A stretch of DNA of 64,000 bases, taken from assembly GCA_964482645.1 (NCBI GenBank), contig CAYZYQ010000002.1, forward strand, positions 21,111 to 85,110, read 5' to 3'. How positions within the stretch are numbered: position 1 is the first letter of the stretch; the number at the start of each line of letters is the position of its first letter. Made by a program: the position numbers and the translations under genes. This DNA comes from an uncultured Lentisphaeraceae bacterium. Lineage in GTDB: Bacteria > Verrucomicrobiota > Kiritimatiellia > RFP12 > UBA1067. Under the pieces are notes generated by a model. The model was not told the origin of the DNA, made no database searches, and saw only the letters and a list, made by a program, of their open reading frames with translations. This document shows, piece by piece, positions 1 through 64,000 of the stretch.

Positions 1-500
1 TCACGCCAGACGATGCCGCGCCGTGTGAGGAACGCACAGATGTCCGCATGGCGAATGTCGAGAAGGGGGCGGATGAACGTGATTGCGCCGACGCGGGAGA
101 TGCGTTTCAGACCTGCCAATCCGTCCGGCCCCGCGCCACGGGCGAGGCGGAGGAGGAACGTTTCGGCTACATCGTCGGCGTGGTGGCCCGTGGCGATGGC
201 ATCGAGCCGGAGGCGGCGGGTCATTGTCTCGAAGAACGCGAGACGGACGCGCCGCGCGGCCATTTCAAGCGATTCACGGGGTTTACGGACGACCTTCGTC
301 CGCAGGGTATGGAAGGGGAGGCCGTAGGTGTCGGCGAGATGTTCGACGAAACGGGCGTCATCGGCGGAATCCGTCCGCAGACCGTGGTCGACGTGGAGGA
401 CGACGGCCTCGAAGTCGAGCGCGGTCTGCTGCTCGGCCAGCAGGACGAGCAGAGCCGTTGAATCGGCGCCGCCCGATACGGCGAGTCCAATCCTACGCAT
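1..500 (-). CDS. tilS: tRNA(Ile)-lysidine synthase, N-terminal part (gene continues past the left edge)
   Basis: Absent from the ORF track because no stop lies in the window. My minus-strand translation from ATG 500-498 reads MRRIGLAVSGGADSTALLVLLAEQQTALDFEAVVLHVDHGLR..., which carries the SGGxDS PP-loop motif typical of TilS. Confidence 0.75.
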   Translation of the reverse strand, partial: MRRIGLAVSGGADSTALLVLLAEQQTALDFEAVVLHVDHGLRTDSADDARFVEHLADTYGLPFHTLRTKVVRKPRESLEMAARRVRLAFFETMTRRLRLDAIATGHHADDVAETFLLRLARGAGPDGLAGLKRISRVGAITFIRPLLDIRHADICAFLTRRGIVWR

Positions 501-542
501 GGAGAATGCCTTTCGTATTCATCGTTCTCGGGGTAACGGGCG

Positions 543-1439
543 TCAGAACCGGCAACGGAGGCCGAGCGCGAGGATGGTCAGATCGCGGCGGTAGTTGGCG
601 GCGGTTTGCGCCTTGGCCTTGTCGCGGAGGCGTTCGTCCGTGAGGTCGAACTGGTGGACGTTCGCGTAGAACGTCACGTTGTCCGACGCCTTCCACGCGA
701 GTTCAAGGATGAGGTTGAGCGCCATGAGGCCGCTGTGGTAGCTGCCGCCGTCGAGACGTTCCCCGTAGCGGCGGATGAAGAGCCGTTCGTCGCCGTGTTC
801 GGCATGGAACGTGGGTGTGAAGGTGAGGGTGTCCGTCAGATGGAACGTGTGTTTGACGCCCACGCGCGCGTAGAACCAGTCGTTGGGATGGATGCCGCGA
901 CGGAAGAGGTAGAAGGGCGTGAGATACGGGTTGTCGAGCGACTGTTGGAGGCGGTATTCGTGGATGGAGGCGTTCGTCTTGTTTTCGCGGTAGGCGTGCC
1001 GGTATCCTTCCAGCGTAATCCAGTCCATGAGCGCGTCCGTCGTGACGCCCCAGCCCTCCCAGGCCGCATGGTCCTGGCCGAAGTCCCACGTGTACGTCCA
1101 GAACAGACCGTAGTCCATCTCGTTCAACGGGCGGCGGTAGACCGTGCGGCGTTTGCGGGTGAGCGAACTCGATGTGAAATTCCAGAATCCGATTTTCCCG
1201 AACCCGCCGATCTCCTTCGTGTTCCAGCCCACGCGCGTCGTCGTCATGAAGACGGGACGGTTCTCGACGATTTTGCCACGGGAGTGGTAGGCCGAGCGGA
1301 ACGACGGATCGAATGAGACGTCGAACGGGTCGAGTGCGCCGCCTTGCGCGGTAGCGGCCATCAACGCCAGCCCGACCAATCCGGCGAACATTCCGCGCCC
1401 ATACGCCCGCCACTTGTTGTTTTTACGTGTTGTCACCAT
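543..1439 (-). CDS. hypothetical exported protein, possibly an outer-membrane beta-barrel
   Basis: Part of ORF 543..1556; start moved to internal ATG 1439. The N-terminus MVTTRKNNKWRAYGRGMFAGLVGLALMAATAQG looks like a signal peptide. The C-terminus ...LGLRCRF ends in Phe, like an OMP beta-signal. No family recognised. Confidence 0.5.
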   Translation of the reverse strand: MVTTRKNNKWRAYGRGMFAGLVGLALMAATAQGGALDPFDVSFDPSFRSAYHSRGKIVENRPVFMTTTRVGWNTKEIGGFGKIGFWNFTSSSLTRKRRTVYRRPLNEMDYGLFWTYTWDFGQDHAAWEGWGVTTDALMDWITLEGYRHAYRENKTNASIHEYRLQQSLDNPYLTPFYLFRRGIHPNDWFYARVGVKHTFHLTDTLTFTPTFHAEHGDERLFIRRYGERLDGGSYHSGLMALNLILELAWKASDNVTFYANVHQFDLTDERLRDKAKAQTAANYRRDLTILALGLRCRF

Positions 1440-1509
1440 CGGTTTCCTTGTGAAGGACAAATTATAGCATACCTTTTGCCTCTTTCCGTCCGCCCGGCGA
1501 ACCGTTTTT

Positions 1510-1518
1510 TGATATACT
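1510..1518 (+). promoter_or_regulatory. extended -10 promoter element TGaTATACT, 8 nt upstream of ATG 1527 (leaderless or near-leaderless mRNA)
   Basis: The sequence ttttTGaTATACTatgcgctcATG was read directly. The same architecture recurs at 34067, 42108, 47698 and 63141. Confidence 0.45.
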
Positions 1519-1526
1519 ATGCGCTC

Positions 1527-2801
1527 ATGAACGCATTGGCAGAGCAGTTGAATCACGCGCTGGGTCCTGTTGCGGACATGTTGTCCCCGGCCGGACGGCG
1601 TATGTACTTTCCCTACGGGGGCATTCTAGGACAGGGTGCTGAAGCGAAGACGTGCGAGATTAACGCGACGATCGGCATGGCTTTCGAGGAGGACGGATCG
1701 CCGCTCGTGATGGACTGCTACGCCAGTCAGATCAATCTCGACCGCAAGACATTCCTTTATGCGGGATCGTTCGGCCTTCCGAAATTGCGCGAGGAGTGGA
1801 AGCGTCTGCAAATTGAAAAGAACCCCTCGCTCAAGGGCGTCGAGTATTCGCTTCCCGTCGTCACGAACGCGCTGACGCACGGTCTGCGCCTGGCGGCCGA
1901 ATTGTTCGCCGGGCCGGGCGACGAGGTGGTCGTGCCGGATCTTTACTGGGATAACTACGCGCTCGTCTTCGAGGAGGCGTGTGGGGCGCGTCTCCGTACG
2001 TTCAACACGTTTGCGAAAGGTGCGTTCGATGCGGCGGCGCTGAAGAAGGCGCTGATGGAAGGAGCGGAGAAGCAGATTCTCGTCCTTAACTTCCCGAACA
2101 ACCCGACGGGCTACACGGCCACGTTCGCCGATGCGCGGAAGATCGTTTCCGCCGTCAAGGCGGCCGCGTCCGCCGGGCACAAAATCGTCGTGGTGCTGGA
2201 CGACGCCTATTTCGGTCTCGTCTACGAAGAGGGCGTCCACGGCGAATCGCTCTTCGCGGAATTTGCCCGCCTCCACAAGAACGTCCTCGCCGTCAAGCTC
2301 GATGGCACGACGAAGGAGGACTATGTGTGGGGGTTGCGCGTCGGGTTTGTTTCGTTCGCGTTCAAGGGTGCGACGCCTGACCAGCTCAAGGCCCTTGCGG
2401 CCAAGGCGGCCGGCAACGTCCGCAGCGGCGTCTCGAACATTTCGGCGCTCGGCCAGCACGTGGCGCTCGCGGCCATCGGCGCGAAGGACTACGCGAAGCA
2501 GAAACGCCAGAAGTACAATGTGCTGAAGAAACGCTATGGCGTCATTCGCAAACTGCTCGCGAAACATCCGGAGTACGCGAAACGCTTTGAGGTGATGCCG
2601 TTCAATAGCGGCTATTTCATGTGCGTCCGGCCGATCGGCGTGGAGGCCGAGGCTGTCCGCCGCCGCCTCATTGAGACGTATTCGACGGGTACGATCGTCC
2701 TTTCGGGTCTCATCCGCCTTGCGTTTTCCACGACGCCCGTGGCGAAGATTCCGAAACTTTTCGCGAACGTTGCGGCGGCGATTGCCGACTTGCAGAAGTG
2801 A
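1527..2801 (+). CDS. PLP-dependent aminotransferase, class I/II
   Basis: Internal ATG of ORF 1344..2801. Contains LNFPNNPTGY, VVLDDAYFGLVYE and a KEDYVWGLRVGF-type Lys region typical of fold-type I aminotransferases. Its stop overlaps the ispF start. Confidence 0.75.
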   Translation: MNALAEQLNHALGPVADMLSPAGRRMYFPYGGILGQGAEAKTCEINATIGMAFEEDGSPLVMDCYASQINLDRKTFLYAGSFGLPKLREEWKRLQIEKNPSLKGVEYSLPVVTNALTHGLRLAAELFAGPGDEVVVPDLYWDNYALVFEEACGARLRTFNTFAKGAFDAAALKKALMEGAEKQILVLNFPNNPTGYTATFADARKIVSAVKAAASAGHKIVVVLDDAYFGLVYEEGVHGESLFAEFARLHKNVLAVKLDGTTKEDYVWGLRVGFVSFAFKGATPDQLKALAAKAAGNVRSGVSNISALGQHVALAAIGAKDYAKQKRQKYNVLKKRYGVIRKLLAKHPEYAKRFEVMPFNSGYFMCVRPIGVEAEAVRRRLIETYSTGTIVLSGLIRLAFSTTPVAKIPKLFANVAAAIADLQK

Positions 2802-3268
2802 TGCGTGTCGGGTTCGGCTACGATTCCCATCGGTTCGCGGACGGGCGACCGCTCGTCCTCGGTGGCGTGGCGATTCCCGACGCGCCGGGATTGAAGGGCC
2901 ATTCCGACGCAGACGTTCTCGCCCACGCCGTCATTGATGCGCTGCTGGGCGCGGCGGCGCGGGGTGACATCGGATCGCATTTTCCGGATACGGACGAGGC
3001 GTGGCGCGGTGCCGATTCGATGCAAATGCTGGCCGCCGTCGTCGCAGAACTCCATGCGGCGGGATATGCCGTGGGGAACGTGGATGCCACGGTCATCTGC
3101 GAACGGCCGCGTCTTCGTCCGTTCGTCGACGCCATCCGCGCCCGTCTGGCCACCGTGCTGGGTTGTCCCATCGAGGCGGTATCCGTAAAGGGCAAGACGA
3201 ACGAGCAGATGGATGACGTGGGTGCGGGGCGCGGGATTGAAGTTCACTGCGTGGCGTTGCTGACATGA
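2798..3268 (+). CDS. ispF: 2-C-methyl-D-erythritol 2,4-cyclodiphosphate synthase
   Basis: MRVGFGYDSHRF...GHSDADVLAHAVIDALLGAAARGDIGSHFPDTD...VICERPRL is the canonical IspF sequence pattern. The start is GTG 2798 or ATG 2801. Confidence 0.9.
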   Translation: MMRVGFGYDSHRFADGRPLVLGGVAIPDAPGLKGHSDADVLAHAVIDALLGAAARGDIGSHFPDTDEAWRGADSMQMLAAVVAELHAAGYAVGNVDATVICERPRLRPFVDAIRARLATVLGCPIEAVSVKGKTNEQMDDVGAGRGIEVHCVALLT

Positions 3269-3561
3269 ACGGATGGGCGATCGTCGAACGCGACGGCGTG
3301 AAAGCCACCGTGGCGCGGACGTTTCTTCAGCGCGTGCGCGGATTGATCGGTCGTCCGCCGCCACCGCCTGGTACGGGTTTGCTGATTCTCCGGTGTAATT
3401 GCATTCATACGTTTTTCATGGCGTATCCCATCGACGCGACGTTCTACGACCGCCACGGTCGCGTGGTGAAAATCGTGCGTAACATCCGTCCGTGGCGTCC
3501 GTGGGTCTGGGGCGGCTGGCGGGCTGTCAGCGTCCTTGAAACGGCCGCCGCGTCCGAATGA
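3265..3561 (+). CDS. DUF192 domain protein
   Basis: 98 aa. The FLQRVRGLIGRPPPPPGTGLLILRCNCIHTFFMAYPIDATFYD pattern matches DUF192 (COG1430-like). There is an ATGA overlap with the ispF stop. Confidence 0.6.
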   Translation: MNGWAIVERDGVKATVARTFLQRVRGLIGRPPPPPGTGLLILRCNCIHTFFMAYPIDATFYDRHGRVVKIVRNIRPWRPWVWGGWRAVSVLETAAASE

Positions 3562-3580
3562 ATGGTTGGATGGTCTCACA

Positions 3581-3592
3581 GGGGGGGGGGGG
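3581..3592. repeat. G12 homopolymer in the DUF192-purH intergenic region
   Basis: Twelve consecutive G read at 3581-3592. Confidence 0.95.
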
Positions 3593-3723
3593 CGTGATTA
3601 AAATTGGGCACGTGCTAGGAGGAGGATCGCTTCTTCGATCATGAAATTGGGAAGGTTACGGTGGATGAAACAGTGCTTTCATCCCTATTTTAGTTCCGGG
3701 TGGATGTGCTCTCTCGGTGGATG

Positions 3724-3732
3724 TGGTATAAT
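3724..3732 (+). promoter_or_regulatory. extended -10 element TGgTATAAT upstream of purH
   Basis: ggatgTGgTATAATtcc was read directly. It lies 55 nt upstream of ATG 3788. Confidence 0.4.
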
Positions 3733-3787
3733 TCCATTCTACCCATTTGATGCGGCCGTTGCCGCAAACGAGAAGGAACAGAGACCC

Positions 3788-5089
3788 ATGATGAAAGACC
3801 TGAAAGCCGCCTATCGTACCATCGAATCCGACCACTTCGCGCCGGCGATGGAAATTTCGTTCATCGACGGGGAATCCCGTCAGACGCTCCGTTACGAAAA
3901 AGTGACGTGGAACATCGGCGGTGAGGAAAAGGGGCTTCGCTATGGCGAAAACCCTGGTCAAGAAGCCGCGCTCTACAAACTCGTGAACGGCAACTTGGCG
4001 TTGGGCGATGTGGAACTGCTCGGCCCGAACCAGCCGCTCGCCTCGGTGCCCGAACTCCTCCAGAGCGGCAAGCACCCTGGCAAAACGAACGTGACGGATG
4101 CGGACAACGCGCTGAACATCCTCCGCTACTTGATGGACAAGCCGACGGCCGTTATCGTCAAGCACAACAACCCCTGCGGCGTTGCCACGGGCACGACGTT
4201 GGCGGAGGCCTATTTCCGCGCGAACAAAGCCGACCGCCTCGCGGCGTTCGGCGGTTGCATCGCCCTGAATCGCGACTGTGACCTTGAAACGGCGAAATTG
4301 ATTCTCGAAAACTACGCCGAAGTCGTTGTGGCACCCGACTTCAAGCCGGGTGTGATGGATCTCTTCGCCACGAAGAAGAATCTCCGCGTCTTCCGTATTC
4401 GCAACATGCAGCGTCTGGCCGACTACGTGGCGAAACACGTGATCGAGTTCAAGAGCCTTGTCGACGGCGGCCTCGTGGCGCAGACCTCGTTCTGCGCGAA
4501 CGCCCGCCGGCCCGAAGACTTGATGCCCGCCTACTGCAATCGCAAGATCGTGGACAAGGCGACGGGGGAAACGACGTATCGGGAATACAAAATCAAGCGT
4601 TTGCCGACGGCGAAGGAATACGAAGATCTCGTATTCGGTTGGCTTGTCGAGGCCGGTGTGACGTCGAACAGCGTCCTTTACGTCAAGGATGGCGCGACGG
4701 TGGGCATCGGCACGGGTGAACAGGATCGCGTGGGCGTTGCCGAAATCGCGCGTGACAAGGCGTACACGAAACACGCGGACTGGATTGCGTGGGAAACGTA
4801 CGGCAAGCCGTTCAACGATCTGAAGTTGGCGTTTGGCGAAACGGACGGCACGAAGAAGCAGGCTGAAATCATGGAACAGACCCGCGCCGAGAAAGGCGGA
4901 TTGCCGGGTTGCGCGATGGTGTCGGATGCGTTCTTCCCCTTCCGCGACGGTGCGGAGGTGGGCATTCGCGAGGGGATCACGTCGATCGTCCAGCCTGGCG
5001 GCGCCATCCGCGACTGGGATGTGATCGACTGCTGCAACGACGCGAACGTGGCCATGGTCTTCACCGGCCAGCGCTCTTTCCGTCACTGA
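3788..5089 (+). CDS. purH: AICAR formyltransferase (PurH AICARFT domain only; no N-terminal IMP cyclohydrolase/MGS domain)
   Basis: Internal ATG of ORF 3641..5089. Contains LRYGENPGQEAALY, VKHNNPCGVA and SDAFFPFRDG...QPGGAIRD...FTGQRSFRH, the hallmark AICARFT blocks. RYGENP sits only about 50 aa from the start. Confidence 0.8.
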   Translation: MMKDLKAAYRTIESDHFAPAMEISFIDGESRQTLRYEKVTWNIGGEEKGLRYGENPGQEAALYKLVNGNLALGDVELLGPNQPLASVPELLQSGKHPGKTNVTDADNALNILRYLMDKPTAVIVKHNNPCGVATGTTLAEAYFRANKADRLAAFGGCIALNRDCDLETAKLILENYAEVVVAPDFKPGVMDLFATKKNLRVFRIRNMQRLADYVAKHVIEFKSLVDGGLVAQTSFCANARRPEDLMPAYCNRKIVDKATGETTYREYKIKRLPTAKEYEDLVFGWLVEAGVTSNSVLYVKDGATVGIGTGEQDRVGVAEIARDKAYTKHADWIAWETYGKPFNDLKLAFGETDGTKKQAEIMEQTRAEKGGLPGCAMVSDAFFPFRDGAEVGIREGITSIVQPGGAIRDWDVIDCCNDANVAMVFTGQRSFRH

Positions 5090-5152
5090 GGCGCGTGAGG
5101 TGATAGGTGAGTGGTCGAGTTGGCGATTGTGAATTGACGAAGGCCGACTGAG

Positions 5153-6079
5153 ATGAAGGTCGTGTCGCTATTCAGCGGAGCCGGCGGACTGGATCTGGGC
5201 TTTCAGTGGGCGGGGCATGAGGTCGTATGGGCGAACGACCTCTATGTCGACGCCGTGGCGTCGTATCGCGCCAATGTGGGCGGCCACATTGTCTGTAAAG
5301 ACATTGCCGAGATTCCAAGCTCGGACATTCCGGACGGCGACATTGTTATTGGCGGATTCCCCTGTCAGGGATTCTCGGTCGCCAATACAAAGCGGCACGA
5401 ATCTGATTCGCGCAACAAACTCTACCTTCAGCTCCTCCGTGTCGTGAAGGACAAACGGCCCCGCTTCTTCCTTGCGGAAAACGTGAAGGGAATTCTGCAT
5501 TTTGCCGGCGGTAAAGTGTACGAGCAGATTGTGGCGGACATGAAAGCGCTTGGTTATCATGTCAAGAGCCGTTTGTTCAATGTTGCAGACTATGGTGTTC
5601 CGCAAAGGCGCGAGCGTGTCATTTTCGTCGGTGTGCGAGACGACGTGGCGTTTGAGTACGAGTTTCCAACTGCGACGCACGATAAGCACGGCGACAATGG
5701 ACTTCCGCAATGGATTGGGGTGGGGGAAGCGTTGGCGCAGATTGCCGATCCCGACGGACAAAACGATTTGCCCAACCACGTCTATTCAAAGTACAAGCTC
5801 AATTTCAACGGTTACATCGGCCATCGTCCGCTCGATCCTGCCAAGCCCGCACCGACGGTGACGGCGCGTGGGGACGACAAGGGGGGCGTGGTGATTCTGC
5901 CGCATCCAAACGGGTTGCGACGGATGACGGGGCGTGAACTTGCGACCGTGCAGAGTTTTCCGTTGGATTTCGAGTTCAAGGGACCGTTGTCGTCCGTCTA
6001 TCGCCAAATTGGGAATGCCGTTCCGCCTAGATTCGCCGAGGCGCTGGCGAGACAGTTCAACGGGTTTGACGAGAATTAG
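5153..6079 (+). CDS. DNA (cytosine-5)-methyltransferase (M1)
   Basis: Motif I FSGAGGLDLGF, motif IV GGFPCQGFS, motif VI ENVKGIL, motif VIII QRRERVIFVG, motif IX TGRELATVQSFP, motif X GNAVPP. Confidence 0.9.
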   Translation: MKVVSLFSGAGGLDLGFQWAGHEVVWANDLYVDAVASYRANVGGHIVCKDIAEIPSSDIPDGDIVIGGFPCQGFSVANTKRHESDSRNKLYLQLLRVVKDKRPRFFLAENVKGILHFAGGKVYEQIVADMKALGYHVKSRLFNVADYGVPQRRERVIFVGVRDDVAFEYEFPTATHDKHGDNGLPQWIGVGEALAQIADPDGQNDLPNHVYSKYKLNFNGYIGHRPLDPAKPAPTVTARGDDKGGVVILPHPNGLRRMTGRELATVQSFPLDFEFKGPLSSVYRQIGNAVPPRFAEALARQFNGFDEN

Positions 6080-6101
6080 TAGAAAACATTGGAGAAGGCA
6101 G

Positions 6102-7094
6102 ATGCGATATCTTTTCAAAAGATGTGGGCACCAGGAACTGGGTAGTATGGATGCCGATATGCGTCCGAAACGCGGACAGTATCTGCTGATGAAGATGACG
6201 CCGGAGGTGTTGTCGTTCTTTCCGCCACTTTCCATTACGCAGAAGAACGACTATCGGCTTGTTCCGTTTTTCCCGCTTTATTCTAGGACGAAGGTCTATT
6301 GCCGCTTTGTCTACCACAACGATAAGTTTCATGAGTCCACTGCGACGCAGCCACGAAACGAGTACCGTCTTTATCTGAACAGGGAAGTGCAGGGCGGCGA
6401 GTTGCGGTTTGTTGAGGGCGGGATTGTCGTGTTCCGTCTCGTGGACGAATCTGATTTCAACAGAGGAATGTTCCTTGATTACGCGGGCCCACAGGACGGG
6501 GAGCTTTACAGGGTATATGATGAACGACTACGAGCGGGCAGGCTTGATTCCGTAGGGAATTACGGTGTGTGTGACGGAGCGCTCAAGGATTTTGAATGTC
6601 GTGTCGCAAACGTCTCTAGCGAAACTTCAGATGTCGTGGTCTCGGAGACAGACATTGAGTACATCTCCAAGAACAGGGACGACGAGGCGGCGTTGTTCAA
6701 CGAAGTTTCGTTTCGTGATTTTGTGATGGTTGGCTACCGGAGGAAGTGCGCCGTCACGGGAACATCCATTGAACATGGTTCGTTGTGTAATCTTGAAACC
6801 GCCCATATCCATCCAAAGGCGCATGGTGGTACTTTCCTGCCGAGTAACGGGATGATGCTTTGCCGTGATTTCCACTGGGCGTTTGACCATGGCTTCTTTA
6901 CCCTTTCGGACGATTTGGTAGTCATCGTTTCAAAGAAGGTTTCAAGCGAAATGCTTGCTCCATACGACGGCAAGCGAATTTTTGTCCCTTCCAATCCATT
7001 TTTCCGTCCTGACATTGCAAGCGTGAGATGGCATCGCGAACATGTGTTTGAGTGCTTCGGGCAGATTCGGGCAATGAAAGTGGAACGCACATGA
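6102..7094 (+). CDS. HNH-family nuclease, putative restriction endonuclease with an N-terminal DNA-recognition-like domain
   Basis: ATG 6102 is preceded by GGAGAAGG, inside ORF 5934..7094. The C-terminal CAVTGTS...LETAHIHPKAHGG...NGMMLCRDFHWAFDHGFF is an HNH (HNH_2-like) motif. The gene sits between methyltransferase genes, and its stop overlaps the M2 start (ATGA). Confidence 0.75.
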   Translation: MRYLFKRCGHQELGSMDADMRPKRGQYLLMKMTPEVLSFFPPLSITQKNDYRLVPFFPLYSRTKVYCRFVYHNDKFHESTATQPRNEYRLYLNREVQGGELRFVEGGIVVFRLVDESDFNRGMFLDYAGPQDGELYRVYDERLRAGRLDSVGNYGVCDGALKDFECRVANVSSETSDVVVSETDIEYISKNRDDEAALFNEVSFRDFVMVGYRRKCAVTGTSIEHGSLCNLETAHIHPKAHGGTFLPSNGMMLCRDFHWAFDHGFFTLSDDLVVIVSKKVSSEMLAPYDGKRIFVPSNPFFRPDIASVRWHREHVFECFGQIRAMKVERT

Positions 7095-8152
7095 ACGTAA
7101 TTGATCTGTTTTCCGGATGCGGCGGGTTGTCCAAGGGATTCATGGATGCCGGATGCAGAGTGCTGCTTGGAGCGGATGTCGATCAGGCTGCTCTTGATTC
7201 GTTTGAAAAAAACCATCCGGGTTCGATTGGTCTTAGGAGAAGTCTTGCCGAAGAGGCAACGTTCGATAGAATGCGCGAAATCATCGGCGACAGAAAAGTG
7301 GATTTGATTGTCGGCGGACCGCCGTGCCAGGGTTTTTCACTTACCGGCCCGAGAAACTTCGATGATGAGCGCAACAAGCTGTATCTGTCGTATATCAAGG
7401 CCGTCGAGATGTTCAGACCGAAGGGATTTCTCATCGAAAACGTTCCTGGCATGGCAACGTTGTACAAAGGTATGGTAAAAGATGAAATCTTGAAACGGTT
7501 TACGAGGCTTGGCTACAATATTGATTGCAGAATTTTGTGCGCTGCAGACTATGGCGTACCTCAGACTCGCCGCCGTCTTGTATTCATTGGTGTTCGCAAA
7601 GAACTTAATGCCGTCTCGTTTCCGCGGCCTCTTCTTGAGCCGAGCGAATACGTCACGAGCCGCGAGGCCATCGATGACCTCCCGCCATTAACTGATTGTC
7701 TCGGTGAGGAAGTTTCGCGATACGACCGTCCGCCGCGGACGCAATACCAAAAACTCATGCGCGGCAGTTGTACGATACTGTCGAATCACACCGCAACCGC
7801 GCACAAGGATTTCGTCAAGGAAGTGATTGCCCAAGTCCCAGAGGGCGGAAATTACAAAGACCTCCCAAAAGGAGTTGGCGAACATAGGCGGTTTCATATG
7901 GCTTGGACAAGATGTGACGGACACAAGCCATCTCGCACGATTGATACAGGGCATCGCAATTATTTCCACTACGAATATAATCGGATTCCGACCGTTCGCG
8001 AATGCGCCAGACTACAGTCGTTTCCAGATGACTTTGTCTTCATCGGCACACGGACGCAACAGTATCGACAGGTTGGTAACGCGGTTCCACCTTTGCTGGG
8101 ATTCGTCCTTGCAAAACATCTGATGGGACTCGTGGAGGGGCGGAATGCCTAA
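7091..8152 (+). CDS. DNA (cytosine-5)-methyltransferase (M2)
   Basis: FSGCGGLSKGF, GGPPCQGFS, ENVPGM, QTRRRLVFIG, TVRECARLQSFPDDF, GNAVPP. Start is ATG 7091 inside ORF 7052..8152. Confidence 0.9.
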   Translation: MNVIDLFSGCGGLSKGFMDAGCRVLLGADVDQAALDSFEKNHPGSIGLRRSLAEEATFDRMREIIGDRKVDLIVGGPPCQGFSLTGPRNFDDERNKLYLSYIKAVEMFRPKGFLIENVPGMATLYKGMVKDEILKRFTRLGYNIDCRILCAADYGVPQTRRRLVFIGVRKELNAVSFPRPLLEPSEYVTSREAIDDLPPLTDCLGEEVSRYDRPPRTQYQKLMRGSCTILSNHTATAHKDFVKEVIAQVPEGGNYKDLPKGVGEHRRFHMAWTRCDGHKPSRTIDTGHRNYFHYEYNRIPTVRECARLQSFPDDFVFIGTRTQQYRQVGNAVPPLLGFVLAKHLMGLVEGRNA

Positions 8153-9380
8153 ACTCCGCACAATAGACCTTTTCGCCGGGTGTGGCGGACTGATGGACGG
8201 TTTTATGCAAAGCGGTCGTTTCGATACGCTTGCCTGTGTGGAGTGGGAGGAAGCACCATGCCGAAATCTCGTGAACCGCTTGAAAACGAAATGGGGACAC
8301 GCAAACGCCGAGAGGGAAGTCCTGCGCTTCGACATTCAGCGAACGGATGAACTGTTCTATGGCTACGACGATCCGAAGTTCGGACGTGGCGACGGCCTTG
8401 ACAAGCTCGTTGGCGGGATGAAGATAGATGTCATTATCGGCGGGCCGCCTTGTCAGGCCTATTCGCTTGCGGGTAGAATCCGCGACGAGCATGGTATGCG
8501 CGATGACTATCGTAACTATCTGTTCGAGAGCTATCTTGAAGTCGTTAAGCGTTACCAACCAGACTTCTTTCTGTTCGAGAACGTAATTGGGATGTTGTCG
8601 GCGGCGCCGGACGGAAGACCGATAACGAAAAAGATACGAGCAAAGTTTTCAGATGCGGGTTATGTCGTTCTCCCAGATTTTAGGGATGCGGTTTTTTCGC
8701 TTTCAGACTACGGCATCCCCCAAAATCGTCGTCGCATTATCATTTTGGGCGTTCGCGAGGAAAGTTTTCCGAATACGTCCGCAGATATCATTCGAGATTT
8801 CTATGGACGTATCATGCCATCATACCGTCAGCCGAAACGAACGGTTGAAGAGGCGATTGGCGATTTGCCCAAATTGATTCCGACGATAGAGAGGGGGAAG
8901 GTGGTCTATCATCGTCAAGGCGAACGAATCGTTCCCAACCATTTCCCGAGAAAGCACAGCGTTCGCGATGTCAAGGTGTTTAAGTTGCTTACCGAAGACA
9001 TCGAGCAAGGTCGATTTGAGTATACGTCGATTGATCGTTTGAAAAAACTGTATACGGAAGTCACGGGTAAAACAAGCAACATTCACAAGTACTACGTTCT
9101 CCGCCGTGATCAGCAGAGCAATACAATTCCGGCTCATCTGCATAAAGACGGATTTCGACACATCCATCCTGATTCAGAGCAATGCAGGACATTGACGGTA
9201 CGCGAAGCCGCTAGGCTACAAACTTTTGACGACGATTATGAGTTTTATGGAAGTATGGGCGAACAATACAAAATGATTGGAAACGCTGTGCCGCCTGCGT
9301 TTGCAAAAATTCTTGCGCGGGCGATATGTGAAATCCATATGAAGTATTGTCCGTGGAAGATACACGATCTAAACACCTAA
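8145..9380 (+). CDS. DNA (cytosine-5)-methyltransferase (M3)
   Basis: FAGCGGLMDGF, GGPPCQAYSLAGR, ENVIGMLS, QNRRRIIILG, TVREAARLQTFDDDY, GNAVPP. There is an 8-nt overlap with M2. Confidence 0.9.
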   Translation: MPKLRTIDLFAGCGGLMDGFMQSGRFDTLACVEWEEAPCRNLVNRLKTKWGHANAEREVLRFDIQRTDELFYGYDDPKFGRGDGLDKLVGGMKIDVIIGGPPCQAYSLAGRIRDEHGMRDDYRNYLFESYLEVVKRYQPDFFLFENVIGMLSAAPDGRPITKKIRAKFSDAGYVVLPDFRDAVFSLSDYGIPQNRRRIIILGVREESFPNTSADIIRDFYGRIMPSYRQPKRTVEEAIGDLPKLIPTIERGKVVYHRQGERIVPNHFPRKHSVRDVKVFKLLTEDIEQGRFEYTSIDRLKKLYTEVTGKTSNIHKYYVLRRDQQSNTIPAHLHKDGFRHIHPDSEQCRTLTVREAARLQTFDDDYEFYGSMGEQYKMIGNAVPPAFAKILARAICEIHMKYCPWKIHDLNT

Positions 9381-9393
9381 AGAAGGAATTCAG

Positions 9394-10431
9394 ATGAATC
9401 GAAAAAGTCTTTTGCTTGTGTGCGCCCTTGTGGCGGGGAGTGGGCGCGTCTACGCCGAGAAGACGTGGTTTCCCGTGGAGGATGCCGCGCCCGTGGCATT
9501 GTTGCCGCCGCTTTTGGCAACGCCACAGTCGGTGGACGGACAAAGCGCACTTGTGGCGACGCGGACGCCGGAGGCCTATGTAACGTTGAGCGTTCCAAAC
9601 GCCGCGCCGGATGCGTCGTATGCGGTTTCCTATCCACTCACGCCGGCACGTCCGATTTCAGATACCTCGCTCGTTCAGGCGGATGTCGTGAACGCGGGCG
9701 ACGCTTCGGTCTCGTTGGGCATTGCGTTCCGTTTGAAGTCGGGCGGCGAATTTCGCTGGAATGTCAGTCTGCCGCCTGGTCGTCGGCAGGTCACCCTGTC
9801 GCCGGCGGATTGCGTGTCCGCCGTGCCGACTAATCGGTGGGCGGATGTCACCGGGCTTGTCCTGTCCGTCGCCGCGCGGACATCGGATGTCTGCAGTTCG
9901 CTGACGGTTCGCAACTTGTCCGCCATCGAGGCGTTCCAAATGCGCAGTCGGGGTGGTTGCCCATGGCCGGAGGAACGCGAACTCCTGCCCGCCGATCGGA
10001 CGCCCTGTGTCTTCACCTCGCGGGCGGGCGAGTTCAAAGGCAAGCCAGATGCGCGATCGTTCAAAATTCCCGTTGATGGCCGGGCACTCTTCGGCGATCT
10101 GCCGTTCCCCAGTTCGGGCGGTAAGCTCGTGCTGACCATCCGCGCCACCGATCCGCAGACGCGCGCCGTGGAAATCGGCTTCCATCAGTCCGATGGGGCA
10201 GTCTGGGGTTCGACCGCGCTGGCCATCAGCACGGAGTGGCAGGAGATCGTGTTGCCGTTCCGCCGGATGCAGTATTTCCGCCATTGGGGACTGCCCGCGC
10301 TCCCGCCCGACGCGAAACCGGACGCGATGAAATTTACGTCCGTCCACTTCTGTTTCGGAAAATGGCTGTGCGGGGATACGCTCGATCTGCCCCACGGCTT
10401 TGAGGTCAAGTCCATCAAGATCACGCAGTAG
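9394..10431 (+). CDS. secreted hypothetical protein
   Basis: RBS AAGGAA, then a signal peptide MNRKSLLLVCALVAGSGRVYA. GC3-rich frame. No family recognised. Confidence 0.5.
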   Translation: MNRKSLLLVCALVAGSGRVYAEKTWFPVEDAAPVALLPPLLATPQSVDGQSALVATRTPEAYVTLSVPNAAPDASYAVSYPLTPARPISDTSLVQADVVNAGDASVSLGIAFRLKSGGEFRWNVSLPPGRRQVTLSPADCVSAVPTNRWADVTGLVLSVAARTSDVCSSLTVRNLSAIEAFQMRSRGGCPWPEERELLPADRTPCVFTSRAGEFKGKPDARSFKIPVDGRALFGDLPFPSSGGKLVLTIRATDPQTRAVEIGFHQSDGAVWGSTALAISTEWQEIVLPFRRMQYFRHWGLPALPPDAKPDAMKFTSVHFCFGKWLCGDTLDLPHGFEVKSIKITQ

Positions 10432-10443
10432 GAGGTTTGGGAG

Positions 10444-11526
10444 ATGAAAGTGAAATCGATTTTTCGTTCGTGGAGCGCTCTCGTTCTCGCGGCGGTGTTG
10501 ATGGGGTCGCCGGCGGCGTTGGCCGTCGGCTGGGATCGGTCGTTGGACGAGTTTCCCGCGTGTGCGGATGAAGCGGATGACACGGCGCGGTTGCAACGCG
10601 CTATCGACGCGACGCCCGACGGCGTTCTTTACATCCCGCGCGGCGTCTACCGCATTTCGCGTCCGTTGAACGTGCGGAATCTTTGTTCGCTCGACCTCCA
10701 CAAGAGCGCGGTGTTGCAGGCCGTGGCGGACATGGCATTCGTCGTGGAAGTCAATAGTTCGAACGCGCGTGCGCACGACTACAACGTTTTTATTTCCGGG
10801 GGTGTCATCGACGGCGCCGGCCGCGCCTCCTGTCTGCGCCTGACGGGATTCGCGCACTTCACGTTGAAGGACATGACGTTCCTCAACGGGCGGATGGATG
10901 GGTTGCGCGTGGTCGGCGGCTACGAGTTGATCGCGAACAACCTCTACTTCAAATGTACGCAGTCGGGGCTTGCAGGGAACATTGCCGTCAACGTGCAAGG
11001 CGGGGACAGCCATTACACAGACTGTGTGGTGGTCGACTACACGATCGGCTTCAATATCGCGAAAGGCGGCTCGAACCGTCTGACGCGCTGCCACGTGTGG
11101 GGCGGCCCCCTGCCGTCCGTCAAGCCGGGCGAGCCGCGTGAAATGCTCAAGGATTCCGTCAACTTCCGCATCGGCCCCCAGGCGGGCAGCACGATTCTGC
11201 GCGACTGCTATGCCGACACGGGGAAAGTCGGCTATGAAATCGGCGGATGGGACACGCGTCTTCTGGGCTGTTCGTATTTTAACAACTACGGGTTCAAGCT
11301 CGATGACGTGACGGTCATCAAGCATCTGCGTGGCCGCTTGCTCGTGTCGGAAGGCGCATTCGTCAAGACGTCGCCGAAATGCACGGTCTACGAAGGGTGC
11401 GGACAAGTCGAGTGGTACAACATGATGTATTCGGGATTCGCCGCCACGGACGTCTGTCCGGGTGCGCTTACATTCCAGAAGAAGAGCGCGGTCGACCAGC
11501 CGGCGCTCAAACTGGCCGGGGAATGA
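10444..11526 (+). CDS. secreted right-handed beta-helix protein (pectate-lyase-3 / GH28-related fold)
   Basis: RBS AGGAGG and a signal peptide. The N-terminal block DDTARLQRAIDATPDGVLYIPRGVYRISRPL is typical of Pectate_lyase_3-type beta-helix proteins. Confidence 0.6.
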   Translation: MKVKSIFRSWSALVLAAVLMGSPAALAVGWDRSLDEFPACADEADDTARLQRAIDATPDGVLYIPRGVYRISRPLNVRNLCSLDLHKSAVLQAVADMAFVVEVNSSNARAHDYNVFISGGVIDGAGRASCLRLTGFAHFTLKDMTFLNGRMDGLRVVGGYELIANNLYFKCTQSGLAGNIAVNVQGGDSHYTDCVVVDYTIGFNIAKGGSNRLTRCHVWGGPLPSVKPGEPREMLKDSVNFRIGPQAGSTILRDCYADTGKVGYEIGGWDTRLLGCSYFNNYGFKLDDVTVIKHLRGRLLVSEGAFVKTSPKCTVYEGCGQVEWYNMMYSGFAATDVCPGALTFQKKSAVDQPALKLAGE

Positions 11527-11539
11527 CGGAGGTGCGCCG

Positions 11540-14059
11540 ATGAGACTGAAATCGATTGCACGGGGGGCATGGGCTTTCGGTCTGGCGACGTCCTTGGTGG
11601 CGGCGGGCGCGTCCGCCGCGCCGGCTGTGCGCGAGATGTTTTTCGATGAAATTCCGGATGACGAGGCCGCCTGGATTTGTCCCGACGAACCGTTTGCGGA
11701 TGGCCTCAACAAACCGCGCTACTACCGGCGGACATTCGAGACGCGCACGGGGCTTGTCTCGGCCACGGGGCGGTGGTGGGTGGACGACACGGCACGTTTC
11801 TTCCTTGACGGGCGGCCGTGTTCGAGCGCGGCGCGGACGGTCGACCGGCCTGTCGATTTCACGACAGCGTTGAAAACACCGGGCCGTCACGTACTGGCCA
11901 TTGAGGGTACGAATCTCGCGGGAACGGGGGGCGTGTGCCTCGCGCTTGAACTCGTCTACGCCGATGGCACGACGAACCGTGTCGTGTCGGCGACCGACTG
12001 GCGGTGCGCCACGAATCGAATCGACGGCTGGGAGCAACCGGCGTTCGACGATGCCGCCTGGCCGACGGCGCGGCGGCATGACCATCTCTACGCCGCGCCA
12101 TGGTGTACGTTTGCAGACATGACAAGCCTCGCATCCGCCCGCGAACAGGAACGCCTTACCGACCTGGCGGCGCGTCAACGCCAACGTCTCGCCGCCGTGG
12201 AGGCCGCCCTTGCACAGGAGACGAAAGCCCCCGCCCGTATCGTCTACGAACAGGGAAAGCCATTGTTCGAGATGGGCGGACGGCGCTTCGAGACGACGTT
12301 CTACAATTGTTCGGAAGGGTGGAGCGTCCACAATTCCGCGCTCCATCGTCAGGTGGCGATGTTCCGTGACGCAGGGATGCACGTTTACGGCATTGGCGTA
12401 AACACGCCGCAGACGTGGCGGCCCGACGGCTCGATTGATTTCGACAACGCGATCGCGAAAATCAAGTCGGTGCTGGCGCTCGATCCCGATGCGCGGTTCC
12501 AGTTTTGTTTCGACACGTCTGCGCCGCCGGGCTGGTGGGTGCAAAAGCATCACGATGAACTCATCGGCTATGCGAACGGCACGGTGGATTTCGGACAAGT
12601 CATCCAGACGAAGAACATGGCCGTGCCGTCGTTCGCGTCGCGTCTCTGGCGACGGGAAATGGCGGATTTTCTCTCTCGCTTTACGTCCTTCCTCGAATCC
12701 ACGCCGTACGCCGTACGTATTCTTTCCTATCGTCCCGATTTCGGCATCCATCACGAATGGCATACCTACGGGATGTGTGATGGGCTGATGCCCGACAACG
12801 GGCGTGCCATGACGGCGGCGTTTCGCGACTGGTTGCGCGTCCGCTATCGCGACGACCTTGCGGCATTGCGCACGGCGTGGCGCGATTCAACGGTCACGTT
12901 CGAGACGGCGCAAACGCCGACCGTCACCGCGCGTCTCAAGCGCTCGGCGGATCCGTATCGTGACCCCGTGAAAGATCGTGCGGTGATTGACTACGAGATC
13001 TGTCATGCCGAACAGGTGCGGGATTGTCTGTTCGCGTTCAACCGCGCCGTCAAGGAGGCTTGTGGCGGTCGTGCCCTCGTGGGCAACTACTGCGGCTACT
13101 TTTTCGGGATGCCATTTGCGGCGGAGGGATTTCATCTCGCGAACAACGACTTGCTGGATTCGCCGTGGGTTGACTTCCAATGTTCGCCGTACGTCTACGG
13201 TCCCGCTTCGCGCGCGCCCGGCAACGTCCAGTACGCGCGGTGTCTGCTGGAAGGTCTGCGGCGGCGCGGCAAGTTGGCGTTGCTGGAGGCGGACAACGTG
13301 CCGTCGGGCTTCCCTGAACATCCGCATGGGAACTACACGACGAACATTGAGGAGGATATCGCCCTGCTTGCACGCGATTTCGTGCAAACGCTCTGCTGGG
13401 GTTGTGGCTATTGGTATTTCGATTTCGGCATTGGTTGGTACGACCATCCCGCGTTCGGCACGTTCTTCAAGAAGATCTATCCGATTCGCGAACGGGTGAA
13501 GGACTGCCGCAGTGTGTCCGAGGTTCTGGTGGTGGGCGATTATGACAGCGTAATGTACGTGGCCGTGCCGGGACAGGAAGTTCGGCATCAACGGCAGTCC
13601 ACCGACCTTGTGAACGCGTTCGGTCATGCCGGTGTCCCGTTCGACTCGGCGGAACTGGCGGACGTGGCGAGTGGCAAGTTGAAGGACTACAAAGTCTACC
13701 TCTTCTGCAATCTTGTTCATCGGACGCCGGAGAAGTTGCGAATCGTGGAGGCGTTGAAGGCACGGGGGAAGACGGTCGTGCTGCCTGACGTTCCGACGGA
13801 CGCGGCCGAATTGCGTCGTCTGCTGGCGGTGGCGGGCGTACATATTTGGAACGCCGATCCGCAAACCGCGATCTATGCGAACGCCTCCTGCGTGGCGCTC
13901 CATTCGGCCGTGCCGGGCGAGAAGACGATTCGGCTGCCGTCTCCGCGCCGCGTGACGATGCGCTACCCGGAGGAACGGCTCGTGTCGGAACGTACCGATA
14001 CGATTGTCTTCACGCCCCGCGAACAGACGATTTCCACAACTCTTTTCACGTTTGACTGA
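11540..14059 (+). CDS. secreted hypothetical protein, probable glycoside hydrolase
   Basis: ATG 11540 inside ORF 11462..14059. Signal peptide MRLKSIARGAWAFGLATSLVAAGASA. Long GC3-rich ORF within a glycan-active block. The family was not recognised with confidence. Confidence 0.5.
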   Translation: MRLKSIARGAWAFGLATSLVAAGASAAPAVREMFFDEIPDDEAAWICPDEPFADGLNKPRYYRRTFETRTGLVSATGRWWVDDTARFFLDGRPCSSAARTVDRPVDFTTALKTPGRHVLAIEGTNLAGTGGVCLALELVYADGTTNRVVSATDWRCATNRIDGWEQPAFDDAAWPTARRHDHLYAAPWCTFADMTSLASAREQERLTDLAARQRQRLAAVEAALAQETKAPARIVYEQGKPLFEMGGRRFETTFYNCSEGWSVHNSALHRQVAMFRDAGMHVYGIGVNTPQTWRPDGSIDFDNAIAKIKSVLALDPDARFQFCFDTSAPPGWWVQKHHDELIGYANGTVDFGQVIQTKNMAVPSFASRLWRREMADFLSRFTSFLESTPYAVRILSYRPDFGIHHEWHTYGMCDGLMPDNGRAMTAAFRDWLRVRYRDDLAALRTAWRDSTVTFETAQTPTVTARLKRSADPYRDPVKDRAVIDYEICHAEQVRDCLFAFNRAVKEACGGRALVGNYCGYFFGMPFAAEGFHLANNDLLDSPWVDFQCSPYVYGPASRAPGNVQYARCLLEGLRRRGKLALLEADNVPSGFPEHPHGNYTTNIEEDIALLARDFVQTLCWGCGYWYFDFGIGWYDHPAFGTFFKKIYPIRERVKDCRSVSEVLVVGDYDSVMYVAVPGQEVRHQRQSTDLVNAFGHAGVPFDSAELADVASGKLKDYKVYLFCNLVHRTPEKLRIVEALKARGKTVVLPDVPTDAAELRRLLAVAGVHIWNADPQTAIYANASCVALHSAVPGEKTIRLPSPRRVTMRYPEERLVSERTDTIVFTPREQTISTTLFTFD

Positions 14060-14136
14060 ACACACTCGATGACGGCCGATTGATGACGACCGTCGGTTTA
14101 TTCACACACGCATACAAGTAGCAAAAGGAAAATCCC

Positions 14137-16116
14137 ATGAAGAGAAGTCTGGTCTGTGCGGCAGTTCTAGCCGCCATCGGTATGGTCGGTGCGGACATTC
14201 CGCCGCCGTGGATGCCCGTACGGGCGTTGGATGGCAAGGTCTCCGTCTGGGGGCGCGACTATACGTTCGCGTCGAACGCCCTGCCCGTCGCAATCCGCGC
14301 GGTCGGGATGGATTTGCTCACCGCGCCCATGCGCCTTGTCTGCACGGACGCGAAGGGTACGAACATCGTCTGGACGAAGGGCGGCAGCTGGATTCAGGAG
14401 CAGGACGATGAATCCGCGACGGTCTGCGCATGGCAGGGTTCAACGGTCGTCGCGGCCGACGTGACGGCGCGAATCGAATACGACGGCATGGCCGAAATCA
14501 GCCTGGCGCTCGTGCCGGGGCGGAAGTTCCCCGACGTCTACACGATCGGCAAGGCGTGGTTGGAGATTCCGCTTGCGTCCGACTGTGCGACGCTCTACCA
14601 CTTCTCGCCCGCGTCCTGGAGCAAGCTGGACAACGTGGGCGCGGTGGAAGGGCCGATGGCGTTTCCGTTCCGCTGCGCGTTCTGGCTGGGGAACGAGACG
14701 GGCGGCCTGTGCTGGTTCAGCGAAAGCAGCGAGGGCTTCCAGAACGCCGATCCGGAGCGGACGATCGAAGTGATTCCGCAGGGGAAGACGACGCTCCTGC
14801 GCATTCGTCTGGCGGACAAGAACCTGACGTTGCCGGCGACCTGGCGGTTCGGCCTTCAGGCGACGCCCGTGAAGCCGTGGCCGAAGGCACGTGCCGTTGA
14901 CCACAAGGTTCACGCCCCGCAGATGGGCGCGGGCATCACGATCAAGGCCCCGACCGAGTGGTGGACGTGCCAGCGCGCGTTCCCCGACGGGAAGATCGCC
15001 GAATCGCTCGACCGCGCGAAGGCCCAGGGCGCGACGACGATCGTCTTCCACGAGGACTGGGTGCCCGTGCAGAACTGCCCCACGCCCCGGCCGGACTTCA
15101 AGGCCATCGTTGACCAGTGCCATGCGCGGGGGATGAAGGTGTTCATCTACCAGGGCTACGAACTCTCGCCGCTCGACCCCGCCTGGGGCCGTCACCACAA
15201 GGACTGGCTGGCGGTGAACGAGAAGGGCCATTTCACCGGCGTCTGGTATCGCGAGCCGGGCCAGCGCGACTACCGCGTCTGCTACCAGAACGCCTTTGCG
15301 GACGAATGGCTGGCGCGCGTGAAGAAGGCCTACGACGAACTCGAACTCGACGGCCTCTACTTCGACGGCACGGTCATGCCGCGCGCCTGCGCGAACGAAC
15401 GGCACGGCTGCGGCTGGCGTGACGCGAACGGCAAGCTTCACGAGACGTATCCGTTCTTCGCCGTGCGCGACATGATGAAGAAGCTCTACACGTTCGTGAA
15501 GTCGCGCGGCGGCGAAGTGGACGCCCACCAGAGCGGCTACATCTGCCCCGCGACGCTCGCGTTCGCCGACACGTACTGGGACGGCGAGCAGCTGGCCGTC
15601 TCCACGCAGAACATCAAGAAGAACCTGAACCTCGCGGCGTTCCGCGCGGAGTTCATGGGCCGCAACCACGGCGTGCCGTGCGAGTTCCTCGCCTACGAGC
15701 GTCCGGGGAAGTGGTCGATGGAGGACGCCTGGACGCTCTCGCTGCTGCACGACGTGATGGTGCGTCCCTGCGGCATCGTCAACATCCCGCAGGTCGCCGA
15801 CGTCTGGAAGGCGCTGGACGACTTCGGCATTGGCGACGCGACGTGGACGCCCTACTGGAAAAAGCCCGTGTCGGGATTGCCCGAAAAGGTCGAGGCGAGC
15901 GTCTACCGCAAGGGCGCGGATACGCTGACAGTCGTCTCCAACCTGTCGGACGAAAAGCCGGCGACGGTCGCCCTGACGCTCCCGGCGGGCGCGACGTGCG
16001 CGTTCGATGCGCGAAAAGGGACGGCGCTGGCGGTTGAAGACGGCAAGGTCAAAGTGGAACTGCCGCCGTTCCGCATGGCGATCATCCGTTGGACGGTCGG
16101 CGCGTCGGCGGATTGA
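14137..16116 (+). CDS. secreted hypothetical protein, probable glycoside hydrolase-like
   Basis: RBS AAGGAAA and signal peptide MKRSLVCAAVLAAIGMVGA. 659 aa. The function is inferred from context only. Confidence 0.5.
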   Translation: MKRSLVCAAVLAAIGMVGADIPPPWMPVRALDGKVSVWGRDYTFASNALPVAIRAVGMDLLTAPMRLVCTDAKGTNIVWTKGGSWIQEQDDESATVCAWQGSTVVAADVTARIEYDGMAEISLALVPGRKFPDVYTIGKAWLEIPLASDCATLYHFSPASWSKLDNVGAVEGPMAFPFRCAFWLGNETGGLCWFSESSEGFQNADPERTIEVIPQGKTTLLRIRLADKNLTLPATWRFGLQATPVKPWPKARAVDHKVHAPQMGAGITIKAPTEWWTCQRAFPDGKIAESLDRAKAQGATTIVFHEDWVPVQNCPTPRPDFKAIVDQCHARGMKVFIYQGYELSPLDPAWGRHHKDWLAVNEKGHFTGVWYREPGQRDYRVCYQNAFADEWLARVKKAYDELELDGLYFDGTVMPRACANERHGCGWRDANGKLHETYPFFAVRDMMKKLYTFVKSRGGEVDAHQSGYICPATLAFADTYWDGEQLAVSTQNIKKNLNLAAFRAEFMGRNHGVPCEFLAYERPGKWSMEDAWTLSLLHDVMVRPCGIVNIPQVADVWKALDDFGIGDATWTPYWKKPVSGLPEKVEASVYRKGADTLTVVSNLSDEKPATVALTLPAGATCAFDARKGTALAVEDGKVKVELPPFRMAIIRWTVGASAD

Positions 16117-16798
16117 AGCGGTAGCCCGTGCCGTAGACCGTCTCGATCAACGCGGCATCGGTGTCCAGTTTCTTGCGGACCAGCGCGACGTGCTGGTCCA
16201 GCGTCCGCGTCGATCCCAAGTAAGAGACGCCCCAGAGTTCGTTCAGCAGACGGTCGCGCGTCAGAATCTCGCCCGGATGGGCAAGGAGCAGACGGAGCAG
16301 ACCGAACTCAAGCGTTGTCAGCGGCGTCTCCTGCTGGGTGGCAATGGTGCGCAACGTGTGGCGTTTCAGATCGAGTTCATGCGTTCCGCACGGAAGCGCC
16401 GTCCAGCCTTTCGCCTGTTGTTCCGTCTCCAGCGCCCGAGCACGGCGCAGGAGCGCGGACACGCGGGCGATGAGTTCGCGGATGCCGAACGGCTTCGTCA
16501 GGTAGTCGTCCGCGCCAATTTCCAGGCCAAGTACTTTATCGGCCTCCGACGTCTTCGCCGTCAGCATGATAATCGGCAGCGTCTTGTCCGTCTTCCGGAT
16601 TTCCGTACAGACCGTATAGCCGCTTTTCTTCGGCATCATGACGTCCAGCAGCATGAGATCGGGTCGTTGTTGCGCGTAGGCCGTCAACGCGGCCGCGCCG
16701 TCGGCGACGGCGTGAACGTGGTGGCCTTGCCCTTCAAGCGCCACGGGCAACCATTCGCGAATGTGTTTGTCGTCTTCAGCCAACAGGATTTCAGCCAT
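16082..16798 (-). CDS. OmpR-family response regulator
   Basis: The receiver domain reads ILLAEDD...DLMLLDVMMP...IIMLTAK...DDYLTKPF. The C-terminal winged-helix domain reads LTTLEFGLLRLLLAHPGEILTRDRLL...TLDQHVALVRKKL...YGTGYRF. Confidence 0.9.
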   Translation of the reverse strand: MAEILLAEDDKHIREWLPVALEGQGHHVHAVADGAAALTAYAQQRPDLMLLDVMMPKKSGYTVCTEIRKTDKTLPIIMLTAKTSEADKVLGLEIGADDYLTKPFGIRELIARVSALLRRARALETEQQAKGWTALPCGTHELDLKRHTLRTIATQQETPLTTLEFGLLRLLLAHPGEILTRDRLLNELWGVSYLGSTRTLDQHVALVRKKLDTDAALIETVYGTGYRFNPPTRRPSNG

Positions 16799-18317
16799 TT
16801 GTCATGCCCTCCTTTAACCAGATTGTGAATTCACAGCCTCCGCCGTCGCGTAAGGCCACTGTCAAATCTCCACCCATGCCACGTGCGAACTGCCGGGCGA
16901 TGCTCAGGCCAAGTCCGCTCCCGCCGAACTCGCACGTCATGGAATCGTCGCCGCGCCAGAAACGCTCGAACATCTTTTCGAGGTTTTCGGGTTTGACGCC
17001 TGGCCCGCGGTCGCGGACGTGCAACGCGACGCGCCCCCGCGTCCGGCGTTCCGCCACGACTTCGGGCGGTCCGCCCGCCGCCGCATACTTGGCCGCGTTC
17101 TCCAGCAGATTGCGCAGCGCGTGGTGCAGTCCGCCAGTGTCCGCTTTCACGATGATGTCCGGCGGAATCTGCGCATCCGGCGCGAGTTCGGACACGACGG
17201 AGATGAGCGGGAAGTTCCGCAGTTCAAACGAGTAGCGGTTTCTTTCCAGTCGACTGAAATTCAGGACGTCCGTCACCATCTCCGTCAGGCGTCCCGTCTC
17301 CTCCATGATCGACCGTCCCGCTTCGCGGCGTTTCTGCGCGTCTGGCAGAAGATCTTCCGCAATCAGTTCGGCGCACATGCGGATGGACGTCAGCGGCGTC
17401 TTGAATTCGTGAGAGACGTTCGATACGAAGTCCGTCTTCATGAGCGATTCGGCGCGGGCGCGGTTCGCGGCGCGGAGGAGGAGGCCGCCGCCCGCGACGA
17501 GCGAGGTGACGAGCAGGGCGAGCAGACAGGAACCGTTCGCCACGAGCGTCCATGACGCGCCCGCCATCACTTCGTTTCCATTCCGCCACATTACGCGGAT
17601 GCGCATCCCCGGCAGCAAGGCGTCCAGCGGCGCTTCGCCGTAGATTGACCCCGGATGCGGTTCCGAGGACGCGGGCAGGACAATGCGGTCGTGGTGATCG
17701 CGGACTTCGGCGATCGTCGCGCGGGGGGATGTGTTGCCGGGATTGTCCGTCCCGTTGGCCACGAGCGCGGCTGGAATACGCGAGAGCGGCGTAAGCACGT
17801 CGATTTCCATGCCGCAGACGACATTCGTCGCCACGCGAATCCAACTGATGACGTCGGGTCCGTTTACGCCCAACCCAACCGTCCAACCCGAAATCGATTC
17901 GGGCCAGTCGTCGACCCACGTGGCGTCGGGTCCGAGTTGCAGCCCTTTGCGCAACAGGAACGCCCGTTGGACGTCCGTGCCGTTTTCCGCCGTTGGCCAG
18001 ACGATGCCACGGCCCGCCTCCCAGATGAACACGTTGCGCACGTAGGGATCGTGTTTCATCAGCCAGGTGAGCATTTCCTGACGTTCCTTCGCGTTCCCCG
18101 CCAACCGTGCCACGCGGGCGAGTTGTCCGTCGCCGACCGAACGAATCTGCGAACAGATGTCCGACGCGGCGTATTGTGCGCGAGCCTGCAATGACGCCTG
18201 TTCGGCCTCTTGGGCACGGGCGGCTTCGCGGAAGAGGAGGCGAATGCCCCAGACGGTCAACAAAATGGCCGGTGCGCCGATCGCCAGAAAATAGAGCCGA
18301 AGGTCACGATTGATCAT
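16791..18317 (-). CDS. sensor histidine kinase
   Basis: ATG 18317 inside ORF 16791..18530. Two TM segments, an H-box SHEFKTPLTSI, and an HATPase region NLLENAAKYA...RDRGPGV...GGSGLGLSIA. It overlaps both neighbouring genes. Confidence 0.85.
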   Translation of the reverse strand: MINRDLRLYFLAIGAPAILLTVWGIRLLFREAARAQEAEQASLQARAQYAASDICSQIRSVGDGQLARVARLAGNAKERQEMLTWLMKHDPYVRNVFIWEAGRGIVWPTAENGTDVQRAFLLRKGLQLGPDATWVDDWPESISGWTVGLGVNGPDVISWIRVATNVVCGMEIDVLTPLSRIPAALVANGTDNPGNTSPRATIAEVRDHHDRIVLPASSEPHPGSIYGEAPLDALLPGMRIRVMWRNGNEVMAGASWTLVANGSCLLALLVTSLVAGGGLLLRAANRARAESLMKTDFVSNVSHEFKTPLTSIRMCAELIAEDLLPDAQKRREAGRSIMEETGRLTEMVTDVLNFSRLERNRYSFELRNFPLISVVSELAPDAQIPPDIIVKADTGGLHHALRNLLENAAKYAAAGGPPEVVAERRTRGRVALHVRDRGPGVKPENLEKMFERFWRGDDSMTCEFGGSGLGLSIARQFARGMGGDLTVALRDGGGCEFTIWLKEGMTNG

Positions 18318-18958
18318 GGCGTACCCTCGCTGTGCGCCCGCGCGGGGACGCCGTTCGTCATGGCCCGTGTCAACGGCGGACGCGGGCCGTCGGGCACGAG
18401 GCGCGGCAGATGGTAGAGGACGCGATCCCGTTCGTTCCAGGGCAGCCCCTCGACTTTGATGTGGATTTTGTTGAAGGATGTGACGATGCGATCCATCAAA
18501 TCCGGCCGTGACGGGCCAATCGTTCCCCAACCTTGGCAGAATACTTTCAGCAGATTGGGACGTTTGAGTTTTTCATTTTTCCGCAGTTCCATGACGCCGA
18601 TGGACATCCCTGCGAAGAGGGCGGCGCCGCCGCTTACCGACAAGCCGGCGATTTCATGGATGATGTCGTCCCGCTGGCTGCCCAGTCGGCGCGGCGGCAT
18701 GATGAGCCGCACGTGGTCGGCGTAGGCCACAACGGACACGATGTCGTCGTCCATCAAGTCGCCGAGAAAATCGAGCGCGCGCGTCCGCACGTCCGGACCG
18801 GCCAGATGCGAGCAGTCAATGACGATGGCGACGTTCCAGGCTTCGTTCGGCGTCCGATCCGCAACAGACCATTCCCCGTTCGGCCCGATGCCGGGTTGGG
18901 CGCAGACCGACAGTCCGCCCCACGTCGCCACCAGCATGTACAGCATCCGTTTGAACAT
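18314..18958 (-). CDS. exported vWA-like domain protein
   Basis: The signal peptide is MFKRMLYMLVATWGGLSVCAQ. It has a vWA-like layout (VAIVIDCSHLAG..., VSVVAYADHV..., GGAALFAGM), and the MIDAS motif is degenerate (DCSHL instead of DxSxS). It is the first gene of the kinase operon. Confidence 0.55.
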   Translation of the reverse strand: MFKRMLYMLVATWGGLSVCAQPGIGPNGEWSVADRTPNEAWNVAIVIDCSHLAGPDVRTRALDFLGDLMDDDIVSVVAYADHVRLIMPPRRLGSQRDDIIHEIAGLSVSGGAALFAGMSIGVMELRKNEKLKRPNLLKVFCQGWGTIGPSRPDLMDRIVTSFNKIHIKVEGLPWNERDRVLYHLPRLVPDGPRPPLTRAMTNGVPARAHSEGTP

Positions 18959-18969
18959 TTTGTCGTCCC

Positions 18970-20346
18970 CTAGAAGCGTGGTAGTTTCGCCCGCGAATCC
19001 GCCATGCCGCCGGGACGGTTTCGTAATTTCCAGACCTGATCGTGTTCTTCCCGCAGGAAACGGAGGCGTTTCTCGTCGCGCCGGTTGCAGGCCGCGTCCA
19101 CCAGATTCGCCATGTGTACGATCTCCTGCGCCCAGACATTCGGGTACGCGCCACTAGTGAAACGCGCGGCCGCGTGGCGGCAGCCTTCGGCAATGGCGGA
19201 GATTTCCGCGAGCACGGCGTCCGTCAGGCGCGGGTGGCGCGAGTAGGCGCGGTCGTTCGCGAGAATGCGGAAGAGTTCCGTGCCGTTCGCCCGCAACGCG
19301 CCGCCACGCAGGTAGAGCGTACCGAGGCGCAGGAGCGTCCCGCCGAGCGGAACGCCCATCACGCCGTTAAGCGCGTTCTCCAAATCCATCTTCGCGGCGG
19401 ATGCACCCTCGAACGCGAGCGAACCGCCCAGAATCAATCCCGGCAGCGATGCCGCCAACGGCTGCCAGTGTCCGCCGTCGCCCCAGTCCGCCACGAGGAA
19501 ACCCTTGGCGCCAAACAGGCGACCGGCCTTTTCGGCGGCGGACAGATTTTCGCGCATGTTCTCCACGCGCCCCGCGAGCGAGTTCCACGCGCTCGTGCCG
19601 GGGCAGACGTAGAAGTCCAAACCTGCCCGCGCGAATTTCTGCGCCTCATCCATGAACGGGTGGTTGCCTTCATAGCCCCAGTCGAGCGCGATGAGGTCTT
19701 TCGGCAGTTCGGGGACGAGTTCAGGATGTTTCAGAATCACGTCGCCCCAGAACATAGGGCGCTTGCCATACTTCCGTGCACACGCGGCGACTTGCTTCAG
19801 GAAGTCCAGATAGACGCGCCCCTCGCCCTTTTCGCGAACGGCGGCCGCGCTCCGTCCCTCGCCCAACAAGTCGAACGTTTCGTCACAGCCGATATTGAAC
19901 AGGTTGGATGAAAAGTTCGGCAGGAGTTCGGCAAAAAGGCCGTCCACAAACGCGAGTGCGCGCGGATCCGTCGGACAGAGCGTTGTGGGATCTTTCTTGA
20001 ACCCGCCCCATGGTAGGGGGGCGCCGCCGTGCGGCAGTTCCGCGAGGGCGTTGTATTCCGGACGAACAAGCCAGCGTTCGAGATGTCCGAACGAATTTTG
20101 GTTCGGCACGAGGTCGATACCGTGCAGGGCGCAGCAGGCGTCCAGTTCGCGAATTTCAGCTGGCGTCAGCGGTGAGGCGTTTTCCCAGACCGTCCGATGC
20201 GCTGCGTAGGCGAACGTGTGTTCCGTGTAGAGTTGCAACTGGTTGTAGTTGAACTTGGCGAGGATTTCGACGAGCAGTTTCAGAGTGCCCATCGTGGGCA
20301 CCTTGTCGCGACTGATGTCGAGCATGTAGGAACGGACGGCGAACAT
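18970..20346 (-). CDS. GH20-like glycoside hydrolase (beta-N-acetylhexosaminidase family)
   Basis: YMLDISRDKVPTMGTLKLLVEILAKFNYNQLQLYTEHTFAY...PNQNSFGHLERWL resembles the GH20 catalytic TIM barrel. Confidence 0.6.
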   Translation of the reverse strand: MFAVRSYMLDISRDKVPTMGTLKLLVEILAKFNYNQLQLYTEHTFAYAAHRTVWENASPLTPAEIRELDACCALHGIDLVPNQNSFGHLERWLVRPEYNALAELPHGGAPLPWGGFKKDPTTLCPTDPRALAFVDGLFAELLPNFSSNLFNIGCDETFDLLGEGRSAAAVREKGEGRVYLDFLKQVAACARKYGKRPMFWGDVILKHPELVPELPKDLIALDWGYEGNHPFMDEAQKFARAGLDFYVCPGTSAWNSLAGRVENMRENLSAAEKAGRLFGAKGFLVADWGDGGHWQPLAASLPGLILGGSLAFEGASAAKMDLENALNGVMGVPLGGTLLRLGTLYLRGGALRANGTELFRILANDRAYSRHPRLTDAVLAEISAIAEGCRHAAARFTSGAYPNVWAQEIVHMANLVDAACNRRDEKRLRFLREEHDQVWKLRNRPGGMADSRAKLPRF

Positions 20347-20385
20347 GGGCGGTCGGGATGGCGCGTGTGAAAGGTTGCGATGTCT

Positions 20386-21024
20386 CTACCGCCGCGCCAC
20401 GAGGGCGGCAGCGTCCGCCGCGAGTTGGCGGATGCGGGGCCAGTCGTCGTTCGCGAGCGCGTCCTTGGGGACGAGCCACGTGCCGCCGCAGGCGACGATT
20501 TCCGGGACGGCCAGATAGTCGGACACGTTCGAGAGGTTCACGCCGCCCGTTGGCATGAACGTGATGCCCGTGAAGCGGAACGCGCCGAGCAAGTTCTTGA
20601 TCATCTTCACGCCGCCGGCCGCTTCCGCCGGAAAGAACTTGACCATCGGGACGCCCGCCGTGAGCGCCTGCGAAAGTTCACTCGCCGTGGCGATGCCCGG
20701 CACGAACGGCAACCCCGCTTCCTGTGCGGCCGCCACGACCACGGGGTCGAAACCCGGCGCCACGCCGAACTCGGCGCCGGCGGCTTTCGCGTCGCGTACC
20801 ATCTGCGGCGTGAGGAGGGTGCCCGCGCCCAGAATCGCGCCCGGAACGTCCTTCTTGATTGCGGCAATCGCGGGGGCGGCGGCGGCTGTGCGGAACGTCA
20901 CTTCGAGGACGTTCAGGCCACCCGCGACGAGCGCCTGAGCCATGGGTACGGCCTTTGCCACGTCGTCGATGACGATTACGGGGACGACCCCGACTTTCTT
21001 CAGCGTTTCAACTACGTCAATCAT
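20386..21024 (-). CDS. eda: 2-dehydro-3-deoxyphosphogluconate / 4-hydroxy-2-oxoglutarate aldolase
   Basis: ATG 21024 is preceded by AGAGGAGAAAAGAGA. The sequence VVPVIVIDD...LEVTFRT...GAGTLL...GIATASE...VKFFPAEAAGG...MPTGGV is canonical Eda. Confidence 0.85.
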   Translation of the reverse strand: MIDVVETLKKVGVVPVIVIDDVAKAVPMAQALVAGGLNVLEVTFRTAAAAPAIAAIKKDVPGAILGAGTLLTPQMVRDAKAAGAEFGVAPGFDPVVVAAAQEAGLPFVPGIATASELSQALTAGVPMVKFFPAEAAGGVKMIKNLLGAFRFTGITFMPTGGVNLSNVSDYLAVPEIVACGGTWLVPKDALANDDWPRIRQLAADAAALVARR

Positions 21025-21102
21025 TTCTCTTTTCTCCTCTTGAAAAATCGTGTTCTGTAAAATGTTTTGATGCGACAGTGCAACATCGAAATCCACGCTC
21101 AT

Positions 21103-21111
21103 AGTATATCA
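21103..21111 (-). promoter_or_regulatory. extended -10 element TGaTATACT for eda (minus strand); its TGa overlaps the ASCH stop codon
   Basis: The reverse complement of 21103-21111 reads TGATATACT. It lies about 78 nt upstream of the eda ATG. Confidence 0.4.
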
Positions 21112-21564
21112 CAGGAAGCGCGTTTCAATTTCGTTGGACAGATCCGGCGGCAACCGCCACATCCCCACGTTGCCGCGACAGGGAATGGGCGCGGGCAACC
21201 GCCGAACGTTCGAGAGAATCCACCAGTTGGCGTAGCCCTCGTTCCAGATGCGGCATTCGACGGCGAGCGCACCCGTGTCAGGAATGCAACTTGTCGCCGC
21301 ATAATCCATCGTAGCGACAAGGCACCCTGGCCACGACTTCACCTCGTCCCATGTGAGAAGGTGCGCCATAGCCGCCGGATGGCAATGTCCTGCAAGCCAC
21401 GCGACGAGATTGTCGTATTCGGCCTTGCAGAACTTCTTGGATACGCTCATCGCGCACCGCCCCTTCGCTGGAATCGGCAGGGCGCTGCGGTTCTCCACCC
21501 GCTTCAGTCCCGACATGATCAGAACCGCGTATGCACCAGTACAGGTAAAGGCATTGACGATCAT
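21109..21564 (-). CDS. ASCH-domain (PUA-like) protein
   Basis: AYAVLIMSGLKRVENRSALPIPAKGRCAM resembles the ASCH signature (xxG.K..E.R, then a short beta-strand core). 151 aa. It is the last gene of the minus-strand RM island operon. Confidence 0.5.
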   Translation of the reverse strand: MIVNAFTCTGAYAVLIMSGLKRVENRSALPIPAKGRCAMSVSKKFCKAEYDNLVAWLAGHCHPAAMAHLLTWDEVKSWPGCLVATMDYAATSCIPDTGALAVECRIWNEGYANWWILSNVRRLPAPIPCRGNVGMWRLPPDLSNEIETRFL

Positions 21565-21638
21565 TGCAATTTACCCTAAGTAATTTCTGTGCCCGGTGCA
21601 GTCAAACGTGTTGTGTAGGCTATCATTTACCATTGTCA

Positions 21639-21779
21639 TTATCGAAATCGCCTGTCGCATACTCGATACCACCAACCCAAAGAGAACAACCTCTTACGCA
21701 CAAGAATCTTAAGCAAAGTGCCTTTGCCGCGAATCTTACTCATGTAAGCATGGTGCCGCTCTAGGTTGAATGTGTCCAT
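21639..21779 (-). pseudogene. vsr: remnant of a very-short-patch repair endonuclease (vsr) N-terminus
   Basis: My translation gives MDTFNLERHHAYMSKIRGKGTLLKILVRKRLFSLGWWYRVCDRRFR*. The block MSKIR.K.T....LVRK.L.SLG..YRV matches the conserved Vsr N-terminal block. The ORF stops where LPGxPD and the catalytic core should follow. Confidence 0.35.
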
Positions 21780-21790
21780 GTCGAAATATT

Positions 21791-22513
21791 TTATTTCTCA
21801 AATGGGATTTGTCCGCTTCCTCTAATCGAAACGTGATGCCTTGTGCCGCAACCGATGACAACATGATCGTCGAGAGGGATGCCGACAAGATTCCCCGTTT
21901 CAATGAGGCGCTTGGTTTCGGCCAAGTCTTCGTTGCTGGGTGTTGCATCTCCGCTCGGATGTGTGTGTGCTACAATTACGGATGCCGCGCCAAGGCGTAT
22001 CGCCTGACGGAAAATATCTCTGGGATGAAGCGGCGTAGCATCAAGAACTCCTCTGAATACCAATACAGGTTCGCACAAAAGGCGCCCTTGGGTGTCGAGA
22101 TAGAGCGCAAACACGTTTTCCTGCTTCTCGTCGATTCCGACTGATAAAACCTGCCGCACAACATCGTCTGAAGACACGATCACACGTTTGAATGACCGTT
22201 GGGAAGTTCTGACATTGCGCTTTACAAGGGCAAACGCCGCAGCAAGCTGGACGGCGGCAACCTTTCCGACACCGGGAACTTTGGCTGCGACAATCTGCTG
22301 CCATGTCGCATCGACAAGGTTTGCCGCGCTGCCAAAATGCTTGATCAGCCTGTTGGCGAGATCGATTGCGCTCGACCCTTTTTGACCGGTACGGATGAGT
22401 ATCGCCAACAACATCGCGTCCGGCATCTCCCTGACCGGATCAGCCGAACGCATAAACACCTCGCGAGGGCGAGATTCTGGGGGCAAGTCCTTGATTTTGA
22501 GTGTTTCAGCCAT
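21791..22513 (-). CDS. radC: RadC-like JAB/MPN domain protein
   Basis: The N-terminal part reads IKDLPPESRPRE...MPDAMLLAILIRTGQKGSSAIDLANRL. It also contains GVGKVAAVQLAAAFAL, and the JAB motif is VAHTHPSGDATPSNED. Confidence 0.85.
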   Translation of the reverse strand: MAETLKIKDLPPESRPREVFMRSADPVREMPDAMLLAILIRTGQKGSSAIDLANRLIKHFGSAANLVDATWQQIVAAKVPGVGKVAAVQLAAAFALVKRNVRTSQRSFKRVIVSSDDVVRQVLSVGIDEKQENVFALYLDTQGRLLCEPVLVFRGVLDATPLHPRDIFRQAIRLGAASVIVAHTHPSGDATPSNEDLAETKRLIETGNLVGIPLDDHVVIGCGTRHHVSIRGSGQIPFEK

Positions 22514-23618
22514 CGTCCTTCATGCGGGCATAACACGCTTTTACAGTTTTGGAAGGTTTGCCGGCAGCCCTCTTGATATAGATGCCATTATCGGACGGTG
22601 AGTATCTGCACCTTTGCTCAAACACAAAGAATGGTTGTCGAATTGTTGGAGGCTCGGGCGATGGCGTGAAAGAATCAGTTGGGGATGGACTCTTCACGAA
22701 TGGATCTTTTGCATCGGCCCTTATTATCGCTCGCCCGACGAACTCGCCCAGTTTCACGGGCACAGCGTTGCCGATGATTTGTTCCACCTCCGACTTGGCT
22801 CCAACCATCACCCACTCTGCCGGAAATGTTTGAATGAGGCTTCGCTCTTTTGTTGTAAGGGGGCGAAGGTTCTTTGTGGTTACTGGTGCGGCATCGCCGG
22901 GATGCCCAGGATAGCCACTTGGAATCGGGCGATTCACACCTCTTACAGTTGGGCTTGGTTCGTCAATGCTGAAAATACCCCGCCGCGCATAACTGCGGGG
23001 ATGCCGATAATAAAAATCAATGTCGATGGAATTACCGAGATAATCGCGGATTGTCATCGGCTTGTCGGACTGCATTTCCTTGTAAATGTCTGTAAGAGAA
23101 ATCGATGGCTCTTTCAATGAGCCGACAACAACGACGCGCTTTCGTTTTTGAGGCGTCCCACACAATGATGCATCGAGAACCGCGATCGTTAGATGGTATC
23201 CCGCATCTGCAAACAGATTCAATGCTTTTTGGTAGATGTTGGCTTTGATGGCACGGTCAACGTTCTCCATGATAAAAAGTTGCGGTCGTATCTTGCACAC
23301 TATTTGGGCATACGCCGTCGTAAGTTCCGCACGACCACCACTCTCGTCACGTTTGCCCGCAGATGAAAAATCCTGACAGGGCGGTCCACCTACAATCACA
23401 GCCGGTTTCCATTTGCTGATTCGCTCAACAGAGGACTCGACATCCGAGAGATCCTGACGATACGCGGAATGTCCCGTGATGTTCTGATTGTAGAAGTTTA
23501 TGGCGGGCTGCCACCAGTCAAATGCGGCGACGACATCGAAGCCTGCATTTTGCAGTCCTTGCGACAAGCCGCCGCCACCGCAGAATAGATCCACCGTTCT
23601 AAACTTTTTCATCGTCAT
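22506..23618 (-). CDS. DNA (cytosine-5)-methyltransferase (M4)
   Basis: The motifs present are DLFCGGGGLSQG, GGPPCQDFSSAGK, ENVDRA, QKRKRVVVVG, TTKERSLIQTFP and GNAVP. The start is ATG 23618 or 23612, which overlaps the 3' end of the endonuclease gene. Confidence 0.85.
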   Translation of the reverse strand: MTMKKFRTVDLFCGGGGLSQGLQNAGFDVVAAFDWWQPAINFYNQNITGHSAYRQDLSDVESSVERISKWKPAVIVGGPPCQDFSSAGKRDESGGRAELTTAYAQIVCKIRPQLFIMENVDRAIKANIYQKALNLFADAGYHLTIAVLDASLCGTPQKRKRVVVVGSLKEPSISLTDIYKEMQSDKPMTIRDYLGNSIDIDFYYRHPRSYARRGIFSIDEPSPTVRGVNRPIPSGYPGHPGDAAPVTTKNLRPLTTKERSLIQTFPAEWVMVGAKSEVEQIIGNAVPVKLGEFVGRAIIRADAKDPFVKSPSPTDSFTPSPEPPTIRQPFFVFEQRCRYSPSDNGIYIKRAAGKPSKTVKACYARMKDDG

Positions 23619-24687
23619 CGAAAATATCCTTTGAGAAGAAGAGTATTGCGTCAAAACGGCGTTCAGGACTCAAGAACTTATGTCCGCCACCAAGTACGAT
23701 CTTCTTGATTTCGTCTCTTTTGACGATTGGTTTCGTCAGCCTGTCACAGGTCATGAATTGATGTGTCTGCGCTCCACGATAAGCGAATTCCTTGTCACCT
23801 TGATTGCCGAACAGCATGGCATCATAAATAGGAATCTGAAACACTCGCCCTTGTGTCACGAATTCGTACAGGAAACGCACAAGTCTCAATGCGGCCCTTT
23901 GCGGACGAGATATTTCATTTCCCATGTCGAGGCACGATGTATGCATCAAACGCGAAAGTGCGAAATCACTCCACACGAACACATCAAGGCAATTGTCGGC
24001 AAGAACAGGACTTTTACCTTTTGTTTTCCAAACTGGTTGTATCACAAGCGGCTTCTGAATCGCCTCATATTCAAGTAGAAACCTGTCAAGCGCCGCAAAA
24101 ATCGCTTCGCGTTTCGGACGCATCTCATAGACGCTACTCCAGTCACGGATATTACCGCATACCGGCAAGAACAACTTTTTTATGGACTCACACTGCTCTG
24201 CATTCAGCCGTGAGGCGATGCCCAATGCCACATAGCGCATGGTTGCAGAGCGTACAACAATTTCCGAGCCATATTCGCTTTCAGACAGAGACGAAGTCCC
24301 ATTGTCAGGCAATGTTGTCAGCTTTATTTCAAGTGGAGTCAAATACCGACCTGTAGCTTCTTCGGTTATAACTAGATCAATCTTCTCCATTGCCTCATGA
24401 ACAAGCGAACGATAAGGATCAAATGGAACCTCAAATAGAAACTTCAATTTGTCATTTGGCAGACTTGTACCGAAAACCAAGTCAAACGGAATTTCAGATA
24501 TCTGTGGCTTGCCGGCCGTCACTGAAATGTAGTTTGCGGCGTGTTTGGCATCCCTCATGTAACAACATAGCGCGGCTGGAAATGTGTTGTTGAATTGATT
24601 TTTACCCCAACAATCAGGATCGGCAAAGTTCCTATTTGAATTTTTAAGGCCGTACAAGCCAGGCTTTTCGACAGTCGTGTTCATCAT
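23599..24687 (-). CDS. type II restriction endonuclease (N-terminus recalls the HindVP family; unverified)
   Basis: 362 aa, lying immediately upstream of and overlapping M4. The N-terminus PGLYGLKNSNRNFADPDCWGKNQFNNTFPAALCCYM resembles, from memory, HindVP-family endonucleases. AT-richer codon usage. Confidence 0.6.
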   Translation of the reverse strand: MMNTTVEKPGLYGLKNSNRNFADPDCWGKNQFNNTFPAALCCYMRDAKHAANYISVTAGKPQISEIPFDLVFGTSLPNDKLKFLFEVPFDPYRSLVHEAMEKIDLVITEEATGRYLTPLEIKLTTLPDNGTSSLSESEYGSEIVVRSATMRYVALGIASRLNAEQCESIKKLFLPVCGNIRDWSSVYEMRPKREAIFAALDRFLLEYEAIQKPLVIQPVWKTKGKSPVLADNCLDVFVWSDFALSRLMHTSCLDMGNEISRPQRAALRLVRFLYEFVTQGRVFQIPIYDAMLFGNQGDKEFAYRGAQTHQFMTCDRLTKPIVKRDEIKKIVLGGGHKFLSPERRFDAILFFSKDIFDDDEKV

Positions 24688-24913
24688 GTCTTACCTTTCT
24701 TTTGCCGTAGGGATTATGAATTCTGCCATGCCTGTTTCTTGATTATTGAATTCGGTATGGTTCGGACGCCTTATTGCCATTGTCGACACCACAAACATGT
24801 TACCGTTTGGAGCGTCAACACAACCCAATCCGCACGAACGTCGTGCGTATCTGCATCTTACTTCATCCTGTCTCCTTGCTGGCATGGATCCGTCCTATCG
24901 CTTCCAAGCCGCT

Positions 24914-24922
24914 ATTATACCA
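24914..24922 (-). promoter_or_regulatory. extended -10 element TGgTATAAT driving the RM island operon (minus strand)
   Basis: The reverse complement of 24914-24922 reads TGGTATAAT. A leader of about 220 nt follows before the endonuclease ATG (24687). Confidence 0.45.
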
Positions 24923-24971
24923 AAACATTGACATCCGTTCGGCGTGGATTTCCCCTCAATGAACTTTCCTC

Positions 24972-25007
24972 CCGCACCGCCGCATTTATATAAATGCGGC
25001 GGTGCGG
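24972..25007. repeat. 36-bp perfect palindrome CCGCACCGCCGCATTTATA|TAAATGCGGCGGTGCGG
   Basis: Read directly. GC-rich arms flank an AT core. It lies in the divergent region between the RM island promoter and the DUF4349 gene. Confidence 0.9.
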
Positions 25008-25265
25008 AAAAAGCGTGTGAACATCCGCGACTGATGGGAACGACCGTAATAAGGAAACGACCTGTGCTTTTCCATGGACGCCGCCTTTTGCGAATTCCAT
25101 CTCCCGCAGACAGTTAATCGAGCTTCCGAAGTCGTGTCTAAGTTTTCGAAGTCGCGCCTAACCAATGACATCTTGCGTTCGATCTGCGGATTCGCTACAC
25201 TGTGTGACACGGTTCTCGTTCGGTTTGCGAGGAGTTGTCTTCTACAATGATTCAAGGAGGTTTGT

Positions 25266-26180
25266 ATGGAAAAACTGAAGGCTGGGACAGTATTTCGTTT
25301 TGTGCCGATGGCTTTTGCGATGGCCTTGTCGTTTTGCGCCGCGTGTTCGCGTTCTGATGTGGACGCTCCGCGTGTGGAAGTGGCAGACGTATGCTACGCC
25401 GCAGCGCCGGAAGCGAATGAAGTGAAGAATGAGGCCTCCATGGCGTTGGATGTCGCCTCTGCGATGGAGACGGATCGAGCGAACGCGGCGCGGGGGTTCG
25501 TGCAGCAGCTTGTCAGGACGGGAAGTGTTTCCCTAGAGGTTCGCGACATGGATGTTGCGCAACGGGAGATTGGCGCGTGGGCGAAGCGTTTTGGCGGATA
25601 CGTCGAGGAATCGAGTGTCGAGACCACTTCCGGAAGCGTCACCGCGCGTATTCCTACCGCCAGTTTCGAGAAGGCGATGGAGGAGGTGGGGGCTGTCGGG
25701 GACGTGAAGTCGCAGTCTTTGAGCGTCGAGGACGTCTCCGAGCGTTTTTACGACCTGAGGACGCGGCTTGAGACGAAGCGCGTCATGCGCGAACGACTGA
25801 CGAACTATCTTGCGCAGGCGAAGTCCGTCAAGGACATGGTCCAGATAGAGCGCGAGCTGAACTCCGTCGTAAGCGACCTTGAAAGCATGGAAAGGCGGAT
25901 GAAGAGGCTTTCCGCGCAGATAAGCCGATCGACGATTCGCGTGGACTATCGTCTGCCGTATCGCGCCGATCCGCGTGGTGGCAGTTTCAAGTGGCCTGAC
26001 ATCGGCGACAACGCGCGGCGTTTCGCCGTCAACGTCGTGGACTTCATGGTGCTTGCGACGGAATTCATGCTTTACGCTGTCGTCTGCGGTATCCCCGTCC
26101 TGGCCGTGGCGGCGTTCTCCTTTTGGCTGCTCTTCGGCAAGGTCGGTCTTCTGAAGCGGATTTTCAGACGGCTCAAGTGA
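25266..26180 (+). CDS. DUF4349-like lipoprotein
   Basis: The lipobox-like sequence is MALSFCAAC. The central coiled region is ERFYDLRTRLETKRVMRERLTNYL...IERELNSVVSDLESMERRMKRL. Two C-terminal TM helices complete the DUF4349 layout. Confidence 0.6.
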   Translation: MEKLKAGTVFRFVPMAFAMALSFCAACSRSDVDAPRVEVADVCYAAAPEANEVKNEASMALDVASAMETDRANAARGFVQQLVRTGSVSLEVRDMDVAQREIGAWAKRFGGYVEESSVETTSGSVTARIPTASFEKAMEEVGAVGDVKSQSLSVEDVSERFYDLRTRLETKRVMRERLTNYLAQAKSVKDMVQIERELNSVVSDLESMERRMKRLSAQISRSTIRVDYRLPYRADPRGGSFKWPDIGDNARRFAVNVVDFMVLATEFMLYAVVCGIPVLAVAAFSFWLLFGKVGLLKRIFRRLK

Positions 26181-26278
26181 TTCATGCCGGTGGTCGTGGG
26201 CAACGGTGTCGCCGCGGCCTCCAGTCAACGGATGCGTGGCGCGTGGGTAAAATCCGCGGCCATGGAGATGTGTTTTTT

Positions 26279-26287
26279 TGGTATAAT
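26279..26287 (+). promoter_or_regulatory. extended -10 element TGgTATAAT upstream of purL
   Basis: tttttTGgTATAATgcc was read directly. It lies 81 nt upstream of ATG 26369. Confidence 0.4.
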
Positions 26288-26368
26288 GCCGAATTGCGTC
26301 CGAAGTCTCAAAGGAAGAACTGGCACGTCGCGCCGGGACGCACTGATTTAAACTGAAAGGTCTGACTG

Positions 26369-30259
<3,891 letters not shown>

Positions 30260-30272
30260 AAGGGACATTGCG

Positions 30273-30527
30273 ATGGCCGAAACGAAACAGGACGCGAAGG
30301 CGAAGCAGACGTTTGAAACCGCGCTGAAGGCGCTGGAAACGCTCGTCGCCCAGATGGAGTCCGGCACGTTGTCGCTGGACGACATGATGAAGAACTTCGA
30401 GAAAGGGCGCGAGCTCGTGAAGTTCTGCACGGCCGAACTGAACGGCATCCAGCAGCAAATCGAGAAGGTCGTGAACGCGGCCGCCACGCCGCCCGTGACG
30501 GAACCGCTCAATCTCCAGAAGAAATGA
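30273..30527 (+). CDS. xseB: exodeoxyribonuclease VII small subunit
   Basis: ATG 30273 inside ORF 30231..30527. FETALKALETLVAQMESGTLSLDDMMKNFEKGRELVKFC is the XseB pattern. Confidence 0.8.
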   Translation: MAETKQDAKAKQTFETALKALETLVAQMESGTLSLDDMMKNFEKGRELVKFCTAELNGIQQQIEKVVNAAATPPVTEPLNLQKK

Positions 30528-30551
30528 CGTGCCCGAAAGCCGAATCATGAT

Positions 30552-32135
30552 ATGTCCTTCTTCGCATTGACCAGCAGTACGTGGAGCGGCCTGTCCGACG
30601 GCGTGGCGATTCTCATCATCGCCGCGCTGCTCGTGTGCGGGGCGTTGCTGGGCTATGCGTTGCGCGCGTTCATCGGCCGCGTTCGCGCGGAATCGATCGA
30701 GCGGCGGTTGCGTCTGCGGACGGCGGAATGCGAATCGGAAATCAAGGCGCGTCTGAAAGAGGCCGACATCGCCGCGCGCGCGACGGTGCTGAAAGCAAAG
30801 GAGGAGTTTGCGGCGTCGACGAAGAAACGCCTCGCCGAACTCCAGGCCGTTGAGGAACGGCAGACGCGGCGCGAGGACAATCTGGATCGCAAGGCGGCGA
30901 ATTTGGATGCGCGTGAAACGGCTGTGGCGGCGCGGGCGACGGCGGCGGAACAGGCCGAGACGGCCGCGCGTGAAATGTCGGCCGCCGCAGACCAACGGTT
31001 TCAGACCCTCGCCCGCATGACGCACCAGGAGGCGCGGCGGGAGATTCTGGCGCGGGCGAACGCCGAACTTCGTGCCGACGCAGCCATCCTGTCGCGGCGC
31101 ATCCAGGAGGCGGCGCGGGAACAGGGCGCGGCGCGTGCGGCGAAAATTGTGGCCGAGGCGATTCAGCGGTGCGCCGTGGCGCAAGTCAGCGAATGGACGA
31201 CGACGGCGATGGCGTTGCCGTCGGCGGAGATGAAGGGGCGGCTCGTCGGTCGCGACGGGCGCAACATTCGCGCGTTCGAGGCGGCGACGGGCGTGTCGCT
31301 CGTGCTGGATGAAACGCCGGAGACGGTCGTGTTGTCGGCGTTCAATCCCGTCCGCCGCGAAGTGGCCCGCCGGGCGTTGACGGTGCTGTTGGCCGATGGA
31401 CGCATTCATCCCGCCGCAATCGAGGCGGCCGTGGCGACGGCGGAACAGGCCGTGACGCAGGACATGGTGGAGGCGGGAACGTCGGCCGCGATGGAGGCCG
31501 GCGTCACGGGGCTGGGCGCGGAGACGTTGCGGCTGATGGGGACGCTTGCGTATCGGACGTCGTGGACGCAGAACGTGCTGCGTCATTCCGTCGAAGTCGC
31601 GTTGTTGACGGGCGCGTTGGCGGCGGAGATGGGGTTGGATGTCGACCATGCGCGGCGAGTCGGCTTCCTTCACGACATCGGCAAGGCGTTGACTATCGAG
31701 CAGAAGGGCGCCCATGCGCCGCTGGGCGCTCAGTGGCTCAAGGCGCACGGCGCGTCCGCGTCGGTGTGCGCCGCCGTGGCGGCGCACCATGGCGATCCGG
31801 GCACGGACGGCGGCGTGTACGGTGTTTTGTGTGCGGCGGCGGATGCGATTTCGTCGGCGCGGCCGGGCGCCCGTCGCGAGACGGCGGGGACGTACGTGGC
31901 GCGGCTTGAACAAGTGGAGCGTCTGGCGCGTGCACACGCCGGCGTGACGAGCGCATTCGCCGTGCAGGCCGGCCGCGATCTGCGGGTGATTGTGGATCCG
32001 GCGGCCGTGACGGATGCCGAAGCGTCCGTGTTGGCGGGCGAGATTTGCCGTGAGATTTCCGCGCAGACGACGATTCCCGGCCTTGTGCGCGTGACGGTCG
32101 TACGGGAATTGCGGTGCGTTGAATACGCGAAATGA
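30552..32135 (+). CDS. rny: ribonuclease Y
   Basis: N-terminal TM helix, a long coiled coil, a KH region (GRLVGRDGRNIRAFE) and an HD domain (HSVEVALLTGALAAEMGLD...GFLHDIGK). Confidence 0.9.
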   Translation: MSFFALTSSTWSGLSDGVAILIIAALLVCGALLGYALRAFIGRVRAESIERRLRLRTAECESEIKARLKEADIAARATVLKAKEEFAASTKKRLAELQAVEERQTRREDNLDRKAANLDARETAVAARATAAEQAETAAREMSAAADQRFQTLARMTHQEARREILARANAELRADAAILSRRIQEAAREQGAARAAKIVAEAIQRCAVAQVSEWTTTAMALPSAEMKGRLVGRDGRNIRAFEAATGVSLVLDETPETVVLSAFNPVRREVARRALTVLLADGRIHPAAIEAAVATAEQAVTQDMVEAGTSAAMEAGVTGLGAETLRLMGTLAYRTSWTQNVLRHSVEVALLTGALAAEMGLDVDHARRVGFLHDIGKALTIEQKGAHAPLGAQWLKAHGASASVCAAVAAHHGDPGTDGGVYGVLCAAADAISSARPGARRETAGTYVARLEQVERLARAHAGVTSAFAVQAGRDLRVIVDPAAVTDAEASVLAGEICREISAQTTIPGLVRVTVVRELRCVEYAK

Positions 32136-32156
32136 GCAAGTGAAAGGAGTGCGGAC

Positions 32157-34025
32157 ATGAAGAGAGTTCTGTTTTGGACGTTAACGTGCGTGTTGGGCGT
32201 ACAGGCGGGCTTGGTCGAAGAGACGAAGTCGCGGCCGGTGCTGGCGGGTGCGGTCGTGCTGGCGCCGTTCGAGACAGTGTCGGCGAAAGTGACGAATCTG
32301 GGCGCGACGATCAACAACCCGCTCGTGCCCATGCTTGTCTGCACGGCGCTCCAGCAGCAGCTGACGCAGACCTACGGGGCGTTCCGGTCGGATGCGCCGA
32401 TGGGCTGGCTGAGTTATGTGCAGACGCCCGCGTTCGACATTGCGGCGACGAACGACGATCGTGTGGCCGTGGCCGATCTGGCCGAGATTGTCTTCGTCTA
32501 TCCGAGCGTCGACAAGGCGGCGGGGATGCTGTTGAACAATCCGGGATCGACGAAGACGCCCGACGGCGCCATTCGTCTGCTGCCGAGCGAAACGCGCCCG
32601 AAGGAATTGTATGCGCGGTTTACGGCGGATGGCCGCCACTGCGCGTTCGCGTCGTCTGCCGCGCTTGCGGCGCAGGCGTTGGCGGACTTCGCGAAAGTCG
32701 ATCGGTCGGACGCGCCGGGCGGGACGCGCCCGTTGGCGACGGTCTCCGTGACGACGCGCGGGTTGACGGTCATCGCGTCCCATTATCGGGGGCTTGACGT
32801 TGCCGTGAACACGGAGGAGAAGGAGGCGTCTGCGGCGGCCGTCGAGCGCAAGATCCAGGAGATGCTGACGGCGCGGAACAAGCGTCAGATGGCGCAGTTG
32901 GGACAACTCGCGGGCATTGAGATGACGCTGGATCTGGATGCGCAGGGGTTGTCGGTGGTCGGCAAGGCGCAGGCGAAGCCCGGCCGCACGACGGCGACGG
33001 CGGGGTTCCGTCTCCCGGCGGGCGCGTTCGACCGGCTGCCGTCGTCCGCGATGCTCTTCGGCGCGGGGAGTGTCTACGACATGAGTGGCTATGCGTCCGC
33101 CGCCGACTTCACGGCAGACCGGACGTTCTTTACGACGCTCGTCGAATGTCTGCCCGAACTCGCGGCACAGGACAAATCGAAAAGCGTTTCGCAGACGTGC
33201 GTGGTCGAGTTGAAGAATATGCTCGTGGAGGCGTTGTCGGCTTTTCCCGTGCCGACGGCGACGGACTGGGAGGCGACGGCCGTGGTGTGCGATGTGGCGC
33301 GTCATCCCGCACTCGTGTCCGTGGGCGAGCGGGCGGCCTCGGTGCAGTGGAACGCCGTGGGCGACAAGATGATGGCGCGTTTGGCGGCCTGGCTGGAGAA
33401 GGTTTACCCGAAAACGAAGTTTTTGACCGTGGCCGGCGCGGGCGACTACCGGATTGATTGCCACGCGGTGATTGACCATGCGGGCGCTCAGGCGGGTATC
33501 AAACCGACGGATGCGGCGGCGAAGGATCTGGCGGACGGCAAGAAGAATCTCGCGGACATTCTAGGCGGCGCGACGTTGCAGATTCGGACGACGGGCGAAG
33601 GGACGGCGTACCAGACGACGCTGGCGTATTCGGGTTTCAAGTCGGCGGCGGGGGGAATGACGCCCGAAGCGCGTTTGGCGGCCGCCTTGCCGGAAGTGGC
33701 GAAGGAACGCCCCTCCGCCGCGTTCTACGCGACGCCCTATGCGTTTGTGCGCGACGTCGTGCTGCCAATCGTCGTCAAGTTGACGGAGAAGGAGACGTCG
33801 GAGCAGTGTGCGGCGATGATGAAGGCGATGACGCCGGCGGCGGCGAACAGCGCCTGGGCGGGCGCGACGTGGAACGACGCGGACGGGTCGATCCGTTTCG
33901 TTTCCCGCATTACGTCGAACGAACTCAAGAACTTCGGCGCGGCGTTCAACGCTTTCACGGCGGCGTCGATGTCCGCCGCGCTGAGCGGCGATGATGCGGA
34001 AGAAGACGCCGAGGACGACGAATGA
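32157..34025 (+). CDS. secreted hypothetical protein with an acidic C-terminal tail
   Basis: Signal-like N-terminus MKRVLFWTLTCVLGVQAG. 622 aa in a GC3-rich frame. Ends in GDDAEEDAEDDE. No family recognised. Confidence 0.5.
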   Translation: MKRVLFWTLTCVLGVQAGLVEETKSRPVLAGAVVLAPFETVSAKVTNLGATINNPLVPMLVCTALQQQLTQTYGAFRSDAPMGWLSYVQTPAFDIAATNDDRVAVADLAEIVFVYPSVDKAAGMLLNNPGSTKTPDGAIRLLPSETRPKELYARFTADGRHCAFASSAALAAQALADFAKVDRSDAPGGTRPLATVSVTTRGLTVIASHYRGLDVAVNTEEKEASAAAVERKIQEMLTARNKRQMAQLGQLAGIEMTLDLDAQGLSVVGKAQAKPGRTTATAGFRLPAGAFDRLPSSAMLFGAGSVYDMSGYASAADFTADRTFFTTLVECLPELAAQDKSKSVSQTCVVELKNMLVEALSAFPVPTATDWEATAVVCDVARHPALVSVGERAASVQWNAVGDKMMARLAAWLEKVYPKTKFLTVAGAGDYRIDCHAVIDHAGAQAGIKPTDAAAKDLADGKKNLADILGGATLQIRTTGEGTAYQTTLAYSGFKSAAGGMTPEARLAAALPEVAKERPSAAFYATPYAFVRDVVLPIVVKLTEKETSEQCAAMMKAMTPAAANSAWAGATWNDADGSIRFVSRITSNELKNFGAAFNAFTAASMSAALSGDDAEEDAEDDE

Positions 34026-34066
34026 CGCACCGTCCGTGCGGGAGTTCCTTTTTCAAAGGAGGCACA

Positions 34067-34075
34067 TGATATAAT
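34067..34075 (+). promoter_or_regulatory. extended -10 element TGaTATAAT for folE
   Basis: cacaTGaTATAATggc was read directly. ATG 34086 lies 10 nt downstream. Confidence 0.4.
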
Positions 34076-34085
34076 GGCTTGTTGT

Positions 34086-34649
34086 ATGAAAGTTCCGAAT
34101 GAAGAGAAGATTGCCGGGCTGGTCAGAGAGCTGCTGGTGGAACTCGGCGAAGACCCCGACCGAGATGGCTTGTTGAAGACGCCCATGCGCGTGGCGAAGT
34201 CGCTTGCGTTTCTGACGCGCGGCTACCGCCAGACGCCGAAGGAGGTTTTGAACGAGGCCGTGTTCGAGGCCGAGGCGAACCACATGATTGTTTTGAAGGA
34301 CATCGAGGTCTACTCGATGTGCGAGCATCACATGCTGCCGTTCTTCGGCACGTGCGCGATTGGCTACATCGCGAAGAACAAAGTGCTGGGCGTATCGAAA
34401 CTCGCGCGAATCGTTGACGTCTTTGCCCGCCGGCTGCAGATCCAGGAACGTCTGACCGAACAGGTCGCCGCCGCGATCGAGGAAATGGCCGGCGCGGAGG
34501 GCGTGGGCGTCGTCTTCAAATGCCGCCATCTCTGCATGATGATGCGCGGCGTGGAGAAGCAGAATTCAGAGATGGTCACGTCGGCGATGCTGGGCAGTTT
34601 TCGGTCGGACGAAAAAGTCCGCCAGGAGTTTCTGTCGCTCATCCGCTGA
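34086..34649 (+). CDS. folE: GTP cyclohydrolase I
   Basis: [51 protein letters not shown]. The start was set at ATG 34086 because ATG 34074 lies inside the predicted -10 box. Confidence 0.9.
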
Positions 34650-34705
34650 CGGCGGTGCGCACGGAACGTGGCACGACGGATGGTGAATATCCACGGAAAG
34701 AAGGA

Positions 34706-36469
34706 ATGGGAATGATGTCGAATCGTTTGTTGCTGAAAGGACTATGCGCCAGTGGCGCGTTGTTCGCAGGTGTTTTGTGTGCCGTCGCGGGCGGAGGTGC
34801 GGAAAAGGCCGATCCGCGTACGCGCACGTTCGTGTCGCCCGTGCGTGTCGTCTGGACATCGCAGGGTGCGACATACGGTGACCGCGCGTCCGTCAAGGAC
34901 GCCGAGGCGTTGTTGCGGCCGGTGCATGGGCAGGTGCCCGAACGCCAGTGGGGGCAACCGAGCGGCTGCACGTTGGAGAATCGCGGGGCGCCGGCCGGCC
35001 TTGTGCTGGACTTCGGTCGTGAACTCCACGGCGGCCTTCACATCGCCAACGGGGCGCAGGGACAGCCGGGGATGCGCGTCCGTCTCCGTTTCGGTGAATC
35101 GGTGGGCGAGGTGATGGCCGAGTTTGGCGAGAAGAGCGCGACGAACGACCATGCGATTCGCGATTCGATCGAGACGCTGCCCGCGTTCGGCGGGCGCGAG
35201 TTCGGCAACACCGGTTTCCGTTTTGTCCGGATCGACCTCGTGTCCACGGGGCGGCTGACGCTGGAAAACGTTCGCGCCGTGTCGCTGATGCGGCCGATGG
35301 CGCGTGTCGGGGCATTCAAGTCGAGCGACGCGCGTTTGAACGCCGTGTGGGAAACGGCCGTCCGCACTGTCCATCTCTGCTGTCAGGACTACCTTTGGGA
35401 CGGCATCAAGCGCGACCGTCTTGTGTGGTTGGGCGACACGCATCCCGAAACACGCGCGATTCTTTCGGTCTTCGGCGCGGCGGCGGTCTTGCCCGAATCG
35501 CTCGACTACGCCATTGCCACCACGCCCACGAACACGTGGATGAACACGATGCCGAACTACACGTTGTGGTTTCTCCGCAACGTGCATGACTGGTATGCCT
35601 ACACGGGCGACGCGGGTTACGTCCGCGCGCGCGCCGCCTATTTGAAGGCGACGATCGATCGTGTTCTCGGCCACATGGACGCGGACGGGCATTCGACGAT
35701 GCCGGGCTTTCTCGACTGGCCCACGCAGCACAACCAGCCCGCCGTCGTGGCCGGTACGCAGGCGCTTCACGCCCTCGCGCTGGATGACGCGGCCGTGTTG
35801 GCGGACGTGATGGGCAATGCCGCGTTGGCGGCGCGGTGCCGTGCGGGCGCGGCGAAGTTGCGGACGATTCATCCCGAACCCGAGGGCGCCAAGTCTGCGG
35901 CCGCGCTTCTTGCGTTGGGCGGATTGCGGACGCCGAAGGAGATGTTCGATCAGGTTCTGGGACAGAAGGGTCTGGCGGGCGTCTCGACGTTCTACGGCTA
36001 CTACATGCTGGAGGCCATGAGCGCGGCGGGGCGGAACCAGCACGCGCTGAACACGGTGCGCGACTACTGGGGCGCAATGCTTGACATGGGCGCGACGAGC
36101 TTTTGGGAGGACTTCAACGTCGCCTGGACGAACAACGCCACGCGCATCGACGAGTTGCCCGCGCCGGGCAAGAAGGATATCCACGGCGACTTCGGCGAAT
36201 TCTGCTATCCGGGCTATCGCCATTCACTCTGCCACGGATGGAGCGCCGGTCCGGCGGCCTGGTGCATCAACCACGTGTTGGGGCTTCAGGCCATGGATGT
36301 CGGGTGTAAGACGATACGGGTCAAACCGTTCCTCGGCGACCTCCAGTGGGCCGAAGGGGCGTTGGCCACGCCGTTCGGCCCGGTGCGCGTCCGCCATGTG
36401 AAAAAGCCGGACGGCACGATTGAAACGGCCGTCGAGGCGCCGCATGGCGTTAAGATCGTCCGGGAATAG
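34706..36469 (+). CDS. exported six-hairpin glycosidase, alpha-L-rhamnosidase (GH78)-like
   Basis: Signal peptide MSNRLLLKGLCASGALFAGVLCAVA. QDYLWDGIKRDRLVWLGD resembles the GH78 DCP.R(D)ER..W.GD block. The C-terminal region reads YPGYRHSLCHGWSAGP. The start (34706, 34712 or 34715) is uncertain. Confidence 0.55.
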   Translation: MGMMSNRLLLKGLCASGALFAGVLCAVAGGGAEKADPRTRTFVSPVRVVWTSQGATYGDRASVKDAEALLRPVHGQVPERQWGQPSGCTLENRGAPAGLVLDFGRELHGGLHIANGAQGQPGMRVRLRFGESVGEVMAEFGEKSATNDHAIRDSIETLPAFGGREFGNTGFRFVRIDLVSTGRLTLENVRAVSLMRPMARVGAFKSSDARLNAVWETAVRTVHLCCQDYLWDGIKRDRLVWLGDTHPETRAILSVFGAAAVLPESLDYAIATTPTNTWMNTMPNYTLWFLRNVHDWYAYTGDAGYVRARAAYLKATIDRVLGHMDADGHSTMPGFLDWPTQHNQPAVVAGTQALHALALDDAAVLADVMGNAALAARCRAGAAKLRTIHPEPEGAKSAAALLALGGLRTPKEMFDQVLGQKGLAGVSTFYGYYMLEAMSAAGRNQHALNTVRDYWGAMLDMGATSFWEDFNVAWTNNATRIDELPAPGKKDIHGDFGEFCYPGYRHSLCHGWSAGPAAWCINHVLGLQAMDVGCKTIRVKPFLGDLQWAEGALATPFGPVRVRHVKKPDGTIETAVEAPHGVKIVRE

Positions 36470-36511
36470 AACGCCGCCCGGCAAACGTGTTCTCGCAACA
36501 AGGAATCGATT

Positions 36512-37132
36512 ATGCTGACCGTGCTTGACCATCCGCTCGTCCATCACCGTCTCGCCTATCTGCGTGACGCGAAGACGCAGCCCAAACTCTTCCGCGAACT
36601 CGTGAGCGAGTTGACGACCTTTCTCGCGTTCGAGGCGTTGAAAGATCTGGCCACGGAGGATGTCGTCGTCCAGACGCCGCTGACGAAAACGGTCGGCCGC
36701 AAGGTGTCCGAAACGGTTGTGCTGGTGCCAATTCTTCGCGCGGGCATGGGAATGCTTGACGCGATGTTGCACGTGTTGCCGTTCGCGAAGGTCGGTGTGC
36801 TCGGGATGCAACGCAACGAGGAGACGGCCGAACCCGTCCCCTACTACGCGAAAGTCCCGCCGGCGAAAGGCGGCGAGCGCGTGCTCGTGATCGATCCGAT
36901 GTGCGCGACGGGCGGCAGTGCTGTGGATGCCGTGGCGCAGTTGAAGAAACTGGGCTATCGGAAGATTTCATTTCTCTGCATCGTCTCCGCGCCGGAAGGG
37001 ATTGCCCGTTTCGAGGCGCAGCACCCCGACGTGCCGATCGTGGCGGCGGCGAAAGACGAACGCCTCAACGACCATTTCTACATCGTGCCGGGGTTGGGCG
37101 ATGCCGGCGACCGCATTTTCGGAACGCTCTGA
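36512..37132 (+). CDS. upp: uracil phosphoribosyltransferase
   Basis: LVPILRAGMGM, VLVIDPMCATGGS, YIVPGLGDAGDRIFGT. Confidence 0.95.
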   Translation: MLTVLDHPLVHHRLAYLRDAKTQPKLFRELVSELTTFLAFEALKDLATEDVVVQTPLTKTVGRKVSETVVLVPILRAGMGMLDAMLHVLPFAKVGVLGMQRNEETAEPVPYYAKVPPAKGGERVLVIDPMCATGGSAVDAVAQLKKLGYRKISFLCIVSAPEGIARFEAQHPDVPIVAAAKDERLNDHFYIVPGLGDAGDRIFGTL

Positions 37133-37959
37133 TGGTGCGTCGTATCCAGCCGTGTGTCATGACAATCGCCGGCAGCGATTCCGGCGGTAACGCGGGCGTG
37201 AACGCGGATTTGCGCACGTTCCACGGGTATGGTCTGCACGGGTGTACGGTGTTCGCGGCGTTGACGGCGCAGAATCCGAAAGCCGTCCGTGCCGTTCACT
37301 TCGTTCCGCCGACGTTCATCGCCGCGCAGTTGGATGCCATTTTCGAGATGTACGCCGTGAAGGCGCTGAAGACGGGGATGCTCGCCACGGTGGCGGCGAT
37401 TGAGACGGTGGCGGCGAAACTGCGGACGAAGCCGCGCATCAAGAAAGTCATCGACCCCGTGATGGTGGCGACGAGCGGCGCGACCTTGCTTGCGGACGAT
37501 GCGCGCGCGGCGTTGGAGGAACTTCTGTTGCCGCAGGCCACGTTGATTACGCCGAACCTGCCAGAGGCCGAAGTGTTGCTGGGAGACGTTCTTGCGTCGC
37601 GAACGGACATGGAACGCGCGGCGCGGGCCTTGGCGAAAAAATACGGATGCGCCGTTCTCGTCAAGGGCGGTCATGCCGTGGACGTGCGGGAAAGCGTGAA
37701 ATCGACCGCTTGCGCGGCGGACGTGTTGTTCGACGGGCGCCGCTTGTCGTGGTTCGCGAAACCTGTCATCCCGCATCCCGTCTCCACGCACGGCACGGGC
37801 TGTTCTCTCGCGGCCGCGCTGACGTGCGAACTGGCGCGTGGCGCCTCGTGCGCGGCGGCTGTCGAAGGGGCTAAGAATTTCGTTTACGAAGCTATACGGT
37901 TATCGTATCATATAGGACGCAACTGCGGCGTACTGGGTATGCCGGAAAGGAAGAAGTAG
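37132..37959 (+). CDS. thiD: hydroxymethylpyrimidine/phosphomethylpyrimidine kinase
   Basis: ATG 37132 overlaps the upp stop. VMTIAGSDSGGNAGVNADL, ALKTGML, DPVMVATSG, LITPNLPEAE, VLVKGGH. Confidence 0.9.
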   Translation: MVRRIQPCVMTIAGSDSGGNAGVNADLRTFHGYGLHGCTVFAALTAQNPKAVRAVHFVPPTFIAAQLDAIFEMYAVKALKTGMLATVAAIETVAAKLRTKPRIKKVIDPVMVATSGATLLADDARAALEELLLPQATLITPNLPEAEVLLGDVLASRTDMERAARALAKKYGCAVLVKGGHAVDVRESVKSTACAADVLFDGRRLSWFAKPVIPHPVSTHGTGCSLAAALTCELARGASCAAAVEGAKNFVYEAIRLSYHIGRNCGVLGMPERKK

Positions 37960-37963
37960 GACG

Positions 37964-38884
37964 ATGGCGAAAGACGAAAACATGGTACAAGACGACTATT
38001 CCGCCGATGAGCTGATCATCCGCAAAAAGAAGGCGCCCGAACTGAAAGAGGGCGTCACGGCCGAGAGCGTGTTGGCAAGCGCGGCACAGGCTTTGGAGGC
38101 CGTGCGGGCCAAAAGCCCGCTCGTGCATTGCATGACCAACGTGGTCGCGGCGAATTTCACGGCGAACGCGCTGTTGGCGTTTGGCGCCCAGCCGGCCATG
38201 GTGGAAGACGTTGGCGAGGTGTCGCAATTCTCGACGGTCGCCGATGCCGTGCTGGTCAACCTCGGCACGGTGACGAAACCGCAGGGCGACGCGATGCGCG
38301 CGGCCGTTTCCCATGCGAACATGGGCGGGCGTCCCTGGGTGCTCGATCCCGTGGCCGTGGGATCGCTGCTGCCGTTGCGCACGTTTCTCGCGAAGGAGTT
38401 GATGCGTCGCTTCCCGGCCGTCATTCGTGGCAATGCATCCGAAATCGCCTACCTCGCCGGCAACGAGAAGGTGGCAAGTCGGGGCGTTTCGGCGGCCGTG
38501 ACGAGCGACGAAGTGGCGCCGCTCGTGGGCCGTCTGGCCGCCGTCACGCACGCGGCCGTGCTGGTGACGGGCGCGGTGGACTATGTGGCGCTGGAAGGCG
38601 CGCCGCTTGTGGCGATCGAAAACGGGACGCCGCTCATGACGCGCGTGACGGGCGTTGGTTGTGTGCAAGGTGCGCTTGCGGCCGCGTTTCTCGGTGCGCT
38701 CGGCGGCAAGGCCCGGTGGGAGGCCGCTTTGGCGGCGGCGCTCGTGCCGGCGATTGCTGGCGAGATGGCGGCCGAAAAGGCCACGACGCCCGGCAGCTTC
38801 CAGGCGGCTTATCTCGATGCGCTCGATGCGATCACGCCGCAGGACGTATTGACGCGCGGTCGTGTGCAGATCCATGCGTCGTAA
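37964..38884 (+). CDS. thiM: hydroxyethylthiazole kinase
   Basis: SPLVHCMTNVVAANFTANALLAFGAQPAM, PWVLDPVAVG, VIRGNASEI, TGVGC. It carries an N-terminal extension of about 40 aa if ATG 37964 is used. Confidence 0.85.
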   Translation: MAKDENMVQDDYSADELIIRKKKAPELKEGVTAESVLASAAQALEAVRAKSPLVHCMTNVVAANFTANALLAFGAQPAMVEDVGEVSQFSTVADAVLVNLGTVTKPQGDAMRAAVSHANMGGRPWVLDPVAVGSLLPLRTFLAKELMRRFPAVIRGNASEIAYLAGNEKVASRGVSAAVTSDEVAPLVGRLAAVTHAAVLVTGAVDYVALEGAPLVAIENGTPLMTRVTGVGCVQGALAAAFLGALGGKARWEAALAAALVPAIAGEMAAEKATTPGSFQAAYLDALDAITPQDVLTRGRVQIHAS

Positions 38885-38945
38885 AAGGCGTTCAGGCCAA
38901 TCCTTATTTCGTCTCCGGTTGTAACGCGATTTGGAGGCGTCTCAA

Positions 38946-38978
38946 AGTGTCCCAGCGTACGGGACACTTTTTCTTTTC
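38946..38978 (+). terminator. rho-independent terminator after thiM
   Basis: Stem AGTGTCCC, loop agcgtac, stem GGGACACT, followed by TTTTTCTTTT. Confidence 0.75.
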
Positions 38979-39000
38979 CAATTTCGCGGCCTCTCCACGG

Positions 39001-39028
39001 TTGACAAGAAAAAAAAAATGCATATAAT
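39001..39028 (+). promoter_or_regulatory. promoter of giant protein 1: TTGACA, 16-nt spacer, TATAAT, with an A10 tract in the spacer
   Basis: TTGACAagAAAAAAAAAAtgcaTATAAT was read directly. The A-run is 39009-39018. Confidence 0.6.
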
Positions 39029-39095
39029 TTTTGCTGTACGGCGGGAAAGGTCTTCCCGGCGACGGATTGTCAATCGGGTTGATAGGAGATGGTCG

Positions 39096-41987
39096 ATGAC
39101 CGTAAAACATGTGGCATGTGTGGCGTTCGGACTCGCGCTGGCGGGATCGTTGGCGGCGGAGACATGGTATTTGAAGGGCGGTGGCGCACATCGCATCGTG
39201 GACAACGGAAAGAGCGACTGGGGTTACGACTGGTACGCGACGGGCGAGAACGGGAACTGGACGAACGCCCTTGGCGCCGTCGGCGTTCCCGCCGAAGGGG
39301 ATGTGGTCGTCATTCCGGCGAAGGATCCGGCCGCAGACAAAGACACCGTTACGTTTTCGGCCAGCGGCGGGAGCGATGGCAGTCGGACGAAGCCGATCGA
39401 CGCATTGATCGCGTTGGGGAAGACGTGTCTGCACCAGGGGACGCTCGTGCTGCGCGCAGGCGGCGCGGGGTTGTCCATCGGCGGAAACAGCATCTGGTGG
39501 TCGGGGATTGAATGCGTGCCCCGTGGCGAGGACGATTTAGACGCGCAAAGCGTTGTGCTCACCGTGCCGAAGAACGTGACCTTTCAACTTCAGAAGGGTG
39601 TCGTCAGTTCGGGTCCGTCATTTACCAAGGCGGGCGACGGCACGTTCGTGAACTTCTGCGAGGGCGACACGGGCTACGCATTGACGGATTTATATAACAT
39701 GACCGTCCGATTGCAGGGCGGTACGTTCGTGAACAACATGTCGCGCCCCGCGAAGGGCGTCCGTTTCGTCTTTGATTCGGACGATCCAAATGTTCGCCTC
39801 GCGCTGGGGCGAACGGGAGCGGCCAACTATTGGAATTGGGCAATCGAGGATGGCGCGATCGAGGAGACGGACGCGGTTCAGAATACGGAACACGGCATCA
39901 CGACCACGCATACGGATCGGAACCACTATCTCACGATCTGTGGAACGCCGACGGTCAACCCGATGCGGTTCACGGGGGCGTTCTACGAAAAGGCGGGATT
40001 GGTGTGGAATCCCACGACGGCGGATGCGGAATTCGTGATCGCGAAATCAATTTCGCCGACGACGGGCGGGCTGCTCGTGTCGAACGGCGTAGTTCGCCTT
40101 TCCGAGGGTGCCACATTTTCCAAGTTGTCGCGGTTGGACGTCGCGGGCGCCACGGCGCGTCTCGTTGTCGATTCGGGTGCGGGCGTCGCCTTTCAGGCGC
40201 AGGACGTCCGTGTGTCCGATGGTGCAAAAATCGTTGTCGGGCAGGGCGTGACGATTTCGTTCACGGCCGCAACAGTTGACGGTGTCGCGCTCGCGCCGGG
40301 ATTCCACACGGTGGCCACAGCGGCGACGTGGTTGGAAGGCGACGGTTGCGTGTATGTGTCGGGCGGCGAAACGCCGCAAATGAGTGCGGACACATGGACG
40401 GGCGCAGGGGCGGACACGGCGTTGACAACGGCCGCGAACTGGTCAACAGGTGAAACGCCCGATTTCACGACAGGTGGCCTTGTCGCTACGTTCGCGACGG
40501 GCGGTTCACGCGCGACGTTCGTGGGCGACACGATGCTCCGTTTGGCCGGCATCGTCTTCACGCAGCCGTTCACGCTGGACACGGCGGCGGATGCGAAGGG
40601 GATGTTGCTGCTGGGCGCGAACGGCATTTCGACTCCGGCGACCGAGACGGCCCAGACGTATGGCATTGGCTGGCCAATCGTGGCCGTTGCACCGCAGACG
40701 TGGACGGCTAAATCGAACACGACTGTCCGCTACACGACACCGGTGTCGGGATTGTCCACGTTCGATCGGATCGTCGTGGACGGCGAAGGGCGAACGGAAT
40801 TTCTCGCGGCGAACACGTTTCCGAACGACATGATGCTCACGAACGGTACCGTCCGTTTCGCGGGTGACAACGCGATGGGGGCGGCGACGGGTACGACGTG
40901 GGGCGATTCCGATCGGATGCTGCTCGTCTTCGGCGGTGGCGTGAACGTACGTCCTCTACAGTTGTTCATGCCGAGCGGGAGCAAGGACAACCGTATCCGT
41001 TTCGAGGCCGGGACGACGAACCGTTTTGAAGGGAAGGTCATGTTCGGTATCGAGTCTGGTTCTCCCTATCGGACGATGCAGACGGCGATGTTGTTGGGAC
41101 GGGACGCCGAGGTCACGTTTGCGGGCGGGTTGCACGTCCATTATCAGAACCACAACATCGCGGGCCCCGCGCACATCATCGTCACGAATCGGCCGCTCAT
41201 GGTACGTGATCGGTTCTGCCTCTATGCCAAAGATCTCGTCTACGACCTCTGCGTGGCGAACAATCGCGTGAGCGGCAATTCGAGTTTCTGGAACGCCGGA
41301 ACGCTCCGTACTTTGGTTCCATATGCACTTGAAAAGAATGCGCAGGGACAGGTGTCGCGTGTCCAGATGAACGGAACCGATTTTACGCTCGACCTCTGCG
41401 GCAACGACCAGTCGATGGGCGTCCTGGACGGGCGCAACGGGACGATCACGAGCGCGACGCCCGCGTTCTTCCACGTCGCGCAGAACCACATTCCGCAGTC
41501 GTGGGACAATGGGAATGTCTCGGGCAAGCCTAATGTCGGCATTACGAACGCCGTCGTCTTCACGGGCGGGGCGGGGCTTTCGCTCGACGCGGAATTGAAG
41601 GATTTCCCGCACGTGCTGACGGCGACGAGTTCGTCGTCGGGCATGGTGCAGGTGACGTCAGGCCGTCTGACGCTTGCCGCGCCGAACGGGTCGTGGACGA
41701 ACGCGACGGCGGCCGTCGTGGGCGGCGGCACGCTCGTGCTGGAACACGCGCAGGCGATCGGGCGCGAGACAGACATCCTCTTCGAGGGAACGGACGGGCG
41801 GCTTGAACTTGCGGCCGGCGTGGCGCAGAAATGCCGCGACCTCTATTTCGACGGCGTTCGCCAGCGTCCCGGCACGTACGGCAGTTCGCAGAGTGGTGCG
41901 CAGCACAAAGACGACGCGCGTTTCACCGGCACGGGCGTGCTGAACGTCCTGTCCGACGGCAAGGGCTTCATGCTCATCCTTCGTTAA
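39096..41987 (+). CDS. giant secreted beta-helix / autotransporter-associated beta-strand-repeat (PATR-like) protein 1, C-terminal GFMLILR
   Basis: RBS AGGAG and signal peptide MTVKHVACVAFGLALAGSLAA. Contains PATR-like units (TKAGDGTFVNF..., repeated GG(T/A)L motifs). 963 aa. Confidence 0.7.
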   Translation: MTVKHVACVAFGLALAGSLAAETWYLKGGGAHRIVDNGKSDWGYDWYATGENGNWTNALGAVGVPAEGDVVVIPAKDPAADKDTVTFSASGGSDGSRTKPIDALIALGKTCLHQGTLVLRAGGAGLSIGGNSIWWSGIECVPRGEDDLDAQSVVLTVPKNVTFQLQKGVVSSGPSFTKAGDGTFVNFCEGDTGYALTDLYNMTVRLQGGTFVNNMSRPAKGVRFVFDSDDPNVRLALGRTGAANYWNWAIEDGAIEETDAVQNTEHGITTTHTDRNHYLTICGTPTVNPMRFTGAFYEKAGLVWNPTTADAEFVIAKSISPTTGGLLVSNGVVRLSEGATFSKLSRLDVAGATARLVVDSGAGVAFQAQDVRVSDGAKIVVGQGVTISFTAATVDGVALAPGFHTVATAATWLEGDGCVYVSGGETPQMSADTWTGAGADTALTTAANWSTGETPDFTTGGLVATFATGGSRATFVGDTMLRLAGIVFTQPFTLDTAADAKGMLLLGANGISTPATETAQTYGIGWPIVAVAPQTWTAKSNTTVRYTTPVSGLSTFDRIVVDGEGRTEFLAANTFPNDMMLTNGTVRFAGDNAMGAATGTTWGDSDRMLLVFGGGVNVRPLQLFMPSGSKDNRIRFEAGTTNRFEGKVMFGIESGSPYRTMQTAMLLGRDAEVTFAGGLHVHYQNHNIAGPAHIIVTNRPLMVRDRFCLYAKDLVYDLCVANNRVSGNSSFWNAGTLRTLVPYALEKNAQGQVSRVQMNGTDFTLDLCGNDQSMGVLDGRNGTITSATPAFFHVAQNHIPQSWDNGNVSGKPNVGITNAVVFTGGAGLSLDAELKDFPHVLTATSSSSGMVQVTSGRLTLAAPNGSWTNATAAVVGGGTLVLEHAQAIGRETDILFEGTDGRLELAAGVAQKCRDLYFDGVRQRPGTYGSSQSGAQHKDDARFTGTGVLNVLSDGKGFMLILR

Positions 41988-42107
41988 CGGCGAATCGTCG
42001 CTCCTGCGGTTAGTCAAAAAAAAAGAACGCCGAAAAGCTGAAGGTCTTGCACGGGCGGGTCGAAAAACTACGCACAGATTGTTCGCGTCCCACGGGCACG
42101 TGTATTG

Positions 42108-42116
42108 TGCTATAAT
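42108..42116 (+). promoter_or_regulatory. extended -10 element TGcTATAAT upstream of the capD-like gene
   Basis: attgTGcTATAATtcc was read directly. ATG 42123 lies 6 nt downstream. Confidence 0.4.
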
Positions 42117-42187
42117 TCCGCCATGTTCTTCTTCCACGAATTTGTCTTTCGGATTTGGGCGGTGCGACCGCAGGAGCGCGGCGTGGC

Positions 42188-43657
42188 ATGACTCGGACGC
42201 GGCAGGCCTGGTTGTCTTTTCTCGCCACGCGGCTCGTCGGCATTTGTGTCGATACGGCCGTCATGGGGGCGGCGTACGTGGGTGCGTTCGCCCTGCGGTT
42301 CGATTTTCGGGAACCGACGTGGGGCTGGGCGGGTGTCGCGCTGAGTTTCATCGCCGTCTGGGCCGCCCAGATGGTGAGTCTCGTCGCCACGGGGTGCTAC
42401 GGGTTGCCGTGGCGACGGACGGCACTCGTCGATCTGCCGCGTTACGTGGCGGCGGTGTTGCTTTCTGGCACGGTGCTGACGGGGCTTCGCTTTCTGCTGT
42501 CTTCGCCTGAACAGGCGGCGTTGCGTCCGCCATACTCGATCACATTGATCAACATGGTGCTGTGGCTGGTGGGGCTTGTCGCCGTGCGTTTCCTCTGGCG
42601 GGTCTACAAGATGTCCACGCCGGCGGTGGCAGAGCTTCTGAACCGCGACGAGGCGCGGCTCGATTCGCCGGATGTCGTCGCGTTGCTACACGGCGCGTGT
42701 GTGATGGTGACGGGTGCTGGCGGGTCGATTGGTCGTGAACTCGTCCGCCAGATCGTGCGGAACGGCCCGCGTCAAGTGTTGTTGGTGGAACGTGGCGAGA
42801 ACGCGCTCTACGAAATCGACCGCGAAATTCGCCAGCTGGGGACGGACGTCGAATGTCTGCCGCAGATGGTAGATATTGCCGACGCGCCGCGAATGCGCGC
42901 GTTGTTCGCCCGGTACCGGCCGGACGTCGTGCTTCACGCCGCCGCTTACAAGCACGTACCGATGGTTGAGGCCAACCCGCGCGAAGGGTTGTGCAACAAC
43001 ACCGTCGCCACGCGTCGGCTCGGCGAGATGGCGCGCGCGGCGGGTGTTCGGCGGTTTGTGATGATTTCGACGGACAAAGCCGTCAACCCCGTGGGGGTGA
43101 TGGGGATTACGAAGCGGATGGCCGAAATCCTGCTGATGGATCTCAACGGTGGCGGGACGTCGTTCTGCGCCGTTCGCTTCGGCAACGTGCTGGGGTCGAG
43201 CGGCAGTGTGGTGCCGCTCTTCCGCGAGCAGATTGCGCGGCGGTTGCCTGTGACGGTGACGCATCCCGACATGAAACGCTACTTCATGACGGTCTCCGAG
43301 GCTGTCGGTCTCGTGCTGGAAGCGGCCGCGTTGGCGAAGGGCGGCGAAGTGTTCGTGCTCGACATGGGACAACCTGTGCGCATTGTCGATTTGGCTGAAC
43401 AGATGATCCGCCAGGCCGGTTTTCGTCCGTACGTGGACGTCCCCATTCGGTTCACGGGCATTCGTCCCGGCGAAAAGCTTTTTGAGGAACTGGATGTGAG
43501 TGAGCGGAGCGCGTTTAAGACTGGCCATGCGCGGATTTTCGTGAGCCGGAACGCGACTGGCGATGCGGCGACCGTCCAGACGCTCGTGCAGGATCTCACG
43601 GAACGTCCGCATGACGACGCGGACATCCGTACGCAGTTGAAGGACTGGGCGAAATAG
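42188..43657 (+). CDS. membrane-anchored polysaccharide biosynthesis NDP-sugar 4,6-dehydratase/epimerase (CapD/WbpM/PglF family)
   Basis: Four N-terminal TM segments, then a Rossmann domain VMVTGAGGSIGRELVRQI, HAAAYKHVPMVE, ISTDKAVNP, MGITKR. The start is ATG 42188 or TTG 42155. Confidence 0.8.
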   Translation: MTRTRQAWLSFLATRLVGICVDTAVMGAAYVGAFALRFDFREPTWGWAGVALSFIAVWAAQMVSLVATGCYGLPWRRTALVDLPRYVAAVLLSGTVLTGLRFLLSSPEQAALRPPYSITLINMVLWLVGLVAVRFLWRVYKMSTPAVAELLNRDEARLDSPDVVALLHGACVMVTGAGGSIGRELVRQIVRNGPRQVLLVERGENALYEIDREIRQLGTDVECLPQMVDIADAPRMRALFARYRPDVVLHAAAYKHVPMVEANPREGLCNNTVATRRLGEMARAAGVRRFVMISTDKAVNPVGVMGITKRMAEILLMDLNGGGTSFCAVRFGNVLGSSGSVVPLFREQIARRLPVTVTHPDMKRYFMTVSEAVGLVLEAAALAKGGEVFVLDMGQPVRIVDLAEQMIRQAGFRPYVDVPIRFTGIRPGEKLFEELDVSERSAFKTGHARIFVSRNATGDAATVQTLVQDLTERPHDDADIRTQLKDWAK

Positions 43658-43795
43658 ACGGATCGCATCCATGCGCTGGAACGCGCGGCGCCGGTCGCCA
43701 TCGCCGTCGTGGAGGTCTGCGGTTCGCGCGGCTGGAACTGGTTCGATCTTGATTGAGCGGACGCTTGTCGTTTTTGGGCGTTCCTCGTCGTTCCG

Positions 43796-44236
43796 TCAGC
43801 GGCGCGAACCCTGAATGCGTCCCTGCGCGTCGCGGTAGGTTGTTCGTCCCGTACGATCGGTCGTGGCCGAACCTTGGGTACGTCCCTGTACGTCGCGGTA
43901 GGTCGTGCGTCCCGTGCGGTCGGTCGATGCCGTTCCCTGAATGCGTCCCATCGAATCGCGATAGGTCGTGCGTCCCGTGCGGTCGGTTGAAGCCGTTCCT
44001 TGGATGCGTCCTTGCGCGTCGCGATAGGTCGTGCGTCCCGTACGGTCGGTTGTGGCCGTGCCTTGGATGCGTCCCATCGAATCGCGATAGGTCGTACGTC
44101 CCGTACGGTCGGTTGTGGCCGTTCCCTGGTTGCGTCCCAATGAATCGCGGAACGTCTGGCGCATGGTCTGGGCGGACAACGTCGCCGATAGACTGGCGAA
44201 CAGCAGTGTGGCGAGTAAAATGCGAATGTCTTTCAT
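43796..44236 (-). CDS. small secreted protein made of six 20-aa YRD..GR.QGTA.TDRTGRTT repeats
   Basis: Internal ATG 44236 of ORF 43796..45049. The signal peptide is MKDIRILLATLLFASLSATLSA. Six tandem repeat units follow. Confidence 0.6.
   Translation of the reverse strand: MKDIRILLATLLFASLSATLSAQTMRQTFRDSLGRNQGTATTDRTGRTTYRDSMGRIQGTATTDRTGRTTYRDAQGRIQGTASTDRTGRTTYRDSMGRIQGTASTDRTGRTTYRDVQGRTQGSATTDRTGRTTYRDAQGRIQGSRR
43799..44155. repeat. 60-bp tandem repeat, about 5.7 copies (coding)
   Basis: A 60-nt periodicity is visible in both the DNA and the translated repeats. The units are diverged at many synonymous positions. Confidence 0.85.
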
Positions 44237-44302
44237 GTGGCCTCCTTGCAAACGACGATGCGCGTAGTATGTCAAAATCGAACGGAATTGTCCAGCGGGG
44301 GA

Positions 44303-44332
44303 TTGACAAGAAGAAAAAAAAATGGCTAAAAT
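44303..44332 (+). promoter_or_regulatory. promoter of giant protein 2: TTGACA, 18-nt spacer, TAAAAT, with an A9 tract in the spacer
   Basis: TTGACAagaagAAAAAAAAAtggcTAAAAT was read directly. The A-run is 44314-44322. Confidence 0.55.
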
Positions 44333-44395
44333 AATGGCATTCATTTCATGGAGTAGAGTTGTCCATAAATTTGGAATGCAAAGTAGAGGTGACCT

Positions 44396-47125
44396 ATGCA
44401 CATCAGGAAAACAGGAATGGGTTGTGTGCTGGCCGGCGTATTGGCGTCGACCGGGTTCGGCGGGGCCGTGGTGTCGGACGATGGCGCGACGCTCATCTTG
44501 TCGGCCGACGCGGGTGAGACGCTGACCTACTCGGACGCCTTGGCCGGCACGGTGACGAAGATTCTCAAAATCGGGAAAGGGCGCTATGTTTTCGCGCCCA
44601 CGACGCATACGTTCGGCGGCGCGATTGAAATCCAGGAGGGTGTGCTGTCCGGCAATCGCAGCCATTTCGGCAACCCCTCCGCCTGGAAGATTCTGCCGGA
44701 GGGGAGTGTGACGGAACATTCCGCCGGTACGGCGGGCGCGACGCTCCTGTTCGACGTGCGGCCGGACGACTACGCGGCTGGCGAGAATGAAAAGCCGACG
44801 GGGGCATTGGAAATCGGCGGTTCGGGTTTCGAGGGGCAGGGCGCGTTCTACTTCACGATGCTCCCGAACGGAAACGGCTCTGGCAATACCCTCAGCACGT
44901 CGCACTGGGCATTCAAGGGTGGCGTGAAACTGACGGCGGACACGACCGTGGGCGGCGGCCGTTTCGGCTTCAATACGATGGACATGCAGGGGTACGACCT
45001 CTACACGTACTGCACGAACGGGCAGGCGCAGTACGAAATGTATGGGCAAATCAAAAACGCGGGGAACATCCGCCTCAAGAAGGGGGAACTTCTTTTTGAG
45101 CGGGTCGCGGGGTTTTCACCCGCCGTGACGACGCAGTGCGTTGCGATGGCCGATGGGACGACCATACGGATGTACGATTCGCCGACGGACAATGCCATGA
45201 CGACGCTGGGGATTCGTCTGGAGGATAACGCCACGGCCAAGATTCTGGCGACGGGCGGCTCCGACATCCACTACGGGCGGAACGTTTGGAAGGGGGACGT
45301 ACATCTGGACAGGGGGCGGCAACTGAAGTTGATGGCGGATCGCGAGATGACGCTTGACGGCGCAATGGACGGCTCGGCGGATCTCTACAAAGGCGGTTCG
45401 TACGCCGCGACGATCACGTCCAACGCGACGCACGAGTTCCGTTCGCTGACGGTCGAGAAGGGAACGCTGGCACTCGGGCGGAACGCCGACGATACGCCCT
45501 ATTCCGTCACGAACATTTGGGCGGTGGCGGGTTCAGCGGCGGGCTGGGATTGTGCGCGGCTTGACTTGGGGGTGGATCTGCGGACGATGTCGGCGGTCCG
45601 CACGTCGTCGTCGGAGGTCATCCGTATCGGATACAATGGCGGATCGGGCAATCAGTACGGCATCGTCTCGATTGGCGACGGGGCCGTGGTGTCGAACGAG
45701 TTTATCATCGGCATGGGTAATGACACGCGGAACGCCATGGGCGCCGTGTACATGGGCGACGCGACGGTCTACTGGAAGGCGGGTTCCGGTAACGACGGCT
45801 TCATCGGCTCAAATGGAAAAGGTTCCGGTTTCTTCCTCCAGAACGGCGGCACGTTGACGCATACCGGCTATATGAATTTGGGGGCGCACGGTCGCGGCGT
45901 TTTTGTCCAGCGGGGCGGTCTGCATGAGATTCTCGGTTGGAATCCGCTCAAGATCGCGCGTACGGGTGCACCGTCGTATGGACTCTACCATCAGTCGGGC
46001 GGTACGCTCAAAGGGCAGAACATTTGGATGTGTTACGACTATCGCACGAATTGTGTGGATGTCCAGGCGGTCGTTACGACGACGGGGCGCGGCTCGCGCA
46101 TTGAGATGGACCGGACGCGCCTGTTCGTGTCGCGCCGGAACGTGGAGGGTGTCGTCAATGTGGCCGACGGCGCGGTTTGGTGCGGGCAGATCTATAAGGA
46201 TGTCGAGGCGAAGGACGTTATCTGGGACATGGTTAAGGACATCTGCCCGGACACGAAACTCTACGTGAACCTGAACGGCGGCATTCTGACGGCGAAGACG
46301 GCGGACGTGCTGGGCGCGGACGCTTCCCATGCGCCGGATCGCGTGACGGTCTACGAAGGCGGCGTGACGCTCGACGCCTCGGCTGCCGATCTTGTCTTCC
46401 ATGCGCCGTTCGAGAAGCCCGTCGGTCAGGGCGTTGCGTCCATCGCGCTGCCGGCGAACAGCGTCACGAATTTCAACTACTATGTCGGCTCGCCGCGCGT
46501 TCGCATCAAGAGCGCGACCGGCACAGGTGCCACGGCGATGGCGGACTTCAACGAGAAGACACGCCAGGTCGAGCGTATCCGCGTGATGAGTGCCGGTTGC
46601 GGCTATGCAGACGCGACGGCGACGATCGAAAACAACGTGTTTGGCGAAGTGGCGTTGGGCCAGGTTGTGCTGACGGAACTGTCCACGACGGGCGGCGTCA
46701 CGAAGACGGGCGCGAAGACGGCCACGCTGACGGGGGCGAACACGTACGGCGGTACGACGCGCCTCGCGGGCGGCACGTTGGCGTTCACGCATGAAGACGG
46801 CTATCCGGGCGGTGTACTTGAAATCTCCGCCGCCGTGTTGATGGGGGCGTCCGACGCGCCACCGCTTCTGAAAGCCGTGCGTTTGGCGTTCAATTCGGGC
46901 TGTGGCATTCGCGTGACGGAGGCCGAACGGCTCGACAAGGATATGCGGCGCGGTCTCCGGGACGTGATCGAGACGACCACGCCCTTGACGTCCCTGCCGC
47001 CCGTGACGTATGTCGATTCAACGGGCGCGGAGATTTCGCCCGGCGGCTGGACGTTCCTGCTGGACGCCGGCGGCTGTCGCGTCCGCTTCGCCTACCAGCG
47101 CGGCACGGTGCTGATTCTTCGTTGA
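44396..47125 (+). CDS. giant secreted beta-helix / PATR protein 2, C-terminal GTVLILR
   Basis: RBS AGAGGTG and a signal-like N-terminus MHIRKTGMGCVLAGVLASTGFGGA. Contains a canonical PATR unit VTKTGAKTATLTGANTYGGTTRLAGGTLAF. 909 aa. Confidence 0.75.
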   Translation: MHIRKTGMGCVLAGVLASTGFGGAVVSDDGATLILSADAGETLTYSDALAGTVTKILKIGKGRYVFAPTTHTFGGAIEIQEGVLSGNRSHFGNPSAWKILPEGSVTEHSAGTAGATLLFDVRPDDYAAGENEKPTGALEIGGSGFEGQGAFYFTMLPNGNGSGNTLSTSHWAFKGGVKLTADTTVGGGRFGFNTMDMQGYDLYTYCTNGQAQYEMYGQIKNAGNIRLKKGELLFERVAGFSPAVTTQCVAMADGTTIRMYDSPTDNAMTTLGIRLEDNATAKILATGGSDIHYGRNVWKGDVHLDRGRQLKLMADREMTLDGAMDGSADLYKGGSYAATITSNATHEFRSLTVEKGTLALGRNADDTPYSVTNIWAVAGSAAGWDCARLDLGVDLRTMSAVRTSSSEVIRIGYNGGSGNQYGIVSIGDGAVVSNEFIIGMGNDTRNAMGAVYMGDATVYWKAGSGNDGFIGSNGKGSGFFLQNGGTLTHTGYMNLGAHGRGVFVQRGGLHEILGWNPLKIARTGAPSYGLYHQSGGTLKGQNIWMCYDYRTNCVDVQAVVTTTGRGSRIEMDRTRLFVSRRNVEGVVNVADGAVWCGQIYKDVEAKDVIWDMVKDICPDTKLYVNLNGGILTAKTADVLGADASHAPDRVTVYEGGVTLDASAADLVFHAPFEKPVGQGVASIALPANSVTNFNYYVGSPRVRIKSATGTGATAMADFNEKTRQVERIRVMSAGCGYADATATIENNVFGEVALGQVVLTELSTTGGVTKTGAKTATLTGANTYGGTTRLAGGTLAFTHEDGYPGGVLEISAAVLMGASDAPPLLKAVRLAFNSGCGIRVTEAERLDKDMRRGLRDVIETTTPLTSLPPVTYVDSTGAEISPGGWTFLLDAGGCRVRFAYQRGTVLILR

Positions 47126-47228
47126 TCCCAGCCGCCCTGCCGCAGCCTTCGTCGAGTTGGACATGAAAAGTTGAAATCCTCCTTTTCGCTGGTTTTTGAT
47201 ATAATCAGCGGCGAGAGGAAAATGGACA

Positions 47229-47666
47229 ATGGCCAACGTAAACCAGAGTGCCGAGAAGAAGGCGAAGAAAGACGAGTTCTACACGCAGTACGCAGACATC
47301 GCGCGTGAGATGGAGGCGTAGCTCGCCTATGATGCGAACGCCTTTCGCGGCAAAACGGTCTTCTTGCCATGTGACGATCCGGAGTGGAGCAACTTCACGA
47401 AGGACTTCGCCGAGAACTTTGAGCGCATGGGCCTCGGGAAACTCATCTCGACGAGCGATGCATTCAACAACACGACGATGAACGCGAATGGACATTCGGC
47501 AGGGGGCGGCGGGGCGGGACGCCCCGCCCTACCGGAAACGCAAATAAATGGCACACCGGTAGGGCGCGACGTCCTCGTCGCGCCGTGGTCGAAAGGTGGC
47601 GCGATAAAGGACACAAATCGCCAGATGCTCTGCAAGACGCACAACCGCGCGAAGGGCAATCGGTGA
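47229..47666 (+). pseudogene. composite remnant: EcoRI-like adenine methyltransferase N-terminus (in-frame TAG at 47319), a REP-like insert, and an HNH C-terminal fragment
   Basis: The frame reads MANVNQSAEKKAKKDEFYTQYADIAREMEA*LAYDANAFRGKTVFLPCDDPEWSNFTKDFAENFERMGLGKLISTS..., matching the M.EcoRI-family N-terminus (KKSKSDEFYTQY...CNCDDP..SNF...NF..LGLKKLI). After the repeat it ends in PWSKGGAIKDTNRQMLCKTHNRAKGNR, an HNH tail. Confidence 0.7.
47507..47584 (+). repeat. 78-bp hairpin-rich REP/MITE-like element, copy A
   Basis: The first hairpin is GGGCGGGacgcCCCGCCC. An inverted repeat pairs GCCCTACCGG with CCGGTAGGGC. The last hairpin is GGCGCGACGtcctCGTCGCGCC. By my hand alignment 63 of 78 positions are identical to copy B. 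Confidence 0.8.
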
Positions 47667-47697
47667 ATAGGGCCACTTCCCCAAGCCGTGCCGAATG

Positions 47698-47706
47698 TGA
47701 TAGAAT
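47698..47706 (+). promoter_or_regulatory. extended -10 element TGaTAGAAT, 7 nt upstream of ATG 47714 (leaderless)
   Basis: gaatgTGaTAGAATaacgaccATG was read directly. Confidence 0.4.
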
Positions 47707-47713
47707 AACGACC

Positions 47714-49546
47714 ATGAAAAACGAGCCAAAGAAGATTGTCCGTATTACCGACACCACACTGCGTGACGCGCACCAGTCCCTTTGGGCCACGCGTATGCGG
47801 ACCGACGACATTCTCCAGATTGCCGAGAAAATCGACAACGCCGGCTACTATTCGCTGGAATGCTGGGGTGGCGCCACGTTCGACGTGTGTATGCGCTTTC
47901 TCCGCGAAAATCCCTGGGAGCGTCTGCGCCAGATCAAAGCCGTCTGTAAGAAGACGCCGCTCCAGATGCTGTTCCGCGGCCAGAACATCCTCGGCTACAA
48001 GCACTACCCTGACGATATCGTGGAGCGTTTCACCGCGCTCGCCTGCGAGAACGGCATGGACATCTTCCGCGTGTTCGACGCGCTGAACGATCCGCGCAAC
48101 CTTGAACAGGCGATCAAATGCGTGAAGAAGTACGGCGGACACGCCCAGGGCACGATCTGCTACACGACGTCGCCCGTCCATACGGTCGAGAACTACGTCA
48201 AGCTCGCCAAGGAACAGGAGGCGATGGGCATTGATTCGCTGGCGATCAAGGACATGGCCGGTATCCTCACGCCCGGCGCGGCTCGCGAACTCGTGGGCGC
48301 ACTCGCTCAGGCGTTGCCCGACATGCCGATCCAGATCCACTCGCACATGACAAGCGGCATGGCCGCCGCGATGTACATGGCCGCCGTTGAAGCCGGCGCC
48401 GGGTGCGTGGACTGCGCGATTTCCACAATGTCCAGTTTCAGTTCGCAGCCCCCGTGCGAATCGATCGTCTCCATCCTCGAATCCGAAGGCTTCGAGACGG
48501 GGCTTGACCAGAAAGCCCTCGCCGAAATCAACGCCTACTTCCGCGATCTCAAGCAGAAACGCCAGCCGACGTCCTCCGCGAAGGTTGAGCCTGTGGACGC
48601 GGGCGTGCTCGTCCACGCGATTCCGGGCGGCATGATTTCCAATCTCCGCAGCCAGTTGGCGCAGCAGGGTGCGTTGGATCGCTTGCAGGATGTATTGGAC
48701 GAACTGCCGAAGACGCGTGCGGACATGGGCTATCCGCCGCTCGTCACACCGACGTCGCAGATTGTCGGCGTCCAGACCGTGCTGAACGTGTTGAGCGGCA
48801 AGCGCTATGGCATGGTGACGGACGAGACGAAGCACTACGCGGCGGGCTACTACGGCCGGACGCCCGCGCCGATCGACAAGAAGCTCCAGAAGAAACTCAT
48901 CGGCGACCTCAAGCCCATCACGTGCCGCCCGGCCGATTTGCTCAAGCCCGGCCTTGCGGCGGCGGCGCGTGAAATCCCGGCGAAGTTGATTCAGGCGGAA
49001 GAGGACATCCTCAGTTACTGTCTGTTCCCGGAGGTGGCGCTTGGCTACTTCAAGTGGCGCGCCCAGCCCGAAGGTGCGCGTGATCCGATTCCGGCCGACG
49101 TCGAGATGCAGAAGACGTCCGAGGCGGCATCCGCCGCGCCGGCGGTGTCGGCGGACGATGCGCGGTTCGTCGCGATTGGCAAGGCGTTTGCGGCGTTGAT
49201 GGCGTCGTGCGGCGGTGCCCCGGCGGACGGCCTTGCCGCGCCGCTCCCGACCGTCGCCGTGCCGGTGGCGAAGTCGGCGGACGAGAAGAAGGACGCGGCA
49301 CCGGCCGTGCCGGCGGGAACGCCGGTTCCGGCGCCGTTGAACGGGACGTTCTACCGCAGTTCTGGTCCGGGCAAGCCCGAACTCGCCAAGGACGGCGCGT
49401 CCGTCAAGGCGGGCGAACCGTGCTGCATTGTTGAGGCGATGAAACTCTTCAATCCCATCAAGGCCACGGCGGCCGGCAAAATCACGTTCCTCGTGGAACA
49501 CGGTGCGGCCGTGACGAAGGGGCAGACGCTGGCCGTCATCGCCTGA
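47714..49546 (+). CDS. biotin-dependent carboxyltransferase with C-terminal biotinyl domain (OadA / PycB / 5S family)
   Basis: ITDTTLRDAHQSL, ECWGGATFD, RGQNILGY, HSHMTSGM and a C-terminal biotin attachment site CIVEAMKLFN. Confidence 0.85.
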   Translation: MKNEPKKIVRITDTTLRDAHQSLWATRMRTDDILQIAEKIDNAGYYSLECWGGATFDVCMRFLRENPWERLRQIKAVCKKTPLQMLFRGQNILGYKHYPDDIVERFTALACENGMDIFRVFDALNDPRNLEQAIKCVKKYGGHAQGTICYTTSPVHTVENYVKLAKEQEAMGIDSLAIKDMAGILTPGAARELVGALAQALPDMPIQIHSHMTSGMAAAMYMAAVEAGAGCVDCAISTMSSFSSQPPCESIVSILESEGFETGLDQKALAEINAYFRDLKQKRQPTSSAKVEPVDAGVLVHAIPGGMISNLRSQLAQQGALDRLQDVLDELPKTRADMGYPPLVTPTSQIVGVQTVLNVLSGKRYGMVTDETKHYAAGYYGRTPAPIDKKLQKKLIGDLKPITCRPADLLKPGLAAAAREIPAKLIQAEEDILSYCLFPEVALGYFKWRAQPEGARDPIPADVEMQKTSEAASAAPAVSADDARFVAIGKAFAALMASCGGAPADGLAAPLPTVAVPVAKSADEKKDAAPAVPAGTPVPAPLNGTFYRSSGPGKPELAKDGASVKAGEPCCIVEAMKLFNPIKATAAGKITFLVEHGAAVTKGQTLAVIA

Positions 49547-49581
49547 GGCGGCGGTACAAATCCAAGTTAGGAGGACGAGTC

Positions 49582-50031
49582 ATGGACTTTACATCGGCGG
49601 CGTGGATCTGGCTCTATCTGGGCGCGTTTCTGATGCTGGCGGAAATCGTCAGTCCCGGTCTCGTCCTCTTCTTCTTCGGTCTTGCGGCGGCGACGGTTGC
49701 CGGGTGTGTGTTTTTGTTTCCGGCGCTGTCGACGGCCGCGCAGCTGGCGCTCTTTTCCGCATTCGCGATTGTCTATCTCGTTGGTCTGCGGCGGCTCGTG
49801 AAAGGCGTGTTCGTTGGCGATGTCGAGCAGTCGGGCGGCTTGGCGAGTGCGTACGTCGGCCGTGTGGGGAAGGTCGTCGAGGCGATTCGTCCAGGCGTCC
49901 CCGGCCGTATCGCCTTGGGTGATGCGGAATGGACGGCGGTGGCGGACGAGACGTTGGACGTGGGACGCGAGGTGCGCGTCGTGGCGCAGCAGAACTTGAC
50001 GCTGACCGTCGCGCCCGCTCAGATGCAGTAG
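49582..50031 (+). CDS. NfeD-family membrane protein
   Basis: Three N-terminal TM helices and a C-terminal OB-like domain GRVGKVVEAIRPGVPGRIALGDAEWTAVADE. Confidence 0.65.
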   Translation: MDFTSAAWIWLYLGAFLMLAEIVSPGLVLFFFGLAAATVAGCVFLFPALSTAAQLALFSAFAIVYLVGLRRLVKGVFVGDVEQSGGLASAYVGRVGKVVEAIRPGVPGRIALGDAEWTAVADETLDVGREVRVVAQQNLTLTVAPAQMQ

Positions 50032-50498
50032 TCGAACGTCGGCGTTTCGGCCGTTCGGGCCATTTTCATCATCCGCGTCAGAGTAATGCTCGCGAGCGCG
50101 TTGCGGAGGGCGTTGTTGACATCGCCCCAGATGGCGCGGGCGAACGCGCTCGTTTTTTCATCGGTGTGAGCCTCGTCGAGTCCGTCGAGAATGGCGAGCG
50201 GTCCCTGCATTGTCTCCACGATGGCGAGGAGGGTGATTTCGTCTGGATCCTTGGTCAGACGGAAGCCGCCGGCGACGCCGCGGATGGAACGGATCATGCC
50301 GGCCTTGCGGAGGGGGATGACGAGGCGCGAGGCGAACTTGAGGGAAAGATCCTGGTCTTTCGCGATGGCGGCCATCGTGCGGGGGGACGGATCGTGTTCG
50401 TGGGCGGCGACGTCCATCATGATGCGAAGGCCGTAGCGGGCTTTCGCGGAAATCTTGAGCGCTTTTGCGGCGCCGCGTCTGGTGGTTGTTGTTTTCAC
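50019..50498 (-). CDS. Rrf2-family transcriptional regulator
   Basis: The tail of ORF 50019..51176 reads KISAKARYGLRIMMDVA...IAKDQDLSLKFASRLVIPLRKAGMIRSIRGVAGGFRLTK. The proposed start is GTG 50498, which is uncertain. Confidence 0.7.
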   Translation of the reverse strand: MKTTTTRRGAAKALKISAKARYGLRIMMDVAAHEHDPSPRTMAAIAKDQDLSLKFASRLVIPLRKAGMIRSIRGVAGGFRLTKDPDEITLLAIVETMQGPLAILDGLDEAHTDEKTSAFARAIWGDVNNALRNALASITLTRMMKMARTAETPTFDYCI

Positions 50499-50602
50499 GT
50501 GCCGCCCATTAAACCATATCGCCCGACGTAAATCAAGCGACTGTTCAATACGGCCGTATTTCGGACTCCTTGATTGGGCGACAAAGTTTCCAGGAAAGGC
50601 TA

Positions 50603-50633
50603 TTGACGGCAATAAAAAAAAAATGGGTATAAT
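50603..50633 (+). promoter_or_regulatory. promoter of giant protein 3: TTGACG, 19-nt spacer, TATAAT, with an A10 tract in the spacer
   Basis: TTGACGgcaatAAAAAAAAAAtgggTATAAT was read directly. The A-run is 50614-50623. Confidence 0.55.
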
Positions 50634-50672
50634 TGCCTTGTTGCTGGATTTTCGTTTAGAAAGGACGAGGCG

Positions 50673-53600
50673 ATGGCGTACACAAAGAAAACTGAATGGT
50701 TGAAAAGAGCGCATCGGCTGGAAACGGTCGTGCGGCGCGTGGCGTGGAGTGTCTGCGCGTTTGCCGTGGTCGGAACGGCCGGTGCGGCGGAAATTGCCTT
50801 TTCGGGCGGCGGGGGCGATGGTGATCTCGCGTCGCCCGCCAACTGGACGGGTGGCGTCTTGCCAGGTACGGACGACGTCGCGGTCGTCGATGTCGGAACT
50901 TCGGGTGTTTCGTACACGTTGTCCGCTCCCGTGACGTTCGGCGGTCTCGTCTTTACGGACAACGCGGATGCCGCCGTCGAACTCGCGTCGGAGAGTACGC
51001 TGACGCTGGGCACGAACGGTCTGGTCTGCCGCGTGGCGGGCGGCATCGCGCTCAAATTGCCGCTGGCCGTCGCGGGCGAGCAGACGTGGAACTTCGGCGG
51101 TGGTCAAGCCAAGTTCTACAAGACGATCGCCGGCACGGATCCGCTGACGCTGGCGAACGCGAGGGGGCTTTGGCACTATTGGTCGCCGCGCTATGACGGC
51201 AAGATTTCATACACGGGCATCAAGCGGTGGAGCAACAAGGATGATTCCCGGCCGACGCATATCAACTTCTACGAGCCGGACTGCAAATAGGCAAATGAAA
51301 TCGCCCTGCTGGACTGGTGCGAAGTTCGCCTCCTTTTCGGCGGGCCTGTCAGTTTCGCGCAGCTCTTTCCGGGGATGGATCCGCTGTCGGTCGGGCAGGG
51401 CTTCGGCATTGAAGCCGTCGTGGCGACAAAGGACGAAGGTGCGGCCGGCGGCGTGGGCCGTCCGACGCTGACCGTTGGCGCGGGCGAGGCCGTCAAGATG
51501 TGGCAGTTCTGCCTGGGCGGCGGCGACATGATCCAGACGAACGGCTCGTTCACGACGCAGGATGCATTCTGGATCGGAAACAACTGGTACTACAACTACA
51601 CGTACGGCGAGCCGTGCCACTACTACTTGAAGGGCGGGGCTTTAGAGACGAAGACGCTGAATATTGGTGAGTACGGAAGGGGTGTCAATCGTCTCGTCCA
51701 GTCGGGCGGTACGGTGACGGTTTCTTCGACGATTGTCATGGGCGGCGGAAACCAGACGGATGAGAACTGCCTGTCTGAATGGTGTCAGGACGGCGGCACG
51801 GTGACGGTGACGTCCGTGTCCGCGCCGAACAACAACTACGGCACGCTGCTCTACTATCCGGAGGGGCAGTGGGGGGATGGACGGGCGTTGTACGAACTGA
51901 AGGGCGGTACGCACGTGACGCCGCGCCTCCTGTTCGGCACGAACTTCGACCCGACGCCGGACACGATGACAAAAGATCGTGGGTCGCACATGCCCTGCCA
52001 CAATTCGTACGGACTCTTCGACCTCGCGGGCGGGACACTGGACGTCGGCGTGGGCGGCATCGCGTCCGGCTGGAACTGGAATCCCGACGGCTGGATTTCG
52101 CCGGCGACGAACGCCTATGCCGACGTGCGTCTGCGCAAAGGTACGGTTCGGACGGGCACGAGCGCGACGACCGTGCCGCTGCGCATTCCGCGTTCGGATG
52201 CCGCCGTCGAGTGGAACACGGCGACGGACACCGCCCACACGGTCTTCGCGCCCGTTCTCGGCGACGGCAATCTCGTCAAGACGGGCGCGGGGACGCTCGC
52301 GTTGACCGACGCGACGGCGTTCAACGGTTCGATCGAGGTACGCGAAGGTTCGCTGCGCATTCTCGGCAAGGGCGGGGCTTCGGGCGAAGAGACGGCGCCC
52401 GTGGAGACCGGACACGACTTCTGGCAGTGGACGGGCGACGCGGCCCAGGCGGCCGGCGCGACGAACGGCGCGGCGGTCTCCATCTGGACAGACCTCCAGC
52501 ACGGTGTCGCGGCCACGAACGCGAACATCTACCTCCCCCACGAAGGAGGAAAGGACGTGCGCTACGCCTGTCCGACGCTTGTCGCCGGGGCGTTCAACGG
52601 ACACGCCGCCCTCCGCTTCAACGAGGCGATGCTGACCGTGCCGGCAGACGTGAACCCCTTCGTCGGTGCGAAGGAGATGACGATTGTTCTGGCGTTCAAG
52701 ATGACGGCGGCGGGCATGGAGCCAATCGACCGGGGTGAACGCGCATGGTACAGCTATTACGTTGACGGAACGCATATGCTGAATCCAGGTAACGGGGACT
52801 ACAAAGGAGCCTGGGGGCCGTGGTTCCAGTGGTGTAGTGGCAACCGTCTCAAGTTCATGGTGGATGTCGGTGGAGCTGTGGAGGCTGGCGATCACATTGT
52901 CGCGTCGCAAGAGGGTGTATCGCTTAAAGACGATGTCCATGTGGCCGTGGCGACTGTGAGCGAGGCCGACGGTATCACGCTGCTCGTCGATGGCGACTTC
53001 ACGAATCGCGTGTGGACGGGAGCGTACCATCCGTTGTTCAACGGTTACAACAATGCAAAGGCGCTTCCGCTCATGCTCGGCTGCCTCGTGAGCGACGCGG
53101 GAAACGCACGGACGATCAGCGGAATGCATTTGGGCGAAATGCGCATCTACACGAACGCGTTGTCGCGCACCATGATGTCGGATCTTTCCGCCGAGCTGTA
53201 CACGAAGTACAACGGAAAGCTGGAAGGACTTGCCAACGTTGTCTCCGGATGCGAGGGCGCCGTTGCGGGCGAACTCGTCGCGCCGGACGCGCCGGTGATT
53301 CCGGCGGATCTGCCCGCGCCGGCACAGCGCTGGACGGCCGATTCGCTGGCGGCGACGCATACGGACGGCGCGGCGGTCGAAAGCTGGGCGACGACGGACG
53401 GGACGCGCGCGCTGGCCGTCGAGGACGGGTGCACGGCGCCGATGTTCGTGGCGCAGTCCGCGAACGGACACGCCGCCGTCAGGTTCGACGCGGATGCGCA
53501 GACGTCGCTGGGCGCTCCGGCGAAGGACGTGTTGGCGCAGACGGACTGGAACAACTGGACGATGGCCGTCGTCTTCCGCGCCACGGAAGGGGCGACGGGA

Positions 53601-54488
53601 CGCACGGGCGTGATGGAAGGGCGCGGGCTCGTCTCGATGATGAAGGACGAGACGAGCAAGAACGCATTCCAGTTTGCACTCGTCACGAACGGCGAACTGC
53701 GCGCCTATTCGTCCGAGGAGAGCGTCTTCCGCCGTCGCCCGTTGCGGCTCGACGACGGCGCCGTCCATGTGGCCGTCTTCACGAGCGACATGGCAGGACG
53801 TTACTGCGGCAAGCAGGACTGCATTTTCGTCGTCGATGGCATTGTGAACGAATACAAGCCATGGTCGAATCCCGAACTCATGAAGACCGATGCGTTCCGT
53901 CTGCGCCTGGGGCAGCTCGTCAACGGCAAGGGCTTCTTCTCCGGCGAGATTCTGGAAGTGCGGTGGTACACGGCGGTGAACGCGCCGCTGACGATGGAGC
54001 AGACGCTCGGCGTGTGCACGGAACTGGCGACGACGTACGGCGTGCCGCTCTATCCGCGCGGAAACTTCGGCCCTGGCAAGGTGGCGGCGTATGGCCTTGG
54101 GGCGACGAACGTCTCCGTGGCGGCGGGCGCGACGCTCGTCTTGCCGCAGGCCGTCCAGTCGCCCTACACGGTCGGCGCGGGACAGACGCTGACGTTGGAC
54201 GGTGGCGAGGTCATGGGGCCGCTCGTCGTGTCGGACGGTGGCGCGTTGCGTCTGACGTACGGACAGATGGCGGAAATCGAATCGCTGAAAGCCGTCGACG
54301 CGGTGCGTCTCGACGTCGTGGGCCTGCCATCGAACCGTGGCTCGTTCACGCCGCTTGCGCGAGTCGGCACGGCGGACATGGCGGAGGCAAGCTGGACGGT
54401 TGTAGGACGTCGTGGCAGCACGGTGGAAATCCGCGACGGCGTGCTGGGCGTCGTCTCGCGTAACGGCACCGTCCTGATTCTCCGCTGA
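50673..54488 (+). pseudogene. giant beta-helix / PATR protein 3 with two LamG-like domains and C-terminal GTVLILR, interrupted by one in-frame TAG at 51288-51290
   Basis: ORFs 50673..51290 and 51375..54488 are in the same frame, and the 84 nt between them has no stop and stays GC3-rich. Contains a PATR unit NLVKTGAGTLALTDATAFNGSIEVREGSLRIL and two LamG-like blocks (...NGHAALRFNEAML..., ...NGHAAVRFDADAQ...). Confidence 0.6.
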
Positions 54489-54561
54489 GTCCAGACCTGT
54501 CCGTATTCGAAAACGACAGAACGTTAGATCCGCTTCGCGGGATGCCGAAGTGAATGCGGAA

Positions 54562-54591
54562 TTGACGCGGGGGCGGGACGGGCGGTATAAT
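54562..54591 (+). promoter_or_regulatory. sigma70-like promoter: TTGACG, 18-nt spacer, TATAAT
   Basis: aaTTGACGcgggggcgggacgggcggTATAATgcc was read directly. Confidence 0.45.
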
Positions 54592-54597
54592 GCCGTC

Positions 54598-55584
54598 GTG
54601 GCCGTTGAAGAGAAAAACCGAAAGATCGTCGCCGCCGTCCGGAGGTGCGCCCCCGCCGTCCTCGCCGCGCTCTGGGCGGCGCCGTTCATCCACCACGGCA
54701 GCACGAAGCGCGCCGTTCCAGACATGACAGACGCGGTCTGCGTTGCGGGGGGCGAGATTGACGGCGGGGCGGGACGCCCCGCCCTGCCAAAAGGACGGAC
54801 GAATGGCATTCCGGTAGGACGCGACGTCCCCGTCGCGCCAGCCGTCGCCACGTCCGCAAGCGCAGCGTCCGGCGCCGCCGCTTCGCCCGAACCCGCGACG
54901 ACGGCAGACGGGCGCTTCCGCGTCGCCGTACGCCCGGCAACGAACGGCCTCGCGCGGCCGGACGGCGTGGCGCTGTTCGACCGCTGGCGCCGTCGCGGCG
55001 CGGCGGACGACGCGTTCCGCCTTGCGCCGCCCGGCTGGTGGTTCCGCCTCCCCGACGGCTTTTCGGACGGCGTGACAATCTTCTCGCGGGGCGAGATTCG
55101 ACCTGCCGCGCGGACGCCCTACTTCCCGCCCGTCTTCGCAGACCGCGTCTCGCTCCTCCCCCAGGCGCGGTGGCATCTGCTCGGCGCGGGCGCGGCCGAA
55201 TCCGGCCTCTGGCACAGAATCACGCCGGCGAACTTCTTTTTTTCCGATTCGGCTGAAATGAACGCACCCTATCCGAGGCTGACGGCCGACGGTGTTGAAT
55301 CGTCCTCTCCATCGGACGGCTGGCGGGACGGCCACATGACATGGGGCATCCCCATCGGGTGGGCTGGTCGGAATGTCGCCGAAGAGGGCGGTGCGTATGT
55401 GAAACTCATCCCTCGCGAATATGAACAACAGTTCATGATAGACAGAAATGGAAAGGTCGGCGTGCGGAAGTTCGGCCATCAGGTGACACGGGACACGAAC
55501 GACACGATTCGCCTTGACGTCACGGTGGTGAAATCGAACGGAGGCGACGTGCCGAATGTGTCTGGAAGGAGTGGTGTGCGATGA
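54598..55584 (+). CDS. hypothetical protein (start uncertain) with REP copy B embedded in frame
   Basis: The frame stays GC3-rich to the stop at 55584, and there is an ATGA overlap with the next small ORF. Candidate starts are GTG 54598 and ATG 54724. No family recognised. Confidence 0.4.
   Translation: MAVEEKNRKIVAAVRRCAPAVLAALWAAPFIHHGSTKRAVPDMTDAVCVAGGEIDGGAGRPALPKGRTNGIPVGRDVPVAPAVATSASAASGAAASPEPATTADGRFRVAVRPATNGLARPDGVALFDRWRRRGAADDAFRLAPPGWWFRLPDGFSDGVTIFSRGEIRPAARTPYFPPVFADRVSLLPQARWHLLGAGAAESGLWHRITPANFFFSDSAEMNAPYPRLTADGVESSSPSDGWRDGHMTWGIPIGWAGRNVAEEGGAYVKLIPREYEQQFMIDRNGKVGVRKFGHQVTRDTNDTIRLDVTVVKSNGGDVPNVSGRSGVR
54762..54839 (+). repeat. 78-bp hairpin-rich REP/MITE-like element, copy B
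   Basis: It has the same 24-nt 5' block as copy A (cggcggggcgggacgccccgccct) and a matching 3' hairpin, CGCGACGtcccCGTCGCG. Orientation is the same as copy A. Confidence 0.8.
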
Positions 55585-55790
55585 AAGCGTCCGTGAAGAT
55601 TCTGGTGGCCGCCGCATGTGGATGCGCGGTCTTGTTGTTCGCCTGTTGGTGCGTCGTCTGTGGCGGGGCGATTTTCTCCCGGGAAGATGGTTTCTCGGAC
55701 GCGCGGAAGTCCCTTGACGTCCGCCTTGAAGCCCTTGGGACGTATCTGACGGAATTGGCGGCGGCGTGGCGGACGTACGGCGACGTCTGA
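55581..55790 (+). CDS. small membrane protein
   Basis: RBS GGAAGGAG. Begins MKASVKILVAAACGCAVLLFACWCVVCGGAIF, one Cys-rich TM helix. 69 aa. Confidence 0.35.
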   Translation: MKASVKILVAAACGCAVLLFACWCVVCGGAIFSREDGFSDARKSLDVRLEALGTYLTELAAAWRTYGDV

Positions 55791-56125
55791 TGGACGAGGC
55801 GTTGCAGAATACGTCTCGGACGGGAGGCGAAGCCGTTCGGAGGAAATGAGATGAGCAGGATGCCTCTGTTGATCGTGTGCCTGTTGGTCATGGGCGCACC
55901 CATGCTGACCGCGCTTTTGTCCAGATCTGGACTTTCGCGCCAGATCGCGTCGGCGGAAGGGGGCATTGCGCCGTGAGCTTGAGATCGACCGGCGGTCGAC
56001 TCGGACGGTACGGTCGGTGTCTGGAAGTTGTACCAAGAGAGGGTGGCTGAAGTTGATGGGAGAACGATTATTTGATACGATGCAACGCGAGATTTTAGAG
56101 ACGTTGATATGAACATGAGGTTGAA

Positions 56126-57148
56126 ATGACGAGACGGTTACTTGACGTGGACAAGGTGCGGATTGCCGGTGTCGCGGCCTGTCTGCCGTCGGCGGCGGAA
56201 GACAACCTTGCGCGATGTACGGCGCTGTACGGCGACGCCGCGCGGGCGCGTAACGTCGTGCAGACCACGGGGATTCGCGCCCGCCGCGTGGCCGCGCCCG
56301 GCGTGTCGTCGCTCGACCTGTGTACGGCCGCCGCCCGGCGTGTACTGGACGTGTGCGGCGTTTCCCCCTCCGCCTGCGGTGCGGTCGTGGCCGTCACGTT
56401 CACGCCAGAACGCCTGATGCCCGGCAACGCCTGTCAGGCACAGACACGCCTGGGACTGCCGACGGACGCGCTGGCGTTCGACGTGGGGCTGGCTTGTTCG
56501 GGCTATCCCTACGGGCTCTACCTCGCGGGGACGCTTGCCCGCGCCACGGGACGGCCGGCGTTGCTATTGGACGGTGACGTGCAAACGGCCGTGCTCGATC
56601 CGCAGGATGGCGCCACGGTTCCCGTGATGGCGGACGCCGGCACGGCGACGCTCGTGTTGCCCGCGCCCGACGCCGTGCGCCCATGGCAGTTCGGCTTTCT
56701 CACCGACGGCGCGGCGGGGGCGGCGCTGTCGGTACCGCGTGGCGGGACAATGACGTTGGACGGGTTCGCGCTCTTCAAATTCGCCGCGATGGACGTGTCG
56801 CGTTTCCTGTGCGATTTTCTGGCGGCCGCATCCTGCCCACCCGCCGCCGTGTCGGCGTTCGTGCCCAACCAGTCGACGCTGTTCACCATGCGCAAACTCG
56901 CGCAGCAACTCGGCATTGATGCGGCGCGGCTCTGGATCAGCGGCGACGTGTTTGGCAATTCCGCCTCGGCGAGCGTCCCCGTGACGATCGCCCATTGTGC
57001 CCCGGCGGCGAGAACGGCGGAGGGTTGGCCGAACCTGCTGGTCGCGGGATTTGGCGGCGGGCTGTCTGCATCGGCCGCGCGTGTGGATCTGCGGGCGGAT
57101 TGCCGGTTCGCGTTGTTCGATCACACGACGGCGGAAGGGGAGGGCTGA
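56126..57148 (+). CDS. 3-oxoacyl-ACP synthase III (FabH)-like enzyme with an atypical active site
   Basis: The Cys motif is GLACSGYPYGL and the Asn motif is GNSASASVP. The expected VPHQAN block reads VPNQST, so the catalytic His is replaced. Confidence 0.7.
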   Translation: MTRRLLDVDKVRIAGVAACLPSAAEDNLARCTALYGDAARARNVVQTTGIRARRVAAPGVSSLDLCTAAARRVLDVCGVSPSACGAVVAVTFTPERLMPGNACQAQTRLGLPTDALAFDVGLACSGYPYGLYLAGTLARATGRPALLLDGDVQTAVLDPQDGATVPVMADAGTATLVLPAPDAVRPWQFGFLTDGAAGAALSVPRGGTMTLDGFALFKFAAMDVSRFLCDFLAAASCPPAAVSAFVPNQSTLFTMRKLAQQLGIDAARLWISGDVFGNSASASVPVTIAHCAPAARTAEGWPNLLVAGFGGGLSASAARVDLRADCRFALFDHTTAEGEG

Positions 57149-57152
57149 CGCG

Positions 57153-57383
57153 ATGGAGGCCGAACGTGCGTTCTTGTCGTTTGTGGCGGACGTGATGTCC
57201 GTCCCGCCGGAAAGCCTGTCGCTCGCCACGACGATGGCAACGTGTCCCGCGTGGGACAGCGTGATGCACATCCGTCTCGTGCTGGAAATCGGGGCGCGGT
57301 ATGGCGTGGACATTCCGCTGGAGACGATTCCAACGCTCACGACCCTGGCGGATTTCTTTCGGTGCGTACAGGCTGAGGTTTGA
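57153..57383 (+). CDS. acyl carrier protein
   Basis: 76 aa. MEAERAFLSFVADVMSVPPESLSL...CPAWDSVMHIRLVLEIGARYGVDIP has a DS phosphopantetheine attachment motif within a four-helix ACP pattern. Confidence 0.7.
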   Translation: MEAERAFLSFVADVMSVPPESLSLATTMATCPAWDSVMHIRLVLEIGARYGVDIPLETIPTLTTLADFFRCVQAEV

Positions 57384-57385
57384 CG

Positions 57386-58897
57386 ATGCGGATTGCCTTG
57401 TTGTCCAACGTGACGATTGACGTTCTTGCCGGCATGTTCGACAAGGCGGCACACGCCGTCTGGATGCCGAGCGGATTCGGCGCGTGGGTTGAAACGGCGT
57501 TGGCGCCGCCACCGGAACTGCGGGCGTTTGCGCCAGATGCGATTTTCCTGTTGCTCGACACTTCTCATGGCGCTGTGGATGCGGCGCGGGTCGAACAGGC
57601 TCGTACGGCGTTGGCGGCGGCGTTTCCGGCGGCCGTCGTGGTGAATGTGGATCTGGACGACCTTGCGGCCTGTGCGAGCGGCGCCGCGTTCTACGACGAC
57701 CGCATGTGGCGGTTTGCCGCGATGCCGTGGTCGTTGGGTGGTCTGCGGGCGATTCGCGATGAAATTCTGCGCCTGCTCGCCGCGATACGCGGCGAAGGCG
57801 TCCGCAAAGTCCTCGCGCTCGACCTCGACAACACGCTGTGGGCGGGCGTTGTCGGCGAAGACGGCGCGGCGGGGGTACGTCCGTACACGGAGTTCCAACG
57901 TGCGCTTAAGGCTCTGCAGCAACGGGGCGTGTTGCTCGTGGCGTTGTCGCGGAACAATCCGGCGGACGTCGCGCCGCTGTGGAACGATCCGCGCATGGCG
58001 TTGACGGCAGACGATTTCGTAGCCCAGGCGATTGACTGGGGGGAAAAGGCGGACAATCTGTCCGCGCTGGCGCAGACGCTCAATTTGGGAACGGACGCAT
58101 TCGTGTTCGTGGACGACAATCCGGCCGAACGGGCGCGGATGCGGGCGTTGCGTCCCGATGTCGCCGTGCCCGAGTTTCCCGCCGACGCGCACGACCTTCC
58201 GGCGTTCGCCCGCCGGTTGGCGCGGCTCTATTTTCCCTGTTTCCGCGTGACCGACGCCGACCGCGCCAAGACGGCGCAGTACCGCGCCGAGGCCGCGCGG
58301 CGGCAGTTCGCGGCGGGGCGGTCGCTGGACGACTATCTGCGGGAGTTGGAGATCTGGGTGGATGCCCATCCCGCGACGGCCGATGAAATTCCGCGCCTGG
58401 CGCAACTGGCGCGGAAAGCCAACCAGTTCAACGTGTGGCCGCATCGTCGCACGGACGCGGAACTCGCCGACTTGGCGCAGTCGCCGCGCCATCTCGTCAT
58501 GTCCGTCCATGCGGGTGACCGCTTCGGCGATCAGGGGATCGTTGGCTTGCTCGTAGTCTCGCTGGATGTGCCGCCGCTATTGACCGACTTCGTGCTGAGT
58601 TGCCGGGCGATGCATCGAACGATCGAGCGGGCCGCCGTCGCCGCGTTGGAGACGGCGCTTGTGGCGCGGGGCGTGTCGCGCCTTCGCGCCGTGTGGACGC
58701 CGACGGCGAAGAACGCCCCTGTGGCGAATTTGTTTACAGACCTCGGCTTCGTTTCATGCGTACCATTCTCCGAGGGTGGAACGGAGACGTCCGTCTGGCC
58801 GTCCGGGACGTGTTTCTATGAAGAATCCCTGCCGCGCCCGACGCCGTTGTGTCACGCCTGTTCGGGACGTTCGGCGGGTGTCGGCATCGTCCCGTAA
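57386..58897 (+). CDS. HAD-IIIC / FkbH-like domain protein
   Basis: HAD motif I LALDLDNTLWAGVVGEDG, motif II LLVALSRNN, motif III FVFVDDNPAE. The C-terminal acyltransferase-like domain reads FNVWPHRRT...GDRFGDQGIVG...LSCRAM. Confidence 0.7.
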   Translation: MRIALLSNVTIDVLAGMFDKAAHAVWMPSGFGAWVETALAPPPELRAFAPDAIFLLLDTSHGAVDAARVEQARTALAAAFPAAVVVNVDLDDLAACASGAAFYDDRMWRFAAMPWSLGGLRAIRDEILRLLAAIRGEGVRKVLALDLDNTLWAGVVGEDGAAGVRPYTEFQRALKALQQRGVLLVALSRNNPADVAPLWNDPRMALTADDFVAQAIDWGEKADNLSALAQTLNLGTDAFVFVDDNPAERARMRALRPDVAVPEFPADAHDLPAFARRLARLYFPCFRVTDADRAKTAQYRAEAARRQFAAGRSLDDYLRELEIWVDAHPATADEIPRLAQLARKANQFNVWPHRRTDAELADLAQSPRHLVMSVHAGDRFGDQGIVGLLVVSLDVPPLLTDFVLSCRAMHRTIERAAVAALETALVARGVSRLRAVWTPTAKNAPVANLFTDLGFVSCVPFSEGGTETSVWPSGTCFYEESLPRPTPLCHACSGRSAGVGIVP

Positions 58898-59003
58898 GCG
58901 AGAGGAATGTGGCATGGATTTTCAACTCGGAGGGTGTCTGCATGGCTTGTCTTTTGGCGGAAAGCGTGTATAATATTCGCCCGTTAAAGGAGTTATTGAA
59001 CCC

Positions 59004-60884
59004 ATGGAAAAAACGAATCATCTGTTTAAGGCCGAAATCAAGGAAATGCTCGACCTGGTGGTCAATTCCCTCTACTCCAAGAAGGAAATCTTTCTGCGCG
59101 AGCTGATCTCCAACGCTTCGGACGCCATCGATCGTGCCAAGTATTTGGGATTGACGCAGCCCGAGCTCGTGTCCGACAATCCGGCGTGGAAGATTTCAAT
59201 CGTGTGCGACAAGGACGCGAAGACGCTCAAGGTTTCGGACAACGGCGCCGGCATGAACGCCGAAGACCTGGAGAAGAACCTTGGCGTCATTGCGAGTTCC
59301 GGCACGAAGGCGTTCCGCGAAGCGCTCAAGCAGAAGGGCGGCGCGAACCTCCCCGAGCTTATCGGCCAGTTCGGCGTGGGCTTCTACGCCGCGTTCATGG
59401 TGGCGGACAAGGTGCGCGTCGTTTCCCGCAAGCGGGGCGAAACGGCCGCCTACACGTGGGAGAGCGACGGCACGGGGTCCTATTCAATTGAGGACGGTGT
59501 CCGCGAGGAGTGTGGTACGAGCATCATGCTCCACCTGCGCGAAGACCAGGAGGAGTATCTGGACGAGTGGCGCATTCGCAACCTCGTGAAGAGTTATTCC
59601 GACTTCATCGCCTATCCGATCGTCTTCACGGGCTTGCCGCCGAAGAAGGACGACAAGGGCAACGAAATCGCGCCGGACGATAAACCGCTCAACACGATGG
59701 TCGCCCTCTGGAAGCGCAACAAGAAAGACGTCAAGCCGGAGGAGTACACGGAGTTCTACAAGCATCTCACGCACGACTACGTTGAACCGTTGGAGACGAT
59801 TCATTTCTCGGGCGAGGGCCAGGTCGAATTCAAGGCGCTCCTCTTCCTGCCGAAACAGGCGGGCATGGATGTCTACATGCCGAACACGAAGCGTGGGCTT
59901 TCGCTCTATGTGCGCAACGTCTTCATCGGCGACGATTTTGAAATGCTGTTGCCGGAGTACTTGCGGTTCGTCAAGGGTGTAGTGGATTCGGCCGATCTGC
60001 CGTTGAACGTCAGTCGCGAGATGCTTCAGGACGACGCCATCATCCGCAAGATCAAACAGGCCGTCACCTCGAAGATTCTCACGACGCTGCAGGAGATGAA
60101 GGACAAGAAGGCCGATGATTACAAGACCTTCTATGCGACGTTCGGGCGCGTTCTGAAAGAGGGCGTTCGCGTGGACTACGCGAATGCGGATCGCATCAAG
60201 AAATTGCTGATGTACCCGACGGCCAAGACGGAGGACGGCCGGCAGATTTCGCTGGACGACTATGTGAAGGCGATGCCGAAGGAGCAGAAGGACATCTACT
60301 ACCTGACGGCCGAGCGTCTGGAAGAGGCGCGTCATTCGCCGCAGATTGAACAGGCGCTCAAGCACGGTTGCGACGTTCTCTTCTTCGTCGATCCCGTCGA
60401 TGAATGGTTGCTCGACGATTTCCGCGAATACGAGGGCCGGAAGCTCGTGGACGTCGCGAAGGGCAGCGTCCAGTTCGGCAGCGAGGAAGAACAGAAGACC
60501 GAGAAGGAGGCCAACGAAAAGGCCGCCGCCGACTTGAAGCCGTTCCTCGATTCCGTGAAGGAGCAGTTGAAGGACGATGTGTCCGACGTGCGCGTCTCGA
60601 CGCGCCTGGCAGATTCGCCCTGCTGCCTCGTGGCGGATGAACACGCGCTGTCCGCGTCGATGGAGCGCATGATGCGCGCGATGAACCAGCCCGTGCCGAA
60701 ACAGAAGCGGACGTTGGAAATCAACGCGGCGCACCCGCTCGTGGCGAAGATGAAGAATCTCGCGGGCGACGATTTGAAGGACGCCGTGGAACTGCTCTAC
60801 GATCAGGCGTTGATTGCCGAGGGTTCGGCGATTCCCGATCCGGGGCGTTTCGCGAAACTCCTCACCGCGCTGATGCTCAAGTAG
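59004..60884 (+). CDS. htpG: molecular chaperone HtpG (Hsp90)
   Basis: FKAEIKEMLDLVVNSLYSKKEIFLRELISNASDAIDR, GQFGVGFYAAFMVADKV, LNVSREMLQ. Confidence 0.95.
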   Translation: MEKTNHLFKAEIKEMLDLVVNSLYSKKEIFLRELISNASDAIDRAKYLGLTQPELVSDNPAWKISIVCDKDAKTLKVSDNGAGMNAEDLEKNLGVIASSGTKAFREALKQKGGANLPELIGQFGVGFYAAFMVADKVRVVSRKRGETAAYTWESDGTGSYSIEDGVREECGTSIMLHLREDQEEYLDEWRIRNLVKSYSDFIAYPIVFTGLPPKKDDKGNEIAPDDKPLNTMVALWKRNKKDVKPEEYTEFYKHLTHDYVEPLETIHFSGEGQVEFKALLFLPKQAGMDVYMPNTKRGLSLYVRNVFIGDDFEMLLPEYLRFVKGVVDSADLPLNVSREMLQDDAIIRKIKQAVTSKILTTLQEMKDKKADDYKTFYATFGRVLKEGVRVDYANADRIKKLLMYPTAKTEDGRQISLDDYVKAMPKEQKDIYYLTAERLEEARHSPQIEQALKHGCDVLFFVDPVDEWLLDDFREYEGRKLVDVAKGSVQFGSEEEQKTEKEANEKAAADLKPFLDSVKEQLKDDVSDVRVSTRLADSPCCLVADEHALSASMERMMRAMNQPVPKQKRTLEINAAHPLVAKMKNLAGDDLKDAVELLYDQALIAEGSAIPDPGRFAKLLTALMLK

Positions 60885-60887
60885 GTG

Positions 60888-61550
60888 ATGAGGAAGGGCA
60901 GCGTCCTGGTCACGGGCGGCGCGAAGCGGATTGGTTGTGCAATCTGCGACGCGCTGGCGGTGCGCGGGTGGCGGGTGCTCGTCCATTCGCGCACGTCGGC
61001 GGGGGGGCTTGGCGCGGACTTCGCCGATCCCGCCGCGCCGGGACGCCTGTTCGCCGCCGCGTGTGCCCAAGCGCCGGATCTCGTCGCGATCGTCAACAAC
61101 GCCGCCGTGTTTGCCACGGCGGCCGTTTTGTCCGAGGCAGATGCAGCGCGGATGCGGCAGATCAACGTCGTCGCGCCGTCTGAACTCACGGCACGGTTGG
61201 GGGCGCATCTGCGGGCGGTGAATGGACGTGGTGCCGTCGTCAATCTGTTGGACGACCGAATCTTTCGCGCGGCGACGGTGACGACGCCCTATGTCGAGAC
61301 GAAACGGGCTTTGTGGGATGCCACACGGGCGGCCGCCGTGCGTGAGGCGCCCGTGTTGCGTGTCAACGCCGTGGCGCCGGGGCCGGTGTTGTTGCCGGCA
61401 GATGGCGCGGCGCATGAGAAGGGAGGGCCGGTGCTGTTGGACCGGCGTCCCGCGCCGGAAGACGTGGCGGCTGCCGTGGCGTTTCTGCTCGAAGCGCCGT
61501 CGGTGACGGGGCAGGTGCTTGCGGTGGATGCCGGGCAGAGTTTGTTGTAG
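60888..61550 (+). CDS. short-chain dehydrogenase/reductase
   Basis: SVLVTGGAKRIGCAI (TGxxxxG), IVNNAAV, YVETKRAL (YxxxK), VNAVAPG. Confidence 0.75.
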   Translation: MRKGSVLVTGGAKRIGCAICDALAVRGWRVLVHSRTSAGGLGADFADPAAPGRLFAAACAQAPDLVAIVNNAAVFATAAVLSEADAARMRQINVVAPSELTARLGAHLRAVNGRGAVVNLLDDRIFRAATVTTPYVETKRALWDATRAAAVREAPVLRVNAVAPGPVLLPADGAAHEKGGPVLLDRRPAPEDVAAAVAFLLEAPSVTGQVLAVDAGQSLL

Positions 61551-61576
61551 CGGGAAACGAAGAGGAGAAGCAGGAC

Positions 61577-62173
61577 GTGATTGTTCATCTGCGAGGCGAA
61601 TTGGTCGAGAAGGACATCGGCCGCGTGGTCGTCGACTGCGGCGGCGTAGGCTATGGCGTCCAGATTCCGCTATCGACGTTTGATCGTTTGCCGGCCGTTG
61701 GGACGCAGGTCAAGCTCTTCACCCACCATGTTGTGCGGGAGGACGATCAGATTCTTTTTGGCTTCGCGACGGCGGGCGAACGTGATGCGTTTGAGCTGGT
61801 GACGACGGTATCGGGTGTCGGACCCAAACTCGCGTTGGCCGTGTTGTCGGGTCTGACGGTCGGCGATTTGCAGTTGGCCATCTCGCAGGGTGACGCCAAG
61901 CGGCTGGCGGCGGTGAAGGGTATCGGGAAGAAGACCGCCGAGCGTATTGTGGTGGAACTGCGCGACAAAATCAATCCCATCGAGGCGCTTGCGAACGCCA
62001 CGGCCACCACGTCCCGGGAGCAGTCAAACGTGCTGCGCGACGCGATGCTCGCGTTGTCGGCGCTGGGGTTTGGCGATGAGGTGGCGCGGGCGAAAGTGCA
62101 GGCCGTGCTCGAAGCGAACCCGAACGTGTCGGACACGGAGACGGTTGTCAAATTGGCGCTCAAAGGATCGTGA
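61577..62173 (+). CDS. ruvA: Holliday junction DNA helicase RuvA
   Basis: GTG start. LRGELVEK...VDCGGVGYGVQIPLSTF...LFGF...ERDAFELVTTVSGVGPKLALAVLS...LAAVKGIGKKTAERI. Confidence 0.9.
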   Translation: MIVHLRGELVEKDIGRVVVDCGGVGYGVQIPLSTFDRLPAVGTQVKLFTHHVVREDDQILFGFATAGERDAFELVTTVSGVGPKLALAVLSGLTVGDLQLAISQGDAKRLAAVKGIGKKTAERIVVELRDKINPIEALANATATTSREQSNVLRDAMLALSALGFGDEVARAKVQAVLEANPNVSDTETVVKLALKGS

Positions 62174-62176
62174 CCG

Positions 62177-63115
62177 ATGGAAGAGGAAGATGGCGAGATC
62201 ATCCGTTTGACCGTGCCGGCCGAGGGCGTTGAGCGTCTGGACGTTTGGCTGGCCGCGTCGTGCGCGGGCTTTTCGCGCGCGCGGATTCAGGGGTTGATGA
62301 AAATCGGGCGCGTCTGCGTGGACGGGGTGGCCGTGTTGCGCGGTTCGCAGAAGACGCGTCCTGGCGCGGCCGTTGAGATTTCCGTGCCGCCGCCCGTGCC
62401 GGCCGATCCGGAACCGGAGGACATTCCGCTCGACATCCTCTACGAGGATGCGGACATTCTCGTTCTGAACAAGCCGGCGGGGCTTGTTGTCCATCCGGCG
62501 CCCGGTCATTTGACGGGGACGCTCGTGAACGCCCTGCTCTACCATTGTCCAAATCTTAAGGGCATTGGTGGCGTGGCGCGGCCGGGGATTGTCCACCGCC
62601 TCGATCAGGACACATCCGGCGTGATGGTTGTGGCGAAGACGGAGGCGGCGTTGCAGACGCTTGCGAAAGAGTTTGCGTCGCATACCAATTTGCGCAAGGT
62701 CTACCGGACGGTCGTTCATGGTTGGCCGTCGCCGCCGCAGGGGCGGATTGAGACGTACATCGGGCGGTGTCCATGGGATCGCAAGAAGATGGCCGTGGTG
62801 GAACGTGGTGGGAAGGTTGCGATTACGAACTACCGGGTCTTGGAGACGGTGAAAGGCGAGTCGGCGCGGGCGCTCGTTGAATGCGAAATCGAGACGGGGC
62901 GGACGCATCAGATTCGCGTTCACATGGCGTCGGTGCTGGGCTGTCCGGTCGTCGGCGATGCGCTCTACGGTCGGGCCGGATGGGATCGGCAGCTCAATCC
63001 GCCGCCGTCGCGCCAGCTGCTTCATGCGTGGCAGTTGGCGTTGAAACATCCTGTGACCCGCCAACCGCGCGTTTTCGAGGCGCCGCTCCCGCCCGAATTC
63101 ATCCTGGGGGATTGA
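62177..63115 (+). CDS. rluD: RluA-family 23S rRNA pseudouridine synthase
   Basis: S4-like N-terminus, VLNKPAGLVVHP, HRLDQDTSGVMVVAKT, RTHQIRVH. Confidence 0.85.
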   Translation: MEEEDGEIIRLTVPAEGVERLDVWLAASCAGFSRARIQGLMKIGRVCVDGVAVLRGSQKTRPGAAVEISVPPPVPADPEPEDIPLDILYEDADILVLNKPAGLVVHPAPGHLTGTLVNALLYHCPNLKGIGGVARPGIVHRLDQDTSGVMVVAKTEAALQTLAKEFASHTNLRKVYRTVVHGWPSPPQGRIETYIGRCPWDRKKMAVVERGGKVAITNYRVLETVKGESARALVECEIETGRTHQIRVHMASVLGCPVVGDALYGRAGWDRQLNPPPSRQLLHAWQLALKHPVTRQPRVFEAPLPPEFILGD

Positions 63116-63140
63116 TTGGACCGCACAGGCGTTTGAGATT

Positions 63141-63149
63141 TGATATACT
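63141..63149 (+). promoter_or_regulatory. extended -10 element TGaTATACT, 6 nt upstream of ATG 63156 (leaderless)
   Basis: gatttGaTATACTctcggcATG was read directly (t63141 g63142 a63143 TATACT). Confidence 0.4.
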
Positions 63150-63155
63150 CTCGGC

Positions 63156-64000
63156 ATGGACTTTCTCTCTGCGTTGATTCGATTGGGAACGGCGGTCATT
63201 CCCGTGAAAAGCGTCCGCAAACGTTTGCGGCGGCGTGGGCTTGACGGGATTCGTCGTGCCGAAATCGCGAAGATCGTACCCGTCGTACGTGCACGTTACG
63301 CGCGTCATCTTGTCGTGTGTCGTGCAAAACGCGCACGGGGGGAGCGTCTGCGAGTTTGTTTCCTCGTCTGCGATGCGGCGATGTTTTCGGCCGAGCCAGT
63401 CTATCAGGCCTTGTTGGGAGATGCGCGTTTCGAGCCGTTTATCGCGGTCGTTCCGCGCGTGTCCAGAGGCGAGGCGTTTCTGCGCGAAACGTTGCAGAAG
63501 ACGCTGGACACGTTGCGTTCGCGTTATGGCGAGTCGGTCGTTTCACTGTACGATGTGGACACGCGGACCTGTTCGTCGCTGGAGAATCGTGCGGACATCG
63601 TATTCACGTCGATTATTTATGCCGATCAGACGTTTCCTCAATATGGGGTTGTGGCGTTGAGTCGGTTCGCGCTTGTCGCCGGGATGCTTTACGGATACGG
63701 CGGTATGACGAAGTCAAGTCTTAAGCGTGTTGAGACGTCGCCAATGGTATCTGCGTTTTGGCGATTTTACGTGCCGAATGGCGATGTGGCGAAATTCTTT
63801 TCCGCCGTCAATCCGCATGTCAGGGATTGTACGGTTGTCAGCGGTTATCCGAAGATGGATCGCCTTGCGACTTGCAGACCGAAGACGAATCGGCCGAAGA
63901 CGATTCTGCTGTGTCCACACCACTCGCTTGAACGTGGACCGGGTGTTGTTTTAGCGCTTTCGAATTTTCTGCGCTTTTCTGATTTCTTTTTGCGGTTGCC
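63156..64000 (+). CDS. partial CDS running off the right edge, possibly a CDP-glycerol glycerophosphotransferase (TagB/TagF)-like protein
   Basis: Not in the ORF track because it has no stop. My translation MDFLSALIRLGTAVIP...RLRVCFLVCDAAMFSAEPVYQALLGDARFEPFIAVVP...PKTILLCPHHS is stop-free for 281 codons. The layout recalls TagF-family enzymes. Confidence 0.45.
   Translation, partial: MDFLSALIRLGTAVIPVKSVRKRLRRRGLDGIRRAEIAKIVPVVRARYARHLVVCRAKRARGERLRVCFLVCDAAMFSAEPVYQALLGDARFEPFIAVVPRVSRGEAFLRETLQKTLDTLRSRYGESVVSLYDVDTRTCSSLENRADIVFTSIIYADQTFPQYGVVALSRFALVAGMLYGYGGMTKSSLKRVETSPMVSAFWRFYVPNGDVAKFFSAVNPHVRDCTVVSGYPKMDRLATCRPKTNRPKTILLCPHHSLERGPGVVLALSNFLRFSDFFLRL

Follow-up and report, generated by a model that had tools for sequence, protein, structure and literature searches.

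A probable composite of two Type II restriction-modification modules in a Lentisphaeraceae genome, with three cytosine methyltransferases beside one nuclease

Why should three different cytosine-5 (m5C) methyltransferase genes stand beside a single nuclease gene? The locus that raises this question lies in a 64-kb stretch of DNA from an uncultured Lentisphaeraceae bacterium, referred to here as the window, where four plus-strand genes follow purH (AICARFT/IMPCHase by profile search): M1 (5153-6079; 308 aa), R (6102-7094; 330 aa), M2 (7091-8152; 353 aa) and M3 (8145-9380; 411 aa). The tight, co-directional packing described in the original prediction held up when the sequence was re-read, with a 22-nt spacer between M1 and R (6080-6101) that carries a Shine-Dalgarno-like GGAGAAGG at 6091-6098 ahead of R, a 4-nt ATGA overlap between R and M2, and an 8-nt overlap between M2 and M3; the stop codons are also as described, TAG for M1 and TAA for M2 and M3, with R ending in TGA. 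The open reading frame 3' of M3 (9394-10431) encodes a hydrophobic N-terminus. Three independent assemblies reproduce the layout purH-308-330-353-411-345 aa exactly, so the four-gene locus is not an assembly artefact. The island has a GC content of 0.514, against 0.615 across the full window; the region is AT-richer than its flanks, as had been claimed, and its low GC is consistent with the suggested horizontal acquisition. The reported absence of vsr likewise agrees with a search of the 64-kb window using an approximate E. coli Vsr sequence, which found no vsr gene; the open reading frame that best matches this query is one that we take to resemble an Rrf2-type regulator.

PF00145 matches M1, M2 and M3 over essentially the whole profile (E = 3e-71, 6e-69 and 1e-54, respectively), and each translation shows motifs I (FSGxGG/FAGCGG), IV (PCQ), VI (ENV), VIII (PQxRxR) and X (GNAVP). 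Their variable regions, of 94 aa in M1, 129 aa in M2 and 144 aa in M3, cannot be aligned with one another. The original prediction of three motif-complete cytosine methyltransferases, differing in the length and sequence of their variable regions and accompanied by one nuclease (a single HNH_2 gene), is therefore borne out.

The nuclease, R, has an HNH_2 core (PF13391; 6747-6905, residues 216-268) that scores 38 bits (cutoff 21), and its catalytic-type residues H235, N249 and H258 are invariant across the alignment of the R family, which has 482 full-length matches. The N-terminal domain (6102-6629, approximately residues 1-176) has no Pfam match even at E <= 10, in a search that covered the B3, EcoRII-N, BfiI_DBD and NgoFVII_C models, and a profile comparison with an NgoFVII_C protein was negative. 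The AlphaFold model of R has a pLDDT of 84.8, and Foldseek matched the N-terminal domain to BfiI-C in the PDB (3zi5; E = 8e-5, TM 0.64 normalised to the target), with further matches to EcoRII-N (3hqf) and the UbaLAI B3 domain (5o63). A distant sequence relative, P0300, touches the Pfam BfiI_DBD model at E = 7e-5 and 23 bits, just below the cutoff. We predict that R joins a DNA-binding domain of the B3-like type (BfiI-C/EcoRII-N fold) to an HNH nuclease. The N-terminal domain is presumed to be the sequence-recognition module, such that R would read DNA through it and cut through the C-terminal HNH domain, probably near or outside its site. The predicted pseudobarrel recognition fold is the same as in BfiI, EcoRII, UbaLAI and NgoAVII, and R has in common with these enzymes a modular build with separate recognition and catalytic domains; the partner of the B3-like domain is PLD in BfiI and NgoAVII, PD-(D/E)XK in EcoRII and UbaLAI, and HNH in R. 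The domain is almost confined to the ~330-aa architecture (105 clusters among 1.84 billion representatives), and a literature search, which did not extend to REBASE, found no paper on a restriction enzyme combining B3-like and HNH domains.

The HNH part of R could also point elsewhere. Its PDB sequence matches are the HNH domains of TagI (6ghs) and VcaM4I (6yex), which are the best sequence and fold matches for the nuclease domain, and a partial NCBIfam match to a phosphorothioate-dependent restriction enzyme is confined to the same part. R might then depend on modified DNA, as a Type IV or IIM-like nuclease akin to TagI, VcaM4I and ScoMcrA, whose C-terminal HNH_2 domain is homologous to that of R and likewise follows an N-terminal reader, and the adjoining methyltransferases would not be antidotes. 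However, those enzymes sense modified DNA through SRA, EVE or sulfur-binding readers and are typically unlinked to methyltransferases, and few of the characterised PUA-HNH modification-dependent enzymes have methyltransferase genes adjoining them (PMC6765204). By contrast, the N-terminal domain of R matches B3-like readers rather than SRA, EVE or PUA, and two m5C methyltransferases almost always abut R. Moreover, if R depended on 5mC, the methyltransferases of its own operon would turn it against the host. We consider a modification-dependent R extremely improbable.

Which methyltransferases belong to R is best seen from other genomes. In 63 of 76 genome loci R is accompanied by an M2-type and an M3-type gene, exactly those three together, in the orders M2-M3-R (31 loci), R-M2-M3 (30) or with the methyltransferases inverted (2); the M2-type genes are 51-86% identical to M2. 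These loci are spread across Bacillota, Bacteroidota, CPR, Campylobacterota and other groups. R-M2-M3 is a complete, self-contained Type II module, which we call System A. The dissimilarity of its two m5C methyltransferases suggests that the recognition site is asymmetric, and each of M2 and M3 presumably methylates cytosine on one strand of that site, blocking R.

These counts bear on an idea raised in the original prediction, that all four genes form one system, with a degenerate or multi-mode R that needs three methyltransferases to cover its sites. The operon-like packing fits such a system, as does the fact that M1, M2 and M3 are all intact, and M1 is under purifying selection, with a dN/dS of 0.044 relative to a second locus with the same gene order (L001), similar to M2 (0.041) and M3 (0.040), although synonymous sites are saturated at that divergence. 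A survey of the four-gene order found it in L001 and three more assemblies, but the R loci that have only M2- and M3-type genes lack M1, and even relatives of R at 66-86% identity are found as R-M2-M3 without it. In a close relative, locus L092, M1 has been cleanly deleted and the remainder kept: purH is followed by an M1 scar and then by full-length R, M2 and M3. The scar retains the first 11 codons of M1 (34 of 39 nt identical to L001), and these 5' codons appear to be joined to the 3' end of M1 via a shared GCGGG, the match on the 3' side being short and weak. M1 is dispensable for R.

The M1 family is otherwise tied to a different set of genes. Among 85 loci that were reached via M1 homologues on contigs spanning the nuclease position, 82 have the order Bb-Ba-H419 or Ba-Bb-H419, where Ba is the M1-type methyltransferase, Bb is a second methyltransferase and H419 is an HNH nuclease of 417-419 aa; we call this System B. 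A metagenome scan via M1 found System B in about 75 of 80 loci, and loci beyond that scan are L077-L086 and L096-L099. M1 shares 76-89% identity with the Ba of intact System B loci, and 97% at the amino acid level with Ba of the sister-strain loci L098 and L099, where Ba is followed by Bb and H419. M1 is thus the Ba methyltransferase of System B, and is foreign to System A. The only resemblance between the two nucleases is a common HNH core (28-31% across some 80 aa); their N-terminal parts are unrelated. Neither Bb nor H419 was found anywhere in the 64-kb window, and R-M2-M3 stands in their place, making M1 an orphan.

Both systems have the gene content of HgaI/MhoVI-type Type IIS systems (GACGC/GCGTC), in which two separate m5C methyltransferases, each modifying one strand of an asymmetric site, accompany one endonuclease (PMC12376442). 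System A (R, M2, M3) and System B (Bb, Ba, H419) are also compact and probably polycistronic, and by the same logic both would have an asymmetric site with strand-specific methylation. The likeness is one of gene content: M2 and M3 (about 30% alike) are far more dissimilar than Ba and Bb (55%), and while the HgaI nuclease fold was left unassigned in a 2008 classification (PMC2441816), R is a 330-aa protein predicted to combine B3-like and HNH domains.

The replacement itself is visible in the sister strain. L098 and L099 have purH-Ba-Bb-H419 followed by genes for 342, 360 and 838 aa, as downstream of the window locus. By blastn, positions 977-3349 of L098 align with 3697-6069 of the window (93.8%), and 5616-10389 with 9366-14144 (90.2%), with no alignment between the two blocks; the breakpoints in the window are therefore 6069/6070 and 9365/9366. 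The System A cassette as placed in the window genome (6070-9365, plus strand) is allelic to the Ba tail, Bb and H419 of the sister strain, where Bb and the System B nuclease replace it. Only the last 10 nt of M1 (6070-6079) lie past the left breakpoint, placing M1 with the resident flank, outside the R-M2-M3 cassette. At the other end, the C-terminal tail of M3 is truncated relative to other loci, and its last 5 codons come from flanking DNA. A single system of four genes is thus very improbable. Another explanation in the original prediction, merged systems with a surviving orphan methyltransferase, is the one that the comparative loci bear out. The prediction had also raised the prospect of independently mobile modules without conserved linkage, and this describes M1 relative to R-M2-M3, but not the genes within R-M2-M3.

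Other loci show intermediate stages. L004, on a MAG contig of 6.6 kb with a possibly unreliable taxonomic bin, has the order Bb-Ba-R-M2-M3, and its M3 open reading frame continues in frame into the final ~32 codons of H419 (RMDYGALIPPSIRLPGCVNADFVRWR*ENYNGM*), internal stop included. L100 has Ba-Bb-H419-M2-M3, with R missing and all four methyltransferases kept (breakpoints at 6069/6070 and 7089/7090 of the window). The two systems abut in at least four configurations (window/L001, L004, L100 and L156), and the position of the M1-R junction in L004 matches that in the Lentisphaerae loci almost to the codon, which hints at some affinity between the systems beyond a plain leftover. One possibility is that the two systems share a recognition sequence, or have overlapping ones, and therefore compete: one could displace the other with the host surviving, since either methyltransferase pair would protect against either nuclease, and M1 would be partly redundant with M2 or M3. 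The positions fit: H419 of L100 takes the exact place, between Ba and M2, that R has in the window, and R-M2-M3 of L004 lies exactly where H419 would be expected. Nonetheless, the Ba and Bb variable regions (94-96 aa) do not significantly resemble those of M2 or M3, the nucleases are alike in their HNH core only, the other system is nearby in only about 3-4% of either system's loci, and RM genes commonly cluster in shared hotspots anyway. We regard a shared site as unlikely.

Returning to M1 as an orphan of System B, its fate could simply be decay: its partners are gone from the window, and L092 keeps no more than a scar of it. Against M1 being a non-functional remnant heading for loss, its reading frame and every catalytic motif are intact, its dN/dS is as low as that of M2 and M3 (with the same saturation of synonymous sites), and several independent assemblies contain it at 97-99% identity. 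In addition, its variable region is as conserved as the catalytic core, with 72-89% identity to Ba of intact systems and 87-89% to L001 and one intact-system Ba. A dying remnant is distinctly unlikely. M1 encodes an intact enzyme, which probably still modifies one strand of the System B site as before. Strong purifying selection marks it as more than debris, and it may serve some present function, possibly by giving partial immunity to the System B nucleases of related strains. Solitary methyltransferases from degraded RM systems similarly persist under selection without a cognate nuclease and partner. According to a pan-genome survey, in-situ degradation of complete systems is rarely the origin of solitary RM genes (PMC4176335); by contrast, the in-situ origin of M1 is directly visible, with an intact allele, a replaced allele, a nuclease stub and a deletion scar in related genomes.

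We conclude that the locus is very probably a composite of two independent Type II modules, a complete R-M2-M3 system and M1, the leftover methyltransferase of System B. In the lineage of the window, R-M2-M3 would stand where Bb and H419 of a resident System B once were. The locus is an example of ordinary restriction-system turnover, with intermediate stages that are unusually clear.

The four packed, co-directional genes downstream of purH lie exactly where the original prediction placed them and are joined as it described: M1 (5153-6079, + strand, 308 aa, stop TAG), a 22-nt spacer containing GGAGAAGG, the nuclease gene R (6102-7094, +, 330 aa, stop TGA), M2 (7091-8152, +, 353 aa, stop TAA), which shares an ATGA overlap with R, and M3 (8145-9380, +, 411 aa, stop TAA), which overlaps M2 by 8 nt. 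The purH gene upstream of M1 matches AICARFT/IMPCHase. The order YgbB-DUF192-purH-308-330-353-411-345 aa, sizes included, recurs in three independent public assemblies, so the arrangement is not an assembly chimera. As also predicted, the block is AT-rich (GC 0.514 versus 0.615 for the window) and no vsr was found: a search of the window with an E. coli Vsr query gave no credible match. The GC of M1 (0.564) is intermediate between the host and R-M2-M3 (0.49-0.51). Promoter and terminator counts in a scan of 4900-9600 did not exceed those in shuffled sequence.

M1, M2 and M3 each match PF00145 end to end (E-values of 3e-71, 6e-69 and 1e-54; 240.8, 233.5 and 186.3 bits, cutoff 22) and score 227, 195 and 173 bits, respectively, against TIGR00675 (cutoff 100.65), which places all three in the C-5 cytosine DNA methyltransferase family. 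Motifs I (FxGxG), IV (PCQ), VI (ENV), VIII (QxRxR) and X (GNAVP), expected to be intact, can be read in all three translations. M2 and M3 are ~30% identical, and their variable regions, of 129 and 144 aa, are unrelated. When we looked for target specificity by PDB sequence searches with all three proteins, HaeIII, HhaI and DNMT1 were matched in the catalytic core only, not in the variable regions.

We aligned 27 members of the R family (mean column identity 58%), used the alignment to fetch 76 loci from species-representative genomes, and typed neighbouring ORFs against M1, M2, M3 and R. R, M2 and M3 occur together, a combination that we refer to as System A, in 63 of the 76 loci, ordered M2-M3-R (31 loci), R-M2-M3 (30 loci) or with the methyltransferase pair inverted (two loci); most of the others are cut by contig ends, have a frameshifted R, or resemble R only in the HNH domain. 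Given this recurrence across Bacillota, Bacteroidota, Cyanobacteria, Campylobacterota, CPR phyla and others, we regard System A as a conserved, mobile three-gene module. Full-length relatives of R are found on two IMG/VR contigs; PLSDB plasmids and INPHARED phages yielded none, only HNH-domain matches. By contrast with M2 and M3, an M1-type gene accompanies R in only two of the 76 loci, contig L004 and a Lentisphaeraceae MAG (L001, 88% identity), and relatives of R at 86, 76, 70 and 66% identity have R-M2-M3 without M1. The headline of the original prediction, three methyltransferases serving one nuclease as a unit, finds no support.

One nuclease kept together with two distinct methyltransferase genes, as in those 63 loci, is the gene content of Type IIS-like systems of the HgaI type. 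HgaI and MhoVI have two 5mC methyltransferases, one for each strand of GACGC/GCGTC (PMC12376442). Since M2 and M3 are dissimilar and always accompany R, this analogy makes it likeliest that System A would recognise an asymmetric site, with one methyltransferase for each strand. In ~0.88 Mb of host sequence around System A, analysed for k-mer depletion without matched controls, only generic palindromes (GGCC, GATC, CCGCGG etc.) were depleted, and no asymmetric candidate stood out.

Several further features accompany System A or relatives of R. Just upstream of R-M2-M3 in several unrelated contigs (L002 ~9600-9900, L087, L090 and L091) is a conserved non-coding element ending in a GC-rich hairpin (GGCGCGCCCCTCTAAC...AGAGAGGCGCGCC), after which comes a T-run; an Rfam scan of the L002 copy gave no match, and the element could represent an RNA gene or a hotspot for insertion. 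In loci L052 (9974-10988) and L059 (9974-10922), two ORFs stand in place of a single R, probably through a frameshift or as a pseudogene, beside intact M2 and M3, which looks like loss of the nuclease before the methyltransferases. In L073 (Aquibacillus halophilus, 6461-10996), a distant relative of R (28% identity) has three m5C methyltransferase genes of different types as neighbours on its two sides, including one on the opposite strand, which makes another multi-methyltransferase arrangement.

The relatives of M1 have other partners. Four loci with M1 relatives in unrelated flanks all encode two ~310-aa m5C methyltransferases and a 417-419 aa HNH_2 protein; loci of this composition, which we refer to as System B (Ba, Bb and H419), include Kiritimatiellae and Clostridia MAGs. 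A metagenome scan with M1 yielded 80 more loci, 75 of which have Bb-Ba-H419, and 82 loci have a Ba-type gene together with Bb and H419. Ba and its paralogue Bb are 55% identical, their variable regions being homologous and 48% identical, and H419 shares with R only the common HNH core (28-31% over ~80 aa). We assign M1, by similarity and the gene company of its relatives, to System B as its Ba member, and not to System A. Neither Bb, H419 nor remnants of them were found in the 64-kb window, nor were remnants found in L001, such that M1 classifies as an orphan (solitary) methyltransferase within the 64-kb window. In a Clostridia MAG (L096), a 72-aa HTH_26 ORF resembling a controller protein (4854-5072) precedes System B; the window has no such gene.

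A sister strain has an intact System B at this site. In contigs L098 and L099 of this strain, a Ba gene 97% identical to M1 directly follows purH, and is followed by Bb, H419 and then the downstream genes of the window. L098 977-3349 aligns to window 3697-6069 with 93.8% nucleotide identity, and L098 5616-10389 aligns to window 9366-14144 with 90.2%; between these blocks nothing aligns to the window. The intervening window segment, 6070-9365, starts 10 nt before the end of M1, spans R and M2, and stops 15 nt short of the end of M3, and so is allelic to the Ba tail, Bb and H419. We conclude from these alignments that M1 belongs to the resident flank. The native C-terminal tail that M3 has at other loci is truncated in the window, and its final five codons come from flanking DNA. 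Among the explanations originally offered for the surplus methyltransferase, it is the third, merged restriction-modification systems with a surviving orphan, that is supported.

Other contigs carry further mixed forms. L004 (1-6622) has Bb-Ba-R-M2-M3, with an M3 ORF that continues in the same frame into a 3' stub of H419, its final ~32 codons, which carry an internal stop (RMDYGALIPPSIRLPGCVNADFVRWR*ENYNGM*); as judged from these reading frames, ~90% of the System B nuclease gene has given way to the A cassette. Residues 2-45 of the paralogues Bb and Ba are identical in L004, suggesting that gene conversion has occurred between them, and this contig has five methyltransferase genes around one R: an M2-like gene (39% identity), Bb, Ba, M2 and M3. 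L100 (Logan SRR32508927, 323-5864) is the mirror image of the window arrangement: it has Ba-Bb-H419-M2-M3, that is, four m5C methyltransferases and the System B nuclease, with R missing, and its breakpoints correspond to window 6069/6070 and 7089/7090. In L092, whose purH is 87% identical, a scar separates purH from full-length R, M2 and M3. The scar retains the start and first 11 codons of M1 (34 of 39 nt identical to L001) and then appears to jump to the 3' end of M1 via a shared GCGGG, the match on the 3' side being short and weak. We found no M1 scars upstream of R in L002, L003, L087-L091 or L093-L095. In L156 (Ga0335395_10064701), an M3-type gene lies directly upstream of Bb-Ba, so the two systems are also found side by side in reverse order. 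In L004 and the Lentisphaerae loci, Ba gives way to R at almost the same codon. The mixed forms could be products of different deletions in a tandem ancestor (Ba-Bb-H419-R-M2-M3), or strains could have exchanged cassettes.

M1 shows no decay. Relative to L001, it has a dN/dS of 0.044 (synonymous sites are close to saturated), and the values for M2 and M3 are 0.041 and 0.040; the M1 variable region shares 72-89% identity with Ba of intact systems, and is conserved as much as the catalytic core. R can nevertheless do without M1, since L092 and the 63 loci have System A without it. It is plausible that methylation of one strand by M1 would confer partial immunity to the System B nucleases in circulation among close relatives (L098 and L077).

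R belongs to a family of ~330-aa proteins with 482 full-length matches. Residues 216-268 match PF13391 (HNH_2; 38 bits, cutoff 21), and we assign the C-terminal part of R to the HNH_2 subfamily of HNH (beta-beta-alpha-Me) nucleases; H235, N249 and H258, which are invariant across the 27 aligned members and align to TagI, are its putative catalytic residues. An AlphaFold model built from the 27-sequence alignment (pLDDT 84.8) has two parts. The predicted N-terminal beta-rich domain resembles, in Foldseek searches, BfiI (3zi5; E 8e-5, TM(target) 0.64), EcoRII-N (3hqf; 1.5e-4) and UbaLAI (5o63; 3.5e-4), followed by the B3 domains of plant ARF and VAL1, which points to a B3-like DNA-binding pseudobarrel of the EcoRII-N/BfiI-C/plant B3 fold. 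Sequence ties to known B3-like families are indirect only: residues 1-178 have no Pfam match at E<=10, and hence none to B3, EcoRII-N, BfiI_DBD or NgoFVII_C; hhalign against an NgoFVII_C protein gave a probability of 0.5%; and P0300, a distant relative of this domain, scores 23 bits on BfiI_DBD, below the cutoff of 25. Searched exhaustively with HMMER, 1.84 billion representatives yielded the domain in only 105 clusters, nearly all of the ~330-aa architecture. Separately, a stand-alone 146-aa ORF directly after M3 in contig L093 (3378-3818) matches PF20731, the NgoFVII C-terminal B3-like DNA-binding domain (E 1e-29), with no detectable sequence relation to the N-terminal domain of R.

With a predicted B3-like domain followed by an HNH domain, R resembles a sequence-reading module joined to a cutter that is itself non-specific. 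This is the build of BfiI/FokI-type enzymes, except that the cutter of R is of the HNH type; BfiI, EcoRII and UbaLAI have similar readers, and TagI and VcaM4I similar cutters. A restriction enzyme combining B3-like and HNH domains was not found described in the literature (REBASE lying outside that search). TagI and VcaM4I, the nearest structural matches to the modelled HNH domain, are modification-dependent, and we considered whether R might be a Type IV enzyme of the TagI, VcaM4I or ScoMcrA type. We consider this reading improbable: R shows no SRA, EVE, PUA or sulfur-binding reader, and its matches to such enzymes rest on the HNH half (118 columns for TagI; residues 211-317 only for PDB sequence matches), the structural alignment to VcaM4I spanning 265-274 columns at an rmsd of 18 and a TM of 0.23. 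Characterised PUA/SRA-HNH enzymes typically lack methyltransferase linkage (PMC6765204), and in 63 of 76 loci R has a pair of m5C methyltransferase genes directly beside it; this tight linkage and the B3-like reader argue against R being modification-dependent.

The purH neighbourhood is rearrangement-prone, since window 16109-20000 corresponds to an inverted block in L001 (3660-7458), located there upstream of purH, and the downstream flank of the restriction-modification island differs among the window, L001 and L092. A second low-GC island (21791-24687, - strand, GC 0.44-0.54), 12 kb downstream, encodes a RadC-like JAB protein (21791-22513, -), a fourth m5C methyltransferase (22506-23654, -) and a HindVP-family restriction endonuclease (23599-24687, -; PF09519, E 1e-109). 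RadC also follows System A in L087 (4246-6840, where GmrSD follows too) and L090 (3680-4402), and thus recurs beside m5C modules.

Each module, System A and System B, is functionally like HgaI-type systems. A more ambitious joint reading, which we consider improbable, is that the ~100-cluster family of R is an uncharacterised Type IIS-like B3-like+HNH class, and that Systems A and B are specific competitors that displace each other's nuclease. Repeated displacement at shared sites might then occur because their targets overlap, and the purH locus would be a natural multi-stage record of one restriction-modification system ousting another, and of the birth in situ of an orphan methyltransferase.

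For annotation, the locus is best described as one complete restriction-modification system plus an orphan methyltransferase, rather than as a three-methylase system. The R family (B3-like and HNH domains, accompanied by a pair of m5C methyltransferases) and the 417-419 aa nuclease of System B are candidate new asymmetric-site restriction enzymes. A pan-genome survey concluded that solitary restriction-modification genes seldom arise through in-situ degradation (PMC4176335); here, by contrast, an in-situ origin of an orphan is documented step by step: related genomes supply an intact allele, a replaced one, a stub of the nuclease gene, a variant lacking a nuclease, and a scar left by the deletion of a methyltransferase. 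The locus is a rare, well-resolved case of in-situ turnover, relevant to the debate on how solitary methyltransferases originate.

What the first reader, a model, noticed from the sequence alone, without database searches (positions are those of the whole stretch)
6102..7094. The nuclease combines a C-terminal HNH_2-like motif with an N-terminal region reminiscent of EcoRII-N/B3 DNA readers
The C-terminus has CAVTG...AHIHPKAHGG...NGMMLCRDFHWAFDHGFF, the HNH variant common in restriction and modification-dependent nucleases.

The first roughly 115 aa (YLFKRCGHQELGS...GQYLLMKMTPEVLSFFPPLS...CRFVYHNDKFHESTATQPRNEYRLYL) recall, from memory, the EcoRII N-terminal / B3-like pseudobarrel pattern: Y.KR....D.G, a FP.(I/L) block, and YYNS...TRNE.RIT.

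If that is correct, this is a reader-domain plus HNH fusion. It could behave as a type IIE-like enzyme or as a methylation-state-sensing enzyme, which would bear on why three methyltransferases are linked to it.
Basis: inference. Interest (0 to 1): 0.6.

Follow-up and report, generated by a model that had tools for sequence, protein, structure and literature searches.

The report
B3-reader plus HNH restriction enzyme
The gene encodes a restriction enzyme that joins an EcoRII-type (plant-B3-like) DNA-reading barrel to an HNH cutting module otherwise known from methylation-dependent enzymes. It always travels with two cytosine methylases, and I found no published study of this widespread combination.

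Summary
ORF 6102-7094 (+) encodes a 330-aa protein. Its C-terminus is a bona fide HNH_2 nuclease, closest to the cutting modules of TagI, VcaM4I and ScoMcrA. Its N-terminal ~170 aa (not ~115) form a DNA-binding pseudobarrel of the EcoRII-N / BfiI-C / plant-B3 kind.

Evidence for the barrel:
- Two AlphaFold models have pLDDT 91-93.
- The top 28 Foldseek hits are all B3 or B3-like domains.
- Profile-profile alignment to EcoRII-N gives 86% probability.
- The residues EcoRII-N uses to read T-G-G and clamp the backbone are conserved: K6, Y71, R85, E87, R89 correspond to K23, Y85, R94, E96, R98.

The family has over 480 sequence clusters in many phyla. In 67 of 71 loci the gene is adjacent to orthologues of M2 and M3. 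M1 is an add-on seen only in two close relatives.

The best reading is a Type IIS-like enzyme. The B3 reader binds an unmethylated asymmetric site, HNH cuts, and M2 and M3 each protect one strand. Type IIE or modification-dependent action is unlikely.

A tentative target is GCTGG/CCAGC. That word is selectively purged from Clostridia carrier genomes but not from non-carrier relatives. This window's genome shows no depletion, so the site is not established for this enzyme.

It is a new variant of a known kind.

The parts
6091..6098 (+). Ribosome-binding site GGAGAAGG, 4 nt upstream of the ATG of the nuclease gene
   Evidence: Read directly from the sequence.
6102..7094 (+). R gene: 330-aa B3-like + HNH restriction endonuclease (P0001)
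   Evidence: More than 480 full-length homologue clusters of 300-340 aa. AF2 model has pLDDT 91.2 and pTM 0.85.
6102..6611 (+). Residues 1-170: DNA-binding pseudobarrel of the B3-like / EcoRII-N type, the predicted specificity domain
   Evidence: Domain-only AF2 model has pLDDT 93.4 and pTM 0.89. The top 28 Foldseek PDB hits are all B3 or B3-like: EcoRII-N E = 9e-5, BfiI-C TM 0.59/0.62, UbaLAI-B3, ARF/VAL1/TEM1/FUS3/RAV1. hhalign against an EcoRII-N profile gives 86% probability.
6117..6182 (+). K6 (equivalent to the EcoRII-N clamp-phosphate Lys23) and the N-arm equivalent (Q11-E12-L13-G14 ... R24-G25-x-Y27). The EcoRII base readers His36/Gln37 are not conserved here.
   Evidence: hhalign residue mapping. 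Invariant columns in A1 and A2. Roles of the EcoRII-N residues come from PMC2770665 and PMC3973309.
6312..6374 (+). C-arm equivalent: Y71 ... P84-R85-N86-E87-Y88-R89-L90-Y91. These align with EcoRII-N Y85, R94, E96 and R98, which read T-G-G of CCTGG.
   Evidence: alignment. (invariant or near-invariant across the family). (structural roles in EcoRII-N and BfiI-C).
6612..6746 (+). Residues 171-215: linker strand and helical lead-in (helices 182-211) that belongs to the nuclease module
   Evidence: AF2 secondary structure. The profile alignments to VcaM4I and TagI already start at residues 191-192.
6747..7055 (+). Residues 216-318: HNH_2 beta-beta-alpha-metal nuclease with its C-terminal extension. 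Predicted catalytic residues are H235 (6804-6806), N249 (6846-6848) and H258 (6873-6875).
   Evidence: Pfam PF13391, 38 bits. TagI 6ghs and VcaM4I 6yex match by sequence and by fold. H235, N249, H258, D256 and D262 are invariant in 42 homologues.
7091..8152 (+). M2: C5 cytosine methyltransferase, a conserved partner. Its ATG overlaps the R stop codon (ATGA at 7091-7094).
   Evidence: Pfam DNA_methylase 233 bits. Overlap read from the sequence. Orthologues at 50-86% identity lie next to R in 67 of 71 loci.
8145..9380 (+). M3: second C5 cytosine methyltransferase, a conserved partner with a different target-recognition region. It overlaps the end of M2 by 8 bp.
   Evidence: M2 and M3 are 31% identical, in the catalytic motifs only. 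Orthologues at 51-87% identity lie next to R in the same loci.
5153..6079 (+). M1: third C5 methyltransferase, an accessory that is not part of the conserved module
   Evidence: Pfam 240 bits. An orthologue lies upstream of R only in L007 (Lentisphaeraceae) and L010 (Faecalibacterium sp. CAG:74), and is absent from about 65 other loci. L004 carries a 55-aa remnant.

Best explanation
The gene encodes the nuclease of a conserved three-gene Type II restriction-modification module (R + M2 + M3). In this genome the module has picked up a fourth gene, M1.

**Proposed mechanism**
- The N-terminal B3-like pseudobarrel grips the major groove of a short, asymmetric, unmethylated site as a monomer. It uses an N-arm and a C-arm as EcoRII-N and BfiI-C do.
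- The C-arm keeps the EcoRII-N residues that read T-G-G. The N-arm has diverged.
- The tethered HNH module is the same cassette found in TagI, VcaM4I and ScoMcrA. It has no specificity of its own and cuts at or near the bound site, so the enzyme is Type IIS-like. A double-strand break probably needs transient dimerisation or two sequential nicks.
- M2 and M3 have unrelated target-recognition regions.

**Shown here:** the domain folds, homology to EcoRII-N at motif level, intact catalytic residues, obligate linkage to M2 and M3, and operon coupling.

**Inferred:** which DNA is cut, where, and the oligomeric state.

**Tentative target:** 5'-GCTGG-3'/5'-CCAGC-3'. I put this at about 0.6 for the Clostridia clade and about 0.4 for this particular enzyme.
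For: **Fold**
- The full-length AF2 model has pLDDT 91.2. Its Foldseek hits split into TagI/VcaM4I (HNH half) and EcoRII-N/BfiI-C/UbaLAI-B3/plant B3 (N half).
- In the domain-only model the top 28 hits are all B3-type. After that, hit probability drops to 0.03 or less.

**Sequence**
- hhalign of the N-domain profile against a 20-sequence EcoRII-N profile gives probability 86% and E = 4.8e-6.
- It maps K6 to K23, Y27 to Y41, Y71 to Y85, R85 to R94, E87 to E96 and R89 to R98. These residues are invariant or nearly so across the family.
- Their DNA-contact roles are documented in PMC2770665 and PMC3973309.
- Distant relatives of the N-domain give sub-threshold Pfam hits to EcoRII-N and BfiI_DBD.

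**Nuclease**
- HNH_2 scores above the Pfam cut-off.
- H235, N249 and H258 are invariant.

**Restriction-modification logic**
- Of 71 loci from at least 8 phyla, 67 have M2 and M3 orthologues adjacent to R. The other four are cut by contig ends (3) or carry a divergent methylase set (L079).
- M2 and M3 are more conserved than R (50-87% against 31-88% identity).
- The genes overlap: ATGA between R and M2, and 8 bp between M2 and M3.
- M2 and M3 share only the catalytic motifs, as expected for strand-specific methylases of an asymmetric site.
- R is frameshifted in two loci while the methylases stay intact (L058, L065). This is typical decay of a toxic restriction gene.

**Target site**
- In an unbiased scan of all 512 strand-merged 5-mers, CCAGC/GCTGG ranks 2, 2 and 3 (maximal-order Markov model) in loci from Clostridia, Bacteroidota and CPR hosts. 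Single-base neighbours are not depleted.
- Far from the locus it ranks 1 of 512 in G003 (11 observed, 156 expected) and 1 to 4 of about 510 in G004, G007, G001 and G002.
- Eight non-carrier relatives show ratios of 0.92-1.23 under the maximal-order model (0.72-1.29 under order 2).
- The 24 unselected Clostridia loci differ from the non-carriers with Mann-Whitney p = 2e-4.
- GCTGG differs from EcoRII's CCTGG only at position 1, which is the position read by the diverged N-arm.
- M2/M3 orthologues (55% and 51% identity) in Lactococcus plasmid p275D pair with a PLD + B3 nuclease. A Streptococcus thermophilus system of the same composition is assigned GCTGG through REBASE (PMC12322248 supplement).
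Against: **No biochemistry exists.** DNA binding, cleavage position and methylation sensitivity are all inferred.

**Sequence and structure caveats**
- Pfam's own EcoRII-N and B3 models do not hit this protein even at E <= 10.
- hhalign against a single EcoRII sequence was not significant with the shallower profile.
- Foldseek TM-scores are moderate (0.5-0.7, rmsd 3.5-5 A).
- The closest relatives of the HNH module are all modification-dependent enzymes.

**Weaknesses of the GCTGG inference**
- There is no depletion in this window's genome (ratio 1.2-1.57) or in its 88%-identical Lentisphaeraceae relative.
- There is none in carriers from Bacilli, Omnitrophota, Saccharibacteria or Arcicella, nor in 4-6 of the 11 Clostridia carriers.
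- I chose several of the carrier genomes because their loci already looked depleted.
- Another restriction system shared by those gut Clostridia could be the cause.
- The identity between M2 and the REBASE GCTGG methylase was not established.
Confidence: 0.75

Rival explanations
1. Modification-dependent (Type IV / IIM) enzyme. The B3-like domain would sense a methylated or otherwise modified site and the HNH would cut modified DNA, as TagI, VcaM4I and ScoMcrA do. The neighbouring methylases would be unrelated or would mark a non-target pattern.
For: The nuclease module is homologous only to those of modification-dependent enzymes: NF045808 partial hit, TagI, VcaM4I and ScoMcrA. The same B3 subfamily is also fused to McrB-like AAA_5 GTPases.
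Against: R is co-inherited with the same two m5C methylases in 67 of 71 loci across phyla, with overlapping reading frames. An enzyme that attacked their product would kill the host. Known B3-like readers in restriction enzymes bind unmodified sites, and m5C abolishes EcoRII-N binding (PMC2770665). No SRA, PUA, EVE or SBD pocket domain is present.
Confidence: 0.06
2. Type IIE-like enzyme in the EcoRII sense. The B3 domain would be an allosteric effector or autoinhibitory domain, and specificity for the cleaved site would reside elsewhere.
For: The N-domain is most similar in sequence to EcoRII-N, the archetypal effector domain. UbaLAI uses the same domain in a Type IIE mechanism (PMC5766183).
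Against: Apart from the B3 domain, the protein has only the helical lead-in and the HNH core. Homologous modules in TagI and VcaM4I have no sequence specificity of their own. There is no EcoRII-C (PF09019) or MvaI-like catalytic domain. A requirement for two sites, as in BfiI or FokI, remains possible, but that belongs to Type IIS behaviour.
Confidence: 0.07
3. Site-specific nicking enzyme, or a selfish homing-type HNH gene that merely lodges in restriction-modification operons, rather than the cognate double-strand-cutting partner of M2/M3.
For: A single HNH site per monomer cuts one strand. Some HNH enzymes are nickases (the Gme HNH nicking endonuclease appears among weak fold hits). Earlier scan notes describe other B3-HNH genes wedged into unrelated operons.
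Against: This family keeps a fixed partnership with M2 and M3 in either gene order (R-M2-M3 or M2-M3-R) over very large phylogenetic distances. That points to functional coupling rather than opportunistic insertion. Selective loss of a 5-mer from carrier genomes implies lethal cleavage pressure.
Confidence: 0.07
4. In this particular genome the cassette is a recent, possibly silent passenger, with no restriction activity expressed.
For: The island has 50% G+C against 62% for its flanks. Neither the host genome nor its closest carrier relative shows depletion of the candidate site. An extra methylase, M1, has been added.
Against: All four reading frames are intact and tightly coupled. Every family-invariant residue is present. 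The same four-gene arrangement is kept at 86-88% identity in another Lentisphaeraceae genome.
Confidence: 0.1

Closest known systems
EcoRII N-terminal effector domain (EcoRII-N, PF09217; PDB 1na6, 3hqf) and UbaLAI-N (5o63)
   Same: Both have the same pseudobarrel fold, and EcoRII-N is the best Foldseek hit. Motif-level homology covers Y-x-K-(R/K)-L, FP-x-(L/I), Y-(Y/H)-N and R-N-E-x-R. The clamp lysine and the C-arm residues that read T-G-G are conserved. Reading is probably blocked by m5C.
   Different: In EcoRII and UbaLAI the domain is an effector or autoinhibitor attached to a sequence-specific PD-(D/E)XK domain (Type IIE). Here it is fused to a non-specific HNH module and must supply all the specificity. 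The N-arm base readers His36/Gln37 are not conserved. This protein scores below every Pfam threshold for PF09217.
BfiI / BmrI (Type IIS, ACTGGG; PLD nuclease + C-terminal B3-like domain; PDB 2c1l, 3zi5)
   Same: This is the closest working analogy. A monomeric B3-like reader of an asymmetric site is tethered to a non-specific nuclease, and the system uses strand-specific methylases. BfiI-C is the best hit by TM-score (0.59/0.62).
   Different: The nuclease is a metal-dependent HNH, not a metal-independent PLD. The domain order is reversed (reader N-terminal). The B3 subfamily differs.
TagI, VcaM4I/TspA15I-group, ScoMcrA/SprMcrA, EcoKMcrA (reader + HNH modification-dependent enzymes)
   Same: The C-terminal ~130 aa, comprising the helical lead-in, HNH_2 core and C-terminal extension, is the same cassette by sequence (E = 1.5e-8 with the family profile) and by fold. 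The overall 'reader-linker-HNH' plan is the same.
   Different: Their readers (SRA, PUA/EVE, SBD, NEco) bind modified bases and they have no cognate methylase. This protein has a B3-like reader of unmodified DNA and obligate methylase partners.
NgoFVII/NgoAVII/CglI-type PLD + B3 nucleases, including the Lactococcus lactis p275D enzyme WP_081144481.1
   Same: The p275D enzyme sits beside orthologues of M2 (55%) and M3 (51%). The same methylase pair therefore serves two different B3-containing nucleases, presumably at the same or a related site.
   Different: The nuclease is PLD rather than HNH. The B3 domain belongs to the RE_NgoFVII_C family rather than the EcoRII-N-like subfamily. NgoAVII and CglI need an ATPase partner.
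LlaJI (two m5C methylases + R1 McrB-like GTPase with an N-terminal B3-like domain + R2). The details of LlaJI are from my own knowledge, not from a tool.
   Same: LlaJI has two strand-specific m5C methylases for an asymmetric site and a B3-like reader. Relatives of this N-domain fused to AAA_5 (P0337, P0362) have that architecture.
   Different: LlaJI cleavage is GTP-dependent and uses a separate nuclease subunit. Here one polypeptide carries both reader and nuclease.

Membership tests
B3-like DNA-binding pseudobarrel superfamily (EcoRII-N, BfiI-C, NgoAVII-C, plant B3) | Seven-stranded open beta-barrel with two helices (pseudobarrel fold) | tested here: met
   AF2 models have pLDDT 91.2 and 93.4. 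The top 28 Foldseek PDB hits are all B3 or B3-like, with probability 0.66-1.00 and TM up to 0.70. Unrelated folds follow at probability 0.03 or less.
B3-like DNA-binding pseudobarrel superfamily (EcoRII-N, BfiI-C, NgoAVII-C, plant B3) | N-arm and C-arm DNA-gripping elements with conserved clamp-phosphate Lys/Arg | tested here: met
   hhalign maps the invariant K6 to EcoRII K23, and the C-arm Y71/R85/E87/R89 to Y85/R94/E96/R98. EcoRII R81 has no conserved equivalent (column 68 is variable).
B3-like DNA-binding pseudobarrel superfamily (EcoRII-N, BfiI-C, NgoAVII-C, plant B3) | Sequence-specific binding of double-stranded DNA | not testable with these tools
   Needs EMSA or a co-crystal structure.
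Pfam EcoRII-N (PF09217) as a curated sequence family | Score above the Pfam gathering threshold | tested here: not met
   There is no hit at E <= 10 for residues 1-120, 1-200 or the full length. Profile-profile comparison gives 86% probability. Relatives P0254 and P0334 score 18-21 bits against a cut-off of 25. This is a sister subfamily, not a PF09217 member.
HNH_2 (PF13391) beta-beta-alpha-metal nucleases | Profile match above threshold and conserved His...Asn...His catalytic motif | tested here: met
   38 bits against a cut-off of 21, residues 216-268. H235, N249 and H258 are invariant in 42 homologues. Fold matches TagI and VcaM4I.
Type IIS restriction-modification system | Separate recognition and cleavage domains in one polypeptide | tested here: met
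   The model shows two domains, and the Foldseek hits separate cleanly by domain.
Type IIS restriction-modification system | Cognate methyltransferase(s), typically two for the two strands of an asymmetric site | tested here: met
   M2 and M3 orthologues are adjacent in 67 of 71 loci. Their target-recognition regions are unrelated to each other. The genes are translationally coupled.
Type IIS restriction-modification system | Asymmetric recognition sequence | tested here: inconclusive
   The asymmetric 5-mer GCTGG/CCAGC is selectively depleted in 5 of 11 Clostridia carriers and in pooled loci, but not in non-carriers. It is not depleted in this genome or in several other clades.
Type IIS restriction-modification system | Cleavage at a defined distance outside the site | not testable with these tools
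   Needs run-off sequencing of digests.
Type IIE enzymes (EcoRII-like) | A sequence-specific catalytic domain that is allosterically activated by a second copy of the site bound to the effector domain | tested here: not met
   No EcoRII-C (PF09019) or other specific catalytic domain is present. Only the HNH_2 module lies C-terminal of the B3 domain.
Modification-dependent reader-HNH enzymes (TagI, VcaM4I, ScoMcrA, McrA) | Reader domain that binds a modified base (SRA, PUA/EVE, SBD, NEco) | tested here: not met
No PUA or SRA hits cover the N-domain.
Modification-dependent reader-HNH enzymes (TagI, VcaM4I, ScoMcrA, McrA) | Stand-alone gene without a cognate methyltransferase of the same site | tested here: not met
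   There is obligate linkage to two m5C methylases.

The most novel reading that the evidence does not exclude
This would be a widespread but uncharacterised class of Type IIS-like restriction enzyme. An EcoRII-N-type reader that is blocked by m5C drives the HNH cutting cassette so far studied only in modification-dependent enzymes. The class would recognise 5'-GCTGG-3'/5'-CCAGC-3', that is, EcoRII's CCTGG with the first base re-specified by a remodelled N-arm. The same M2/M3 methylase pair also serves an unrelated PLD + B3 nuclease in Firmicutes. The methylase pair would then be the constant core, with reader-nuclease modules exchanged around it.
Probability: 0.35. Interest if true: 0.7.

Novelty: new variant of a known kind. 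Interest (0 to 1): 0.55.

Why it matters
- **Classification.** All three building blocks are known: a B3-like reader, an HNH_2 cassette and paired m5C methylases. This combination has no published biochemical or structural study that I could find.
- **Experimental handle on B3 specificity.** The N-domain keeps EcoRII-N's T-G-G-reading C-arm while changing the N-arm. This gives a natural experiment on how B3 domains are re-specified, including those of plant transcription factors.
- **Practical use.** If the target is GCTGG with offset cleavage, this would be a small (330-aa), single-chain, m5C-sensitive enzyme. Whether that specificity is new among characterised restriction enzymes could not be checked here without REBASE. 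It would also explain the GCTGG-centred DNA modification seen in some Firmicutes.
- **Genome annotation.** Hundreds of 'HNH endonuclease' entries next to two dcm-like genes can be re-labelled as restriction enzymes.

Tried and rejected
1. **Family libraries on the N-terminal region.** Pfam, NCBIfam and PADLOC scans of residues 1-120, 1-200 and 121-220 gave no meaningful hit. The only hit was a spurious 2OG model.
2. **PDB by sequence.** Sequence and profile searches found only the HNH half, plus a chance TFAM hit.
3. **First hhalign attempt.** The full-length profile against a single EcoRII-N sequence was not significant (probability 0.5%). It became informative only with a domain-only, more diverse profile and an EcoRII-N family profile.
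4. **CCTGA/TCAGG lead.** Earlier scan notes on similar cassettes proposed this target. It is not depleted in this genome (ratio 1.05 under the maximal-order model) or in any of six host groups of this family (0.94-1.47). I rejected it for this family.
5. **k-mer scan of this genome.** It shows many depleted palindromes (GGWCC, CTCGAG, CCGCGG, ACGCGT, GCATGC) but nothing attributable to this system.
6. **Methylase specificity from solved structures.** Only the catalytic motifs of M1, M2 and M3 match M.HaeIII, M.HhaI and DNMT1. The target-recognition regions are unmatched.
7. **Phage and plasmid collections.** No full-length member of the R family was found in 50,697 phage or 72,556 plasmid records.
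8. **Linking M2 to the GCTGG methylase.** I tried to close the chain from M2 to the S. thermophilus methylase WP_179959070.1 through cluster look-ups. That accession did not surface.
9. **Depletion in hosts of the PLD variant.** The p275D plasmid and the metagenome contigs are too small and too AT-rich to be informative.
Full report
**1. What is there**

The finding's coordinates are right.
- A longer frame from GTG 5934 overlaps the upstream methylase and is not supported.
- The ATG at 6102 has GGAGAAGG 4 nt upstream, and all homologues start at the same M-(R/K)-Y.
- The gene lies in a four-gene, same-strand block:

| Gene | Coordinates |
|---|---|
| M1 | 5153-6079 |
| R | 6102-7094 |
| M2 | 7091-8152 |
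| M3 | 8145-9380 |

- R/M2 overlap by ATGA and M2/M3 overlap by 8 bp.
- All three M proteins are full C5 cytosine methyltransferases (Pfam 186-241 bits).
- The block has about 50% G+C in a 62% G+C neighbourhood, so it looks horizontally acquired.

**2. The C-terminal half**

- Pfam HNH_2 matches residues 216-268 (38 bits, cut-off 21).
- The wider region 190-318 is homologous to the nuclease modules of modification-dependent reader-HNH enzymes:
  - a partial hit to NCBIfam 'phosphorothioated DNA-binding restriction endonuclease' (76 bits, far below its 180-bit cut-off, C-terminal part only);
  - TagI (6ghs) and VcaM4I (6yex) by sequence and by fold.
- H235, N249, H258, D256 and D262 are invariant in 42 diverse homologues, so the active site looks intact.

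**3. The N-terminal half**

No curated library recognises it, and PDB sequence searches see nothing there. Structure prediction settles the question.
- *Full-length model.* It has pLDDT 91.2 and pTM 0.85. Its N-terminal part matches:
  - EcoRII-N (3hqf, E = 5.5e-5);
  - BfiI-C (3zi5, TM 0.61);
  - UbaLAI-B3 (5o63);
  - plant ARF, VAL1 and TEM1 B3 domains.
- *Domain-only model.* A separate model of residues 1-175, built from a more diverse 24-sequence alignment, has pLDDT 93.4 and pTM 0.89.
  - Its Foldseek list is unambiguous: the first 28 hits are all B3 or B3-like pseudobarrels.
  - After those, hit probability falls to 0.03 or less.

**4. Is the resemblance homology?**

I checked my recollected EcoRII-N sequence against PDB 1na6/3hqf and it was 100% identical. 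I then built a 20-member EcoRII-N profile.
- hhalign of the N-domain profile against it gives probability 86% and E = 4.8e-6 over residues 4-92 against EcoRII 21-101.
- Against the single EcoRII sequence the probability is 46%.
In terms of the published EcoRII-N-DNA structure (PMC2770665; PMC3973309):

| This protein | EcoRII-N | Role in EcoRII-N |
|---|---|---|
| K6 | K23 | clamp phosphate |
| Q11 | N28 | N-arm |
| G25-x-Y27 | G39-x-Y41 | N-arm |
| Y71 | Y85 | contact to the T methyl group |
| R85 | R94 | contact to the last G |
| E87 | E96 | contact to its paired C |
| R89 | R98 | contact to T O4 |

- All of these are invariant or nearly invariant across the family, down to 23% pairwise identity.
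- The EcoRII N-arm base readers H36 and Q37 are not conserved.
- So the C-arm half of the EcoRII-N reading head (T-G-G) is retained and the N-arm half has been remodelled.

An exhaustive profile search of 1.8 billion representative proteins found 303 relatives of the N-domain. Some carry other effectors:
- McrB-like AAA_5;
- GHKL ATPase;
- HTH + HNH;
- DUF6339.

Three of these relatives give sub-threshold Pfam hits to EcoRII-N or BfiI_DBD, which adds a transitive link.

**5. Genomic logic**

- The family has at least 482 clusters at 90% identity, all 300-340 aa and annotated at most as 'HNH endonuclease'.
- A scan of one genome per species found 76 loci. They come from:
  - Lentisphaeraceae (88% identity, the closest);
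  - Kiritimatiellia, Clostridia, Bacilli, Bacteroidota, Campylobacterota and Cyanobacteria;
  - Omnitrophota and several CPR lineages.
- Of the 71 loci with a near-full-length R, 67 have orthologues of both M2 and M3 immediately adjacent, in the order R-M2-M3 or M2-M3-R.
- Three more are truncated by contig ends, and one (L079) has a divergent methylase set.
- M2 and M3 are more conserved than R (50-87% against 31-88% identity).
- M2 and M3 are only 31% identical to each other, confined to the catalytic motifs.
- M1 occurs only in the Lentisphaeraceae relative and in one Faecalibacterium contig, so it is an accessory.
- R is frameshifted in two loci that keep their methylases (L058, L065).

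Together this is the signature of a classical restriction-modification module for an asymmetric site with one methylase per strand.

**6. Mechanism proposed**

- The protein is built like BfiI: a monomeric B3-like reader tethered to a non-specific nuclease.
- It is not Type IIE, because there is no second specific domain for the B3 domain to regulate.
- C5-methylation of either strand abolishes EcoRII-N binding (PMC2770665).
- The oligomeric state and cut position are unknown.

**7. Candidate target**

Earlier scan notes on similar cassettes suggested CCTGA/TCAGG. I tested this and it is not depleted in this genome or in any host group of this family.

An unbiased scan of all 512 strand-merged 5-mers in the family's loci gave CCAGC/GCTGG instead.
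- *Clostridia loci.* It ranks 2 of 512 under the maximal-order Markov model, with 132 observed against 318 expected at order 2.
- *Other host groups.* It ranks 2 in the Bacteroidota group and 3 in the CPR group.
- *Word specificity.* Single-substitution neighbours stay near 1, except CCAGG and CTAGC. All eight 6-mer extensions are equally depleted.

Sampling 28-100 kb of carrier genomes well away from the 13-kb loci, mostly from the same contigs, confirmed genome-wide purging in some carriers:

| Carrier genome | Observed / expected | Ratio (order 3) | Rank |
|---|---|---|---|
| G003 | 11 / 156 | 0.07 | 1 of 512 |
| G004 | 8 / 37 | 0.22 | 1 of 508 |
| G007 | 35 / 85 | 0.41 | 2 |
| G001 | 43 / 88 | 0.49 | 3 |
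| G002 | 56 / 152 | 0.37 | 4 |

- Eight non-carrier relatives of G002 and G003 had ratios of 0.92-1.23 under the maximal-order model.
- The 24 unselected Clostridia loci differ from these non-carriers with Mann-Whitney p = 2e-4.
- GCTGG is EcoRII's CCTGG with only the first base changed, the position read by the diverged N-arm. It has one C on the top strand and three on the bottom, which fits two methylases.

Independent circumstantial support:
- M2 and M3 orthologues (55% and 51% identity) on Lactococcus lactis plasmid p275D flank a PLD + RE_NgoFVII_C (B3-like) nuclease. The same module recurs in metagenome contigs.
- A Streptococcus thermophilus system of the same composition (two C5 methylases plus a 'PLD-containing' nuclease) is assigned GCTGG from REBASE at >= 75% identity (PMC12322248 supplement).
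- A Listeria monocytogenes lineage shows GCTGG-centred modification of unknown origin (PMC10687267). L. monocytogenes strains encode a methylase 80% identical to the Lactococcus M2 orthologue.

Caveats:
- I could not show that the S. thermophilus methylase is the orthologue.
- Several carrier genomes were picked after seeing their loci.
- There is no depletion in this window's genome (ratio 1.2-1.57) or its Lentisphaeraceae relative.
- There is none in carriers from Bacilli, Omnitrophota, Saccharibacteria or Arcicella.
- The M3 target-recognition region is only 30-45% identical between this genome and the Clostridia clade.
- The island itself carries only 2 GCTGG/CCAGC sites in 4.2 kb (0.47 per kb) against 3.06 per kb for the window. 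That is suggestive, but it is confounded by base composition.

I rate GCTGG at about 0.6 for the Clostridia clade and about 0.4 for this enzyme.

**8. Comparison with the literature and verdict**

Four full-text searches found these B3-like restriction domains:
- EcoRII and UbaLAI (PD-(D/E)XK);
- BfiI, NgoAVII and CglI (PLD);
- the Menshen NsnA sensors.

None described a B3-like + HNH restriction enzyme. REBASE itself could not be consulted.

The system is best classed as a new variant of a known kind: a modular Type II(S) enzyme made from known parts in an unstudied combination.

Noticed in passing
window 5153-6079 (M1); L007:5049-5969; L010:1176-3007: M1 is not part of the conserved module. 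An orthologue lies upstream of R only in the Lentisphaeraceae relative (88%) and in a Faecalibacterium sp. CAG:74 contig, which has two M1-like copies plus a partial M2-like gene. L004 keeps a 55-aa methylase remnant upstream of R. The M1 target-recognition region (residues ~173-254) matches no solved methylase.
   Followed up: partly
L182 (Lactococcus lactis plasmid p275D, NZ_CP016702.1) 5548-9386; L183-L190: Orthologues of M2 (55%) and M3 (51%) pair with a different nuclease, a 349-aa PLD (RE_NgoFVII) + RE_NgoFVII_C B3-like enzyme flanked by HTH regulators. In gut-type metagenome contigs they also sit beside a Vsr gene. The same methylase pair therefore serves two unrelated reader-nuclease designs.
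   Followed up: partly
P0337, P0362 (AAA_5), P0334, P0373 (HATPase_c_3), P0304/P0328/P0344 (extra N-terminal region or HTH + B3 + HNH_2), P0270/P0316 (DUF6339 + C-terminal B3; L179-L181): The same EcoRII-N-like B3 subfamily keeps the R(N/D)ExR motif when fused to other effectors. These are McrB-like GTPases (LlaJI.R1-like architecture), GHKL/MORC-type ATPases, and DUF6339 proteins. The DUF6339 proteins lie beside McrBC genes (L179 only) and Z1/DUF4420 genes (L179, L180).
   Followed up: partly
L058:6001-6970 (Virgibacillus halodenitrificans JCM 12304); L065:6001-6913: The R gene is split by a frameshift or deletion while the adjacent M2 and M3 orthologues remain intact. This is the usual decay pattern of a restriction gene.
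   Followed up: no
whole genome G000 (genome.fa): The host genome is strongly depleted in several words: GGWCC (ratio 0.26), CTCGAG (0.05), CCGCGG (0.12), ACGCGT (0.13), GCATGC (0.13), GAGCCC/GGGCTC (0.22) and GCACGC/GCGTGC (0.38). This points to long-term pressure from other restriction systems. GCTGG/CCAGC is over-represented (1.2-1.57).
   Followed up: partly
G002, G006, G008, G011 samples (L083-L086, L101-L103, L161-L163, L166-L168, L175-L177): Several gut Clostridia carrier genomes also show strong depletion of other asymmetric words: GAGAC/GTCTC (BsmAI-type site), CCCGC/GCGGG, ACGCC/GGCGT and GAATC/GATTC. These are probably footprints of further Type IIS systems.
   Followed up: no
window 5000-9500: G+C falls from about 0.62 to 0.48-0.54 across the four-gene block and recovers immediately after 9500. 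This marks the cassette as a compact foreign island inserted between a purH-like gene and a cluster of secreted-protein genes.
   Followed up: partly

Follow-up and report, generated by a model that had tools for sequence, protein, structure and literature searches.

A HindVP-family restriction-modification cassette with radC, a vsr stump and a conserved ASCH gene in an uncultured Lentisphaeraceae bacterium

The window analyzed here is a stretch of 64,000 nucleotides from an uncultured Lentisphaeraceae bacterium. On its minus strand, an extended -10 box and a leader of ~220 nt are followed by genes for a HindVP-family endonuclease (R), an m5C methyltransferase (M) and RadC, then by a vsr stump and an ASCH gene (Table 1). 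The initial annotation had read these elements as a single restriction-modification (RM) operon at 21109-24922; re-reading of the sequence and profile searches found each of them where it had been placed, and the five gene identities were borne out by profile searches, that of ASCH by its fold.

Table 1. Features of the locus and its borders (positions in the window).
Feature	Position	Strand	Basis or remark
Perfect 36-bp palindrome (CCGCACCGCCGCATTTAT / ATAAATGCGGCGGTGCGG)	24972..25007	.	~50 bp upstream of -10 box
Extended -10 promoter box TGGTATAAT	24914..24922	-	read directly in sequence
Leader, ~220 nt, non-coding	24688..24913	-	comparison with L017, L016
Type II restriction endonuclease R, HindVP family, 362 aa	23599..24687	-	PF09519 RE_HindVP
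C5-cytosine DNA methyltransferase M, 370 aa	22506..23618 (or start 23612)	-	PF00145
C-terminal extension of M past methyltransferase domain	22509..22721	-	holds FVFEQRCRY and tail motif KTVKACY (22550-22530)
RadC, 240 aa, N-terminal HhH (UPF0758_N) and JAB domain	21791..22513	-	profile searches
vsr pseudogene stump, 46 codons, N-terminal third only	21639..21779	-	PF03852
ASCH-fold protein, 151 aa, terminal gene of frame	21109..21564	-	family profile and predicted fold
eda promoter-like site, TTGAAA-16-TACTAT or TGATATACT	21101..21128	-	overlaps ASCH stop codon

R covers the whole HindVP profile (positions 1-332 of 332, E = 1.2e-109) and matches PADLOC REase_II (E = 1.7e-95). M matches PF00145 (E = 1.9e-63) and PADLOC MTase_II (E = 2.7e-129), and its translation shows the motifs FCGGGG, GPPCQ, ENV, QKRKR and GNAVP. 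Both gene overlaps that had been proposed can be read in the sequence: the start of M overlaps the stop of R by 20 nt (start 23618) or 14 nt (start 23612), and the start of RadC overlaps the stop of M by 8 nt (ATGGCTGA). The Zn motif of the RadC JAB domain, HTHPSGDATPSNED, is intact. The stump matches positions 1-44 of 74 of the Vsr profile (E = 2.5e-6) and ends just short of the catalytic PDIV Asp of the full-length Vsr in the related locus L014 (loci of relatives are numbered with L), so that the Asp is missing. It is homologous to the Vsr proteins of L014 and L024 and colinear with the full-length Vsr that follows RadC in L115 and L116; the vsr genes in equivalent position in L014, L024, L112, L115 and L116 are intact. 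By this comparison, the RadC-vsr'-ASCH order in the window looks like a deletion derivative of the longer RadC-Vsr-(defence genes)-ASCH layout of L014, L116 and L141.

The 151-aa ORF obtained no match in Pfam and NCBIfam. However, its family profile matches the ASCH domain of TRIP4 (E = 1e-3), and its AF2 model (pLDDT 93.8), a PUA-like barrel, matches the ASCH structures of EOLA1 and of the dsDNA-binding TRIP4 domain (E = 3e-9, TM 0.70-0.78). Judged from this predicted fold and the GxKxxExR motif, the protein is an ASCH domain. Its invariant residues are Y12, G19, K21, E24, N25 and R26, which include the catalytic Tyr/Lys/Glu/Arg set of GKER ASCH enzymes; the motif and the upstream Tyr are spaced as catalytic Tyr14, Lys23, Glu26 and Arg28 of TthASCH. 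ASCH enzymes rely on Lys and Glu within GxKxxExR, and DNA is bound by several of them (bioRxiv 10.64898/2026.02.27.708502). The known enzymes of similar fold (YqfB, TthASCH, EOLA1 and TRIP4 ASCH) are N4-acetylcytidine amidohydrolases, some of them DNA-binding, whereas the window protein is missed by the Pfam ASCH model and belongs to a narrow clade (25 clusters at 50% identity with E < 1e-30, out of 1.84 billion representatives). As annotated, its stop codon abuts the eda promoter: TGA (21111-21109) supplies the TG of the -10-like box. Between ASCH and eda, the spacer shows 92% conservation in L016. In identical contigs, eda is called as a gene of 212 aa, and its true start is probably at 21024.

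At the other border, the -10 box and its flanks are identical in L017. Its TTTTGGTATAAT motif also precedes purL, and the same motif lies upstream of RM-free radC genes in L123 and L125. Part of the leader (24913-24781) is 83-86% conserved at the nucleotide level in L017 and L016 despite different cargo; a search of the leader against Rfam found no family matches. A 64-codon ORF in the leader (24885-24691) was rejected as a gene, because its substitutions relative to L017 (10/7/9 by codon position) indicate no coding selection. The 36-bp palindrome occurs once in the window (chance expectation 0), and numerous metagenome contigs terminate within it; in L017, two copies bracket an ArsR-type HTH gene adjoining the same promoter. 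With the cassette lodged between promoter/leader and ASCH, the five ORFs could form a single minus-strand unit; one common transcript would be consistent with the overlaps, with the missing terminator and with the abutting of ASCH on any preceding cargo in relatives. Generic scans gave promoter-like and terminator-like site counts equal to shuffle expectation, and thus speak neither for nor against an internal promoter.

The compositional contrast noted earlier was confirmed: GC content is 0.45 in R, 0.50 in M and 0.53 in RadC, compared with 0.60 in ASCH, 0.65 in eda and ~0.65 in the host, so ASCH is nearer to the host value. The low-GC import is limited to ~24780 to ~21565. The reading of a single RM island holds for R-M-RadC-vsr', which is imported, and not for ASCH, which lies outside the import. 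In a comparison of related loci, ASCH emerges as a conserved resident at the 3' end of a frame that runs from promoter/leader to ASCH and has its contents exchanged. L016 shares the eda/GH20 flank (90.7% nucleotide identity) and carries two m5C methyltransferases and an LlaJI-type endonuclease between leader and ASCH; homology to it is regained at 21562, two bases into the ASCH ATG. In L017, promoter and leader are followed by an endonuclease remnant and then ASCH, and a parallel swap in the slot before an ASCH-RadC fusion separates L106 from L110. The R-M-RadC block (24703-21825) shows 82-83.5% nucleotide identity to L095, L096 and L119.

A survey of gene neighbourhoods revealed that RadC and ASCH both lie recurrently beside RM genes in other genomes. 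Close RadC homologues were sampled at 25 loci (JGI metagenomes), and at ~20 of these an RM cassette is the immediate neighbour of radC: the methyltransferase abuts the radC ATG in 15, and 5 of the remaining 10 carry a low-GC R-M pair directly downstream. RadC homologues at 68-89% identity directly follow an RM methyltransferase in all six sampled contexts, with endonucleases of six kinds (HindVP, BpuJI, HNH, PLD, Eco29kI and AccI). The 8-nt stop/start overlap recurs at 11 of 15 methyltransferase/radC junctions. The proposed link to m5C RM pairs thus recurs, but it is not m5C-specific: N4/N6 and N6 methyltransferases occupy the same position in relatives. Furthermore, radC-adjacent methyltransferases of three unrelated Pfam families (PF00145, PF01555 and PF02384/PF07669) share a C-terminal tail, KS[VI]KA[RK]Y, which the window M also carries. 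The tail is strongly enriched beside radC (p 1e-11 to 2e-18): it is present in 19/22 radC-adjacent methyltransferases and 5/64 others, those five all being radC neighbours too, where the controls are a biased sample, since loci were gathered via RadC and ASCH homology. Its codons vary synonymously, and it is conserved at the protein level. The first RM island of the window, with three m5C methyltransferases, has neither RadC, ASCH nor tail.

The ASCH clade comes from gut and rumen Lentisphaerae-Kiritimatiellia. Its member invariably closes a co-directional series of genes, in which it is preceded by RM or defence cargo of varying content. Of the ASCH loci, 28/51 have an m5C methyltransferase upstream in the same orientation, against 0/42 with one downstream (p = 7e-9). 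At least nine endonuclease families are represented at position -1, and PF00145 accounts for 18 of the genes at -2. Cargo and ASCH(-RadC) mostly overlap or lie 0-30 nt apart. RadC stands directly upstream of ASCH in L023, L026 and L074, and ASCH is fused to the RadC JAB domain in 24/61 loci (~40%), with the HNHPSGDxxPSxxD motif intact. In the protein collection, alignments spanning no less than 66% of the fusion query were obtained for at least 120 clusters (90% identity), and almost all of these cover 96% or more. Three features of the clade are undescribed: the additional invariant Trp and Cys residues, the RM context and the fusions to RadC.

We give roughly an even chance to the reading that the locus is a horizontally acquired Type II RM cassette, which arrived with radC and the vsr stump, and that RadC and ASCH are its helpers. 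R would cut unmethylated sites and M protect the same sites; the family name by itself suggests GRCGYC as the target. RadC, as a putative DNA-binding HhH protein with a Zn-dependent JAB hydrolase domain, may be coupled to M, possibly via the methyltransferase tail, and ASCH may add a second DNA- or cytosine-directed module. A role of RadC as a peptidase on that tail is weakened, since RadC was argued to be without a ubiquitin-tail groove (PMC5512222). The two are probably DNA-processing helpers independent of cassette specificity; they would jointly process DNA, or DNA-bound protein, whatever the cassette recognizes, and make the RM system cheaper to carry or more effective. Vsr would formerly have added T:G repair. 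The adjacency of RM cassettes to radC (~80%), the methyltransferase tail and the constant ASCH with its JAB fusions are evidence, drawn from sequence comparison, that the partners are not chance passengers. Their recurrence beside RM cassettes in this gut-bacterial group offers a testable handle on RadC function.

The main rival, which we consider rather unlikely, is a pure insertion hotspot, where resident radC and ASCH merely anchor adjacent defence cassettes swapped by homologous recombination and have no RM role. Homology with relatives breaks exactly at the ASCH and RadC start codons, an identical RadC protein (P0129) is preceded by three different cargos, cargo lies on either side of radC, and ASCH has near-host GC content. 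Housekeeping genes stand upstream of radC in 10/25 loci, and ASCH or its RadC fusion also follows non-RM cargo (CBASS-like, SIR2, pAgo, DUF3791/DUF3990) and in places housekeeping genes. Variable defence payloads flanked by conserved genes are, besides, a known pattern (PMC12458937). In a neighbour-joining tree, RadC genes with and without an upstream RM cassette are interleaved, some of the latter with ordinary housekeeping genes upstream, which is equally compatible with a hotspot and with functional coupling. However, a hotspot leaves unexplained the protein-level tail shared by unrelated methyltransferase families, the repeated ASCH-JAB fusion and the recurring 8-nt overlap. Nor does it account for an ASCH clade that is multi-copy per genome, in differing contexts, and invariably placed 3' of the cargo in the same orientation; in ordinary defence hotspots conserved flanks likewise enclose variable cargo, whereas here the 3' flank genes RadC and ASCH are themselves mobile, multi-copy and domain-fused.

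Less probable still is a Type IV-like module, in which ASCH would read a modified base in foreign DNA and the RadC JAB domain would act as nuclease, the Type II RM system merely sharing the island or operon. Type IV systems classically pair a PUA-like reader with a predicted nuclease, and the ASCH-JAB fusion resembles SRA/EVE-HNH and EVE-McrB modification-dependent enzymes in joining a PUA-superfamily barrel to a predicted nucleic-acid-processing domain in defence neighbourhoods. Both active-site motifs are intact in the fusion, which also occurs behind defence cargo other than RM and in some cases without any RM. Unlike those enzymes, the ASCH reader keeps an intact catalytic Lys/Glu, the two domains are separate genes in the window, and nuclease activity of JAB was never demonstrated. 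About half of the ASCH loci, L016 included, lack a JAB partner, and the window RadC is of the near-housekeeping HhH type (score 178.5; PRK00024 equivalog cut-off, 180), grouping with radC of housekeeping contexts. The module has no PADLOC match and gives no reason for the methyltransferase tail. Very improbable, in our view, is that RadC (and ASCH) serve a mobile element carrying RM cargo, as backbone or anti-restriction functions. The R-M-RadC block does have a large serine recombinase and DUF2924 as neighbours in L095 and L096, with ParB and HTH genes nearby in L097 and L098, and a RadC-family JAB protein is constant beside variable defence payload in the RadC/ArdB anti-restriction 'moron' modules of Enterobacteria, described in defence-carrying integrated elements at the end opposite the integrase (PMC12458937), and among polyvalent proteins of conjugative elements (PMC5512222). 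Those modules combine a short JAB-only RadC with ArdB/KlcA and toxin-antitoxin genes in integrase-bounded elements, whereas the window has a full HhH-JAB RadC translationally coupled to the methyltransferase, not in a separate early module, and no ArdB. As the initial annotation had stated, no integrase or flanking direct repeats were found in the window, nor were a recombinase or tRNA gene; plasmid and phage collections returned no matches, and numerous radC loci have plain chromosomal surroundings.

The favoured helper reading has its nearest parallel in RM systems of the dcm-vsr type, where an m5C methyltransferase and endonuclease are followed in the same operon by a specificity-independent damage-control gene. 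Vsr itself was once present in the window but is now a dead stump. The accessories that have persisted, RadC and ASCH, are not known as components of RM systems, and they occur with N4/N6 and N6 methyltransferases as well. The PADLOC candidate PDC-M11 (A, ~493 aa; B, a small ASCH protein), an ASCH-containing pair whose presence in the same islands also favours the Type IV-like module, comes immediately after RadC(-Vsr) in L014 and L095-L099. PDC-M11A is absent from the window, whose ASCH protein does not match PDC-M11B (hhalign probability 12%). As in C-protein-controlled RM cassettes, relatives L095-L101 begin the cassette with an HTH_26 controller-like gene, whereas the window lacks a controller gene and has the conserved non-coding leader in that place.

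Analysis of the minus-strand unit (see the table below) revealed an intact-looking Type II RM pair followed by an intact RadC gene, a dead vsr and an intact ASCH gene in an operon-like layout. The catalytic motifs FxGxG, PCQ, ENV, QxRxR and GN are all visible in the translation of the methyltransferase (M). The endonuclease (R) shares 20 nt with M, or 14 nt when M is read from its second ATG, and the end of M runs 8 nt into RadC (ATGGCTGA). Both the Pfam identities and these overlaps agree with the initial annotation of an endonuclease, an m5C methyltransferase and RadC. The same annotation had described R, M and RadC as AT-richer than the flanks and ASCH as nearer to the host, and GC content does climb along the operon (R 0.45, M 0.50, RadC 0.53, ASCH 0.60, eda 0.65; host background about 0.65).

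Features of the minus-strand unit, in order along the minus strand
Feature	Position	Strand	Evidence
Extended -10 box TGGTATAAT	24922-24914	minus	Read from sequence
R, Type II endonuclease, 362-aa ORF	24687-23599	minus	PF09519 (HindVP family), E 1.2e-109, positions 1-332 of 332; PADLOC REase_II
M, C5-cytosine methyltransferase	23618 or 23612 to 22506	minus	PF00145, E 1.9e-63; adjoins R, co-directional
RadC, full-length	22513-21791	minus	PF20582 (HhH, UPF0758_N), E 4.5e-16; PF04002 (JAB), E 1.1e-31
vsr stump, 46-codon ORF	21779-21639	minus	Vsr profile positions 1-44 of 74
ASCH, 151-aa ORF, last gene of the unit	21564-21109	minus	Fold and motif identity; no Pfam/NCBIfam label

Taken alone, the RM pair is unremarkable and adds a new member to known families. 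The HindVP site is GRCGYC, which is presumably also the specificity of R, judged by the family name only. No avoidance of GRCGYC was found in the whole window (226 sites, while 203 +/- 13 were expected). If GRCGYC is the specificity of R, methylated sites would occur about every 280 bp, and the acquisition was probably a recent event. A small HTH gene of the C-protein controller type is absent upstream of R in the window, where the leader ORF is non-coding; in contrast, HTH_26 genes occur in the related loci L095-L103.

To our knowledge, RadC is among the most widespread bacterial proteins of still-unknown function; it was named after a mutation later placed in another gene. In the RadC of the window, the metal ligands Glu...HxH...Ser...Asp are present (HTHPSGDATPSNED). 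It scores 168.5 against TIGR00608, above the cut-off of 133.85, and 178.5 against PRK00024, the equivalog model of housekeeping RadC, for which the cut-off is 180. Homologues at 68-82% identity were found in housekeeping contexts. In a scan of JGI metagenomes, a methyltransferase ORF abuts the radC ATG in 15 of 25 informative loci, and the same 8-nt overlap geometry is seen at 11 of these 15 junctions. The remaining 10 loci have housekeeping genes upstream of radC, such as recA-LMWPc, Peptidase_U32, GpsA and EamA, and half of them (5/10) carry a low-GC R-M pair directly downstream. The coupling of RadC to RM genes, from which accessory roles had been suggested, is thus recurrent, with an RM cassette on one side or other of RadC in most sampled loci.

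The cassettes themselves are diverse. The R-M-RadC block of the window (24703-21825) shares 82-83.5% nucleotide identity with L095, L096 and L119, and one identical RadC (P0129, 89% identical to that of the window) stands behind three different cargos, namely HindVP plus m5C, m5C-BpuJI-m5C, and HNH plus two m5C genes; in the loci with the latter two, homology to the window begins at the radC ATG. Further RadC homologues were found behind PLD plus Dam-like plus N4/N6, Eco29kI plus m5C, and AccI plus N6 systems. In a neighbour-joining tree, radC genes with and without an upstream RM cassette are interleaved, and the clade of the window is uniformly RM-linked. On this evidence, the RadC of the window is in essence the HhH-JAB RadC that is usual for the lineage.

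For the last ORF, neither a Pfam (including PF04266) nor an NCBIfam match was found at E <= 0.01, and 0 of 316 homologues had a Pfam label. An alignment of 32 members revealed that G19-x-K21-x-x-E24-N25-R26 is invariant, with Y12 nearly so. The family profile matched the ASCH domain of TRIP4/ASC-1 over its full length among PDB sequences (E = 1e-3), and a Foldseek search with the AF2 model (pLDDT 93.8) retrieved TRIP4 ASCH, including dsDNA complexes (E = 3e-9, TM 0.70-0.78), as well as EOLA1 and ZmASCH. The spacing of Y12/K21/E24/R26 equals that of Tyr/Lys/Glu/Arg in TthASCH, where Y14, K23, E26 and R28 are the catalytic residues and Lys and Glu are essential (bioRxiv 10.64898/2026.02.27.708502). 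Judged by the predicted fold and the GxKxxExR motif, the unannotated last gene really is the ASCH domain that it had been named. Its clade is narrow (25 clusters at 50% identity with E < 1e-30 among 1.84 billion representatives); record titles place it exclusively in MAGs from gut and rumen that bear the label Lentisphaeraceae, Kiritimatiellia or Verrucomicrobia, and at least eight MAGs carry two copies.

Across the related loci, the RM or defence cargo varies, whereas the final gene is constantly ASCH, in many cases fused to RadC. Of 51 loci, 28 have a same-strand m5C methyltransferase upstream of ASCH, but none of 42 has one downstream (p = 7e-9), so that the proposed linkage of ASCH to RM genes also holds in other genomes. 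The gene immediately before ASCH belongs to various endonuclease families (EcoRII, MvaI/BcnI, EcoO109I, LlaJI, NgoBV, HpaII and BsuBI/PstI) or, alternatively, is a SIR2, SMODS or DUF2357 gene, and the second gene before it is a PF00145 methyltransferase in 18 cases. RadC is found immediately upstream of ASCH, as in the window, in three further loci (L023, L026 and L074). ASCH-JAB fusions of 273-317 aa, with HNHPSGDxxPSxxD intact, occur in 24 of the 61 genome loci with a complete ASCH. The presence of JAB at ASCH loci is correlated with that of m5C methyltransferases (odds ratio 4.7, p = 0.012); fusions lacking such a methyltransferase stand behind N4/N6 or N6 methyltransferases, a PLD nuclease or a DUF3791/DUF3990 pair. 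When a fusion was used as query against a protein collection, nearly all of the best-listed 120 clusters (90% identity) aligned over at least 96% of its length, and these 120 are annotated just as PF04002 or "JAB domain-containing protein". In the fusions of this collection, neither half shows any variation in its catalytic residues. In the AF2 model of one fusion, the ASCH half has pLDDT < 50, too low for reading inter-domain geometry or searching by fold.

No description of ASCH as such a partner was found in the literature searched. PADLOC returned nothing for ASCH or the fusion and just faint generic JAB matches for RadC; none of the three matched PDC-M11, a candidate system consisting of a protein of about 490 aa (A) and an ASCH protein (B). 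Both of its components are present in L095 and L096, in contrast to the window. PDC-M11 lies directly after RadC(-Vsr) in relatives (L095 6806-8287, L096 8287-8706, L014 3984-5462). PDC-M11B is a small ASCH protein, and PDC-M11A (about 493 aa) has, by eye only, an apparent PIN-like N-terminus and a GNAT-like middle motif; Pfam gives it a weak EVE match. A search of the 493-aa PDC-M11A against PDB sequences gave no match. If the acetyltransferase-like reading holds, the pairing of PDC-M11A with an ASCH protein of the amidohydrolase type could point to a writer and an eraser of an N4-acyl mark.

In addition to their position, the radC-adjacent methyltransferases share a basic C-terminal extension, which was identified by reading the junctions. 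Its first motif is (L/F)x(L/F)E(K/R/Q)R, and the second, KS[VI]KA[RK]Y, lies a few residues short of the stop codon; the tail of M in the window reads ...FVFEQRCRY...KPSKTVKACYARMKDDG before its stop. With methyltransferase families assigned by Pfam, the tail was found on three unrelated ones (PF00145, PF01555 and PF02384/PF07669), and no Pfam model spans it. Because the codons of the motifs vary at synonymous positions, selection appears to act on the tail peptide. Of 22 distinct radC-adjacent methyltransferases, 19 carry the core motif, against 5 of 64 others (p = 1e-11 by the first classification and 2e-18 by the revised one); the 64 are a biased control set since all loci of the survey were retrieved via RadC or ASCH homology. 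The five exceptions among them are the window's own locus and four from cassettes just downstream of radC. In the first RM island of the window (5153-9380, plus strand), the tail is absent from all three m5C methyltransferases (5153-6079, 7052-8152 and 8145-9380). This island also contains an HNH_2 endonuclease-like gene (5934-7094), and is without RadC, ASCH and Vsr.

Comparison with two relatives delimits the exchanged segment. L016, the nearest of the relatives that share the chromosomal flank of the window, shows 90.7% nucleotide identity across ASCH-eda-GH20, but its cargo is instead a LlaJI-type endonuclease with two m5C methyltransferases; homology restarts at 21562, two bases into the start codon of ASCH, and a piece of the leader (24852-24804) is found upstream of the L016 cargo. 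In L017, at another chromosomal site, only a remnant of 100 codons (1648-1950) separates the palindrome, promoter and leader (25009-24781, 83%) from ASCH (90%). This remnant ends in ...APIYLKGGELIGFRRG before its stop, a C-terminus that it shares with the LlaJI-type endonuclease (780 aa) of L016, so L017 is a deletion derivative bearing the scar of a lost RM cargo. From these homology limits, the imported segment is about 24780-21565. In agreement with the earlier statement that no integrase or flanking direct repeats were seen, checks of the window revealed no tRNA gene, no flanking direct repeat and no recombinase. Furthermore, no recombinase cluster recurs across 61 loci, and no att-like or other DNA motif is conserved before ASCH across 60 loci (information content about 0 over the 80 nt before the start), which speaks against an integron-like or site-specific cassette platform. 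Cassette exchange by homologous recombination is the simplest reading. At a further site, between Hepar_II_III and Peptidase_M14, either a NotI-type RM system or DUF3791/DUF3990 is found with the same fusion gene behind. The DUF3791-DUF3990 pair (L106 3060-4405) fills exactly the NotI-type slot of a related genome (L110 1165-3778), and so may be a defence or toxin-antitoxin module.

The vsr fragment is as decayed as had been supposed. Its TIGR00632 score is 17.9, below the cut-off of 97.85, the ORF ends before the PDIV motif present in the Vsr of L014, and a full-length domain with the catalytic Asp/His is absent; on its sequence, it is a dead pseudogene. RadC and the stump (22514-21649) are colinear with RadC and a full-length Vsr in L115 and L116. 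In L014/L022, L116 and L141, more defence genes follow (in L014/L022 the candidate PDC-M11A, an AAA+ ATPase and a TIR protein), and an ASCH of the window clade stands 3-5 kb further on. A deletion from about codon 46 of vsr to just before ASCH would yield the layout of the window. The 64-kb window has four m5C methyltransferases in total and its sole vsr is dead, which bears on T:G repair capacity.

We propose that RadC and ASCH would act as a pair of DNA-directed hydrolases in the service of RM systems of any specificity, and that the methyltransferase tail is a likely device for coupling M to this pair. A stronger statement, which we hold tentatively and consider rather improbable, is that RadC would be a dedicated partner of DNA methyltransferases, with the tails of three families docking to (or being substrate for) HhH-JAB, and with a sister-lineage JAB using a catalytically competent ASCH in place of HhH. 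In one variant of this reading, ASCH and JAB would strip base or protein adducts off DNA and let restriction and methylation proceed. Explanations specific to m5C, such as repair of DNA-protein crosslinks or of 3mC, are weakened by the N4/N6 and N6 methyltransferases that take the same position beside RadC and before the fusion.

In the main rival reading, radC and ASCH would be no more than anchors of a cassette hotspot, which accounts for the breakpoints, the interleaved radC tree and the non-RM cargo but leaves the shared methyltransferase tail, the ASCH-JAB fusions and the fixed overlap geometry unexplained. An autonomous nuclease of the Type IV kind is less likely; ASCH provides a reader-type fold for it, but nuclease activity of the JAB partner is a prediction (PMC3239186) and the two are separate genes in the window. 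An anti-restriction module of a mobile element is also less likely; DNA and protein searches of plasmid and phage collections gave no match except one distant ASCH from an Arthrobacter phage.

What appears to be new around this ordinary RM pair is the recurrent RadC/ASCH companions, the ASCH-JAB fusion and the methyltransferase tail. The near-constant RM association in one lineage, the shared tail and the repeated JAB-ASCH fusion are three genomic handles on RadC, and the locus and its relatives offer a practical route to RadC function. If the partner reading is true, it would give the near-universal RadC family its first concrete functional context and define a new three-part RM architecture, in which R and M are joined by RadC and/or ASCH. 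Should the coupling prove functional, Type II RM systems would have a new accessory layer, and the database label "JAB domain-containing protein" would miss half of the architecture of hundreds of ASCH-JAB proteins. If there is just a hotspot, the loci are a record of how uncultured PVC bacteria of the gut swap RM cargo between two conserved elements, the promoter/leader and a 3' gene.

On the promoter side, the extended -10 box was read where the initial annotation had placed it, and its distance of 226 nt to the ATG of R fits the leader of about 220 nt. Counts from generic promoter and terminator scans equal the shuffled-sequence expectation, so these scans are uninformative about internal signals. 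A 64-codon leader ORF (24885-24691) was rejected as a controller or peptide gene, having no third-position bias; substitutions relative to L017 in the conserved part of the leader number 10/7/9 by codon position, which indicates that this part is non-coding. An Rfam scan of 20900-25400 gave sub-threshold chance matches only, centred on the palindrome, and an exact-pattern search for the promoter/leader in JGI metagenomes gave no match. A small hairpin lies in the conserved leader (24845-24822, CGCACG-loop-CGTGCG); between the two sequences compared, window and L017, the stem is kept and the loop differs. The extended -10 motif TTTTGGTATAAT is also present before purL (26276-26296, plus strand) and likewise precedes an RM-free radC in L123 and L125, which suggests that this form is the lineage's standard strong promoter.

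A perfect 36-bp palindrome (24972-25007) is located about 50 bp upstream of the island promoter. L017 has two copies (662-694 and 1293-1329), which bracket a gene for an ArsR-type HTH regulator diverging from the same promoter. Possible roles for the palindrome are those of an operator, bidirectional terminator or REP-like element; many metagenome contigs terminate inside it, and it could be the cause of assembly breaks. At the other end of the unit, the longest eda ORF begins at 21102, within eda's own promoter-like box. Translation of eda probably starts instead from Met27 (21024), which follows a GGAGAA ribosome-binding site, and gene callers report an eda of 212 aa with this start in identical contigs.

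Follow-up and report, generated by a model that had tools for sequence, protein, structure and literature searches.

Candidate Slippage-Switched Promoters with Homopolymer Spacers at Genes for Large Secreted Proteins of an Uncultured Gut Kiritimatiellae Bacterium

The window (the whole stretch of DNA analyzed here, 64,000 nucleotides long with a GC content of 61.5%) encodes on its forward strand three large proteins that are predicted to be secreted. Gene 1 (39096..41987, + strand), which follows the ribosome-binding site AGGAGA (39084-89), encodes a 963-aa product with a signal peptide and the C-terminus GKGFMLILR; it has no Pfam or other family match. Gene 2 (44396..47125, + strand) encodes a 909-aa, predicted all-beta protein ending in RGTVLILR, and gene 3 (50673..54488, + strand) encodes a protein of 1271 or 1272 aa ending in NGTVLILR; each of these has a signal peptide and a single match to the PATR repeat (TIGR02601). 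A signal peptide and a C-terminal tail are common to all three products, PATR-type repeats to those of genes 2 and 3, and we infer that the proteins are surface-exposed. No domain match to the C-terminal beta-barrel translocator of type V autotransporters was found in genes 1-3.

In the window, gene 3 is broken by an in-frame TAG (51288-51290) where all 13 other assemblies have TGG (Trp). The stop codon is unique among the 14 sequences and is a strain-specific nonsense change, in a gene whose promoter tract does not vary (see below). A small, strongly divergent patch in the same gene (52734-52745) separates the 1271-aa from the 1272-aa alleles and looks like a recombination import.

An AlphaFold model of the gene 2 product (13 orthologues; pLDDT 85.7, pTM 0.81) is all-beta. 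Its best Foldseek matches in the PDB are all right-handed beta-helices, namely the autotransporter passengers SepA, Ag43, Hap, and Hbp together with phage tailspikes; the matches are weak, none being significant (best E 0.01, TM ~0.2). The tail, G-x-x-(L/I/V/M/F)3-4-R/K immediately before the stop codon, persists among gene 1 and gene 2 orthologues with as little as approximately 30-36% identity, and the same short tail occurs in an unrelated PA14-domain protein of another species (L195, 2635-6099). No Pfam or NCBIfam model covers it. In gut Kiritimatiellae the tail probably serves as a signal for sorting or anchoring.

A promoter-like cassette of the common form TTGAC(A/G)-N2-5-A9/10-TGNN-TAWAAT lies upstream of each of the three genes, 40-68 nt ahead of an ATG start codon that has a ribosome-binding site. 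Cassette P1 (39001..39028, + strand) consists of TTGACA (39001-06), ag, A10 (39009-18), TGca, and TATAAT (39023-28), with a 16-nt spacer between the hexamers. In P2 (44303..44332, + strand), TTGACA (44303-08) is followed by agaag, A9 (44314-22), TGgc, and TAAAAT (44327-32), giving an 18-nt spacer; P3 (50603..50633, + strand) has TTGACG (50603-08), gcaat, A10 (50614-23), TGgg, and TATAAT (50628-33), and its spacer is 19 nt long. All three sites thus have a simple sequence repeat, a homopolymer run of roughly 8 nt or longer, between the -35 and -10 hexamers. In a consensus scan the two hexamers of P1 matched at 12/12 positions and those of P2 at 11/12; those of P3 likewise agree with the consensus at 11/12. 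P2 is divergent from a gene for a 146-aa protein and P3 from a gene for an Rrf2-family regulator. P1 is preceded by a terminator-like hairpin (38944..38970, + strand), a 10-pair stem followed by a T-rich tail (TTCTTTTCC), which lies after a hydroxyethylthiazole-kinase-like gene and so sets gene 1 apart in a transcription unit of its own. We presume the boxes P1-P3 to be promoters that are actually used.

The cassette is far from what base composition would produce. The string A9-TG-NN-TAWAAT occurs three times in the window, against an expectation of 0.00 from 100 dinucleotide-preserving shuffles, and overlapping A9 matches number six against a shuffle mean of 0.35. The window holds four A runs of at least 9 nt, all on the + strand; the one outside any promoter spacer, an A9 at 42016..42024 (+ strand), has no adjacent -10 box and serves as an internal control. 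P1-P3 are the only sites in the window at which TTGAC is followed by any homopolymer of at least 7 nt. Our re-reading of the window agrees in these respects with the first-pass annotation, which had given the coordinates, sequences, and spacer lengths of the three boxes, had placed the end of each A run 4 nt before the -10 hexamer, had confined the cassette to these three sites in the window, and had denied the A9 at 42016-24 a -10 context.

Two other readings of the cassette were rejected. It is not an extended -10 element (TGn, with TG at -15/-14), as the TG sits two nucleotides from the hexamer rather than one (TGca, TGgc, or TGgg) and is not kept in a sister species, which has CGAA or TACA in its place. 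Nor are the A runs terminator tails, since they precede + strand genes and are themselves in the coding strand. A TTGAC-A10 match on the minus strand of another assembly (L082, position 18302) is such a tail, a T10 between convergent genes, and is unrelated.

Several other promoter-like sites were noted in the window. The only other match to TTGAC-N-TAWAAT is at 54562-54591, where TTGACG is followed by a G-rich 18-nt spacer with no homopolymer and TATAAT; this box adjoins gene 3 downstream, at the 5' end of a 344-aa ORF that has no family match. A G12 run (3581-3592) lies 6 nt upstream of TAAAAT (3599-3604), which is followed by an AGGAGG ribosome-binding site and an ATG at 3641; the gene behind it encodes a 482-aa AICARFT/IMPCHase (purH-like), a housekeeping enzyme, and has neither the LILR tail nor a TTGACA box. 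A T7 run (26273-26279) stands directly before GG-TATAAT upstream of another housekeeping gene, purL (26369-30259).

The three genes had been described as paralogues, an idea that the protein comparison did not sustain. BLASTP among the products gave best E values of 1.1, 0.010, and 4e-4, over short repeat-like stretches, so that a recent paralogue family with an inherited promoter is rejected. Paralogy likewise fails as a source of the cassette: the coding regions have no real similarity, and the upstream DNA of genes 1-3 can be aligned with one another solely across the box. With no detectable paralogy and with upstream alignment limited to the cassette, the shared box is not a remnant of a recent duplication.

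Tract lengths among strains of the same species were compared using the many public ENA and Logan assemblies that encode proteins identical to those of gene 1, gene 2, and the Rrf2 gene. The population set comprises at least 20 samples from at least six accession series; several ERZ272710xx accessions come from one series and may not be independent samples, and each assembly shows the majority allele of its sample alone. At P1 the tract is A10 in seven samples and A9 in five, the A9 allele giving a 15-nt spacer; at P2 it is A9 in six samples and A10 in seven, the A10 allele giving a 19-nt spacer. The P3 tract is A10 in 13/13 samples and the control at 42016 is A9 in 12/12. Minor alleles therefore make up 11/25 observations at P1 and P2 combined, versus 0/25 at P3 and the 42016 A9 (Fisher p = 2.4e-4). 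These last two tracts, equal in length to the variable ones and non-varying, provide natural within-locus controls.

Most of the fragments compared are at least 99.9% identical to the window, and the only indels in approximately 23 kb are those at 39009 and 44313, with three exceptions set aside: the gene 3 patch at 52734-45, a rearrangement breakpoint at 47548 in L082, and the L091 strain (97% identity). At P2, a 3.2-kb haplotype that is identical in eight assemblies is split between A9 (three) and A10 (five). At P1, there are two SNP positions over 4.75 kb, and both tract alleles are present on the major haplotype. Near-clonal strains thus differ in length at P1 and P2 and agree at P3. This shows that the P1 and P2 tracts either mutate at a far higher rate than the DNA around them or are subject to diversifying selection. 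All four combinations of P1 and P2 lengths occur, namely (10,9) in four samples, (9,10) in two, and (10,10) and (9,9) in one each; the states of the two tracts are independent of each other.

These results divide the proposal of the first-pass annotation that slipped-strand mispairing switches all three promoters. It gains support at P1 and P2, whose tracts vary, and not at P3, which among these strains has the constant length that the annotation had set against its own proposal. That annotation had further argued that gain or loss of one nucleotide would move each promoter toward or away from the 17-nt spacer, the canonical optimum for -35/-10 spacing. A 17-nt spacer occurs in 0/25 observations at P1 and P2, and the alternative alleles go from 16 to 15 nt and from 18 to 19 nt, away from 17; with no 17-nt allele seen, the idea of a move toward the optimum is unproven. 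Reversible switching within the population is suggested by homoplasy, in data where each assembly gives a majority allele and where recombination of standing alleles could mimic the same pattern.

It is most improbable that the length differences are homopolymer errors of sequencing or assembly. Homopolymers of 9-10 nt are prone to error, and two Logan contigs break exactly at the cassette, L090 starting at the A tract and L194 at the TTGACG box. However, no assembly shows any change in the equal-length A10 of P3 or the 42016 A9, nor in a T9 of a third species (see below), and it is because such tracts never change in the same contigs that an assembly artefact can be argued against. Several accession series, moreover, yielded both alleles, as did two assembly pipelines (Logan, and MEGAHIT k141 in ENA), and the consensus represents the majority of reads. 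The contig breaks could themselves reflect length heterogeneity within a sample.

A second possibility is that A9 and A10 are old standing alleles reshuffled by homologous recombination, an ordinary polymorphism in which tract mutation is not unusually fast. Each locus has two alleles only, and recombination is present in this population, as the gene 3 patch and the structural variant of L082 indicate. Yet both alleles lie on identical multi-kb haplotypes with 0-2 SNPs, which would call for tiny recombination tracts carrying just the indel, in a region without any other indel polymorphism; the pattern is also repeated at two poly-G promoters of another species, one of them with three alleles. 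We regard this explanation as improbable.

The L082 assembly (ERZ27271040) has other gene content downstream of gene 2, from 47548 onward, including genes for a fucosidase, an acyl-CoA dehydrogenase, and a flavodoxin. In that strain the block of oxaloacetate decarboxylase, NfeD, Rrf2, and gene 3 is on a separate contig (L107); the structural variant adjoins the variable genes.

The promoter architecture recurs in two further species. In a sister species, with approximately 70% protein identity and a different gene neighborhood, gene 2 orthologues (71% identity) are preceded by TTGACGag-A10-CGAA-TATAAT (L093, GCA_964386385.1) and TTGACGagag-A10-TACA-TATAAT (L094), and the gene 1 orthologue of the same sister genome (69%) by TTGACGag-A9-CGAA-TATAAT (L193, L194). 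The spacers are 15, 16, and 18 nt long, and upstream regions of the sister species and the window are unalignable outside the cassette. In a third species (L195-L198), at approximately 59% identity, the gene 1 orthologue has the tail LALILR and is preceded by TTGACA-G10 or TTGACAA-G10; the tract is followed by CGTATGG-TATGCT, and the spacer is 17 or 18 nt long. The same species encodes the 1154-aa PA14-domain protein, with the tail TALILR, behind TTGACA-G9, G10, or G11 across three samples. Over 17-22 kb at 99.8% identity, no indels other than these G-tract changes occur, and a T9 close by keeps its length.

Across the three species, a homopolymer promoter was found in 7/7 LILR-tail genes with a visible upstream region, and at none of the other genes of the same loci. 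Gene 2 orthologues at 50% and 43% identity (L095 and L096) have no tract, so the feature is confined to a sub-clade. A search of GTDB species representatives with the neighboring CapD-like gene (42155-43657) found the closest genes to be 52-66% identical and non-syntenic, with the motif absent; the closest relatives by this gene are rumen and gut Kiritimatiellae MAGs, at no more than 66% identity.

The comparison bears on a further alternative, in which a strong promoter has the homopolymer as a fixed element of its architecture (for example a regulator site, or a spacer that is rigid or has a narrow groove) and changes of one nucleotide are neutral slippage noise. At all six poly-A promoters the run is A9 or A10, and exactly 4 nt separate its end from the -10 hexamer, although the spacers range from 15 to 19 nt and differ by 3 nt in the window alone; this constancy could mean a fixed structural role, and the invariance of P3 and the missing 17-nt allele fit as well. 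General neutral slippage, on the other hand, should also have varied P3 and the 42016 A9, which it did not. The four nucleotides between tract and -10 are not conserved (TGCA, TGGC, TGGG, CGAA, or TACA), and at 59% identity poly-G (G9, G10, or G11) replaces poly-A. Since an orthologous promoter carries poly-G, conservation extends neither to the geometry of an A tract nor to any sequence-specific site, and we consider a fixed architecture unlikely. Retention of the tract while its base changes from A to G points instead to selection on mutability rather than on a binding sequence.

The first-pass annotation had also proposed to test the association of the motif with LILR-tail proteins, and the seven genes above show a homopolymer promoter in each case. 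A metagenome-wide scan with the pattern TTGACR-N1-6-A9-TG-NN-TAWAAT returned 78 loci, mostly AT-rich chance matches. Nine high-GC loci (L118, L122, L128, L150, L158, L160, L164, L165, and L189) are not LILR promoters; they belong to a family of group II introns encoding a 592-aa reverse transcriptase/maturase (TIGR04416) and carrying domain V/VI (RF00029). Their boxes read TTGACAGG-A9/10-TGCG-TATAAT or TTGACAG-A10/11-TGAT-TATAAT, with tract length varying between copies, and are found directly after the maturase stop (TGA within TTGACA), approximately 57 nt before domain V; the box may act as a promoter that faces outward or form a hairpin of domain IV. What had looked like an "N-terminal leader" (GKPYAGNPHVRFDEGE) proved to be a translation of intron domain V. 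An Rfam scan of the window gave no match at the gathering threshold, so the window cassettes are not intron-borne.

Taken together, we think it likely that P1, P2, and this type of cassette are sigma-70-type promoters with a hypermutable homopolymer in the spacer, forming a slippage-driven switch for secreted beta-helix proteins. Replication slippage would gain or lose one A in the tract, and the resulting 1-bp change in the spacer (from 16 to 15 nt at P1 and from 18 to 19 nt at P2) would alter both the distance and the rotation between the hexamers, thereby changing the frequency of transcription initiation. A 1-bp change is accordingly expected to alter expression, with one allele presumably ON. 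Each gene could be switched or dimmed on its own, heritably yet reversibly, and the outcome would be a mixed population whose cells display different sets of large secreted beta-helix proteins with the LILR tail. Such a mixture may represent bet-hedging against phage, host immunity, or changing gut substrates. The sequence comparisons support the view that P1 and P2 behave as contingency promoters of an architecture that recurs across species.

A broader conjecture is that gut Kiritimatiellae have a lineage-wide "contingency surfaceome," in which every gene for a short-tail secreted protein has its own consensus promoter with a spacer homopolymer. The short tail would then be a sorting signal not yet described. 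We hold this to be rather doubtful; if true, it would amount to combinatorial surface variation of the Vlp type in a high-GC diderm commensal. Two features would also depart from the textbook model: cassettes of one genome seem to resemble each other more than orthologous cassettes do, a hint of concerted evolution or copying, and the constancy of the poly-A length at 9 or 10, whatever the spacer, hints at an ON/OFF rule other than the classical 17-bp spacing.

Phase variation by promoter repeats is textbook knowledge for a few mucosal pathogens and mycoplasmas, while in gut commensals attention has been almost wholly on invertible promoters. The literature searched contained no report of phase variation in Kiritimatiellae, Verrucomicrobia, or other PVC bacteria. 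Within that literature, the promoter-spacer switch is of a known kind, and the phylum and the protein class are apparently new for it. Public metagenome assemblies alone have thus been enough to detect a candidate mutational switch in an uncultured gut bacterium of the PVC group. The switch suggests that fluctuating selection is likely to act on the large proteins with LILR tails, perhaps as phage receptors or in immunity or adhesion, and it offers a marker that can be scored in metagenomes (TTGACA followed by a homopolymer).

The closest parallel is in Mycoplasma hyorhinis, whose vlp genes reportedly carry poly(A) in the -35/-10 spacer, in work attributed to Yogev and colleagues in 1991 and to Citti and Wise in 1995. 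The vlp genes are clustered, clear paralogues for small lipoproteins in an AT-rich, wall-less host, and their tracts are approximately 17-20 A long. The cassettes described here resemble them in having poly-A within the promoter spacer and in serving several genes, each with its own tract. They differ in belonging to scattered, non-paralogous genes for beta-helix-like proteins of 900-1270 aa in a PVC-group diderm, at 61.5% GC and with tracts of only A9 or A10. Switching of vlp genes is independent and gives combinatorial surface expression; here the tract states of P1 and P2 are independent, and an effect on expression is predicted. The Vlp system is listed in a review of phase variation (PMC11868660).

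The Neisseria systems offer a comparison in which a 1-bp change in a homopolymer between or beside the -35 and -10 hexamers grades the transcription of an outer-membrane protein or turns it ON or OFF, as at porA, opc, fetA, and nspA. Spacer tracts in Neisseria meningitidis include the poly-G of porA, the poly-C of opc, and the tract of fetA. The present case is in another phylum and concerns unrelated proteins, with an effect of tract length that is predicted from sequence. The alleles of porA span the 17-nt optimum, whereas at P1 and P2 that length is not among the 25 alleles observed. The poly-A of the nspA promoter, upstream of the -10, gives low expression with 5A and high expression with 6A, and its alleles differ among near-identical isolates (PMC6389960).

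The tracts of P1-P3 lie strictly between consensus -35 and -10 hexamers, unlike those of fim2/fim3 and sabA. At these genes, a homopolymer in the promoter region tunes transcription of an adhesin or fimbriae (volume control, or rheostat), and what the tract changes is how an activator or UP-like site is phased relative to the core promoter. The tracts are poly-C at Bordetella pertussis fim2 and fim3 (PMC1891110) and poly-T, in the promoter, at Helicobacter pylori sabA (PMC2715451).

As for the proteins themselves, the gene 2 product may be likened to the passengers of type V autotransporters (Ag43, pertactin, and SepA) in its all-beta model, its non-significant matches to passenger beta-helices, and its PATR repeats. 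Ag43 is itself phase-variable. Unlike these autotransporters, the products of genes 1-3 end in a tail only a few residues long, G-x-x-(hydrophobic)3-4-R/K, in place of a C-terminal barrel.
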